In this document: positions 1-61,989 of the stretch, piece after piece
Numbering within the stretch: position 1 is the first letter of the stretch
Layout: each line of letters begins with the position of its first letter
Assembly (NCBI RefSeq): GCF_002571385.2
Contig: NW_019217962.1
Span: 126,904 to 188,892 of the forward strand
Direction: 5' to 3'
Source of the DNA: Stylophora pistillata
Lineage: Eukaryota
Length of the DNA: 61,989 nt
The notes under the pieces: model-generated
The model's input: the letters and a program-made list of their open reading frames with translations, nothing else
What the model was told of the DNA's origin: nothing
The model's database searches: none
Translations under genes and position numbers: made by a program

Positions 1-18
1 GACAAATACTGTACTTGC

Positions 19-200
19 CTTTTCGCCAATTGTGCCTTTGTTTTTAACCCCTTTGCTGGATCGCCACGACATTTTAACCAAAAACGAAGTTCATCTGATT
101 TTAGAGCAGTCGGATTTCTTCCTTGAAGCGATGCTCCTGAGATATCTTCCTCCGTAAGAATCTGAGAAAGACGGCTACTTACAGAGTCATGAGCGGCCAT
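19..200 (-). CDS. Probable first exon of a gene or transposon ORF running off the window start (SAP-like N-terminus)
   Basis: ATG at 200 reads MAAHDSVSSRLSQILTEEDISGASLQGRNPTALKSDELRFWLKCRGDPAKGLKTKAQLAKR, then a candidate GC donor (AG|gcaagt). ELRFWLKCRG...KTKAQL resembles a SAP-like motif. The remainder lies outside the window. Confidence 0.45.
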
Positions 201-785
201 ATTTTTAACACGAGCTAACAAGGCCCAACTAACCTCGTTTTCACGTTTATCGCTCCCAGTCTCTTCTCGTTATGCATAGGGTGTATTGTCACGGCTATTT
301 TTATCGGTTTTCATTATTTCAAATTTTCAATTAATAAGCTAACCACAATAAACTGATCACAGTAGGTGGCACTAAAAGATAGATAACTTCATACGCATGC
401 TTTTTCTGCCGTGTTATCTGTCGATAACAAAATTTCAGCTTAAGAAACATGTTTTTGCCACTTTCGTGGTTCATCGTTCGTTTTTACGTATTCGAGTTCG
501 TACCCACGACTACTGCAAATCTCGTCACCTGTCATCGTCAACTCCAAACTATTTGCAATTGTAATGATTTCTTAAAGATTATAATCTCTTGTTATGTTTC
601 GGTTCATTGCTCAGATTCTTGCGAATATACAGTTCTATTTTTGTTCGCTGACTTCCCACTTTTGCTTTCATTTTCGATAAGAAGATATATAATTAACGCT
701 CTTCGACGAAGCAAGAACCAATTCAGAATCTTCAATCAAAGATGAAGTGCTGGCCCGTACACAAAGCTATTAGAAATTCTCAGAC

Positions 786-3700
786 ATGAGTGATCCTGAT
801 GAAAGTTGCGTTTGGAGGACATTAATCCTATCTATATTAATACGTAAGTATCATCTTATAATTCATTGCAAGGACATTTATACGACAGTTTATCAACAAT
901 TTAATTACCCCTTCATGTGATCATCTCCTCATCCTGCACGAGAATTGGTTACTATATTCAACTTATTACTTTTATACTGAAGTAGTACTCCGCCTACATT
1001 GTTTTATCGTTCTCGTTTTGCCTTGTAAACTTTGGTTTAGTTCGGAAAGTTTCGAGAAGCCATCTGCATTTTCGACTTAAACGGGAAGTAATTTGTTGTC
1101 TCACCTCCAATGACCACGTTTTCCATGGTGTTGGAAATCCCAGTATAGCAACACTAGTCACTCGCGTAGTTTTCTTTTCCTATCTTTATTCTAGTCGTCA
1201 CACGCTTCGTATCGCGTCGATCTTAGCCTATTTCTTTACAAACCCACAATATCCTAAAGACCACCCTTGGTTTTGCGTTGCGAGGTTACAAGGCTGACGT
1301 CACTTTTCCGACAATGGGTTTTTTTTAGCGTCAGAGCCGCAAAACCAAGATCGCCACTGAGCAAAGGTCATGTTTACTAATACAGATTTCGATATATTCT
1401 CGAAGTTGAAAAGAGAAAGATCAACATTATAGCATTTTTTGATTACGTGTTGATATCTCTACCTTCCTTTCCTCAAGAAAAGGGATATTGTGAGTTTGGA
1501 AGAAATACCTTTCATTTTCCAAAATTGCGAACAATGAAATATCCACAAAATTTTGAAAATCCCCCCAAAAAATTTGCGTGAACTGCCGCAACGATGCGAA
1601 ACACATTTGTGAATAAGAAAAATAGACAGATAGATTTATAGAATGAAAGGAAATAAACACTCACAAATTAAGTGATCATAGCCTGTTTTTTTGTTGTTGT
1701 TGTTGTTTTTTTTTTTTACAGTGTTCAACATCCTAACGAAGGCATACCCCGGAGGTAAAAATTATATATTTGAATTGTAGAATTTTTACAATAACGAATC
1801 AGTTAAACACCTCACCTCTGTCTTTTAAAATACTTAACTGAGGTAAAAGATATACCATCTTATATGCTGAGAAAAGAGTCGAAATCCATATTAAACATCA
1901 ATTGCTTAAACTATTACCTTTTTTGTGTTCTACAACGTTATTTAATTTTGGAAAAATAAACAATTTTTTTGTGTTGAGAAAAATATCGAAATCCATGTAC
2001 AGTAACGAACCTGGGCTGAAATGGAAAGTGCTCTAATGACAAGGTTAGGCGTATAATGTAAATTTAAAGCACCATTGTAACCATTTGTCATTAAATTCTG
2101 AGTTCCAGGCGAGAATTGGAAACCCATAGCACTCTCATTTCGCATTCAGACACTCGAAATGTTAATTGAGCCTCATAGAACTCTTTGGTGATTATTTTAG
2201 TCACTATTAGATACCACTACTTTTCTTTTGCTAATGGTGTGGCTTGCTTTGCCTGTAGAAACCATGACAGTCGACGCGTGCTTCAATAAGCCAGAAACTG
2301 TGTTCTGTGGGACTTTGCCAAAGCCAAATGGAGTACATGCGGTCGAATGGAAGGTGTATAATACCGAAGAAAAACAATGGATTTACTTCTCATACTGTGA
2401 AAAACTGCAAGGGTGTTTCATCAAGAAAAACTCATTGTCAAATGGCATCACTGTGGAAAACATCTCAATGACAGCATTGACGGTGAAAGCATCGGTAAAG
2501 CACAACATCTACAGACAGAGCCGACTACTGTGTCAAGTCCACCATGAAGATTCTGTGGCTTATGACGAAGTGGAGATCAACTTTACTGAGTGTAAGTTTA
2601 GCTGTGCTGCTCTTCGCGAGAAATTTTATATGTTACAAACTGTCAATGCTACAAACTTCCTTTCTTGAAATCAATCATATCCTAGTCAAGGTCTACCCTG
2701 TTTCCAAATCGATCCCATGTTGCTCTATGTCTGTCCAGTACTATATAATAAGCTGGATTAGGCATGCATTTTGATTGGTTCTTACTTAAGTTCTATAGAA
2801 GGACAAAAGCATAGGTGACGTCACAATTAACAACATTTGTGCTTTGTTATCATATAATATAAATATATTCCATCTTGCCTTGGGTCTGTTCAGTAAATAG
2901 CTCACAGATGTCAACATCAGGCAAGAATAACAATGAGATTTTTTTGTCTTGCGACATTCTGACAACATTTTTTGCTTTAGAGAAAGATTTTTTTCGTCTC
3001 GTCACGAGGTGAGTGATGAAGAAAAAATTCTGATATCTTGGATTCCACACTCCAAAGCTCTATCACTGACCGTGGGGACTCAGAATAATTTCTTTGTCCC
3101 AAGTTCGTGACAAGACGAAAAACATCTTTCTCTATTTCTTTACCGAGCTCAAAACTTACCATCTTAATTTTTCTACGATATAAATAGATTACATCTTGCT
3201 TTGGGTCCGTTAAGTAATAGATCATAGAACACGTTCTGATGTTCCTGCCACAGGTTGACATCTGTGATCTATTTACAGATCAGATGAATGGCAACATGTA
3301 TTCCCCGCTTTTTGGTTTATACACTAAAGAGGCAAATTCTTGCCAAAGGTGGTGCCAACTGAGTTTCTTTGGTCTACTACATCCTCAGTGTTAGCCATCA
3401 AAATCAACGTCGTTCCCAAGGCCTTTTCCTGCTCCCACCCCCAACTAAGGGAGAAGGCTCTGGGAACGAGGTTGCATCAAAGTGTGTGTTAAGTCCAGCT
3501 TATCATACAGCCAAGTCTTGATTGTTGATTTATTTAACAAATAACAATCTTTAAGAAGGATGACGATGGCAACAAGTGCCTGTTGTATATGTTAACTGGG
3601 TAACTGTCAAATAAAATTAACACCCTCATATTTGGATTCAAAAGCTAAACACTTACAGGACTGATGAAAAAAGAAAAAAGCATGTGACCCTTTAATTCCC

Positions 3701-5250
3701 AAGATCTGATTATTTTAAATTCCCCCACTAGCTGCCTTACATTTCCTTGTAAATTAGTTTCGAGAATTTAGTGTTAGATCAAGATAAACAAAGTCTACCT
3801 GATTAGTTTGAGTATTCTAATTACCTATCTCCTGGATGATAGATGGATATTATAGGGTGAAGTTACTTGTTAATCACTTGTAAGAATTAAAGGGTTTAGG
3901 AGAATGGACTTGTTATACTTATAAATTGAGGTGAATGGCAGCCAAAGTAGCGGAACAGTTAGAAGCCTTCTGATCAGGCACCCATACAGACATTTTCATA
4001 AATCCATTAAAAATATATTTTCGTTCACTTTTAAGGTATCACGGCTGAGAAAGGGACTGATGTGAACCTTACGAAAGTCTTTCAAGAAATGTTGCCATGG
4101 GAAAAAGTCCAATACCTTTTCATTGAAAATTCTGACGGCAGCAAGCTTGCTTATTGCGACACTGGTAGTTGTATCAAGGAAAATGGTAACAGTTTCTGGA
4201 ACCGATTGGAAGTAAAGAAAGGGTCGTTAATTTTCTCTGAAGTCATGGAGAGTGACGATGGATTGGAGTTTAAAATCAAGGTTGACTTGAGGAAGGGGTT
4301 TGTCAGAGGAAGCATCGGAACGACGCGAGTGTACTCGATTAAGATCTTCGTGATCAGTAGTTCAGGTAAAGGTATTTCCGACATTTGGTATAGATAAACA
4401 TCAATCTTCAGTGCAATCTGTCTTCCGTTGAAATTCGTCTAGTTTATTTTAAATTCCATTGTCAATGCCAGCATCGAGCATTTTTCAATCGACTGATGCT
4501 TCGCTAAGCTCTGTGATTGGTCACGTGGTCTTGTGACACCTTTTCAACCAATCAAGTGCAAAACTGGAACCAAGTACGATCGACCCGTTTTCCTACGTTG
4601 CAGGTTGCATATGTATATGTAGTTGTGACTGCTTTGAGTTCTGGTGCACTCCCTTTATTACTATGTTCCCATGTTCTGATTAGAAGTTGTGATACATTTG
4701 CGAACTTTTTTTATACGAAACTTGATAGAATGTCCTTCTTTTCATATCACTAAAGTTATAACTCAATGCGATCCATGCTTAAGTTTTATTGTCATAGTAA
4801 GAATTTGAGCTAAACTCCTTTCCACCTCAAAACTCTACTCCCTGTTGAGCAGCCGGCTGGCCCAAGGGTTTGCTTTTATTCTGGGAAATACCTCATCGTA
4901 TGTATAGTACAAGATTGGCATATAGCCCCTTCTACCTGAGCAACAAAACCAGCCAACTCAAGTACGCTGCACCGTCGAAATCAAAGGCTACCAGATAAAG
5001 AATAGAAAAGAAAAAACTTCTTCAATGATATTATATGAACCGCTCATTAAGTTTATTCTATTGTTTTACAGTTTCAGGGTCTACAAGTGAACCACCAGCA
5101 ACAATGCTCTCAACTTCACGGAGAAACAAGACCAGCCACCCCCCTGTTACATACACTGTGCCCCCAACAAGGAGCGGTGCCTCAGCGACACAAAGAACTC
5201 TGTCGATATCGATCCTAATTCCTACCATGGTTGTATGCTACCTTTGGTAG
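786..5250 (+). CDS. Cell-surface protein: signal peptide, two Ig-like domains, S/T/P-rich stalk, hydrophobic C-terminus (probable GPI anchor); 5 exons, ~310 aa
   Basis: Exons 786-843, 1722-1754, 2259-2591, 4036-4365 (alternative donor after 4371) and 5072-5250. All introns are GT-AG and phase 1, and the joined frame is open. Leader is MSDPDESCVWRTLILSILILFNILTKAYPG. The two ~110-aa exons show Ig-like C...W...C and beta-strand patterns. The protein ends SGASATQRTLSISILIPTMVVCYLW*. Confidence 0.72.
3405..3474. mobile_element. Short palindromic MITE (Academ-type termini)
   Basis: Termini CAACGTCGTTCCCA...TGGGAACGAGGTTG, flanked by a near-perfect 9-bp TSD: catcaaaat (3396-3404) and catcaaagt (3475-3483). 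Confidence 0.7.
3685..3898. mobile_element. ~210-bp TTAA-CCCT...AGGG-TTAA type MITE (abundant family; related copies at ~10926-11150, ~20204-20398, ~22687-22894, ~61584-61742)
   Basis: Degenerate CCCTTTAAnTCCCA...AAAGGGTT termini and a shared internal sequence (gatctgatt...ctagctgc...gagtattct...ttacct...ctggat...agttac.tgttaatcactt) that recurs in the window. Confidence 0.65.
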
Positions 5251-5361
5251 GGTCATTTGGTGCGTCATGCGTCGAAGGAGATCAGTGAACGTACCACCTG
5301 CTCCGCAGAGTCAGATTGATGAGGGTCGTTCTAGGTATCAACACCGTAGTTTCGTCCCGTA

Positions 5362-5616
5362 CAGGGGTGTAGCCAAGATTTTTCAAAGGGGGGGTCACAG
5401 AGGCTACTCACCAGATTGTTATCTCTACCTCCACGCCGTGCATGTTTAACTGAATGTTACAGCTTTGGGATGAGCAATGAGAGTATAATGGGCAGGCCAA
5501 GATATTGTCATGGCGTTTTCACCACCTGAATATTGTAGGTTGTTTGCTCAAAAGAAGGCCTACCAAGGGGGGAGGGGGGTCACGGGCACCCCAGGACCCC
5601 CCTGGCTACGCCCTTG
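5362..5616. mobile_element. hAT-like MITE with 5-bp TSD
   Basis: TIRs CAGGGGTGTAGCCA / TGGCTACGCCCTTG; direct repeat ccgta at 5357-5361 and 5617-5621. Confidence 0.7.
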
Positions 5617-5649
5617 CCGTAATTTCTGTAAGCTTTTGTTGACATGGCA

Positions 5650-6320
5650 CTGGCATAGTGGCAAAAAGTGCAAACGTGTAAACAGTGTTAAAGTGTCAGG
5701 CGTAACAATAGCCAACACCCTACAATGGAATTGTCATATTTCTAACCTACCAAAAAAGGCTGATAAGCGGATATTCTTTCTCATGTTGCTTAGGCGCGCC
5801 AAAATTCCGGCTCGTGATATCATCGGCTTCTATCTTACCTGCATTAGACATGTACTCGAATATTCGGCTCCTCTTTACCATCATGCACTCCCGGATTATT
5901 TAAGCAACGACACAGAGCGTGTTCAAAAACGCGCCCTTTCTGTAATTTCACCTGGCCTATCATCATATCTCGACAACCTTTCATTGTTTAACCTGAACTC
6001 ACTGAACCAATAGGGTCCAATACCGAGCACAAGCTTGATCATTTTTTGCCATCGAAGAACCATACTGTTTATAATCTTAGAAATCAACGTCAGTTTGTTA
6101 ACCCAATAATGCGCACCAAGCGTTTCACCCAGACACATTTACCAGCCATGTGTAGACAATAGGCCTATGTATTATTCTAGTATTTTTGTTGTAAATATTA
6201 AAATAATATACTCTGTAAAGATAATTTATAATTTCAGCCAGTATTGTATTGTAAATAATCATGCAATTCAGCCTTATTAGGCTGCCATGTGATTTTTAAT
6301 AAAGCTACTATCTATCTATT
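5650..6320 (+). mobile_element. 5'-truncated L2/CR1-group LINE (ORF2 C-terminus and 3' tail)
   Basis: Translation ...LQWNCHISNLPKKADKRIFFL...CIRHVLEYSAPLYH...ERVQKRAL is a typical post-RT motif of L2/CR1-group ORF2. The 3' end has a stem-loop (cagcct...aggctg), aataaa and (atct)n. Confidence 0.75.
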
Positions 6321-7696
6321 AAAGTGTTCATAGAGCGTTTACTCTGGGCTCTTGGTTGCTGTTGGTGACCATAGTAATGAATTTACGGTACATAGATCTT
6401 TTTAACGTTACCATCTATTCCCCCATCAATTTGAAGCCAGTTGCCCATCATTAAATGCTATTTCTGACGAATAACCTGGCGATGGAGAAGGCTGAAATAA
6501 ATATTATGTCGGCATGAGACAATGCACGGCCTGGGTACCAGGCCGATTTATCATGGGCAGGAAACCAGAGGTATATAGAAAAGAGTATCGCATGTGATAG
6601 TCTTTTAGGCCTTTAAATCAACCCAATGCGGAGCTCCATTCACTTCAGTTTTATTTTTTAGTTAGGTCTTGCCTTATTATCGGCTAGGCTAGTTTTTGTC
6701 TTTGTAAAGCCTTCGTAGGATGGGCTAATAGTTTCCGGAGCTGGAGCCTTGGTTCCTGCCCAGATTTCCCGCAGATGTTGTGGCCTCCGTTCTAATCGCT
6801 CTTCCATTGTAAGCGGTTGCTCAGCTCCGTCTGCTAGATGATTCCAAGGTGTTTTGTTTTCACGTGTCTTTGACTTAAGATGTTGAATATAAGTTGCTTT
6901 CTGTGTTTCGACCTCAGTGACTCGTAGATCGGTATCATAGCTCTTTACTATAGACTGCTTACAAATTGTTAATAGTAATAATAATGATAATAATAGTAAT
7001 AATAACTCTATTAACGCATCAAGATGATAGCAGTTGCCCACTAAGTAAGGACACCTATCTACAATGTTAATAAAAATAAATAGTCCCCCTTATGAGCACT
7101 TGCTCATTTTTTTATCCTAACTAGTAGGTGTCGTTTGTATACCGTTACATGTGGGGGTCTAACTGGCTTGCTTCGATCGATTGCGTATGTGCATTTATTC
7201 TTAGATTTTATACTCTATAGTAATGGAATTCCCAGCTTAATTGGCAGTCGGACGGAAAGAAAAAAAAAAAAGTGGCCATGTTAGTGCGTTATTTCCCCTC
7301 AAGGGCCAACGGTCGATGTATGCTCTAATTCATTTACTTTACGTTGTTCACATAAGCACTCGCAGAATTTGTAATGTCGTGTGTAGTTTTGGGTTGGTTA
7401 TTGCCAGGCCTTCCCCAAATAAACTTATTTGTCAACGAACAACACGTAAACTTTGCTGTTTGCGTGTTGTTCGTGCATCTCCAGGTTAAACAGCTTCTCC
7501 AGAACATCACTGAGATGTTTTAGGTAATTGAGAAAACTGATTTTGAAGAAAAAAAACAGAAGATTTTAAAAATATTTTCATAGTTGTCATTCGCTTTGAG
7601 AAGATCTTGTTCCTTACAAAAATTCCTAGTGTGCGTACATAAAGTAGTTATTGTTAGTGCGTGTAAATCTGCTGTACAAGAAGATTTGATGCATTT

Positions 7697-7709
7697 GTTG
7701 CCTAGCAAC
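7697..7709. promoter_or_regulatory. RFX X-box motif upstream of the HEAT-repeat gene
   Basis: GTTGCCTAGCAAC, a near-palindromic match to the X-box consensus, 25 bp before ATG 7734. Confidence 0.6.
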
Positions 7710-7733
7710 AAGGAATGGCGCAGAATGGACAAA

Positions 7734-22201
<14,468 letters not shown>

Positions 22202-25200
22202 ATTCCGCTGACCTCATTGACTAAAGATAAAACGACGATTGAACCAAAGAATTTTAAAACTGCAAGGTTTTGTGATGAATTAGTTTCTAATCTTATCTAT
22301 ACTTGCAGTGTTCAACACTGTTGATCCCAAGATTCTATTTTTATTCGTCAACTGCTTGTCCCGGTGTTAATATGTCGTGACAGATTGATGTAAATAGAAT
22401 AGTGAATATTTTAATATAACGTTATGAAACGATGCTGAGTGTTACCTATTGGTTGGCCTTTTACACCCACACACCAGTATGCAAATTATCCATACTGTTC
22501 TCTATACATTTCGTGAGGTGCTGGTCAGTCTAAGGGGCCAAAGGGTTTACTGTCCTCTCTTTTTGCATCGCTGGGAGCCAATCCCACGAATGTTTTATTA
22601 TTGGAGATAATACCAAGGAGCCTTTTCAACGTAATCCTCTGTAAAATCATAATTCTGAAATGAGATTTAAATTTGATGTCCATGCCTTAACCCCTTTCAC
22701 TCCCAAGGTGTTATTAGTTATTCTCTCAATTGTTTGCCATACAACTCTAATAGTGTTAGTTTGGAGAATTTCGTATTCAACTGATAATCCCCTAATTTAC
22801 ATCTTCTCTCTCCTCATCGCTTGTCTGCTTGATATTGACCTGACTTTATAAGAAGAAATTCTGTCTTGGTCACTCTTGGGAGTTATGGCGTTAACGTTGA
22901 CCCGAACTCTCTGGAATTACTTTTACCCTTTCGTTTACTTTGACGGTTTATCATTGTATGGTGAAAGGGAGACCAGGAAATGATATCGAGGTGTCCTAAG
23001 TGGTTATGCGGTAGATACTAGTTCGGGCTAGGACAATTTTTCTCAATAATTACGCAAATTGTATTAAGAGACTGAAACAAAAAGTGGTCATTCCCACGGA
23101 CACACGTCCAGCTCACAAACACTGTCGGTAATCTGTTTGAGAAAGACAGTATAGAGGCCGTTGGGTGGCAAGGCCAGTTATAGTCCTCGGATAGGACAAT
23201 AAATAGGAAACAAGAAACATTCAGGCTAGCAATTGTGAGCAAGAGTAAAAAACTCCTGAATCGTTGAAAGTAGCAGCTGGTCTTCAAATGATGTGAAGCA
23301 ATTTTCGATTGAGTCTCAACAAAAGCCAGCCAAGGTTGTCACAGAGCCCATTACGATGTAAATTAAACAAAATTGGTAACCAACCAGGGTCTGAAGTGAA
23401 TTGAAATTACTTTTTACTTTTAGTAAATCTGGTGAAAATGAAAAAGTAGGTCCGAAGTGTCTGTATACCGGATTAAAGTACAGCCTTCGCCTTTAATCGA
23501 TTAAGGGCCGCGGCGCTTCTTTAATTTTTCGCGTTTCAACCGCGGCGCTCGTCCGAGGGCGGCGATTAATTGAAGATTGGACGCGACAAAAAAAATGCTC
23601 TCTTTTAATTTAGCGATATATTTTCCATTTGATTGTCATTATTTCCATCTTCCGGTACCTTTCAATTGCTTTATCGATAATGTGTCCAGTCAACTTCGAT
23701 CTCAGTGACTCCCTCATGAAGTTGATCAGCTCCTGCAGCTCGGAAAAGCATGCCTCTTCCGCGGGAATGACATCCCTGTTCGAACCCTCTCTGCGGAGGG
23801 TCAGGGCACAGATTATAGAAGGGGTCTTCCTTTAAGAGCCGCATGGGTACCTTCCCTTTACTATCGCTGGAAACAGGTCTAGAAACTCTCTAATAAGGCG
23901 GAGAGAGGTTGGCCTTGCTCTTTACGGTGGCCAATTTACATTATCGACTCAGTTGCTATAACCAAGTTGTTCAAACCAAGTTATCTTGTCAAATCATGGT
24001 CCAATATTTGTTCGAGACTTTGCACTGGAAACTAAAATAAAGGTATTTACTCACTCATGGCTAATTGAAAAAAAAATCTACCATCTCTTCTCTCATTCTG
24101 AAACATACCAAGTACATTCGGTCTTCATTTAAATTTCATATATAACATTAATATTAATTTATTCTTAATTTTTCTTCACCTCACGGGGGTTTGAAGTGAT
24201 ATTCAAACGACAAGATGACCGAATGTCGTTTTAAAGCAGTTGTATATTGATAAAAACTTCGCCAAATATACAATGGAGATATCGATGTAGTGCATCACTG
24301 ATATATTCGTAATAGATGTTGAGTGGTACGCTGGAGGACAAGATTTGGTGTTTCCTTTGGTTAAAGTGAACATCGCTTTCATTTCCTGGCCGAAAACGAG
24401 TGGATTTTCAACGTCCAAGAAGTGGACAGATAAACTCGTTATGGCCCTTCTCAACAGGTATTTAGTGACTAATTCTGTTCTAATTCTGTGACATGTTTGA
24501 ATTATGCTTTCAAGTAGTTGTAAAATGATATACTTCGTAGGACATTTGGTCCGTCTTACTTAGTATGAATTAAATATGGCTACCGCGTGTATGACTAATT
24601 TGAATAAGAAGGCGGTATTTGAACCCGATGTAGCTTTTGACTGAGGTTAGTCAAGAAAGAAAAGACTTTTTTGATCCAGCGAAGGTTTGTTTGTTACAGA
24701 TAACATAGCCAATGGTAATATATAAACTTTTCTGGTTAAAGTTTGAAAATCAAGCAAGGTTTTAGGGTAAATTTACCATTCTCCAGGACTAATATTTGTA
24801 AATTGGAGCTCGAGTACTCTGGATTTTGCTAATTTTTCTGAAAGAATGGTGAGTTTATACATATATGTTAGAATCTAGGACAGAAGTTGTTGTCTGCTTA
24901 AAAGATTTGCTCATGGAAGTTTACAATATAGATTCTATCAAACACACTGAGTAGATATTGTCATAACATCATTTGTTAAATCAATTATTTTCCTTCTGTT
25001 TCTAGGTATTTGCTAAGCATTACAGGAACAAGACAAAGGTTACAGCACTGTGTTTGCAGGGGGGTGAGTAATACTGTTCAAGCTCTTAAGGTTTTTCAGT
25101 GACATACTATCGACTCTTAATCGCGCAGAAATTATTTAAATGCAGCTTCTCTACTCAATTTTTATACAATCATCTTTTAAGAAAGAAAGTGATTTTAGTA

Positions 25201-25692
25201 GACAAGTCTAACAGCTGCAAGTTGTTTTCTTGATACAACACCAATTTCTCGCAATGAATGTGCAAGAAAACATATAACAGCTTAAATTGAGAATTGCCCA
25301 TCAACTGGGACAAAATCCGACAAGATGGGCTCTGTATCGTTAGATGTTTTTAATCTCACGTAGTAGTCTCAACGGCTGAAGGTGTAGGCTAAAACACCCT
25401 TATCCTGACCAAATCAGTGATCATAACCTTTTGAAGAGGGTATTAATAGGGGACGGTGAAAGGGGTAGCTTTGACGGTCGACGGTCTATTTTTTTGGATT
25501 TTGACGGTTGACGGTTAATTTTTTAAGGCATTTGACAGATGATGGTTAAATTTCAGGGCCTTCAACGGTTGACGTTTTTCAGTAAGATACATTTCTATGA
25601 GCTGAAATTGATATCAAATTTTTCTGTCTTTTAAAATGAATAATGGAGTTTACGTTACTATTTATTTATTTATATACTATAATTCACAAAGG

Positions 25693-27503
25693 TTTCTCTT
25701 TCATTTGATTATTACATTAGTATCTCGCGCGCCTTTAGGATTCTCTTTCATTCAATTGTTACTTTAAGCTCCGTTCAAAAGTTCATGATAGTTGATGCTA
25801 GTTTCAACTGACTATCATGCGCGTTTGAACATGAACTACCATGCGCTATAATTGACTATGGTCAACTGTCATGTACTTTGGACGTGCTCAAATTCGATAA
25901 AATGGTCGATGATAGTTTCTTCCGTTTGAATGAGGTCAGCTGTTATGCCAATAACGGGCTCAAATCGAAATGGCAAATGGTTTAATGACTACAATAGCTG
26001 TCAAAATCTCGCAGAATGGCTCCTTCTCATAATCTCCTGGTATCTCGCGCACTCTTAAGATTCTATTTCGTTGAATTGTCAACGTATTTATCTCGCACAC
26101 TTTTAGGATTGTCTTCCATTTGATTATTACATTAGTATCTCGCGCACGTGTAGGATTCTCTTACATTCGATGGTTAAATTAGTATCTTGCGTACCGAATG
26201 TGACGTAAGCATCTCGCGCACTTTAAAGATTCAATTTCATTGGATTGTTACACTTGTATCTCGCGCCTTAAGAATTCTCTTTCATGCAATTGTTACATAA
26301 GTATCTCGTCCGCTTTTGGGATTCTCTTTTTAATGGATTGTTACATTAGAACCTCACGCAGACGACGTTGGTATCTTGCGCGCTTTAAAGATTTTCTTTC
26401 ATTCTATTGGAACATTAGTGTCTCGCACACGTTTAGGATTCTCTTTCAATGGATTGTTACTTCAGTATCTCGCGCACATTTAGGACTCTCTTTAATTTGA
26501 TTACTACGGTAGTATCTCGCACGCTTTTAAGATTCTCTTTCATCCGACTGTGACGTTAGAATCTCGCGCATTTAAAAGATTCCCTCTCATTGGATCGTTT
26601 TGTTTGCATCCCGCGCACTTTTAGATTCTCTTTCATTTCATTATTATACTAGTATTGGTACTCAGGATTCACTTTCCTTCGATTGGAACGTTAGTATCTC
26701 GCGCACTTTTTGGCTTTTCTTTCATTCGATTATTATGTTCATGTCTCGCGCACGTTTAGGATTCCTTTTCATTCGATTATTACGGTAGTATCTCTCGCGC
26801 TTGTAGGATTATCTTACATTTGATTGTTGCATTAGTATCTCGCGCACGTTTAGGATCCTTTTTCATTCGGTTATTACGGTAACCGTCATCTCGCGTGCTT
26901 TTAGGATTCTCTTACATTGGATTGTTACATTAGTATATCAAGCACGTCTAGGATTCTTCTTCATTCGATTATTAGGGTAGCATCTCGCGCGCGTCTAGAA
27001 TTCTCTTACATGGGATTGTTACATTGGTAGGTCGCGCACTTTTGGATTCTCTTACATTGGATTGTTACTTTAGTATCTCGCGCACTTTTGCATTCTCTTA
27101 CATTGGATTGTTACATTTGTATCTAGCGCACTTTTAGGATTCTTTTTAATTCTTTTAGTACGGTAGCATCTCGCGCGCTTTTAGGATTCTCTTACATTCG
27201 ATTGTTACATTAGTATCTCGCCCAAGTTTAGGATTCTTTTTCAATCGACTATTACGGTAGTATCTTGCGCATGTTTCGGATTCTTTTTCATTCGGTGATT
27301 ACGGTAGTATCTCGCGCACTTTTGGATTCTTTGACATTCGATTGCTACGTCAGTAATTCGCACGCGTTTAGAATTCTTTTTCATTCGATTATTACATTAG
27401 TATTAGTATTTAGGATTCTCTTTCGTTCGATTGGAACGTTGGCAGCTCGCACACTTTTAGGATTCTCTTTCTTTCGATTGTTACGCTAGTATCTCGTGCA
27501 CTT
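25693..27503. repeat. Diverged minisatellite, ~47-bp unit, interrupted by a non-repeat insert at ~25765-26035
   Basis: Consensus near tagtatctcgcgcacttttaggattctctttcattcgattgttacat; period 47 measured between tagtatc at 26133 and 26180; roughly 30 or more diverged copies. Confidence 0.9.
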
Positions 27504-30500
27504 AGTGTAATTAGTTCCATTCTGCTATTTTTACAAGCTAGCTACTTATACGAATAAATGCTGATTTGTATTGTCTAATTATTCTTAAAAGGGAAACTAT
27601 TCTAAATTGGGTTCAACTAACGGAAATTGATTATACGCTGATGATTCCTTCAACGAGAGGGCCTAAGGCATAAAATGAAAGTTATATATTGATGATATAC
27701 CTATATACTATAACTTTATCTTCTTTGTAGTTAATATGAAGTCTAAGTATTATTCCAAACTGTTTTTACAGAGTAGTGCAAAAAAGTGGCAGGCTATCTT
27801 TAATGGATTATAATTCCTCTCAAGAGAAGGAGAAATTATCTTGGTGGCTTAGTGCTAAGATTCCATAAGCACTGCCAGTTATGGGCCACTCGGCTGGTAG
27901 ACTCCATCCTTGCTCCATTCAAAAATATTTATGAAACATTTCTTTCTTATTAGGATCACCAACTTAGGCGGAGAAAAGTAAAGAAAACGATTAGAAGAGC
28001 TCCTTGGATGTCAATATTACGATAAGGCTAGTCGCGGACAAATGAACAACTTCAGGATGATGGTGAGTTATCATGTGATGGATACTTTTGTTAGCTATGC
28101 TTATAGTAATAAAAAAATTGAAAAAAGGGTACTCTGAGAATTAAAGCCAAAAATATTTAAGGTTGCTCAAAAAAGCTGGTTCAGTTAATTTTTCAGATCA
28201 AACCGCATGCTTTAAAGGCAAAAAATGTGATAGCAACTTCAGAGTAATGTGCTGAATATTTCCAGCTTATACCTACAACAGAAGTGGGTAATGTTTATTT
28301 TATTTTCCAGAGGATTGCCTTCCAAAACTCGATATACCGGAATGCAGCAGTCTCCGTTGGGTTGCAATATTAGACTTTTTTCCCTATGTACATTGAAACT
28401 ATCGATTCTTTATTTTAAGCAGTTTGTGACTTTCAGTCCGTAATGAGCAAGGCATATAGATTCAATCGTCTCGAAAAAAAAAATAATGATATAAATAACA
28501 ATAACTACTTTGAAAACAATGTACGATCCAAATTTTTTCGTCGGTGATACTTGGATACTTGAGAGGTTTTGATGGTTGATTCCGTGAGTTTAAGGTTCAA
28601 TAATGACCGTAGTCTTGATAAATTGTCATTTTCTTAAGGTTAAATTACTCTCTTCACCGAATGTTTCTCAAAAATCGAGCGATAAGCAAATGTTGCGAGT
28701 CGGAGGTTTTTCTTTTCATTCCATATGTTAACAAGTGCAAGGTGATGATTTTCTCAGAAATTACTGTTCAAAATTATTGACGATGCATTCCTGAAATGCT
28801 AAATACTAGAAAAAGGGCTTGCAGTCGCGATTGTTAGCAAACTTTAAGCAACACTGATTTTTCAAAAAGTGTAAGGAAATTGTTAGGCCTGTAGCAAGTA
28901 ATATGTAAAGCTTTTTCGCGAAGACTTCATTCTTCCATGGATGAAAGTGATTCCTAAGATAGCTATGGTAAAGAAAAAAAACCCTGTCCCTTGTGTAATC
29001 GGAGTGAAGTGAAAAAAAAGAAGATTTTCGCACGATTAATAAGCAGTTATTCGCATCACAAAAGCAAGGTATAGGTTTTCATCGCTGCTCGGTACAGACA
29101 GATATAGGTATTTTCATTGTGGAACAAATTTTCTCTGAAACTTAAACCAAATTTCAAACCGATATCCCTCGGCACCTGGTCAAACCCCATGGGCAAAGTT
29201 GTTTCTCGCACCGATTCAAATATAATTAGCGCTTCTTCATCCACCTGCAAATTATTTGTCTCTTGTTCTCGGAGTACCTGAATAATATTTTGTGTATCAC
29301 TAAGCAGTCCAGAAGTCCTATATTTTGAGGCAAAGCTCATAAAAATTTGACTGCTGTTCGGTTTCCAAACCAGTTATTTGAGAAAGTTAAAACTTTATGA
29401 TTGAATTATTAAACAAAGCTAAGGGACATAAAAATCTCAGCTCTGTGTCATATCTAACCACCGAGATTCAAATCAAAAGTATCACGAACGGTCCATATAA
29501 CACAACAGTATGAAAACTATTTTTGTTTAGTGTCCATTGCGCCTAGGTGCTTGGCTAAATTTTAACTGTAAATGTCATTATTCGTTGGTTTTCTTTGTTA
29601 TATATAATTCTCGAAGTTTGTTAGTTAACGGTCGCTGCGTCACAGAATTTAATTTCTAACCGGACTTTTTCTTTATCCCTCTCGCAGGTTCTCGAACAGC
29701 AAATGGCTGTTCAAAATTTTATTTTTCTCGCCGAAAAACTTATTTGTAATACTGGGGTTTTTTAACACGCATGCTCAGTAACATCAGTTTGAAAATTGTT
29801 AAATTTTCCCGCCAAAAAACTTGGAAAATACGCATGCGCCGTGTTTATTTTTTCCAAGTGGTGATATCATTACTCCTTGTAATCAAATAAAAGATATTTA
29901 TTTTGGTTCTCTATCGTGTTTTTGTTCTGTAATAAATGCTCAATAAGAAAAACAGACTTTGTGATCTTTATTGTCTCATGTAAAGCAATGTACGACACTT
30001 GTTTTTCATTTCAATAACTTTTTATTCATCTTAAAATATTTTAATTAGTTAATTGAGTTTCCATCAGTTATTCTAAGACTTTTGGCGGGAAAACTTGGAC
30101 CAATTTGCACAGAGTTTCCCCTGACAACATTTTCGGCAAAATTTTGAAAAGGGTCCAACTGGAGATTTTCCGCCAGAGTTCATATGAACAACACCTCGTG
30201 CATTTTTTTTCCCGAGTTCAAATTGGTTTACTCTTCTAATTCTCAAAAAGTGTGTGTGAAAACTCAATTTTTCCTCCTGTTTTGGTTTTTTTACTTGCAC
30301 GAGATATTGTACGCAATACTTTTACAATAATAAGCAACATGGAAAGTTATGCTCAATCTTCTTTATAAAAATTTCATTTTAAAGCTTAAAGCACGCGATA
30401 GCAAATTTTTTTAACCCCAATCCAAATTTTAACACAAACTGTTGCATATATGTAGCAGAGGACACATAGGACCGAAATGTTAAATTGTAAGTTTTTTTCA

Positions 30501-31507
30501 GAGAAAGTATTGGCCTCTATCACGAAATATAGGTTAAGAATTTTTAATCGAGCAGTGATGTCTGAATTGGGAGAGATAGCCTTTCAAAATCGTTTCCTAG
30601 TGCCCCACTCTACCAATGGTTGCCTTGCAATTAAGCATTTTTCATGAAAACCTAAGTCAATCTTTTCAGAAAATTTTTTGTCACTAAAGTCAGTAATAAA
30701 AAGGTTTGGAGCAAAAATTTCTAGACTTGAGTTTGCTCGAGGGCTGAAGACTCTCAATTGATCTGTTTCATGTCATTTATTTCAATTGCTTTAATCAGCA
30801 AAAATCTTCTGTAACCGAAAATTCCAGAATTACAAAAAATTAGGCGTTCTTATTGTTCTCTAATACAACGAAAGCAAGCGGATGAGGACGTTCTCTCAAT
30901 ATAAAAAATAACGACTAGATAATGCCTGACTCTGAGTTTTAAGATTGCTATAATTTGCCATGTTGCATCTAAACAGGAACCTTTTAAATACTGTTTTCGT
31001 ACGTAACACAGGAAAAGATGAATCGAAAACGAAACAAATTATTGACATCGATAACGAAATCTATACAAAAGTTCTAGTTTTGGGGTATCTACCAGAATTT
31101 GGTTTAGCTAAGAAGCTAAGAAGTTTGTTTCACAAGCTCCATGTCTTTAATCCTGGGTTATCTAAATTGTGTTTTAGTATCTCATTATCATGTCCTAAGT
31201 TTCTTCAAATTGGTTGTAAATAAACTCGATGTAAAAATAATTTTTTGGAGCAATTAATTCCATCATTTGGTTTAGCTACAAGAGCTAAAACATCTCACAA
31301 TTGTATAGCTTGTTGCTCCATTATTTTGTTTGAATTAGCGCCGATTTCAGATTACTTTTTAACTGGCAATCCAACACTTCAAAAATTCATGGTTTTGACT
31401 TTTTTCGCACTGTCCTGTGTTAAAACGAAAGCAGTCAGAAAAAGGCGTTCTCTTATAATATTACCTCTAAATAAATAAATGAGTAATGTATCGTGAGAAT
31501 AAATTAA

Positions 31508-32797
31508 GGTGGCACTGCGTGACAACAACTTAGCCATAGGATAGTTTGAAGTAAAATATTTTTATATAAATTTGGTAACAAAGTTTTGTCATGAATGCGT
31601 TATCGAAACTGCTACCAAGGAAATTTCTGAATAAACCGTAAGCATTTCGAATTTTCAGGTTTGAAGATCTCTTAAGTAAACGAGTTAAATGAAATTAAGA
31701 AGAAACTTATCCTTGAGCAATAGGCGAACAAATTTCTGGATTTCAAAACAATTTTGCCCATTTTTCGATATTATTCCGAAGTAAGAACTACATTTGAGAA
31801 TTTTATAGACTCGTATCAATTATTTTGCAATTCTTCTTGAAAAAAATTTGACTTCCAAAACAAACGAAACAACGATAATCAACATGATCTCCTAATCAGC
31901 GCAACAATCCTCGGATTTAGAATTTAAACATTTTATGGTGCTAAGTAGATTCCAAAATTAGTGCCAAAAATGAATTTCCCCAGCCTTGGGTGGTGCGAAG
32001 CTTTTTTTGATTTCTCCAAATTCTCGGATGCAAATTTCACTCTTTTTTATGACTTTTTTTTTTAATTTTTTCTCTAGCCTTGAATATTGCGAGACTTTGA
32101 TTTTAATTGATAGTTTTCCCAAATTCAAAAAAAAAACAAAAATCCAAATTTAAGACCAGAGATCTAAGATCCTCCCCCATTAAAAAGGAAAAATTATACT
32201 CCTAATAAGTTTTAAACCTAAAATTCTTCAATAGCATTTCCTCAGATCGATGTTAACATCGCAAAAATCTGATTTCTGTTTTCCAAAATTCTTAGATAAA
32301 TTCAAATTTAATTTCAAGTACCAAACTTTAAGTTAAATCTCTTCAGCCGTGGAGAGCGAAAAACTCTGATTTTTTTCTTCAAGGTTAATTTGAAACTTTT
32401 TATGATAAATTTCATAAACTGAGAACAGTCCAAATTCAAAATTCTTCGACTGTAGATCGACTATTCGTTCGCGCCTCTGTATGTTGATAAATTACGCAAA
32501 TTTGCTTGCCTTTTCTTTCCGGGGAATCTGAATCTTTTCTTTTAATTTTATAATGCGTCGTTGTTTCCGAGACAATGATAGTGAATTAACATGAAGGAAA
32601 AGCTTGCAATAATTCTAATTAAACGATTTAAATTGTTTTGAAAAAGCCTTTAGTTTCTTAAGCTATACGGCATAAATCGAGGGCAAATCAAACGGTTTTA
32701 CGAGGAAATCCAAATCAAAAGTACAAGTAATTAATTTAAAAGGGTACGAGCTTTCGGCTTTGTCTTCTCGAATTCGGACTTGTCTCACAGTGCCACA
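31508..32797. mobile_element. Non-autonomous Kolobok-like DNA transposon (TTAA TSD)
   Basis: ttaa-GGTGGCACTGCGTGACAA...TTGTCTCACAGTGCCACA-ttaa: imperfect TIRs with TTAA on both sides. Confidence 0.5.
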
Positions 32798-35700
32798 TTA
32801 AAAGATATCTCCTCCGTAGTAATTGAAGTGGTGTGGGTGTTGTGACAAAACATGTGCTTACTGAGACGACGAGCGATCAGGAGCAGAAAATGAAAATACC
32901 GCGCGAGTTTTTATTTATACTGTTCTTACGAGCGTTTTACTTGCCAAATTTAATAGCATGATAACCATGGTGTTAACTTGTTTTCGAATTTGACTAAATT
33001 ATTCAAAAACTCGGTATGGATGACCCGATCGCTCAGCGTCTACAATCCTACTTACGTCAGTCGTGTATGTTTGTGGGCTATTTCCAAAAACGATGGCTGG
33101 CATCAAATGCTTTAAGAGCTACGTTTCAATCATTCATTGTCTCTCAGTCTTTTCTTTTTGGTGGGAAATCAATAGAAACAAACAATTCGAATAAATAAAG
33201 CCAAAATCACAAGATCCTGTTGGAATTTAGATCACTTTACAGCCAGCATTTTTATGAATTTGTTACTGAAAAGAGTCGAAAGTTCTTATCTTTGACGACC
33301 AATGTTTTCATTCTTCACTGATTCTAGTTTCTTCCCCTGACCATGTAGTCTCGTCCTTCCTTTTTCTTCATAACGGTAACGTCCCTATAAATTAAAGAGA
33401 ATAATCCAAAGATCAGTAACTGAATACATTCCAAAGCCAAACTTAGAGTTAAATATAATGATTACATTCTGTATAACGAGCGCTCTTTCAATGACGCCCT
33501 TTGGTTCACCCTACGCAAGACTGGACTCTAACGAATATTTTCCTTATAACCAGAGTTTATAATTCTACGCTTAATAGTGCAGTGTTTGTTCTTGTAGGAT
33601 ATAAACGAATGAGTGAAGTTGATCAGGAACGTAAAAGAATTTCAGAACAATACACTTTATGGAATCTGACCAAGAAAGTTGGTGCAACGTGTTCGGTTTT
33701 AGGTTGCGAACTGAGTTCAGAACATTTCGCTGTTCAGTTTTTCGACGCAAGTGTAACACTTAATGTAGATCATTTTGCCTAACAAGTGTATTCTCGAGGT
33801 TAAACTACCGGTGAATTTTGTTTAAACAATGAACCGACCGAAGCTCGGAACGAACATGCACACATTAACTCTAAATCGAAGGAATTCTTTGCCTTACTCC
33901 TTATACTTAGGTATAACGTTACAGTTCTGGACAAACTAAAGACCAAATTTATCGTAAATGATGCCTACCTTTGATATTAGCTCATGGCTTCAAGTCTCAT
34001 TCCATAAATCCATCTTTTTGATGAAGAGTACATCCAAATGTTCAGTAGCAGAAACCTACGTCCCCACACATCGACGACTAGCGTGGTTTAGTGTGATTTC
34101 TTAAATTTGCATACACGTGCTTCAGCAGCAACAGCCAATCACTTAAATTTACGTCACATAATTAATTCCCGCGCTTTTAAAGGTAGCCAATTACAAGTCA
34201 AAGAGAAGAATGGTGTTGGACGCGTTAATTTGCTTTTAGAATGAAATAGTGTGTATGACTTTTAATGGCAGACATGGCCGCCTAAGTGTGAATGTCTGAA
34301 ACAAAATAAAACAGATGGAATACATTTAGAAAGACTGTAGAGTAAAAAAGCAACTATTGAACTTTGGGCAGCTAGAATACGGTATCTGTTGGAACAGATT
34401 AAGAAAAGAAAAACATATAAACAATAAAGAAAAGAAAAAAGACGCTGACTTAATCTCCTTGGACTCGAACTAGACACCTTGGCTTTAACAAGCAAATGTT
34501 GTCTATCTAATCAAGCTACGAGAGCATTTATTAGCGTACAAGCCTCATTTTTAGAAGGTATGGTAAAGTTGGTTTCATGAGCATTTAGTGGCGTGCGTTG
34601 GAGAATAACAAATTATCTCAGCTTATAGATCAAATTATCTGATCAAAATTTCGTTAAATTTGGATTAAAAGAGTAATGATTCATGAATCACAAGACCTTC
34701 TGTGAGATGCAGACTCCCTTTTGTTTTTTTTTGTATTTAACTCAGTAACATCAGCTTGGAATATGTATAATTTGTATTTGAACCGATTTTTCTCTTAAAA
34801 GGTCGACGCAGTTAAGATTATATTCTTTTTCTGACATGGTACTGTTATGCTTGGATAATAAACGCATTGCAGACCCTAGGATAAATATGAACACAAAGAA
34901 ATCATATATATAGATGAAAGAGATAAACATGCACTGTAACTTTATTTTTTTGAATTATAGGCATGGTTTTCGAGTGCATATTGACAACTCAATCACCTAA
35001 AATGGAAATAATACTGTTACATATCAAATGAATGGTCACCAGAAGATATACAAGTCTCTAGAACGTCTAGCAAAGACCGAGTGAAGTTAACAGTTTGCAG
35101 GTCCAATCAGCCCTAGTGTAGAAATCTTGAGAGGCATCTGCGTTATTTATGATTTTTAAAGGATAAAAGCTTAAGAAAAACCTTAATTTTTCAATAATGT
35201 ACAATGATGGTAAAAAACTATATAAAAATGGCATAATTGTAAAGGTGAGAACAGCTTTTGTTGATTCTGAAGTGTTATTGGGAATAAAGTTACATCGAAG
35301 TGTTGTTGTAAAAAGTGGTGACCAAACCTTGTGGATAGCGTTTCGAAAAACAGATTCAATATAATATCATATTGGAAAATTTTTCGTACATCAATGGCCT
35401 TTTTTTGATGGTAATTTGGCGATCCGGAATTTCTGAAAGTGGTTTGACCTAAACTTCAATTAAGCCCTGGTAAGTGAATATCACTTCCATATGTCAAGAA
35501 CATAAATGATACGATTTCTGACCAAATGATTAGGTAAATTTCTACGCAAGACTATCTTATTTGGGCAAATAAAAAGTAAAATTTTAGGTTTACATATTTC
35601 AATATCTTAAATGATTTATCTACCCTAGTAGAGAAATGAAGGATAAAGGATAACAGGATACCTTTAAAAACGTGGACCTGATTCAATTTGTTTACATTTT

Positions 35701-36459
35701 AATTCATAACACCAAAAACTTCTTAATTTGTAATGAAAATATCTCTTTTTTTTATAAATCGCAAGCTTTTAACATTTGCAAGCTACATATATAGTTGGTC
35801 ACCGCTAGTAACATTCTATTATTTAAAAAATCCTATACAGTTGAAAAGTAACGTTTTTCCTTAAACAGAGCAGTTACACCCGTACGCTGTCGCACCCAAC
35901 AAAAAATGGCGTGTGAAGATCACTCTTTGAATTAGGTGTGCTGTATTTGCACGAAGTTCTATTTGGAAGGAGGTGTGGATGTTAAAACAGTTGGAGATAT
36001 TTGCTTATTCGCTTCATAAGAATACCTCAGCGACGTTTTCAAGTTGCTGCTGCTACCTTTTCAAAAACAATACGAGCTTCTCACTTTCTGCTTAATCGTA
36101 TGTATGGCTTATTCCGACCCAAAACTCCCTTAACATATCGTGTTACCATTTATGTTACTCTTGCTATTTAAAGCTGAATTCAATACAAGGCAACAGAAGT
36201 CCTATGAACAGTTATCCTTTCAAGTCTCTAAACACGATTCGTTTTTAGTCAAAGAGTTTTATCCTTGAGCTTATCTAGCGATCGACGTTCTACATCTTAC
36301 ACGGATACGTCAATTAAACACGTCTATGCCACGCGTCACTCAGGGTCTCCATGTAAATCGATTCAAAGTCAGTACTCTTCAGTACTCTCACCTGCTTAAT
36401 AATGATCTGAATAAAATTGAGATATCCAAGGGTAAACATCAGTCTCTTAACCAAGTTTT

Positions 36460-39400
36460 TCAGTCATTATAAGCTCCATCATCTAAAAGAGGGAGTGTCA
36501 AATCATCTTCATCAGTCGCCCTTAAGTGGACTCGCATGGTGGCATTCTCCGCTGCATGCGATCGGCCAAGAAGAACAATCATTGACATCACCATGCCAAA
36601 GACAAGAACCACGTTCACCACTACGATCATCCAAACAATGGGTGTGGATGAGGCGGGGTTCCGAGCTGCATACCTTACGTTCATGAAAGAGAAATGAAGG
36701 GTCAGAAGAACCAAAGCCTCTGCTGTATTTTCTAATGGAAACTTTTGGTAAGAATCAATATATGGTTTAAAGAGCAACTGAAAGCAAAGGGAAACCAGCA
36801 AAACAAAGCAAACAGCTATTGTCTGAAAGGACGATGAACGAGTAATGAGGGACAACGCGAAAGCGATCAGCATCCGCCTTAGAAGAAAGATGATCTCAAA
36901 ACAGGAACGGAATTCTTTCTTGTATGGCAAGTAGATGGAACCGAGCCAACTGTCCAAACTTTCTTGGTCTTGCTGGGGCAGCTCGTATCTTATGGCGACC
37001 TTATTGTTTCGTAAAAGAGGAAGGAAAACTCCAAACGGCACACCCATCGCATAAAGTCCTAGCGAAAGCCAGCCTAGCACCTGTAGCATGGTGTAGACAG
37101 GACCTTCACACTCCATCCATGGTGCTTCCCTCAGGTAATGGTAGTTGTTGTCCTTTGCACAAGGAGCTAAGACTGAGGCGGTTTTCTTTACAATGGGAAA
37201 ATATGTGACATTGAGGGACACAATGGAAAGTTGCAAACAGGTATTTCGTAGTCGTAGTCGTCTTTCTTGCAAATTGTGAACGTTAAGAATACCACCCATG
37301 AGGCAAACAAGACCAAAGTACGACCAAATGCAGAGGATGCAAATAACAGGTAGGAGAATAAGAGATCCAAGTTCACCGAGTGGAGTAAACAAGTTAGGAA
37401 ACTCACAAGCCAGGCCAGAGAAATGAAAGTTAAACACGTTGCTGATGTATCGTTGAATTTTAAGAACTCGAGGTGGCCAAATGTTGGTGCAGGAGATCAA
37501 AGCGTCCAGAGTTTGAAAATAATAAACACTGATCTTCATAATTCCTCGTGCAGCCCTTCCTCTTTCAGCTAAACCTATAAAGAGGGCTATTGCATTGAGT
37601 TCAAGTAGCCATGCAGGAATTATGTGGAAAACGGCTAGTAATGCTAAGATTATTATTTGAGTAAAAACTAAAACTGTAGAGAAAAAGCGCTTTTCCTCGT
37701 AAAGGCAAAAGCCGAGAGTCATCAAAATGATAGTCAGGACAGCAAGTGCAGCCAGGATGAAGACACTAGTATTACTTTGAGGACAAGCATGGCAAATGAT
37801 TCCTTGTTTGTAAAATCCATGTTCACAAAGTGAACAAAATCGATCTTTACTCCCTGTCAGGCAGAGGCACGATTTGTTGCAAATGGTGGAGGGACTGCGG
37901 TCTGTGTCAATCCAGCAGCGACAATTACCTGATGGATTGCAGGGTGTTCTCACGTGAGGGCTGGTGCCCAAAGCTTGTGAACAGCTAACCAGATGAGTCA
38001 CGTTCTGATCACGTGATGAAGGCCAATGTCCTCTTTTGATTGTCATATTCTGAGAAGGAGGTTTCTCATCCTTACAAGTTCCACCTTCCATGCAGGGTAG
38101 ACAGGTTTTCCCAGAGCCATAATATCCTCTATCGCAAATGCAAAGACGGTAAAAATAATAGCTGGGATCCAAAATCACCAGTGTGTTGTCATTAAGGCCG
38201 ATATTTGGACATTTAAACTTGTCAATTGGGTTCCTGTACGTCAAAGTTACAAAATCAACCTTCATATACTTTGGCAATATTCCATGTTCTTCTTCGTTAT
38301 TATGCATTGAAGGATTTTTGGAAACGTCTAAGAGTTTCAAGGAAGGTAAGTCTGCATAATTTCCAGGGATTTGTCCAGAAAGGTTGTTCGCTGAAACATC
38401 AAGATCATGGAGGAAGTACAAGATATGAAAGGCCCACGGAAGCTCTCCTTTTAGGCTGTTCTTCTTTAAATCCACGGAAATCAAATTCTCAAATATCCAC
38501 AGTTCAGTTGGAATGATGCCATAAAAATTACACTCACCTATGTTCAGAATACGTAGAGATTTTCTTGATGATTCTAGTGCGACTAGCAAGGAATTAAAAC
38601 TGTGGGTGAGATTCTTATTACCAGCAAGGATTAGTACCTCCAGATCATTAAACTTGATCCCTTCCTCAAACGATGTTAATTGATTTCCACTTAAGTCGAC
38701 AATATCACGAGAGGAAACTGAGCCGATATTTCTGGGTATTTTTCCAGAAAAATTGTTTCTGGCAAAATTCAAATATCGTAAGTGAGTCATGTTACCCAAA
38801 GTTGGCGGAATGTTTCCAGTGAAACGATTTCCTGGCAAGAGACACTCAACCATGGCAGGATAATAAAGTCCAAAATCGTCGGGCAAAGTTCCGTTTAATC
38901 CAGCCCGTGACAGGTGCATATATCGTAGAGACGACAGATTGAAAAGGTTCGCAAAGCCTCCACTTAGGGATTTTGCACTTTTAAGATCCAAAAACCAAAG
39001 TTTTTTCAATTTTGAAATGCTCTTCGGTATTGAACCTGTCAATCTGCTTCCCCCGAGACCGAGAACTTGTAATTGCGTCAAGTTCCCAATGTCTTTTGGA
39101 ATTTCACCAAAAAAGCCATCCCTCAACTGACAGCAAAGCTGGACTATTTCCAGTGACTTCATCGATGGTAAAATTTCATCAGGAATCTTACCAGATAACT
39201 TGTTAAAAGGGAGATGAAGAGTGCGTAAATTGGTCATGTTGGCAGACAAAATTTCATTGAGATTGCCTGATAACTCAGCATTGGTGCCAATGCACAAAAT
39301 CTGTAGATTACGAAGCTTCCACAGGCTTTTCGGAAGGGTTCCATTTAAGTTGTTGTTTATCAAAGTGATACTAATAACATGGCTATTGGTGATATCGCAT

Positions 39401-40472
39401 TTTATTCCGTGCCAAGAACAGTGTGGTACTGAGTCGTTTCCCCAGTGAGTGTTGTTATTCCACTTGTGACCAGCTGTTAGATTATAAATCTCCATAAGCA
39501 CATTTCGTTCTTGCTGGGGTGAAAATGATCTGTATAATGTGATATTGGGTATCAAAATCTCACTTGTACATCTGTAGGCAATAGCCTTATCGATATTCGT
39601 TGGTCTAAGTTTTTCTGGCACAACTGAAAAACAAATCAAATGAGTTATTGACGGGTTTTAGTTTGACCTGCTTAAAGCGGCCTTCTAAGAATCAAAATAC
39701 TTAAAAAATGAAAGTGTCGGATGTGAGATTGCATATAAACTCAACCAAAGGTTTAATGACTGTGAATTAATATGTGGGTCTGAAAATACGTATTTATAAG
39801 ATGAAACTTGTCCGATATAACTAATCTAGCGATGGGATCATATTAAAATTCATCGAAACGCTCCACTGTCAAGAAATACAACTATTCTTCATATATGGAG
39901 ATGAGATTTGCATATCAAAACTGTTTCTTGATTTGCTCAAAGTCTTTATATTTTCGCTTTCATTCCGGAAACCAAAATGAAATGAATTACCGACAAGGCG
40001 AAAAGATTTTATGCTCCGCATGGCAGATAATACCATCAGAAGTTAATTTTTTCCATGAAATTTCCAAGAGCAAAAGAAACGGATTTACAAATATTATGAT
40101 GTCGATATTTCAGCGTTAAGTGATTTTGATTGATATATTTTGCTCTTGTGCAGTTTTCGTTTTGGCCAGAATAAATTCAGCGGTGTAAGTGTACATTCCA
40201 GCTAGGCAGTTGAAGGAAGCGATTCAAAAAGAATTCAAAAGCTCTTCAGAGAAACCTAAATACGAACTAATGTAAACCGTACAAGCACACTCACCTCTAC
40301 TTTCTCTGTCCTCTTCACAGAACGAGTCATCTCGATAAGAAATATACTTTCCCCATTTAAATTCGTCTGGTTCCAGAAGCTGGTATCCTTTACAATTAAC
40401 ATATAAACTGATAAGGATGAATTCTGTCATGATAGCCCACCGAAAACAGCACCTCAGCGAGGATTTCAGCAT
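36460..40472 (-). CDS. LRR receptor 1: signal peptide, plant-type LRR ectodomain, Cys-rich region, ~10-TM domain; 2 exons, ~1113 aa
   Basis: Exon 1 is 40295-40472 (MLKSSLRCCFRWAIMTEFILISLYVNCKG...ESR, phase-1 donor G|gtgagt). Exon 2 is 36460-39623, after the acceptor tgtttttcag. It has the cap motif WGNDSVPHCSWHGIKCD, repeats of LxxLxLxxNxLxGxIP, a Cys-rich stalk and many hydrophobic segments. Confidence 0.88.
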
Positions 40473-43400
40473 CGCAATTGTATCTATCGATCTCTGCGTT
40501 TGTATCTATTAGAGTGTCGGATTTCACTAAAAACAGATTATATCGGGTAATGTTTCAGCTAAACTAAAATGAAAATCGAGTAGGGTACTTAGAGAAGCAA
40601 AAACTACTTATATTGTTACCAAAAAATACTGCTAGTCTCCTTCAGGCGATGAGATCAACTGAGTACGCGTTACCTACGTGCTGTTGTGCTGAGCTGTGAT
40701 TAGATGGAATCCCCGACTGTGATTGGCGCATCTTTCGGATCAGGTTCCCTCTGCAGACCGCGGCCGCACGGCTCTCCAGCTCTCCCAGACCTCTGGAATT
40801 TCACTTCAACTCTGCCAGGATTGTTAATGTTGTTAGGGTGAAGTCTTATATGAGTTTCCTCTTTCACCCTGTGTGTATAAAAATGGGGATCACAATCAAC
40901 AAACTTTACTTCGTTCCAGGGCGGGCAGTGTCCGGTGTTGTGGGGATAGTCTGAGACGATGCAGGTCTTTGTCTTAGCGAATGGGATATCCCTGTAGTGA
41001 TCCTTGATTCTCTCTTGCCTAGGTCTGCCAGTTTAGCCGATGTAAACCTTTCCACACTCAATAAGAATCCTGTATACTACGCCACCCTGTTTAGCCAACA
41101 GGGTAGACGGCATCCTTTAGGTGTACTAGATGTGACTGTAGCGTAGCCCCTGACTTGAAAATAGCGCATATGCCTTGTTGTTGTAGAAAGCGGCGAAATT
41201 GTTCGGAGAGGCCTTTGACGTAGGGCAGGACCTCAGTGGATCTGAACTCGGTAGGGGGTTCAGGGCTAGCGGTCGGTGTCTTAGTTTTGGTTACCCTCTG
41301 CACGAAGAAGGAAAGACAACCATTAGAAACAAGAACGGAAGACAGATGTTCCTTCTCCGGCATTGTAGATAACCGAGAGTTTTATTTCGAGATGTTTCGT
41401 GCGCTCGTAAAGGCATTTGACAATAGCGCGCTTTACCAATTGCGGATGGCGAGAATCATAGGCTAGGTATTGGTCAGTGTGTGTCGGCTTCCTGTAGACG
41501 TCGGTGGTAAGGCGTCAAACGGGTTCTCTTGTAACTGCGGAGTCGAGGAAGGCGAGTTTGTTGTTTCTTTCCGTCTCCATAGCGAAGCGAATGAAGGGCT
41601 ATTGGTGGTTTAAATGTTGTGGGAAGCTTTCTAAACTGTTATGGGCCAAGATGGTATAGGTGTCGTCTAGGAAGCGTTTATAGATACTGGGTTTGTAGGG
41701 TGATGATGTTACTGTTTGTTCTTCAAAACTCTTCATGTAGGTTAGCGATGACAGCGGAAACCGGGCTGTCTACAGCTGCGCCCTCTGTCTGCTCGTAAAT
41801 TGATCCATTGTACTCGAAGTACCTAGATCTCAATACGAAATTTAGGAGGTCGGTGATCTGACTAGGTGCTAGTGTCGTGCGGTTAGACAGGCTGGGATCG
41901 TTTTCCAGTTTCTGCCGAGCTGCCTGTACAGCTTCGTCGATCGGAACGTTGGTAAACAACGCTTCAACGTCGATGGGCACCGTGATCTCGTTTTCTGAGT
42001 TGGGCACTGTAAACTTTGAAGCAAAACGGATATCTGATAGTGAAAACATTGAATCGTCGTGCCAAACTATGCTGAGGGTTATGGTGAGTCAGTCAGCGGC
42101 GTTCGCTGTTGTTGTTTTCATCAGGAGACAGGAAGCCACAGGATGACACTCTAACCTTCAAGAATTCAACATGAACACTAAGTGCTTGAAACGAAGAGGA
42201 TATCTATCCGAGGCCGTCTACAACAAGATCGGACCAAAAAACAAACAGCCGCCTAGAATGTACGGTTTACCGAGGATTCTTAAAGCCAGTATACCTCTGA
42301 GACCAATTGTGTCATGCGTGAACACCTTCGTATATGAGTTGTCCACTTAGTCTAGCTAACATCTTATCTCCACTAACAGGTGACTCAGAATTTACAGAAA
42401 GACGAGCAGTATGCAGTCGAAACGTCGCGATCCGCATCCCAAGTGACCATTTCGTGGGACAAACGATTAAATCTCTTCAAAGTTTTGTTTACCACGATGA
42501 ATAACCACAACATATATTATGATATTGTTATTCCTTTCGCAGTGCACGTAGCACAAGGAAAACATGAGTCCTTTACTCAGGGCCCGCGCAGTAAGGTCTG
42601 AGTATGTGTGTTTAAGCGAGAAGGGGGATGCACAAGTTTCAGCCAACAAAGCAGCGGGATGCGGGCATGCTTAGCAGGACAAGTTTCTTTCAAAAATGTA
42701 CGGGGGGACTAATCATAAAGCCCCTTGCCTAGCCCTTTCCTCTCCGTAGTCCCTGTCACTATAAATCAAACCCCAGACCCACAGCTTCTGAGCGTTTGAT
42801 TGGTTGAAAGACATTTATTATTTCTAAACGAAAAATGAGCACAATAACACGTACCCCTCCTTTGCTAAAATTACAAGCTCTTCAGTGAGTGAGAAAACGT
42901 TTCGTTGATACATCAATGCCTTGTTTCGCTTATTTTCTTCATGATCTCAGAAAACTGAATTTCTAACTGAGGTTCTCTTTAGTTCCCCACGTTTTACGCT
43001 AAAAAAGGGGCTTCCTGTTCACGGCGTTTCCAATTGATGGCAGTGTCCCGAGTTTGTCAACAGTCAGGTGGTATCATACAGACTCTCGTTAAATTTTATT
43101 TCGCAGCCATCTTGGACCATCTTTCGTAAGATTCTTGCAATGTTTCGCGTATCGTCAATCCCACAGTGCGGCCGCCCTTCAAATTTCAAACCAAGGTTAT
43201 TGACCATGTCTTCAAGAGTCCCATTTTTCATTTTGTAAAAATTTCTGTACAATTTTCTCAGATTAATCCACTTTCTGGCGTACTTGGGTATAAGAATGGA
43301 GCAGAGTTGGCACTGTTCCGAGAAGAACCGCTTCATATCATGAGGGCTACATTCGGAAAATAAAGAAAGGAATTACTATAAAACCTCTGGTAGCCCCACT

Positions 43401-44105
43401 TTCTCATAGGCCCCTCCCACTAATAATCTGCGGTCTTGAATGAGCCCACTGTTTTAATCCACCCCTAACTCAGACCAAAAACTTCGGGGTCGTTTATGGC
43501 CTAAGAAATCCATCGTGAGTTCGTAAGCTCAACGTCTACAAGGTCTGCAAATTCATTACTCTATTTCTGCCTGGGCGAGACACCATCACGGCGTCTCTCT
43601 CTACCTTGTAGTATATACGAGTACCTGTCACTGGGGTAACAACTCAGTTTTTCCGAAACTCAGTGCAGGGAGTGGAAGAAACGTGTGCGAGAAGTAAACT
43701 CACCCATCAGTAACAACAGCAAATTTATATTCTGATCCAAGTTCATGTTTGTTAAGCCATTGGTGAAAGTTGTCAAGGACTCCTGGGAATGTATCAGCAT
43801 TATCCACCGTTTCCTACCCAGCAAAAGAAAGTAAGTAAAAGTTATTAAGGCCTACATTATAGACAATCCAGTCATCTGAAAGGAGATGACATAAAATACT
43901 AATCAAGCCATGGACTCTTGACAATACATTCAAAACTACAGTCACAAGTCTAACTGTCAGGGACCTCAGAGGGGATGAGGCTGGTAGGGCCATAGCCCCT
44001 CCCCCCCCCCACCCCAATCAGATCTTGAGAATTAGAGGGTCAACTGAGGTAACACACTAAAACAACTGTCTTAATCTGAACAAAATTCTAAACATTGACT
44101 CATTT
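40182..44105 (+). repeat. Segmental duplication copy A (paralogous to ~57668-61805)
   Basis: Colinear similarity runs from ggtgtaagtg..cagctaggcagttgaa through receptor-1 exon 1, the Penelope relic, ERI1 exons 5 and 4, and into ERI1 intron 3 (actgaggtaacac..aaaacaactgtctt). Confidence 0.9.
40630..42470 (-). mobile_element. Decayed Penelope-like element (RT and GIY-YIG on -, with an inverted 5' RT segment on +)
   Basis: Minus-strand remnants DVEALFTNVPIDEA, GAAVDSPVSAVIANL and GVVYRI..CGKVYIG. Plus-strand YGLPRILKASIPLRPIVSCVNT at ~42260-42330. Pseudo-LTR/hammerhead remnant gcagtcGAAACGTCgcgat at ~42414-42432. Confidence 0.82.
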
Positions 44106-47100
44106 CCATGTATACTGAAAAAGAGTGATTAAAACTACGCTTGGGCACTCAAATGTTTCCCACCAGCTACTTTTAGTAAATACTGGTTACTAAGCCCAGA
44201 AGGATCATATAGCAGGGTCAGAGCTACTAGACTAATTTTTTTTTTCTGTAATAGTTTATTTATTCCATCTAACAGAGCATTCTACAATATAATTAATTCT
44301 ATGGTCCAGAGAAAAATTAGTGTAAAAATATAAATTCACTGTGGAAACTAATTTAATATACACTAGGAAAGAAACATTTTGATTGATATTAAGTTTTTTT
44401 TTTACCTTAGAAGATTCTCAATGTTTAATATCTCTTCACTATCACATGCTTTAGAAAACACATTTTGCTGGTATAAGTAATATTTTTCTAATAATAAACT
44501 CAAACTAGACTCATAATGCTTAAAGAACCATTTAAAAAATAAATTCCATGTTGCAGCGCATCTGTTCATTATTACAAGTACAGTGAAACCTCGATTTAAT
44601 GAAGTGCTAAGGGACTGGGTTAATTGGTTTGTTATATTGAGGGTTTATTATATCGAGGTTCTGTGGCATACATTTTACGGTAACTTTAGCCAGGCTGAAA
44701 CTGAAGTATACTTCGTTATACTGAAGACTTTGTTATATAGATCGAGGTTCATTAAATTGAGGTTCCACTTTACACGTACAGTAGATCAAAGATGACCTGA
44801 AAGCATGGTATGAACAAAGAAGGTGGCACATGAGGTGCAGCTGAGTGTTTCACTGATGTTCTTACTACTGAGTCTCCTGTGATTTGTTTATGAACAGAAC
44901 CACAGCAACATGAAATCTGTTTGTTTTATGTAATAAAGATGCAAAAAGTTGATAATGGTGACATCATGGGTTTTTCCTCCAATAGTAAGTAAGAACCAAT
45001 AATGTAGAATTCAGCTTATTATCTAAACAAAAATCAGAGCACAAGACTGGTTACCAGGACTCTAGTGATAGAGATTAAAGAAATTACTCATGGACATGAG
45101 TAATGAATAATAATGTTGTTAATATTTTGACTTTTGTTACCTGAGTAACTCCAGTTAGGTTCTGACAGAACTGTGATAGTTCTGGCTTATCTTGTGGTTT
45201 GCAGTACTCGTGAAATTCAGACACCTGAAGAGATAATTTTATGTCAAACTGGTGTAAGACCTGTCCTGAATACAAACAATAGCTAACATAGCGTGTTGAA
45301 ATGCATTTCAAAGATCAGCGGGGAGGATCAAGGGATCTCTTGTTAAAAACACTAATTGAAAGTATCAATCATTAGCCCCAAATGTCAAATTTGGTTGAGT
45401 TACCATTAGGTTTGTTCACATGACTTGAATGTTTAAAACATTTCTGATGGTGGCCCACATTTTCTTTTATCTGAAATACAGAGTATAACTGAATGCCAAG
45501 GCCAATTCCTTTTAGACTCCCAATTAGCCCTCTTGAGGGGAGGTAATCTGACTAGAGAATGAGTAGAACTATACATGGTGAAAGGCTGCTGGTCAAATGT
45601 AGCCAAGTGGTATTGGGCACTGGTCTTGTTACAGGTGGTGATCCCAAGTTGAGGCCCTCCACTCTACTACTCACTGGTCAGATTTGTCCTCATTTGCTTC
45701 AAGTTCAATTCATTGGGTATACTTTGTACACTGTACTTCGCCACTTGGGATTTCCTAACACTTTAAGCTTAATATGTTTATTTACAATATTCATTTGTTT
45801 TCATTTATGGCCTACATGTATATGAAAATTACTTCGTGCAAATCTGGTTCACCCCAGTAAAATACAGTGTATTCTTATCAGTTTTTTTCACTCAAGCAGC
45901 AGATCACAATAACAAGGATGGAAAATGCAAAATCTTCAACTTTCAACATGAGTTCTAGTACCTTTTTCTTGTAACAGAAATCACTAAAATATATTTGATC
46001 TTGGAAGGTAATACCTCTCTAACCAAAAAGATTGCCACAGCAAAAAATTCAAAAGCAAGGCTTCCCCATCAACCCTATCCTATTCCCCTGGAGACGATTT
46101 GTTTAAACAAAAGTCACTGTGATAGATGTTTTCTTTCAGGCAAGAAATAATTTTCAGCAGTACCAAAGCAATTTCCAAAATTGTCAACATTAAGACCCTA
46201 CAGAGTTTTCATACTACACTTTATGTTGCTAAGAGGCCATAAAGAGAAAAACTCCAGGATTAAGCAGCCACTACTCAACATAGTTAATGCCTGCGAGAAA
46301 CTGCAAATTTTTGGATGCTTTCTAAATGTTGCATTCTAAAATAAATTAGCATTGAAATATTTTATTTTCAAACTTCTTGGATTTGTGTTTCTAAGTCCAA
46401 GGATGCCAGAAATAAAGGCAAAAAAAAAACAATTCAAACTACAATAGTTTAAAATCATTTTGATCACAAACTGCAGACATTACATTTCAATTACAATGTA
46501 TATGTTACTTTAATTTAATGAACAATACACATGTCGTTTTAATACCCCCTGAAAATTAAGGAGAGTTGGCAAATAGATGTTCTTGCAAAGCTTACAAACC
46601 TTTTCCAGTGTAACTGCATCCAAAAGTACTGCAGGGAACTCAATTATCTCATGGATGTAGCCGTTTGGATTATTCTCCTCGCACGTTCCTTCAAAATCTA
46701 TGACACAGTAGAAATGAACCTCGTTTGTTCTCTTTTCTTGTACCAGCTTAGCTTGAGCCAGCTTCTCTTTTTTTATGTGATTTTTTAGACGCTTTCGGAG
46801 AACTTCCTTTACCCCTCTACAAAATGAATCAGAATTGTTAGATTCTCAAACTTAAGCCTCTTCTTCGCAGATGAAAGTGGGGCATCTACATGTAGTAGAT
46901 AAAAATATACAACTGCAGGAAGGATATTTGTCTTATCTTCGATCAATAATTTTATTACAGTGTGTGGAAAGTACATCATCTCTCTCTATGAGATATTGAT
47001 GGTCTCTGAATTTTGCGTTATTTGGCGAGGCAGAGCTTTGACTACGTTTTAATGCCTTCCTAATCCTTCCCTTATCCCCATTCTCTTATCCGTTAGTCAG

Positions 47101-47345
47101 GCTTAGAACAGCGCCGTTGAACCGAGTTTGTTTGAGTTAATTTCAGGTCAAATATTTCATTGCACTCACCGTGAATCCAGCCCACGCTCTTTCAGTTCTC
47201 TCTTGACTTCATCCTTTTTCATTTTATTTATTTTTCCGTTTGAAAATGATATTTCCCTGAACACTGGATGATCATTGAGGGGAGCTTTCCTGTTCTCCGT
47301 ACTTTCATTTTCACTCCCAACTACATCAAGAAATCCTTCCGCCAT
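43064..47345 (-). CDS. ERI1: 3'-5' exoribonuclease 1 (SAP + DEDDh), copy 1; 5 exons, ~289 aa
   Basis: Exons 47170-47345, 46600-46816, 45141-45224, 43704-43813 and 43064-43346, all GT-AG with consistent phases. SAP region HPVFREISFSNGKINKMKKDEVKRELKERGLDSRGVKEVLRKRLK. Catalytic motifs VIDFEGTCE, HEIIEFPAV, TDGPHDM and HCGIDDTRNIARI. Confidence 0.9.
44581..44770. mobile_element. Tc1/pogo-like MITE in ERI1 intron 3
   Basis: ta-CAGTGAAACCTCGATTTAATGAA...TTCATTAAATTGAGGTTCCACT inverted termini. Confidence 0.65.
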
Positions 47346-47438
47346 TTTTTGCTTGTTTTCAAATTAACCGCTGATCGCATTGTCTTTCGGTCGCGTAAAA
47401 CCAGGCCTCTTCCGGTTTCCTTCTTGAGGAAGAGAATT
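47346..47438. promoter_or_regulatory. Putative compact bidirectional promoter between ERI1 (-) and LRR receptor 2 (+)
   Basis: 93 bp separate the divergent ATGs (47345 and 47439). The segment is CpG-containing, with an ETS-type CCGGAAG on the minus strand (47409-47415) and a YY1-like AAAATGGCGG overlapping the ERI1 start. Confidence 0.6.
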
Positions 47439-50400
47439 ATGGCTCTAACTCTTGTATCAAAATATTCCCTTCTACCCGTAGTGTTCAGGATCGTGGTGCT
47501 CCTCGTTTGCTTCGAACATAACCGATCTCTTAGGTTCGGAGGAAGCTTGTCAAACTATGGATCAAGGTCACTCTACTACAGAACAAGGCGGAACAAACCA
47601 GACATCGGAGGTAAGTGCGAGCCAGTAGAAAAGCATAGTCGACTCATAACAGGCAGTGTCGTACCACACTTGATACACACTTTTTTGTTTACTACTACTG
47701 ATAAAACAACGAACAGGGTTGTTTTTCTTTTTTTCTGCCAAGTATTCTTTGAGACTAGAATAGTGGGGCTGTGGTGCTGGGGGTTTATCGGGCGCTCAAA
47801 ACTTTCAGACCAGCTACCAAGGCGTAAAGTCACACTCTTCCGAGAAATTCCATTTCCACGATTTTCGTGAAAATCGGTAGAACTGGATTACTTGAATCAT
47901 ATAGTTCAGGTTACTTCAGAAGCAGTACATGTATGTAACCAATACACGTTGTAATTTGGTAATATCAACTAAGCTGAAATTGTAAATTGGCCACCGTAAA
48001 GAGTTAAGAGGCTGTCTCTCTTATTTCCACCCGGTCAATTTCGCGTCAAAAATAATTTTGCCTGAAACTCTGTCAACAGAAAGACTTTACTTAAGAAAGA
48101 ACTAAATTAGATTTGAATAAAGGCTGATAGTTTCAAAAGAAACTGTTTGGCACTGCGTCGCAGGGGGTAACGAAATAATTTGAATATATCAACAAAGTTG
48201 AAATGGTAAGTGTGATGTGCGATCCTCGCAGTAGATAGCGCTATTTATGCAATAGCGAAAATCAGACCTGAAAAAAATCAGGCCTGTACGGGACTCGAAC
48301 CACTGACCTCTGCGATACTAGTGCAGCGCTCTACCAATTGAGCTAACAAGCCAACTGGGAGCAGGCCGTTAAGTTGATTCGTAATAAACCCGTGAAAGTG
48401 ATAAATGAGATGCAATGAATATATGAAGTTCATATATTTTGAACTGCGGTATTAGATACGTATGATGCACGATCCTCGCAGTAGATAGCGCTATTTATGC
48501 AATAGCGAAAATCAGACCTGAAAAAAATCAGGCCTGTACGGGACTCGAACCACTGACCTCTGCGATACTAGTGCAGCGCTCTACCAATTGAGCTAACAAG
48601 CCAACTGGGAGCAGGCCGTTAAGTTGATTCGTAATAAACCCGTGAAAGTGATAAATGAGATGCAATGAATATATGAAGTTCATATATTTTGAACTGCGGT
48701 ATTAGATACGTATGATGTGCGATCCTCGCAGTAGATAGCGCTATTTATGCAATAGCGAAAATCAGACCTGAAAAAAATCAGGCCTGTACGGGACTCGAAC
48801 CACTGACCTCTGCGATACTAGTGCAGCGCTCTACCAATTGAGCTAACAAGCCAACTGGGAGCAGGCCGTTAAGTTGATTCGTAATAAACCCGTGAAAGTG
48901 ATAAATGAGATGCAATGAATATATGAAGTTCATATATTTTGAACTGCGGTATTAGATACGTATGATGTGCGATCCTCGCAGTAGATAGCGCTATTTATGC
49001 AATAGCGAAAATCAGACCTGAAAAAAATCAGGCCTGTACGGGACTCGAACCACTGACCTCTGCGATACTAGTGCAGCGCTCTACCAATTGAGCTAACAAG
49101 CCAACTGGGAGCAGGCCGTTAAGTTGATTCGTAATAAACCCGTGAAAGTGATAAATGAGATGCAATGAATATATNAAATTATAGAATCTACGCTTAACAT
49201 AGACGTCAACTGCTACGCCAACGACACGAACGCTAGATTGTTTGAGCGGTTGTTAAAGTTTCAGCGAGCAACTGAGAAAGTAGAAGCTAAAAACTGAACT
49301 GAAACTCTTTATTCGCACTATTTCAAGAGGTTACTACAGATTATAAAAGTCAGAATATATAAGAAACAGTAAATTACATCAATAATCAAAAGGAAATACA
49401 AGACGCCTTTCAATCTAGGCCAAGGGCTAAACGCTTGCTTCGACCTACAGATGGAGATCAGGAGGAAAAAAGCGCGTGCTTGCCGTCAACAAACCGGGCG
49501 AAGCTTCGAGAACACTGCAATTTAGGTCGGCCAACGTCTCCTACACTACTTGTACTTCTTCATTTGCCAGTCCGCTGCTAGCTGGAGCGAACCCGATTAG
49601 TTATGTTCGTGGCTTCTTATCACCGGTACAGGAAATCGGCCCGAATTATCGAGTGTTTCCGCACGTTGGTACAACGCAACAACAATAACAATAATATGAC
49701 CACTTTCATCGGTAACATGGTCAAACACGAGCGGGAGTGCTTGATATATTAACGATTTCCCGGATCCTGTAGGCAACTTAACAAAAACATCTTCTTTCTC
49801 GACTAAAACTTTTTTAATTGCAAGCTTCTGGTGAGCTTTAAGCTCGAAAATTTTGAACTTTGACGACGCTTTGCGAAAAGCTCCTTCAAGCACCGCCATT
49901 TGTCTTGTGTTTTCCACATGAGGATCGCGATAGAAAACGATATCTGATTGGACGAGTCTCAAAAGGTGAGTCTGGCGCGAAAAGGTTCCTGAAAATGGAA
50001 CCCGAGCTGTGATTGGCCAATTCGGAGAAAGGAATGTAGTGCGGTTGTCAGCAGCCGTTCTTTTGGGGGAGCGTTGCGTGACATCCAAAAAAAACGGCTG
50101 CGAGGGAGACTACATAGTTAAGCCACCGAATTTATATCAGATTGCTTAAAAACCTTTCTAGTTTGCCAAGAAAGTTAGAATTTGCCCTCTCAATATATTT
50201 GAAGAGGCGAATTTTAGCATATTTTGACCACTATAAGTCGCCATCGGCCGATGGCCGTAAATAACCTTTATTTAGACGTTAAGTTTTGGGATTTGGGACC
50301 TGGTTGATAACTCTATCCTACACAGCCGTTAAGTTTACACCTTTATAGGCAAAAACATGTACGTTTCCGATTTCAAAAGTTATGACCATTTCAGAATCAG

Positions 50401-53400
50401 CACATGCACGAACATTCGCGATATTTTCATCTACACTAAAATCGAAACACTGGAGCAGATTTCGTTATAAATACAGCTTACCTTCGGCGCATCTTGGTTT
50501 TATGTGAAATTTCAGATGTTCCTTGCTCTCCAAATTGGTGAACTTAATGATAACTCCAGCTAATAACTCCAACTTCAGCGGTCGGCATCTATCGACACTC
50601 TTCTTTAACTGGTTGTTGCGAAGTACTGTTGAAACTTTGGATCGCTGCTGCATTCTCTTCAAGAATCAGTCATATCACTCCACAAGTCTATATGCCGAAG
50701 TTTGGGGGCTAAAATTTGGAATTTAAAGCTGAACGATAGCACTATGGAACACAGCCGTCGTTCCGTTTTCACAGAGGTCCGCATTAACCATTGCCGGTGA
50801 ACCTGCTGGCACTTTATTTTTTCTGGAAGGCCTGTAAGTGTAGTATGGCATGCAAGTGCTTTTTCTAAAGAAGAATAGCGTCAGTCTGTAGCGAGTTTTC
50901 AGCGAGGTTGAAAAAGCTCTCAGAATGTAGAGGTGACATCAATGATCATCTACAAGCATGTCCTTTAGGTCAGCTTAGAGGAAAGGTACAAGAATATGAG
51001 CTTATCGTTAACAGGTCAGGGTTGCCACACGACCTTTCCCCTTATCAAGTTGAAGAACTCTGGATCTGCGAAAAGCGTTGAGGAAACATGGGTAAAAACT
51101 GGCGACCATGTCGCACTTGCCAGTACCCGCTGCACAACGGCCGGAAAAAGCAGCTAAATACTAGAAATGTAGTTCATCTCGACATGTCAAGGGAAGTTAA
51201 TACTATCTTTGCACAACTCGTTCCAACAGGTTCCGTATGATTTCTATGTAAATTCTAGCTTACCAATCAGGTATTGTCCTGAAATGTGGAGCACGGTTTA
51301 AATTAAGATAAGATCTAGACATATATTGAGGTGCGGTAAATGTCAGAATTCAGTATTTTGGAATTTGATTAACATTTGGGCCAAAGCTCGTACGCAAGTG
51401 AGTATAAAACAAAACAAAAGTCAAGAATCCTTTCCTGCAAAAATTCTATCTGAGGTCAGATGAAGCCGGTTGCTGTCGCAACAGCTCCATAGTAACAGCT
51501 GTGAGAGATGTCGCAAAAGGAGTTGGGGTTGAAGTTCATAGTTATCACTACTCGGAGCCGCAGTCTGGTGAAGACATTTGTAATCGTATCCTCTGCCCTA
51601 TGAGGTCCTCTATTCGTGCTTACTTGAACGAAGGGCACGATGTTCTAACTGTCGTGGACATGAGAGATGCATTAACGCAACACCCAATGAAGGGAACAAC
51701 CGCTGCAGTTAGCATAGTCAACGAATCAAAAAAGACTGTATAAATAACATTGAGCATTTTAGTAGCTTCCAGAACTTCGAATATGGAGATACCGGTCTGA
51801 GAGTTTGGAGATGTTATGGCATCGGTAAAGGGAAGTACATTCCATATGACGTGATTGATATCAAGCACCAAGGTCAAACGTCCCTTCAAGCCATAGAATC
51901 TCCAGGCTTTTATGATCCTCCTGAAAAGCATGTGGTCAAGCATGGTTCAAAGGAGAGCAAGGAAACAGAGAGTACAACGCATTGTTTGAATGCTCTGTGC
52001 TTGGATGTGTTGAAGTGATCGAAACGTTTTCGCAACTAGAGCTGCACCTGGACGTTGGAAAGCATACAGTCAGCAGGTTAAGCGAGTATGATGCAATCAA
52101 AATGGACTGAGCCCTTAAGTTCTCGTCGATAGTTACCGCTGGTATCGAGTGTTCGAGCTGTTCGTCAGATTCCAGTACGCCACTCACTTCTCCCGGGGTT
52201 ACTTCGCGCACTCGCCTCTACGAACAGGATGGGCCGTAGGCAAACCGAGGGTCAGTGTTAGATTTTCAAAGAATGTAAAAGAATACCTAACGGCACGGTT
52301 TACACTTGGAGAAAGAAATGGGCGGAAGGCAGACCCCGACCAAGTTGCAGTGGACATGCGAAATGCGAAAAATGAGTCAAAGACACGTTTGTTCACTGGA
52401 GAACAGTGGCTGACAAAGAGCCAAGTTCAGCGCTTTTTCTCCCGGCTAGCAGCAATGCGACGCAAAGATCAGAGTGTGATCGGGATTTTACTGGACGGGG
52501 AGACACGTATGACCTCTGTGAACGTTACCACAGTAACACACTTCAGAAATTGCATGTGGTTTTGTTGAGAGCCATCTGTAGTCATTTTGAGATCTCTATA
52601 AAATTGAGAGACATAAAGCAGATCCTCGTAGACAAACTGTCGGACGTGATTAGTGACTGTCAATGTGTTCACAGTAGAATTATGTAGAACATGTCTTATA
52701 CAGTTGCTGAAAGTGTAGAATATGCTCTACAGATACAAACTGCCTTTAGTTCCTATATCATTGAAGTTCTGAAGGCGTTGTCAATGTAATACTCAAAGCT
52801 TATAATATCTCTGACATTAAATTCTGTCGTGCTTTACGCACTTAGAATTCATAACTAAATCAGTGAAAGATAGAACCTAGTTTGACGACATGTCAAGCAG
52901 TATCTGATACACGATATAGGCATCGCACTGAGCCTTGCTCCTCATGTCAAAATTATTTAAGTAGTTTGATTTTAGTTTAGGTGAAAAAATTGCGAATGCC
53001 GGTGCATGTGCTGATTCAAACGGTCATAACTTTTGAAAAAATGAAAACGTACAGGGGTTTTTGCATACTTTTGCTTACAAAGGTCTAAACTTAACAGCTG
53101 TGTAGGATAGAGTTGTCAACCAGGTCCCAAATCCCAAAACTTAACGTCTAAATAAAGGTTATTTACGGCCATCGGCCGATGGCGACTTATAGTGGTCAGA
53201 ATATGCTAAAATTCGCCTTTTTAAATATATCGGGAGGGCAATTTCTAACTTTCTTGGCAAACTAGAAAGGTTTTTAAGCAATCTGTTATAAATTCGGTGC
53301 TTAACTATGCGAATCAAATATTTTACAATGTTACAAAATATGGCTATTTTCAATTTTCGAGACGTTGCGACGGTCCCCACGGACTGGGAAATAATTATGG

Positions 53401-56400
53401 CCCCTAACGCAGTCAGAAAATTATTTCGAATCAAACCAAATCTAATTTAGTTCTTTCCTAAGTGAAGTCTTTCTGTTGACAGAGTTTCAGGCAAAATTAT
53501 TTTTGACGCGAAATTGACCGGGTGGAAATAAGAGAGACAGCCTCTTAAGAAGTTGACGTTTCGAGCGTTAGCCCTTCGTCAGAGCGAATACACGTTGTAC
53601 TTTGAATCTCATTTCCCTTTCGAACGTTCCTAACCTTTTTACTCTTTGATTATGATCGGCCGGGAATCGAAGCGAAAACATGGATCATGAAATGATGTTT
53701 AAACCCGAGAACCTTGATTTACGAGTTATAGTCGATTGTGAATATCAAAAACAGGGCCATAGAAGGCAAGATCACGAAGCTCGATGGTCAAATGATTACG
53801 CTCCTGGCACCCCCGATTATAAAGCGAAATCATGGATCATGAAATGATGTTTAAACCCTAGAACCTTGATTTGCGAGTTATAGTTTTGTGAAGTCAGTTG
53901 TGAATATAAAAAACTGGGCCATAAAAAGCAGGATCACAAAACTCGAAGGTCAAATGACTCTGCTACTGGCACCCTCTATTATGATGTGGCTCAATGAATG
54001 AGGTCAGGAAAAATCCCTGAGGGTGTAGAGAAGCAGAATCCTTGCTGAATTTCATCTGTAATTACTTATTGTTGTCTTCTTTCCTTGTTTGTTGTACTTT
54101 TTTACTAGCTTTGAAGACAGAAAAACTGATACCTCTGAACTACGATGAAACTTTTGCCTATGGATGTTTGCACGATATCCCGATACCAAATAGTACTTTG
54201 GAAACAACATTCACGCCCCAACAAGAGAGAGCTGTACTTATGGAAATATTCAACCAAACAGCTGGTCACAGTTGGAGAAATAATGCTCACTGGGCCAACA
54301 ATTCAGTTCCACACTGCCTTTGGTATGGAATTACATGCGATCAAACCAATAGCTACATTATCAGTATCACTCTGATAGAAAATAATTTGGATGGAACCCT
54401 TCCAAAAAGTTTGTGGAAGCTTCGTAATTTGCAGGGTTTGTGTATAGGTAACAATGACAGGCTTTCAGGCAATCTTATTGAAATTTTGTCTGCCAATATG
54501 ACAACCTTGCTTCGTCTTGATCTTGCTTTTAATAAGTTGTCTGGTAAGATTCCTGGTGACATCTTACCTAAAATGGAGTCTTTGGTAAAAGTTCAACTTT
54601 GCTGCCAATTGGGAAAGGGCCTGTCTGGTGAAATTCCAAGAGACATTGGGAACTTGACTGAACTGCAAGTTCTCAGTCTTGGAGAAAACAGATTGAATGG
54701 CATGATTCCAAAGAGCATTGCCAAATTGAAAAAGCTCTGGTTTTTGGATCTTGAAAGTGTCAAATTTCTAAATGGAGGATTTGAAAACATGTACAATCTT
54801 TCATCTCTACGTTATATGCATCTCTCTCTTGCTGGGCTAAAGGGAACTTTGCCAGACGAATTTGGACTTTACTTTCCTGCTATGATTGAGTGTCTCTTGC
54901 CAGGAAATCTTTTCACCGGAGGCATTCCCTCAACAATGGGCAACATGACAAACTTGTGGCATTTGAACTTGGCGAACAACGATTTTTCTGGAAAAATACC
55001 AAAAGACTTAGGCTCAATACCCATGCTTCAAGTTGCTGATTTCAGCAGGAATCAGTTATCGGGGTTACAAGAAGGAATTGTTTTCAAGTCAAAATCCCTA
55101 GAAGTACTGAATTTGGCTGGTAATAAACAACTTAATATGACATTCAACAGCCTGTTAGAAGCAATGGAACCCGTAAATCAATCGTTGCGTATTCTTAACA
55201 TAAGCGAGTGCAATTTTCTCGGAAAAATCTCCCCAAAACTGTGGGACTTTCAAAATTTAATTTCTGTAGATTTAAGTGGTAATAGCTTGTTTGGACAGCT
55301 TCCATCTCCCCCAGATAATATGTTATTTCTACTTAATCTTGACGTCTCAGCGAACAACCTTTCAGGACAAATTCCGCAAGAATTTGCAAAACTCTTAGCG
55401 CTGGAAGTGTTCGACATATCACTGAATCCCAACATGCATGAATCCAACGAGGAAAGTGGAACTGTACCCAACTTCGTGACGGTTGATTTTAAAACTTTGA
55501 CGAAACGAAATTCAGATGATAAATTCAGGTGTCCCAATGCTCGGCTCAGTTACAACAAAGGACTTGTCGTGTTAGACCCAAATTACTATTTCTACCGCCT
55601 GTGCCTTTGCGACATTGGATACTTTGGCTCAGGAAGAACTTGTTTACCTTGTATGGAAGGAGGAGTGTGTCACGATCAAATGCTTCCTACGCAGTCAATG
55701 ATCATTAAAGAGGGATATTGGCCTTCATCTCTTCATAAAAACGTGACTCACCTGGTGAGATGTTCGCAAGCTTTGGGCACCAGTCCCCACGTAAATACAA
55801 CATGCAATCCAACAGGCGCTTGTGAATGTGAGATTGATCCTGATTGGCTTAAGGAAACGAATGGTGCAATTGACAGGCCATCCATTACTTGTGACAAGTC
55901 GTGCCTTTGTCAGAAAGGTAGTCGAGATAGGTTTTGCTCCCTTTGTGAACATGATTATTACAAACAAGGAATACTTTGTTACGCCTGTCGCAAAAGTGAA
56001 GCCAGTGTCTACATCATAGTCGTACTTTTAATTCTTACCATCCTGTTTATTATCCTTGGGTTTTTCTTTTACAAAAAGAAACGACTTCTTTCTGTTACTT
56101 TTGTCTTCTCTCAAATAATCATTTTGACCATTTTAGCGATGCTTCAAATCATTCCACCCTGGCTCCTCGAACTCAACATAATAGCTCTTTTTATTGGTTT
56201 AGCCGGAAGAGGAAAGACTGCAAGAGGAATTATGAAGACAACCGTGTTTTATTTCCAAACTTTTGATGCCTTATTGTCCAACAATGACGTTTGGCCAGTT
56301 GAAGTTTTGGAGATGCAGCGATACATTGGAAATGTTTTCAACTTTCGTTTCTCTGGCCTGGCTTGTGAGTTTCCGAGCTTGTTTACGCCTCTCGGCGAGC

Positions 56401-57296
56401 TTGCATCTCTTTTGATTCTTCCTCTCATTTGCATCTTGCTTGTTTGGTTGTATTTTATCCTTGGTTGCCTAGCCTTGAAAATTTTTGAACCTCACAATTC
56501 AGAAGAAAGACGATTTCGACTTCGGAATACCTGTTTACAACTCTCGATCATGACCCTTAACTTTACTTACTTTCCCATTGTGAAAAAAACAGCGTCTATC
56601 CTAGCGCATTGTGGTGAGGATAATGGCCAGCGTTATTTGAGAGAGGCACCGTGGATGGAGTGTGAAGGCAGTGACTACACCGTCCTACAGGTGCTAGGCT
56701 GGCTTGCTCTGCCGCTGTATGTGATCGGTGTGCCTTTTGGAGTGTTCCTTCCTCTCCTGCGCTTCAATAACCTAGCCAGAAGACATGGGCTGCCCCAACA
56801 AGACCAAGAAAGTTTGGACAGTTGGCTCGGTTCAATCTATTTGCCATATAAGGAAGAGTTCCGTTCCTTTTTCGAGATCATCTTTCTTCTTAGGCGGATG
56901 CTGATCGCTTTCGCGTTGTCCCTCATCACTCGTGCATCGTCCTTTCAGACGATAGCTGTTTGCTTTGTTTTGCTAAGCGCCCTGTGCTTACAGTTGTCCT
57001 TAAGGCCGTTCAACGATTCTTACAAAAATTTCCCATTGGAAAACACAGCAGAGACGTTGGTTCTCTTGACCCTTCACTTTTCTTTCATGAACGTAAGGTA
57101 CGCGTCTCTGAACCCTGACTCATCTACACCCATTGTTTGGATGATTGTAGTGGTCAACGCGGTTCTAATTTGCGGAATGGTTGTTTCGATAATTTTGTTG
57201 TTGAAAAAGGCGGAAAATGCAGATGGAGGGCATGAAGAACGTGCACCAGTCCTAGGAAACGGCGCTGGAGAACAATATGGAACTTTTGAGGAGTAA
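47439..57296 (+). CDS. LRR receptor 2: signal peptide, plant-type LRR ectodomain, Cys-rich region, ~10-TM domain; 2 exons, ~1119 aa
   Basis: Exon 1 is 47439-47610 (MALTLVSKYSLLPVVFRIVVLLVCFEHNRS...RTRRNKPDIG, phase-1 donor G|gtaagt). Exon 2 is 54109-57296, after a long polypyrimidine tract ending tttactag (phase 1). Exon 2 is clearly paralogous to receptor 1 and is certain; the exon-1 link is inferred. Confidence 0.85.
48212..49175 (-). repeat. Tandem array of near-identical 250-bp units, each carrying a tRNA-Thr(AGT)-like sequence and an oligo-T tract; ends at an N
   Basis: gatcctcgca recurs at 48221, 48471, 48721 and 48971. tRNA-like segments on the minus strand at 48280-48352, 48530-48602, 48780-48852 and 49030-49102. 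Confidence 0.92.
48280..48352 (-). pseudogene. tRNA-Thr(AGT)-like sequence (pseudo-tRNA or SINE head); three further copies at +250, +500 and +750
   Basis: GGCTTGT/ACAGGCC acceptor stem with T discriminator, D arm GCTC..GAGC, anticodon loop CTAGTAT, B box GGTTCGAGTCC. The T stem has two mismatches and the anticodon stem has an A-C pair. Followed by ga then T7. Confidence 0.7.
49600..50112 (-). mobile_element. AcademH-like transposon end with RecQ-type helicase fragment, nested in the left Sola3 TIR
   Basis: Terminus TAGTCTCCCTCGCAGCCG at 50112 (-). ORF LKAHQKLAIKKVLVEKEDVFVKLPTGSGKSLIYQALP carries RecQ-like Q motif and Walker A. Confidence 0.65.
53552..53585 (-). ncRNA. Minimal type I hammerhead ribozyme motif with intact CUGACGA/GAAAC-GUC core
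   Basis: Reverse complement reads gctCTGACGAagggctaacgctcGAAACGTCaac. Stem I is weakened relative to the 14141 copy. Confidence 0.6.
53671..53975. repeat. Two-copy tandem duplication (~150 bp) near the 3' end of the receptor-2 intron
   Basis: aagcgaaa.catggatcatgaaatgatgtttaaaccc.agaaccttgattt...ctggcaccc begins at ~53671 and again at ~53822. Confidence 0.8.
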
Positions 57297-57713
57297 TTGA
57301 ATAATACAAAACGTTAATTCAAGTTCAATACTGATCCTTAACAACTGTTTCCATAAAAACAATATTTATCTAGTTTCTGTCAAATGATAGGATGGACATT
57401 ACGTGGCCGTGTGCATGGATACGAACGCAATTTTGTCACACTTGGTTGACTTAGCAATATTGTTGTTAAAGCATGTTAAAGACGTAGAGCATGTTCATGA
57501 AGATATGTTTTAGGAGAGGGATAAATTCTGATATTTCATTAACATCCTAGTAACAAAATATTAAACTGTAATTTTAAACAAAAATATTAAACAAAAATTT
57601 TTGGGGGGATTACTTTCTTGAGGAGTTTAGAAACCAAGCTCAAGCTAGTCAAGTACCCTGGTAAGTCGGTGTAAGTGCATACCAGCTAGGCAGTTGAATA
57701 CAAGAATACTCAC

Positions 57714-57891
57714 CTTTACTGTCTCTGTCCTCTCCACCAAACGATTCATCTCGATGAGAAAGATGCGTTGCCCAATTAAATTTATCTGGTTCCAGAGGCT
57801 GGTATCCTTTACAATTAACATATAAATTGATGATAATGAATTCTGCCGCGATAGCCCACCTAAAACAGGACCTCAACGAGGATTTCAGTAT
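57714..57891 (-). pseudogene. Orphan copy of LRR receptor 1 exon 1 (start codon lost)
   Basis: Reads ILKSSLRSCFRWAIAAEFIIINLYVNCKGYQPLEPDKFNW...DSK with the G|gtgagt donor kept. ATG>ATA at 57889-57891. No adjacent minus-strand exon 2. Confidence 0.8.
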
Positions 57892-58109
57892 TGCGATTGT
57901 AGCTATCGATCTGTGTGTGTGTATCAGAGTGCCGGATTTCACTAAAAAATTTGTATCGGGCTCTGTTTCGGCGAAACTAAAATGAAAGTCGCGTAGCGTA
58001 CTTAGAGACGCAAAAACCTCTTGTACGGTTACCAAAAAAATACAAACAAAAAGGAAAGAATTTGTCAAAAGATATTGTTATTTCAAAGAGAAAAGTAGTC
58101 GTTTGTCGA

Positions 58110-59940
58110 ACGATGTTGTCACCTGTGATGTGGATCGCGACGTTTCGACTGCAAACTGCTTGTTTTTCTTTAGGCTATGAGGTCGAGTGAGTACGCATCA
58201 CCTTTGTGCTGTGGTGCTCAGCTGTGATTGGATGGAATCCACGACTGTGAATAATAAATCTTTCGAGTCAGGTTCCCTCTGTGGTCCGCTGCCGCACGGC
58301 TCTTCAACTCTCCCGGGCCTCTGGGATTTAAATTCAACTTTCCCTGTTAATGTCGTTTGGATGAAGTCTTACATCAATTGCCTCTTTTACCTTGTGTGTG
58401 TAGAAATGGGGATCACAATCAATAAACTTTACTTCGTTCCCGGGCGGGCGGCGTCCGGCGTTGTGGGCATGCTCTGAGACGGCGGAGGTCTGTCTTAGCG
58501 AGTCGGATATCCCTGTCGTGACCCTTGATTCTCTCTTGCCTAGGTCTGCCAGTTTCGCCAATGTAAACCTTTCCATGCTCACAGGGAATCCTGCAGACTA
58601 CGCCATCCTGTTTAGCCAACCGGGTCGATGGCATCTTTTAGGCGTACTAGATGTGATCGTAGCGTTGTATCTGACTTGAAAATAGCCCGTATGCGTTATT
58701 GATGTTGACAGCAGCGAAATTGTTCGGAGAGGCCTTTGACCTCGGGTGGATCTGAACTCGGTAGGGTTTCAGTGCCAGCGGTCGGTGTCTTAGTTTGGTT
58801 ACCCTCAGAACGAAAGAAGAAGGATAACCATTAGAAACAAGAACAGAAGACAGGTGTTCCTTCGCATTGTAGATAACGGAGGGTTTTGTGACGAGACGTT
58901 TCGCACGCTCGTAAAGGCATTTTGCGATAACGCGCTTTACCAATTGCGGATGGCGAGAATCATACGTCACGTATTGGTCGGTGTGTGTCGGCATCCTGTA
59001 AACGTCGGTGGTTAGGCGTCCGTCAGGTTCTCTTGTAACTGCGGTGTCGAGAAAGGCGAGTTTTTTTGTTTCTTTCCGTCTCCATAGCGAAGCGAATGGA
59101 GGGCTGTTGATGGTTTAAATCTTGTAGGAAGCTTTTTAAGCTGTCACTGGCCAAGAACGAGAAGGTTTCGTCTAGACAGCGTTTCTAGGTACTGGGGTTT
59201 GTAAGGTGCCGATGTTACTGCTTGTTCTTCAAAAACTCTTCATGTAGAGTTTAGCGATAACAGCGGAAACCGGGCTCCCTATAGTTGCTCCTTCTGTCCA
59301 TGCGTAAATTGATGCACTGTGCATGAGGTATATCTCAATACGAAATTTGGGAGGTCGGTGATCTGACTAGGTGCTAGTGTCGTGCGGTCAGATAGGCTGG
59401 AATCGTCTTCCAGTTTCTGCCGAGCTGCTTGTACTTGGTAAACAACGCTTCAACGTCGAAGGACACCATGACCTCGCTTTCTGAGTTGGGCACTATAAAC
59501 CTTGAAACGAAGCGGACATCTGATGGTAAGAAGATTGAATCGTCGCACCAAACTGTGCTGAGGGGTATGGTGTATCAGTCAGCGGCGTTTTCTGTTGTTG
59601 TTTTCATCAGAGGACAGGGAGCCGCAGGATGACACTCTTTAACTTTCAGGAATTCAACATGAGCATTATGTACTTGAAACGAAAAGGATATCTATCAGAG
59701 ATCGTCTACAACAAGATCAGAACACGACCAAAAAAGCCACTTAGAATCTGCGATTTAGCGAAGATTCATAAAGCGTGATGCGTGAACACCTTCGCATATG
59801 ATTTGTCCGCTTTTCTAGCTAAAATCTTATCTCCACTAACAGGTAACTCATAATTTACAAAAAAAGACGAGTAGTATGCAGTCGAAACGTCGCGATCCAC
59901 ATCCCAAGTGACCATATCGTGAGACAAACGATTGAACCTC
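58110..59940 (-). mobile_element. Decayed Penelope-like element, duplicate of 40630-42470
   Basis: GVVCRIPCEHGKVYIGETGR (GIY-YIG) and PTHTDQY..DSRHP (RT thumb). Hammerhead remnants gcagtcGAAACGTCgcgatcc in opposite orientations at ~58131-58152 and ~59877-59898. Confidence 0.82.
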
Positions 59941-60066
59941 TTTTAAGTATTATTTACCACGATGAATAACCACAACCTATTTCACGATATTATTATTCCT
60001 TTCGTCCTGCACGCAGCACAAAGAAAGCATCTGAGTCCCTTACTCAGGGCCCGCGCAGCAAAGACT

Positions 60067-60067
<1 letters not shown>

Positions 60068-60111
<44 letters not shown>

Positions 60112-60144
60112 TGTGGGTGGGTGTGTGGGTGTTTGTGTGTGTGT
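60068..60144. repeat. (GT)n microsatellite
   Basis: Pure GT run followed by GGGT variants. Confidence 0.95.
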
Positions 60145-60636
60145 AAGGAAGGGGGCGGGTAGGTGGTGTGGCTAAAGATGAACGCATAAGCTTCAGCCAA
60201 AAAGGCAGCGGGATGGGGCATACTTAACAGAACAAGTTTCTTTCAAAAACGTAAGGGGGTTCCAAAGGCCCCCCTCCCAGCCCTTCCCTCTCCGCGGTCC
60301 CTGTCACTATGAATCAAACCCCAGACCCTCAGCTTCCGAGCGTTTGATTTGTCGAAAGACATTTATTATTTCTAAATGGAAAAATTAGCAAAATAACACG
60401 TAACCCACCTTTCCTAAAATAATTAAAAGCTCTTTCGAGTGAGTGAGAAATCACGCTCGTTGATAAATTAATGACTGTTTTCACTTACTTCCCTTATGAT
60501 CTCAGAAAATTGAATTCTAACTGGGGTTCTTTTCAGTTCGTTGGTGAGTTTTAGAAACACCACGTTTTACGCTAAAAAACGGGCTTCCTTTTCACGGCTT
60601 TTTCAATTGATGGCAGTGTCCCGAGTTCGTCAACAG

Positions 60637-61390
60637 TTAGGTGTTATCATTCATATTCTCGTTAAATTTTATTTCGCAGCCATCCTCGACCATCTTTTGT
60701 AAGGCTCTTGCAACATTTCGTGCATCGTCTATCCCACAGTGCAGCCGCCCTTCAAATTTCAAACCAAGTTTCTTGACCATGTCTTTAAGAGTCCCCTCTT
60801 TCACTTTGTAAATATTTCTGTACAATTTTCTTAGATTAATCCACTTTCTGGCGTACTCGGGTATAGGAATGGAGCAGAGTTCGCACTGCTTCGAGAAGAA
60901 ACGCTTCTTATCGTCAGGGCTAGATTCGGAAAAAACGAAGAAAGGAATTGCTATAAAACCTCTGGTAGCCCCCCTTTCTCGTTAGCCCCCCCCCCCCCTT
61001 ATAATCTACGGTCTTGAATGAGCCCACTCTTTTAGTCCTTCCGTCACTCAAACCAAAAACTGTAGTGTCGTTTGTCGTTTAAGCAATCCATCGTGAGTTT
61101 GTAAGCCCAACGTCTGCAACCTCTGCATATTCATCAATCTATTTCTGCCTGGGCGAGACACCATCACGGTGTCTCTCTCAGCCCTGTAGTATATACGGGT
61201 ACCTGTCACTCTGGTTATAATTAAAGTTTTAGAAACTCAGCACAGGAAGGGGAAGAAACATGTACGAGAAGTAAACTCACCCATCAGTAACAACAGCAAA
61301 TTTATATTTCGATCCAAGTTTATGTTTTTCAAGCCATTGGTGAAAGTTGTCAAGGACTCCTCGGAATGTATCAGCAGTATCCACCATTTC
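60637..61390 (-). CDS. ERI1: ERI1-like copy 2, last two coding exons (gene continues beyond the window)
   Basis: Exons 61281-61390 (EMVDTADTFRGVLDNFHQWL...VVTDG) and 60637-60919 (PDDKKRFF...FEGRLHCGIDDARNVARALQKMVEDG...*). Lengths (110 and 283 nt) and splice sites match copy 1, and the frame is open. Confidence 0.85.
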
Positions 61391-61989
61391 CTAACCAGCA
61401 AAACAAAATAAGTAAATATTAATTAGGCATACACTACACGTAATCCAGTCATCTGAGAGGAGATAACGTAAACTACTAATCAATGCAACGGACTCTCGAT
61501 AATACATTCAAAACTGCTGTCACAAACACACAAATCTAACTGTGGCAATGAATCTATCAACCTGAAGTGATTAACATGAAACTTCTCCCTCTAACCTCCT
61601 TACATTATCCACCAAATGGATAATGAGAATACTCCATTGTCATCTTGATCTAACACCAAGTTTTTATCACTTATTTACCAGGAAATGTGTAGCAACTAGA
61701 GCGGAGAATTAACAATTAGATCTTGAGAATTAAAGCGTTAACTGAGGTAACACAGTAAAACAACTGTCTTGGTCAGAACTAAATTCTAACCTTTGATTCA
61801 TTTCCAGGACTCGATACTAACGGTAGCCAACTAGTCACAGACTAGCAGAAATTCAGTTTTGGCTTGTGGTTTTCGATTTCCACTGGCCCGTTTGGCTAGT
61901 AAACAAACTGAAATTGTCGTGACATCTTAGTTACCAGTAGCCACTTGGCTAGTGAGTTGAAAAGTCAGTTGTATACTAAAAAAGATTAA

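What the first reader, a model, noticed from the sequence alone, without database searches (positions are those of the whole stretch)
36460..57296. Candidate undescribed receptor class: plant-type LRR ectodomain fused to a ~10-TM domain with no kinase or TIR
Seen: two intact ~1115-aa paralogues with a plant RLK/RLP-style cap (W...HC.W.GI.CD), 24-residue LxxLxLxxNxLxGxIP repeats including an irregular VQLCCQL repeat, a Cys-rich stalk, then about 10-11 hydrophobic segments with polar motifs (K...Y.QT.D, NxTYFP, WLGSIYLPYK..FR..FEIIFLLRR, P..DSY..FPLEN..E) and a short tail. Established: this LRR subtype typifies plant immune and developmental receptors, while animal LRR receptors (TLR, LGR, LRRC8) use other LRR classes and membrane or signalling modules. 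Inference: the membrane domain resembles the TRP-like/FLC-type multipass domain common in protists, so these could be ligand-gated channels or transporters used in microbe or symbiont sensing. Pipelines would probably mislabel them as receptor-like kinases.
Basis: partly seen in the sequence, partly recalled or inferred. Interest (0 to 1): 0.85.

Follow-up and report, generated by a model that had tools for sequence, protein, structure and literature searches.

The report
Coral LRR receptors on Flc/Pkd2-like core
Two neighbouring coral genes encode surface proteins that join a plant-style leucine-rich-repeat sensor to an 11-helix membrane core distantly related to fungal Flc/Pkd2 calcium-channel-like proteins. 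The family is real, old and widespread but unstudied in animals, so it is a plausible one-protein sensor whose function is still unknown.

Summary
The window is Stylophora pistillata. It carries two intact, head-to-head, two-exon paralogues (A about 1113 aa, B 1119 aa, 67% identical). Each has a signal-peptide exon, a plant-type cap, about 15 LRRs of 24 residues, a Cys-rich stalk, an 11-helix core and a short unconserved tail. There is no kinase, TIR or 7TM domain. Both are already in NCBI as 'putative leucine-rich repeat-containing protein DDB_G0281931'.

The ectodomain's best solved relatives are all plant LRR receptor kinases (GSO1, E 3.9e-87). The core has no Pfam hit in A or B themselves. 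Coral relatives 66-68% identical pass Pfam PF06011 ('TRP', which to my knowledge holds the fungal Flc/Pkd2 proteins). A confident AlphaFold model (pLDDT 91) matches nothing in the PDB.

The LRR-plus-core fusion also occurs in sponges, a jellyfish, a hemichordate and a nemertean, and these form one clade. The same core sits behind other ectodomains in many protists and at dozens of loci in this coral.

So this is not a new class. It is an uncharacterised animal branch of a known, poorly understood family. The scan had already met a sister family on other DNA of this genome (s1-775558). Channel function is inferred, not shown.

The parts
40295..40472 (-). Gene A exon 1: start codon at 40472 (NCBI's model starts at the second ATG, 40430), hydrophobic signal-peptide-like N-terminus, GT donor after 40295 (phase 1)
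   Evidence: the first 45 residues of P0001 are encoded at 40430-40296
39624..40294 (-). Gene A intron (671 bp, GT-AG, phase 1)
   Evidence: no RNA contig depth here while exon 2 is covered
38269..39623 (-). Gene A exon 2, first part: linker, LRRNT_2-like cap (39394-39513) and about 15 plant-type 24-residue LRRs (38269-39378)
   Evidence: pLDDT above 90
37780..38268 (-). Gene A Cys-rich stalk (about 160 aa, 16-17 family-conserved cysteines, beta-rich)
   Evidence: in relatives this region gives sub-threshold DUF7630/DUF7631 hits, and in gene A sub-threshold Ephrin_rec_like/TNFR-like hits
36562..37779 (-). Gene A 11-helix membrane core (N-terminus outside, C-terminus inside), PF06011-like in its C-terminal half
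36460..36561 (-). Gene A short cytosolic tail and stop codon; the 3'UTR continues below 36460
   Evidence: tail unconstrained; RNA contigs run through the stop codon without a joint
47439..47610 (+). Gene B exon 1: start codon, signal-peptide-like N-terminus, GT donor (phase 1)
47611..54108 (+). Gene B intron (6.5 kb, GT-AG, phase 1), at the same position as in gene A; holds repeats and a helicase-like ORF fragment on the other strand
54109..55985 (+). Gene B exon 2, first part: cap, LRRs (about 54357-55472) and Cys-rich stalk
55986..57296 (+). Gene B membrane core, short tail and stop codon

Best explanation
A and B, with a third copy C just outside the window, are intact, transcribed genes under purifying selection. 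They encode cell-surface sensors. Each has a signal peptide and a plant-type LRR solenoid that binds a ligand outside the cell. A rigid disulfide-rich stalk follows, then an 11-helix core with its N-terminus outside and its C-terminus inside. The core is a remote member of the Flc/Pkd2 ('TRP', Pfam PF06011) membrane family.

The cytosolic tail is short and unconstrained, and no enzymatic or adaptor domain is present. The output must therefore come from the core itself. Two features stand out as candidates: the strongly conserved cytosolic loop (WLGxxYxPYK...FE....LRR) and the conserved polar residues inside the helices.

The most likely mechanism is inferred by analogy with fission-yeast Pkd2. 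Ligand binding or force on the ectodomain is passed through the stalk and the Cys-bearing outer loops and opens or modulates a cation (Ca2+) pathway in the core.

Shown here: gene structure, architecture, plant-type LRR, family relations, distribution, selection and transcription. Inferred: surface location, ligand binding and ion flux.
For: - Architecture and integrity.
- Selection: dN/dS is about 0.2 in the LRR, stalk and core alike, while the tail is unconstrained.
- Transcription: polyA RNA contigs cover exon 2 and the 3'UTR but not the intron, and stranded reads fit the minus strand.
- Plant-type LRR: (GSO1 3.9e-87, then MIK2, FLS2, PEPR1).
- Core folds confidently: pLDDT 91.4, pTM 0.89; full length pLDDT 85.
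- Link to PF06011: coral relatives P0104 and P0291 (66-68% identical to A over the core's C-terminal half) score 33 bits against a gathering cut-off of 28.5. Eight of 22 distant relatives hit it, the best at 1.4e-6. Precomputed PF06011 labels appear on several coral homologues. Nearest Atlas clusters carry PF06011.
- Body plan: S. pombe Pkd2 is described as signal peptide, extracellular domain, 405-aa nine-helix core and disordered tail (bioRxiv 10.1101/2022.08.11.503631).
- Function of a relative: by the title and abstract of PMC9727806 (listed), membrane stretching activates the calcium permeability of Pkd2, tested by in vitro reconstitution.
- Topology: 16 N-glycosylation sequons lie in the ectodomain, and the Arg/Lys-rich loops fall on the predicted inner side.
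Against: - A and B themselves give no PF06011 hit even at E up to 10, and the relatives' match covers only the C-terminal half of the core.
- Whether PF06011 proteins are true pore-formers is still debated. Yeast Flc proteins are also described as flavin carriers (PMC9600462).
- The PF06011 fold has no solved structure, and the model matches no channel in the PDB.
- There are no ligand, localisation or physiology data for any animal member.
- Exon 1 and the splice junction are not covered by the reads I laid.
Confidence: 0.45

Rival explanations
1. CRMP-like contact sensor that is not a channel. The Cys-rich stalk and multi-helix core would match the 'conserved core' of the alveolate cysteine-repeat modular proteins. 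Those proteins sit with their N-terminus outside, pair through their membrane cores, and trigger regulated exocytosis on contact with a target. Under this reading the coral proteins signal through core dimerisation and partner proteins, for example to trigger secretion or phagocytosis on contact with a microbe, prey or symbiont.
For: - The CRMP core is described as EGF-like/ephrin-receptor-like Cys-rich modules plus 9 TM helices. Dictyostelium homologues have different ectodomains but the same core, and the TM cores are predicted to heterodimerise (PMC9815656; PMC9670195).
- Relatives of our core carry Ephrin_rec_like.
- NCBI names our proteins after a Dictyostelium protein.
- An earlier scan note on a sister coral family drew the same comparison (s1-775558).
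- Diverged paralogues sit side by side, as the A and B clades do in CRMPs.
Against: - No CRMP sequence or model was at hand, so homology was not tested here.
- The A-core with B-core complex test gave no verdict: 0.33 against a mark of 0.34.
- This rival is compatible with the PF06011 link and may describe the same superfamily, so it differs from the best explanation mainly in the output mechanism.
Confidence: 0.25
2. Housekeeping carrier or membrane-homeostasis protein of the secretory pathway, as proposed for yeast Flc proteins (flavin transport, ER and cell-wall homeostasis). The LRR domain would face the lumen and serve adhesion or quality control rather than signalling.
For: The PF06011 link. 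Flc1 is described as regulating calcium homeostasis and flavin transport (PMC9600462). S. pombe Pkd2 is also reported in the ER (listing). Expression of gene A is low and even.
Against: - The large, heavily sequon-studded, constrained plant-type LRR domain is typical of ligand-binding surface receptors.
- The family has swappable adhesion or recognition ectodomains: cadherin, TIG, beta-helix, LRR.
- Lineage-specific tandem duplication fits sensing better than housekeeping.
Confidence: 0.1
3. Relative of polycystin-1 (LRR plus 11 TM helices) or of another canonical TRP channel.
For: Superficial likeness only: N-terminal LRRs, 11 helices, and the Pfam name 'TRP'.
Against: - No PKD_channel, PLAT, GPS/GAIN or REJ hit.
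- Foldseek and VIA-align found no TRP, polycystin or any six-helix channel fold, although many are in the PDB.
- The profile search of PDB sequences was empty.
- The LRRs are of the plant type, not the animal type.
Confidence: 0.03
4. An ordinary LRR-7TM GPCR (LGR-like), or a receptor kinase or TLR whose kinase or TIR exon was missed.
For: None beyond the LRR ectodomain.
Against: - Eleven helices, not seven. No 7tm family hit, and GPCR structures score as noise: TM-score 0.11.
- NCBI models, transcriptome-derived orthologues marked complete (Oscarella, Sanderia) and RNA contigs all end at the same stop codon and run into the 3'UTR without a joint.
Confidence: 0.02

Closest known systems
Pfam PF06011 'TRP' family: fungal Flc1-3/YOR365C and S. 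pombe Pkd2, Trp663, Trp1322 (membership of these named proteins in PF06011 is from my own knowledge)
   Same: Same body plan: signal peptide, extracellular N-terminal domain, multi-helix core of about 400 aa, and a cytosolic tail that is poorly conserved or disordered. The C-terminal half of the core is detectable by the Pfam model in close coral relatives. There is no solved structure, and the fold is not the six-helix TRP fold.
   Different: The ectodomain is a plant-type LRR plus a Cys-rich stalk, not the Ig/ML-like lipid-binding domain. The core has 11 predicted helices, not 9. A and B themselves fall below Pfam detection. The host is an animal.
Cysteine-repeat modular proteins (CRMPs) of Apicomplexa and ciliates, and their Dictyostelium homologues
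   Same: Variable adhesive or recognition ectodomain, then Cys-rich EGF-like/ephrin-receptor-like modules, then a multi-helix core with the N-terminus outside, and paralogue pairs.
   Different: Homology was not tested here. CRMPs are much larger, are described with 9 helices, carry no LRRs, and act in rhoptry or mucocyst exocytosis.
Plant LRR receptor kinases and receptor-like proteins (GSO1, MIK2, FLS2, PEPR1, Cf/Hcr-type RLPs)
   Same: The ectodomain class: an LRRNT_2-type Cys cap and 24-residue LxxLxLxxNxLxGxIP repeats, with best PDB sequence matches down to 3.9e-87.
   Different: The membrane part is 11 helices, not a single pass. There is no kinase and no RLP-type short tail. A Cys-rich stalk replaces the plant juxtamembrane Cys pair.
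Sister families in the same coral genome that share this core (for example the CUB-Ig-LRR gene of scan note s1-775558, and loci with DUF7630 plus core)
   Same: Cys-rich module plus the same core. A profile of the core finds 69 matches in the genome, and several of those fetched carry DUF7630 and weak PF06011.
   Different: Other ectodomains and multi-exon genes. In a tree of the core they lie far from the LRR clade.
Animal LRR membrane proteins: TLRs, LGR GPCRs, LRRC8, polycystin-1
   Same: LRRs combined with a membrane part.
   Different: A different LRR class, different topology and different membrane fold. None of their signature domains is present.

Membership tests
Pfam PF06011 (TRP; Flc/Pkd2-type) | Sequence match to the family model at or above its gathering score (28.5 bits) | tested here: inconclusive
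   A and B give no hit at E up to 10. Coral relatives 66-68% identical to A over the region score 33.2 and 33.1 bits, and two others score 24-25 bits. Eight of 22 distant relatives hit below threshold.
Pfam PF06011 (TRP; Flc/Pkd2-type) | Body plan: signal peptide, extracellular N-terminal domain, multi-helix core of about 400 aa, cytosolic tail | tested here: met
   compared with the description of Pkd2 in bioRxiv 10.1101/2022.08.11.503631. The core has 11 helices against 9 in Pkd2.
Pfam PF06011 (TRP; Flc/Pkd2-type) | N-terminal ML/Ig-like lipid-binding domain (TRP_N) as in the fungal members | tested here: not met
   Pfam finds only LRR families in the ectodomain.
Pfam PF06011 (TRP; Flc/Pkd2-type) | Same three-dimensional fold of the core | not testable with these tools
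   No solved structure exists and no library of predicted cellular structures was available. The model matches nothing in the PDB.
Plant-type (LRR-RLK/RLP) ectodomain | 24-residue LxxLxLxxNxLxGxIP repeats, with closest relatives among plant LRR receptors | tested here: met
   About 15 repeats, mostly 24 residues. The best PDB hits listed are nearly all plant LRR proteins, led by GSO1 at 3.9e-87, and none is from an animal.
Plant-type (LRR-RLK/RLP) ectodomain | LRRNT_2 N-terminal cap | tested here: inconclusive
   18.5 and 20.1 bits against a cut-off of 20.7 in A and B. Above the cut-off in orthologues: 24.1 bits in Tubulanus and 21.9 bits in P0157.
Plant LRR receptor kinase or receptor-like protein (whole protein) | Single-pass membrane helix followed by a kinase or a short tail | tested here: not met
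   11 helices and no kinase.
7TM GPCR (LGR-type) | Seven-helix bundle with a 7tm family signature | tested here: not met
   No 7tm Pfam hit. GPCR chains appear only as noise in Foldseek, at E 0.4 and TM-score 0.11.
Polycystin-1 / canonical TRP channels | PKD_channel or six-helix pore domain, with PLAT and GPS | tested here: not met
Toll-like receptors | Cytosolic TIR domain | tested here: not met
   The tail is about 30 residues with no TIR. The transcript ends at the stop codon.
CRMP family | Conserved core: Cys-rich EGF-like/ephrin-receptor-like modules followed by the multi-helix core | not tested
   The architecture is alike, but no CRMP sequence or model was available for comparison. My last wide protein search reached only an Anaeramoeba Ephrin_rec_like protein.

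The most novel reading that the evidence does not exclude
These are single-chain 'receptor-channels' inherited from the first animals. A plant-type LRR pattern-recognition domain directly gates a Flc/Pkd2-type Ca2+-permeable core. Recognition of a microbe, symbiont or prey surface would then become a calcium signal without a kinase, TIR domain or G protein. Model animals have lost this route, and corals have expanded it.
Probability: 0.2. Interest if true: 0.85.

Novelty: new variant of a known kind. Interest (0 to 1): 0.55.

Why it matters
Animal innate-immunity and symbiosis research looks for LRRs on TLRs and NLRs. This family is a third way of wiring an LRR sensor, and no published description turned up in my searches. 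It is conserved from sponges to hemichordates and is missing from all the animal families it was compared with here.

If the core conducts ions, it would be the first animal example of an LRR-gated channel. It would also give a function to the poorly understood PF06011 and possibly CRMP-like core, which matters in fungal and parasite biology. If it does not conduct ions, it is still a large unstudied receptor family in reef corals that could be placed on existing cell atlases and on symbiosis or disease transcriptomes.

Tried and rejected
- Structure searches. Foldseek of the core model against the PDB gave no hit at E 0.001 or better. VIA-align against 48,161 chains gave only two-helix hairpin matches, best Z 8.3 over 59-71 residues. 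The halves of the core were not folded and searched separately.
- PDB sequence searches with the core alone and with a core profile gave noise only: photosystem subunit at 0.29, pannexin at 0.03.
- The second wide protein search, with a core-only profile, was swamped by coral sequences and did not reach fungal PF06011 proteins. The third, from the Rhodelphis core, returned four proteins and no CRMP.
- The second Atlas search gave only weak leads: a ciliate furin-like/VSP membrane protein at 0.81 and a ctenophore TIG protein at 0.76.
- The complex test of the A core with the B core scored 0.33 against a mark of 0.34. That is no verdict, neither for nor against.
- Literature searches for DDB_G0281931, PF06011 with LRR, LRRNT_2 in animals, plant-specific LRR in early animals, and TRP C-terminal domain with Ephrin_rec_like found no paper on this architecture. 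The library lacks most subscription journals.
- A faster-evolving LRR domain, as in many immune receptors, was not seen. dN/dS is about 0.2 in all domains as a gene-wide average, and site-wise tests were not run.
- Reads did not show the exon 1 to exon 2 junction of gene A.
Full-length work used the database's own entries, P0001 and P0044.

Full report
**What is there**

The window is from Stylophora pistillata. The product of the minus-strand ORF is 100% identical to an NCBI protein of that coral. Two long ORFs lie head to head: 36460-39639 on the minus strand (gene A) and 54042-57296 on the plus strand (gene B). They are 67% identical over their whole length.

Each ORF is the second exon of a two-exon gene.
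- Gene A: exon 1 is 40295-40472, the intron is 39624-40294, and exon 2 is 36460-39623.
- Gene B: exon 1 is 47439-47610, the intron is 47611-54108, and exon 2 is 54109-57296.
- Both introns are GT-AG, phase 1, and sit at the same position. Both first exons encode a hydrophobic, signal-peptide-like N-terminus.

For full-length work I used the database entries P0001 (1099 aa, from the second ATG) and P0044 (1119 aa). NCBI names both 'putative leucine-rich repeat-containing protein DDB_G0281931'.

**Are the genes live?**

A third copy, C, lies about 8 kb beyond the window's end. It is 1086 codons long and 92% identical to B. A diverged fourth copy, D, is 36% identical and sits on another contig, and there are broken copies as well.

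Among A, B and C, dN/dS is about 0.2 in the LRR part, the stalk and the membrane core alike. Only the last 30 or so residues are unconstrained.

PolyA RNA-seq contigs from two studies cover exon 2 of A and run through the stop codon into the 3'UTR. They have no depth in the intron or upstream and show no joints. Stranded raw reads lie in the orientation expected for a minus-strand RNA. Expression is low, and exon 1 and the junction were not covered.

Nothing adds a further exon. NCBI models and transcriptome-derived orthologues end at the same place.

**Ectodomain**

Pfam finds LRR_14, LRR_1, LRR_8 and LRR_4. It also finds a borderline LRRNT_2 cap, at 18.5 and 20.1 bits against 20.7. The cap is above threshold in orthologues.

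There are about 15 repeats, mostly of 24 residues with the LxxLxLxxNxLxGxIP pattern. Against all PDB sequences, the 60 best hits listed are LRR proteins, nearly all from plants. They are led by GSO1 at 3.9e-87, then MIK2, FLS2 and PEPR1. No animal LRR protein is among them.

The ectodomain has 14-16 N-glycosylation sequons. The stalk of about 160 residues holds 16-17 cysteines conserved across the family. AlphaFold predicts it as small beta-rich modules at pLDDT 83-90. In relatives it gives sub-threshold to threshold hits to DUF7630 and DUF7631, and in gene A sub-threshold hits to Ephrin_rec_like and TNFR-like modules.

**Membrane core**

Pfam finds nothing in the last 440 or so residues of A or B, even at E up to 10. 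AlphaFold with a 65-sequence alignment gives a confident model, with pLDDT 91.4 and pTM 0.89.

The model has eleven membrane helices. Three family-conserved cysteines sit in the outer loops, and Arg/Lys-rich loops sit on the inner side. This gives an N-out, C-in topology. The full-length model scores pLDDT 85.

The model matches nothing in the PDB. Foldseek gives no hit at E 0.001 or better, and GPCRs, TRP channels and transporters appear only as noise. An all-against-all VIA-align search finds only helical hairpins. Sequence and profile searches of PDB chains are empty.

So the core is not a 7TM receptor and not a six-helix TRP or polycystin channel.

**What the core is related to**

A full HMMER scan of 1.84 billion representatives finds 329 clusters at E 0.001 or better. 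Among 22 of the more distant relatives that I scanned with Pfam, the same core sits behind LRRs, beta-helix/PMP repeats, cadherin and TIG domains, Ephrin_rec_like or NCD3G modules. Eight of these 22 hit Pfam PF06011 ('TRP') weakly. The best is 27.8 bits against a cut-off of 28.5.

Two coral fragments 66-68% identical to A over the region pass the cut-off at 33 bits, aligned to the C-terminal half of the model. Precomputed PF06011 labels also sit on several coral homologues, and the nearest ESM Atlas clusters carry PF06011, DUF7630 and Ephrin_rec_like. The core is therefore best read as a remote branch of PF06011.

To my knowledge, PF06011 is the family of the fungal Flc proteins and fission-yeast Pkd2. 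Pkd2 is described as signal peptide, extracellular domain, nine-helix core of 405 aa and disordered tail. It has no solved structure and differs from canonical TRP channels (bioRxiv 10.1101/2022.08.11.503631). By the title and abstract of PMC9727806, membrane stretching activates its calcium permeability, tested by in vitro reconstitution. Flc1 is linked to calcium homeostasis and flavin transport (PMC9600462).

**Distribution**

LRR-plus-core proteins of the same length and layout occur in:
- several scleractinians;
- the scyphozoan Sanderia and the nemertean Tubulanus;
- the sponges Oscarella and Corticium and the hemichordate Saccoglossus.

In a tree of the core alone, the animal LRR-type proteins form one group (SH-aLRT 92), with bilaterian, sponge and cnidarian subgroups. 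This fits vertical descent from an early animal ancestor. The protist LRR-type proteins I could place (Thecamonas, Rhodelphis) group elsewhere, and non-LRR coral members are distant.

Outside animals, the core is found in Apusozoa, Amoebozoa, Rhodelphis, a glaucophyte and Anaeramoeba. A profile of the core finds 69 matches in the Stylophora genome. That means dozens of loci, and several of those fetched carry DUF7630 and weak PF06011.

I read the two CRMP papers. Their 'conserved core' of Cys-rich EGF-like/ephrin-receptor-like modules plus nine helices looks much like what is here. It has its N-terminus outside, has Dictyostelium homologues with other ectodomains, and is predicted to heterodimerise through the cores (PMC9670195, PMC9815656). 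I could not obtain a CRMP sequence, so that link stays untested. A complex test of the A and B cores gave no verdict.

**How it probably works**

The tail is short and free to vary, and no enzymatic or adaptor domain exists. The output must therefore reside in the core. The most conserved element is the cytosolic loop and following helix (WLGxxYxPYK...FE....LRR), together with polar residues inside helices such as the invariant Q in FYxQ.

My best reading (0.45) is a sensor in which ligand binding or force on the LRR and stalk gates a cation pathway, as proposed for Pkd2. The main rival (0.25) is a CRMP-like contact sensor that signals through dimerisation and partners. The two may be the same superfamily seen from two literatures. 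A housekeeping carrier role (0.1) fits less well with the recognition-type, duplicated ectodomains.

**Verdict**

It is a new variant of a known but poorly understood kind. The genes are annotated yet uncharacterised, and I found no paper on this architecture. Interest 0.55.

Noticed in passing
L001:5741-9001 (+), i.e. G000:C179 about 8 kb beyond the window's end: A third intact paralogue, C (1086 codons, 92% identical to B, dS 0.13). The cluster therefore has at least three genes, and B/C is a recent tandem duplication.
   Followed up: partly
whole genome G000 (for example C46:313019, C6:693614, C690:95828, C943:13328, C463:243327, C77:774775, C47:464569): A profile of the membrane core finds 69 matches in the Stylophora genome. 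Many are last exons of about 530 aa holding a DUF7630 Cys-rich module plus the core. Others sit in open frames of 1300-2200 aa with no Pfam hit. This is a large, mostly unannotated family.
   Followed up: partly
window 49597-50088 (-), inside the 6.5 kb intron of gene B: ORF fragment with a DEAD/ResIII helicase N-terminus (E 5.8e-7), probably a remnant of a mobile element or a nested gene fragment.
   Followed up: no
window 53680-53990 (+): Two adjacent copies of a unit of about 150 bases just upstream of exon 2 of gene B, inside the intron. It looks like a short interspersed repeat.
   Followed up: no
window 13384-13914 (+) and 5510-6013 (+): ORFs with a GIY-YIG nuclease motif (E 5.6e-5) and an ALKBH8_N-like motif (E 4.7e-5). 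They are likely transposable-element remnants.
   Followed up: no
window 43064-47346 and 57300-61390: Other notes of this scan (s1-785167, s1-785222) report ERI1 exonuclease genes interleaved with the LRR genes, one head to head with gene B. If so, the duplicated unit would be ERI1 plus receptor. I did not check this.
   Followed up: no
L003:4081-5088 and G000:C654:147311-154471: Broken or multi-exon relatives of the LRR-type core with in-frame stops, either pseudogenes or split genes.
   Followed up: no

What the first reader, a model, noticed from the sequence alone, without database searches (positions are those of the whole stretch)
47170..47610. ERI1 and LRR receptor 2 are head-to-head with start codons 93 bp apart: a possible sensor-nuclease module
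Seen: ERI1 ATG at 47345 (-) and a signal-peptide exon ATG at 47439 (+), whose phase-1 gtaagt donor matches the phase-1 acceptor of the receptor body 6.5 kb away. The spacer holds ETS-like and YY1-like motifs, and no TE interrupts it despite heavy insertion nearby. Established: such motifs mark bidirectional promoters, and head-to-head sensor/partner pairs occur in plant immunity. Inference: co-transcription of a pattern-recognition-like receptor and an RNA-silencing modulator, or capture of a housekeeping promoter by the receptor.
Basis: partly seen in the sequence, partly recalled or inferred. Interest (0 to 1): 0.75.

Follow-up and report, generated by a model that had tools for sequence, protein, structure and literature searches.

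The report
Shared divergent promoter: ERI1 and LRR receptor
In the coral Stylophora pistillata an ERI1 RNA-exonuclease gene and a leucine-rich-repeat membrane-receptor gene start back to back, 93 bases apart, an arrangement also found in other stony corals; it looks like an ordinary shared two-way promoter rather than a proven sensor-nuclease machine.

Summary
ERI1's ATG is at 47345 (-). The receptor's first-exon ATG is at 47439 (+), 93 nt away. The donor at 47610 and the acceptor at 54109 are both phase 1.

The public RefSeq protein XP_022792682.1 uses exactly this join. RNA contigs from 3 studies leave the genome exactly at 47610. The junction letters themselves were not seen.

Most of the 6.5-kb intron is a later transposon insertion. 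The tandem copy R3 has a 706-nt intron.

The pair is conserved. On all 5 coral metagenome contigs that carry receptor exon 1 with upstream DNA, an ERI1 start lies 113-125 nt away on the other strand. The same sequence blocks recur there.

After duplication one partner decays and the spacer stays:
- S. pistillata ERI1b has a stop, a lost donor and a frameshift.
- L009 keeps only an ERI1 relic.
- In L017 the receptor is the broken one.

Best reading: an old, compact bidirectional promoter with interleaved 5' ends. A functional sensor-nuclease module is untested and gains no specific support. This is a new member of a known kind, of modest interest.

The parts
47170..47345 (-). ERI1a exon 1 coding part (ATG at 47345; 58 codons + 2 nt; second half is SAP-like)
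   Evidence: Pfam SAP E 6e-4, 19.8 bits, below the 23.9 cut-off. Exon 1-exon 2 joint 47170/46816 seen in 4 of 4 runs.
46600..46816 (-). ERI1a exon 2 (start of the exonuclease domain, ...VIDFEGTC...)
   Evidence: Joints in 4 of 4 runs, set to GT..AG. Best solved-structure match is human ERI1, E 9e-18.
45141..45224 (-). ERI1a exon 3
   Evidence: Joints in 4 of 4 runs, GT..AG-adjusted.
43704..43813 (-). ERI1a exon 4
   Evidence: Joints in 4 of 4 runs, GT..AG-adjusted.
43064..43346 (-). ERI1a exon 5 coding part including the stop. RNA contigs run on to at least 42802 (3' UTR).
   Evidence: Pfam RNase_T E 6.9e-9. PDB ERI1 E 3e-28 against ERI2 3e-13 and ERI3 3e-12. Contig pieces.
47346..47438 (.). 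93-nt spacer between the two start codons: shared promoter and overlapping 5' UTR region
   Evidence: 88 of 93 identical to the tandem copy, against 74-88% in the flanks; 47350-47399 is 50 of 50. One RNA contig (X1 record 6) runs unbroken through it. CpG observed/expected 1.4 against 0.85 window-wide.
47339..47348 (-). AAAATGGCGG block (YY1-like; also the Kozak context and start codon of ERI1)
   Evidence: Single match in the window, 0.14 expected. TTCCGCCAT is invariant in 6 of 6 aligned spacers.
47366..47373 (+). AACCGCTG block, conserved, factor unknown
   Evidence: ACCGCTG is invariant in 6 of 6 spacers. The composite CCGCCAT..ACCGCTG occurs once per relevant locus and nowhere else in the window or the 24 loci.
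47409..47415 (-). CCGGAAG, ETS-like site
   Evidence: A CCGGAA core is present in 5 of 6 aligned spacers; L009 has CCTGAAAT.
47439..47610 (+). Receptor R2 exon 1 (57 codons + 1 nt; hydrophobic, signal-peptide-like N-terminus), donor G|GTAAGT
   Evidence: Identical to residues 1-57 of XP_022792682.1. RNA contigs in 4 of 4 runs, with the fit ending at 47610. 66% identical to the Pocillopora verrucosa N-terminus.
47611..54108 (+). R2 intron 1 (6498 nt), inflated by nested repeats
   Evidence: The R3 counterpart is 706 nt. Window 47958-53587 has no counterpart in the duplicate.
48004..53548 (.). 5.5-kb element with 112-nt inverted ends (98%) and TTAA at both borders, inserted inside a small high-copy repeat (about 47951-48003 and 53549-53590)
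   Evidence: Depth in the thousands and loose ends at 47951-48008. A helicase-like ORF lies inside.
54109..57296 (+). R2 exon 2: whole mature protein (LRRNT_2 + LRRs, Cys-rich region, multi-pass membrane domain) including the stop
   Evidence: 100% identical to XP_022792682.1.
60640..61384 (-). Last two exons of ERI1b, the tandem copy (60640-60918 and 61283-61384). Its other exons and R3 lie beyond the window end.
   Evidence: ERI1b carries an in-frame stop, a lost exon-1 donor and a 7-nt insertion in exon 3.
36463..40472 (-). Older paralogue R1: body 36463-39657 and its own exon 1 within 40296-40472. It lies tail-on to ERI1a and is not head-to-head with an ERI1.
   Evidence: No copy of the spacer lies upstream of it.

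Best explanation
The 93 nt between the two start codons is a compact two-way (bidirectional) promoter. It is probably TATA-less, though no scan for eukaryotic core-promoter elements was run. It drives ERI1a leftwards and the LRR/multi-pass membrane receptor R2 rightwards. ERI1a is the only intact ERI1-type 3'-5' exoribonuclease copy found in this genome.

The two 5' UTRs are written on opposite strands of the same ~100 nt and most likely overlap. Each gene's core promoter therefore sits in the other's first exon or UTR.

Because the control elements are interleaved, the pair cannot easily be separated. It has stayed together in stony corals and is copied as a unit by tandem duplication. After duplication the surplus partner is free to decay, while the spacer is kept for the surviving gene.

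Shown here: the gene structures, transcription of both first exons, use of the 47610 donor, the duplication, conservation of the arrangement and of spacer blocks, and the decay of partners.

Inferred: that one shared set of elements drives both genes, that the 5' UTRs overlap, and that the ETS-like site is functional.
For: 1. Gene models.
- ERI1a's four introns are seen as GT..AG joints in 4 of 4 RNA runs from 3 studies.
- Its exons match human ERI1 best among solved structures.
- R2 exon 1 is covered by contigs in 4 of 4 runs. The fit ends exactly at 47610 and is followed by 3430 (X1), 2707 (X3) and 52 (X14) further letters. 3430 equals the 3188-nt body plus about 242 nt.
- RefSeq XP_022792682.1 equals exon 1 + Ala + body.
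- For R3, both the RefSeq and the authors' model (XP_022792735.1 / PFX24349.1) have the same architecture.

2. Transcription of the spacer.
- X1 record 6 (4116 nt) runs unbroken from 47170 to 47610. It links ERI1 exons 2-1, the spacer and R2 exon 1.
- ERI1 intron bins show zero depth in all 4 runs, so DNA carry-over is low.
- In a related coral, the spliced transcript L019 has a receptor 5' UTR that reaches to 16 nt from the ERI1 ATG of L004.

3. Duplication.
- The whole unit is duplicated in tandem. Unit A is 42001-57573. Unit B runs from 59487 to past the window end.
- In unit B the gap between start codons is 91 nt.
- The spacer is 94.6% identical between copies, against 74-88% for the adjacent exons and introns.

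4. Other corals.
- Of 21 metagenome loci, 5 carry receptor exon 1 with upstream DNA: L004, L023 (same sequence as L004), L014, L017 and L009.
- All 5 have an ERI1 start on the opposite strand, 113-125 nt away.
- They share the blocks TTCCGCCAT and ACCGCTG.
- A quick tree puts L014 on the Acropora/Montipora side (SH-aLRT 97) and the others with the robust corals.

5. Independent decay of partners.
- ERI1b has a TAA at codon 38, its exon-1 donor changed from GT to AA, a 33-nt deletion and a 7-nt insertion. R3 stays open over 1093 aa.
- L009 keeps the spacer and about 10 ERI1 codons only.
- In L017 the receptor has frame breaks while ERI1 exons 1-2 are open.

6. Literature.
- GABPA/ETS and YY1 motifs are reported as enriched in human bidirectional promoters (PMC3082894, passages read).
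Against: - No transcription start site was mapped. All runs were assembled contigs, which are unstranded and give no ends or expression levels.
- The contig through the spacer was seen in 1 of 4 runs. In the other three, the receptor contigs start at 47432, 47438 and 47458, and the ERI1 contigs stop at 47319-47335. So overlap of the UTRs is likely but not proven.
- The junction letters 47610|54109 were not seen.
- The authors' own GenBank model of R2 (PFX24333.1) uses a different first exon at 53680-53736. I could not test that exon with reads.
- The YY1-like block overlaps the ERI1 start codon and first codons. Its conservation may be coding or Kozak constraint (compare PMC4773876).
- The species of the metagenome contigs are unknown. 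The tree is the quick one, because the careful search was not finished. Raw identities do not place L014 clearly.
- Higher spacer identity between copies A and B could also come from local gene conversion. The receptor body plus about 280-nt flanks is 93% identical between the copies.
Confidence: 0.72

Rival explanations
1. A true functional module. The receptor senses an external cue and ERI1, co-induced from the shared promoter, tunes small-RNA or RNA-decay responses. Selection on joint regulation is then what keeps the pair together.
For: - The arrangement and spacer blocks are conserved in 5 of 5 informative coral loci and in both S. pistillata copies.
- Both first exons are present in poly(A) RNA contigs of all 4 runs.
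- Head-to-head pairs are said to tend towards similar expression (PMC7817982, abstract only, listing).
Against: - No expression correlation, interaction or phenotype was tested.
- Either partner decays after duplication while the other and the spacer persist.
- R1 is an open paralogue with no ERI1 head-to-head.
- The receptor has no known immune signalling domain.
- ERI1 is a single-copy housekeeping-type enzyme here.
Confidence: 0.1
2. Plain adjacency. Two independent core promoters happen to lie back to back in a gene-dense spot. Nothing is shared, and the pair persists only because breaks in a 100-nt interval are rare.
For: - Many animal genes are head-to-head within 1 kb: about 10% in human (PMC3082894, abstract) and about a third in a sponge (PMC4773876, passages).
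- In 3 of 4 runs the contigs of the two genes do not meet.
Against: - The spacer is the best-conserved part of the duplicated unit near the starts.
- It keeps invariant non-coding blocks across corals whose flanking exon-1 peptides are only 59-80% identical.
- The spacer is retained beside an ERI1 pseudogene and beside an ERI1 relic.
Confidence: 0.12
3. 47439-47610 is not the receptor's true first exon. It would be a promoter-upstream antisense transcript of ERI1, wrongly joined to the receptor in the RefSeq model.
For: - The authors' GenBank model PFX24333.1 starts at another exon, 53680-53736.
- The junction letters were not seen in reads.
Against: - Contigs leave the genome exactly at the GTAAGT donor and continue for up to 3430 letters, the size of the body plus a 3' UTR.
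- The exon peptide is conserved in R3 (77%) and in Pocillopora verrucosa (66%). It is homologous to N-terminal signal-like exons of other corals.
- A spliced transcript of a related coral (L019) joins the homologous exon to the body at the same phase-1 point.
- The rival exon at 53680 has a stop in its two sister copies, at 53832 and in R3's intron.
Confidence: 0.04

Closest known systems
Metazoan bidirectional promoters / head-to-head gene pairs (start sites within 1 kb)
   Same: - Divergent orientation.
- 93 nt between the start codons, with both genes transcribed.
- An ETS/GABPA-like site and a YY1-like site, the motif classes reported as enriched in human bidirectional promoters (PMC3082894).
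- The arrangement is conserved across species.
   Different: - The interval is extremely short, so the 5' UTRs probably overlap.
- One partner is a member of an expanding receptor family, not a second housekeeping gene.
- The promoter is retained after pseudogenisation of either partner.
Conserved microsynteny caused by interleaved regulatory elements (recalled concept, e.g. Irimia et al. 2012; not read here)
   Same: Two unrelated genes stay adjacent over long evolutionary time, plausibly because their control sequences cannot be separated.
   Different: Here the constraint would be a shared core promoter or overlapping UTR of about 100 nt, not distal enhancers lying in a bystander gene.
Plant head-to-head NLR sensor/helper pairs (e.g. 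RGA4/RGA5, RRS1/RPS4; recalled)
   Same: Head-to-head orientation with a short shared upstream region. One partner carries LRRs.
   Different: Neither coral gene is an NLR. There is no NB-ARC or TIR domain, no integrated decoy and no evidence of physical interaction. The likeness is one of layout only.
ERI1 / 3'hExo (human, solved structures 1W0H, 1ZBH, 4L8R)
   Same: An N-terminal SAP-like segment and a DEDDh-type RNase_T exonuclease domain. The best matches among solved structures are ERI1, well ahead of ERI2 and ERI3.
   Different: 289 codons against 349 residues in the human chain 1ZBU_A. The SAP match is below Pfam's cut-off. No activity was tested.

Membership tests
Bidirectional promoter gene pair | Two genes on opposite strands, transcribed away from each other | tested here: met
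   ERI1a is on the minus strand and R2 on the plus strand. Splice joints and exon phases fix the strands.
Bidirectional promoter gene pair | Transcription start sites less than 1 kb apart (definition as in the abstracts of PMC3082894 and PMC7817982) | tested here: met
   The start codons are 93 nt apart and there is no intron between them. One contig covers 47170-47610 unbroken. The start sites must therefore lie within a few hundred nt of each other. Their exact positions were not mapped.
Bidirectional promoter gene pair | Both genes expressed | tested here: met
   Spliced ERI1a contigs and R2 exon-1 contigs are present in 4 of 4 runs from 3 studies.
Bidirectional promoter gene pair | One shared element set drives both directions; the genes are co-expressed | not testable with these tools
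   Only assembled contigs were available, so there are no expression levels and no strand information. A reporter or CRISPR test is needed.
ERI1 / 3'hExo exoribonuclease | DEDDh (RNase_T) exonuclease domain closest to ERI1 rather than ERI2 or ERI3 | tested here: met
   - Pfam RNase_T E 6.9e-9 on the last exon.
- PDB ERI1 E 3e-28 and 9e-18, against ERI2 3e-13 and 3e-5, and ERI3 3e-12 and 1e-3.
- DxE, D and HxxxxD stretches are visible in the exon translations. The residue roles are recalled.
ERI1 / 3'hExo exoribonuclease | N-terminal SAP domain | tested here: inconclusive
   Pfam SAP E 6e-4, 19.8 bits, against a cut-off of 23.9. Only half of the domain lies in exon 1. Exon 2 aligns to human ERI1 from residue 47 (1ZBH) or 97 (1ZBU).
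Pattern-recognition receptor (TLR-like or plant LRR-RLK/RLP-like) | Extracellular LRR domain behind a signal peptide | tested here: met
   LRRNT_2 (E 8e-4, just under the cut-off) plus LRR_1, LRR_4, LRR_8 and LRR_14. The N-terminus is hydrophobic, but no signal-peptide predictor was run.
Pattern-recognition receptor (TLR-like or plant LRR-RLK/RLP-like) | Single-pass membrane anchor with a TIR or kinase signalling domain, or a known co-receptor | tested here: not met
   - No TIR, kinase or death domain was found.
- The C-terminal 460 residues have no Pfam hit in R2 itself.
- 2 of 11 relatives match PF06011 'TRP', best E 5e-5.
- Atlas feature neighbours carry PF06011 (a lead only).
Plant-type paired NLR sensor/helper | Both partners are NLRs (NB-ARC + LRR) that act as a complex | tested here: not met
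   One partner is an exonuclease and the other a membrane LRR protein. No NB-ARC domain was found.

The most novel reading that the evidence does not exclude
ERI1 and this LRR/TRP-like membrane receptor form an ancient co-regulated unit in stony corals. A surface sensor and a brake on small-RNA pathways would be switched together from one ~100-nt promoter, for example in responses to viruses, foreign RNA or symbionts. That joint control, not mere physical interleaving, would be why the pair has stayed together across the deep split of scleractinians.
Probability: 0.07. Interest if true: 0.7.

Novelty: new member of a known kind. Interest (0 to 1): 0.3.

Why it matters
The finding gives a clean, datable example in a coral of how a two-way promoter ties two unrelated genes together. 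The pair is copied as a unit. Each partner can then die while the about 100-nt control region survives.

It has practical use for annotation:
- It settles which of two conflicting public models of receptor R2 is right.
- It shows that ERI1b is a pseudogene.
- It flags a fused ERI1-R1 gene model (PFX24334.1) as doubtful.

It also offers a very small natural promoter fragment, with three conserved blocks, as a candidate for coral or anemone transgenesis.

It does not, as it stands, reveal a new immune mechanism.

Tried and rejected
- One search failed on a frame slip and was corrected.
- The bacterial promoter/terminator scan of 47100-47700 found nothing and does not apply to a eukaryote.
- Rfam on 46500-48100 gave no RNA family.
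- Neither tblastn nor blastn found a copy of R2 exon 1 or of the spacer upstream of R1. I first took R1's annotated first exon for repeat-derived. One search showed it is homologous to other corals' receptor exon 1, with a relic copy at 57715-57879, so I dropped that idea.
- The C-terminal domain of R2 has no Pfam hit of its own. The TRP-like label rests on 2 of 11 relatives and on Atlas neighbours and is only a lead.
- Oculina locus tags (G005833, G005835, G005839, G005841) hint at interleaved genes. I could not retrieve a full-length ERI1 to look them up, for two reasons: no single exon is long enough for the length window of the search for homologous proteins, and a joined model was not to be searched.
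- The careful tree did not finish in two 300-s runs, so only the quick tree is reported. Rows L013, L018 and L020 were left out of it. L016 and L017 fill under half of the columns.
- Paper searches found nothing on this pair: 'DDB_G0281931' gave 0 papers. The listings for 'ERI1'+'coral', 'bidirectional promoter'+'coral' and 'head-to-head'+'gene pairs'+'Nematostella' held nothing relevant. Supplements are closed and not searched, so expression tables that may list these genes were not seen.
Full report
**What the window is**

The receptor body ORF 54111-57293 is 100% identical to a Stylophora pistillata protein. That protein is RefSeq XP_022792682.1. The window is G000:C179:126904-188892.

**Checking the observation**

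- On the minus strand an exon starts with ATG at 47345. It reads MAEGFLDVVGSENESTENRKAPLNDHPVFREISFSNGKINKMKKDEVKRELKERGLDS and ends at a GTGAGT donor below 47170.
- On the plus strand ATG at 47439 opens 172 nt that end G|GTAAGT at 47610.
- The receptor body begins after ...TTTTTTACTAG| at 54109.
- Both boundaries are phase 1, and the junction codon is GCT.
- The spacer 47346-47438 is 93 nt and the intron is 6498 nt.
- CCGGAAG sits at 47409-47415 (-) and AAAATGGCGG at 47339-47348 (-), the latter across the ERI1 start codon.

**ERI1a**

I laid Logan contigs of four runs on 42101-48100. X1 and X2 are from one study, X14 from a second, and X3 from a third (X3's RNA status is a guess). Four GT..AG introns on the minus strand appeared in 4 of 4 runs.

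After placing the cuts on GT..AG, the coding exons are 47170-47345, 46600-46816, 45141-45224, 43704-43813 and 43064-43346. Together they make 870 nt, or 289 codons plus the stop.

Exon by exon:
- The last exon matches Pfam RNase_T (E 6.9e-9) and human ERI1 structures (E 3e-28). ERI2 and ERI3 are far weaker.
- Exon 2 matches ERI1 at E 9e-18.
- The SAP match in exon 1 is weak, E 6e-4, below the cut-off.

I did not build or search a joined ERI1 or receptor model. The exons were handled apart.

**Receptor R2**

- The body carries LRRNT_2 and LRR families and a Cys-rich stretch.
- Its C-terminal multi-pass region has no Pfam hit of its own.
- 2 of 11 relatives match PF06011 'TRP', and Atlas feature neighbours carry the same family (a lead only).
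- No TIR, kinase, death or NB-ARC domain was found. 'Pattern-recognition-like' therefore describes the ectodomain only.

**Is 47439-47610 spliced to 54109?**

For:
- XP_022792682.1 is exactly exon 1 + Ala + body.
- RNA contigs cover exon 1 in 4 of 4 runs. They stop fitting exactly at 47610, then run on for 3430 (X1), 2707 (X3) and 52 (X14) letters. X2's contig ends there. The figure 3430 equals the 3188-nt body plus about 242 nt.
- The tandem copy R3 has the homologous exon (77% aa), the same GTAAGT donor, a 706-nt intron and the same acceptor. Both RefSeq and the authors' annotation join them (PFX24349.1 / XP_022792735.1).
- Pocillopora verrucosa's protein begins with a 66%-identical peptide.
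- In a related coral, the spliced transcript L019 joins the homologous exon to the body at the same point relative to genomic L004.

Against:
- The junction letters themselves were not seen.
- The authors' model of R2 (PFX24333.1) uses another first exon, at 53680-53736. That exon has a stop in its two sister copies.

I take the join as very likely.

**Why the intron is 6.5 kb**

- 48004-48115 and 53437-53548 are inverted repeats, 98% identical over 112 nt. TTAA lies at both borders.
- This element sits inside a small high-copy repeat (about 47951-48003 and 53549-53590). That repeat's other copies show up as deep contigs and loose ends.
- Window 47958-53587 has no counterpart in the R3 copy.
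- Without it the intron would be 868 nt, against 706 nt in R3.

The distance between the two receptor exons is therefore a recent accident.

**Tandem duplication of the pair**

A self-comparison of the window extended with L001-L003 shows unit A at 42001-57573 repeated as unit B from 59487 to about 9.3 kb beyond the window end.

- In unit B the ERI1b start is at C179:193730 (-) and the R3 start at C179:193822 (+), 91 nt apart.
- The genome holds only these two ERI1 last exons and only these two copies of the spacer.
- Between the copies the spacer is 88 of 93 identical (94.6%), and 47350-47399 is 50 of 50.
- By comparison, ERI1 exon 1 is 83%, ERI1 exon 2 74%, R exon 1 88%, and the neighbouring introns 74-82%.
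- The receptor body with about 280 nt on each side is 93% identical, so gene conversion cannot be excluded.

ERI1b is broken. It has a TAA at codon 38, its exon-1 donor GT changed to AA, a 33-nt deletion in exon 2 and a 7-nt insertion in exon 3. R3 is open over 1093 aa.

**Other corals**

I therefore scanned metagenome contigs with an alignment of 11 family members and obtained 21 loci.

Ten of these have at least 700 nt before the receptor body.

- Five of the ten carry receptor exon 1 with DNA upstream of it: L004, L023, L014, L017 and L009. L023 is 100% identical to L004 over 2595 nt.
- All five have an ERI1 start on the opposite strand.
- Positions (ERI1 ATG / receptor ATG): L004 443 / 557, L017 3984 / 4103, L014 4157 / 4280, L009 664 / 790. 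The gaps are 113, 118, 122 and 125 nt.
- L014 and L017 also hold ERI1 exon 2.
- The other five (L007, L015, L016, L020, L024) are uninformative, not negative. In four of them exon 1 is not on the contig, and in L024 it sits at the very first base.

Aligning the six spacers gives the invariant blocks TTCCGCCAT and ACCGCTG. A CCGGAA core is present in 5 of 6. The composite CCGCCAT..ACCGCTG occurs once in each of these loci and nowhere else in the window or the 24 loci.

A quick maximum-likelihood tree puts L014 with Acropora and Montipora (SH-aLRT 97). It puts the rest with Stylophora, Pocillopora, Oculina and Desmophyllum (SH-aLRT 98). The careful search was not finished, and raw identities do not separate the groups. 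So 'older than the complex/robust split' is provisional.

**Decay of partners elsewhere**

- L009 keeps the spacer and about 10 ERI1-like codons, followed by unrelated sequence and a stop. No SAP-coding part lies in the 663 nt available.
- L017's receptor has a frameshift in exon 1 and at least three in the body. L018, 99.7% identical and from another data set, has the same breaks. ERI1 exons 1-2 in L017 are open.

**How the promoter probably works**

- X1 record 6 runs unbroken from ERI1 exon 2 through exon 1, the spacer and R2 exon 1 into the body.
- Such a contig needs RNA over every 31-mer of the spacer. The intron bins at 46901-47100 and 46101-46500 are empty in all four runs, so DNA carry-over is unlikely.
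- L019's receptor 5' UTR reaches to 16 nt from L004's ERI1 ATG. Its first 93 nt are a 5.8S rRNA chimera.
- The two 5' UTRs therefore most likely overlap on opposite strands.
- In the other three runs the contigs of the two genes do not meet.
- No start site, strand or expression level can be read from contigs.

ETS/GABPA and YY1 motifs are reported as enriched in human bidirectional promoters (PMC3082894, passages read). A YY1-like motif can also simply be the Kozak context (PMC4773876, passages read).

**Verdict**

The best explanation is a compact bidirectional promoter with interleaved 5' ends. It ties a housekeeping-type exonuclease gene to a member of an expanding LRR membrane-protein family.

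The 'sensor-nuclease module' is not refuted, but nothing specific supports it. Independent decay of either partner speaks against an obligate cis-coupled pair.

Head-to-head pairs are common: about 10% of human genes (PMC3082894, abstract) and about a third in a sponge (PMC4773876, passages). The gene model is already public. This is a new member of a known kind, of modest interest.

Noticed in passing
window 60640-61384, and beyond the window end to C179:193730: ERI1b, the tandem copy of ERI1, is a pseudogene in this assembly. It has an in-frame TAA at codon 38, the exon-1 donor GT changed to AA, a 33-nt deletion in exon 2 and a 7-nt insertion in exon 3. Exons 4 and 5 are still open.
   Followed up: yes
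window 36463-47345 (-): The authors' GenBank model PFX24334.1 (1320 aa) fuses ERI1a exons 1-4 to R1 through an exon at 40672-40791 and an internal acceptor in R1's exon 1. RefSeq keeps the two genes apart. None of the four joints printed leaves ERI1 exon 4 for anything but exon 5. The bridging exon lay outside the laid stretch, so read-through is untested.
   Followed up: partly
window 53680-53736 (+): The authors' model of R2 (PFX24333.1) starts at a short exon in a locally duplicated piece of intron 1. The sister copies at 53832-53885 and in R3's intron have a stop. It is probably an ab initio artefact, but it was not tested with reads.
   Followed up: partly
window 47951-53590: Nested insertion in R2 intron 1. 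A 5.5-kb element with 112-nt inverted ends and TTAA at both borders (48004-53548) sits inside a small, very high-copy repeat. Inside the element are four copies of a 250-nt tandem repeat (48207-49180) and a helicase-like ORF (49600-50109, DEAD E 6e-7).
   Followed up: partly
window 57715-57879 (-) and 58200-58319 (-): A relic copy of R1's exon 1 and of the neighbouring piece lies just downstream of R2 (83% DNA identity to 40280-40587). The duplicated unit therefore began inside R1's 5' region: R1 exon 1, Penelope-like element, ERI1, receptor.
   Followed up: partly
window 53830-57573 against the R3 copy: The receptor body plus about 280 nt of non-coding flank on each side is 93% identical between R2 and R3. 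The rest of the duplicated unit is 80-84% identical. This suggests gene conversion or a younger secondary copy of the body.
   Followed up: no
window 40700-42100 and 58187-59114: ORFs with GIY-YIG-like and reverse-transcriptase-like stretches, Penelope-like by eye. They lie between R1 and ERI1a and again between R2 and ERI1b. No family scan was run on them.
   Followed up: no
L019:1-93: The metatranscriptome contig that carries a receptor transcript of a related coral begins with 93 nt of antisense 5.8S rRNA (Rfam RF00002, E 7e-20). This is most likely an assembly chimera.
   Followed up: yes
L017:4103-8056 and L018: In one related coral the receptor next to an open ERI1 has several frameshifts. 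An almost identical contig (99.7%) from another data set has the same frameshifts. This is a receptor pseudogene beside a live ERI1, the mirror image of the S. pistillata unit B.
   Followed up: partly
window 47268-47438 (+): The plus-strand frame of R2 exon 1 stays open back through the spacer to an in-frame ATG at 47268, inside ERI1 exon 1. A transcript starting further upstream could encode a 57-residue N-terminal extension that would bury the signal-like segment. Receptor contigs in 3 of 4 runs start at 47432-47458, which argues against this form.
   Followed up: no
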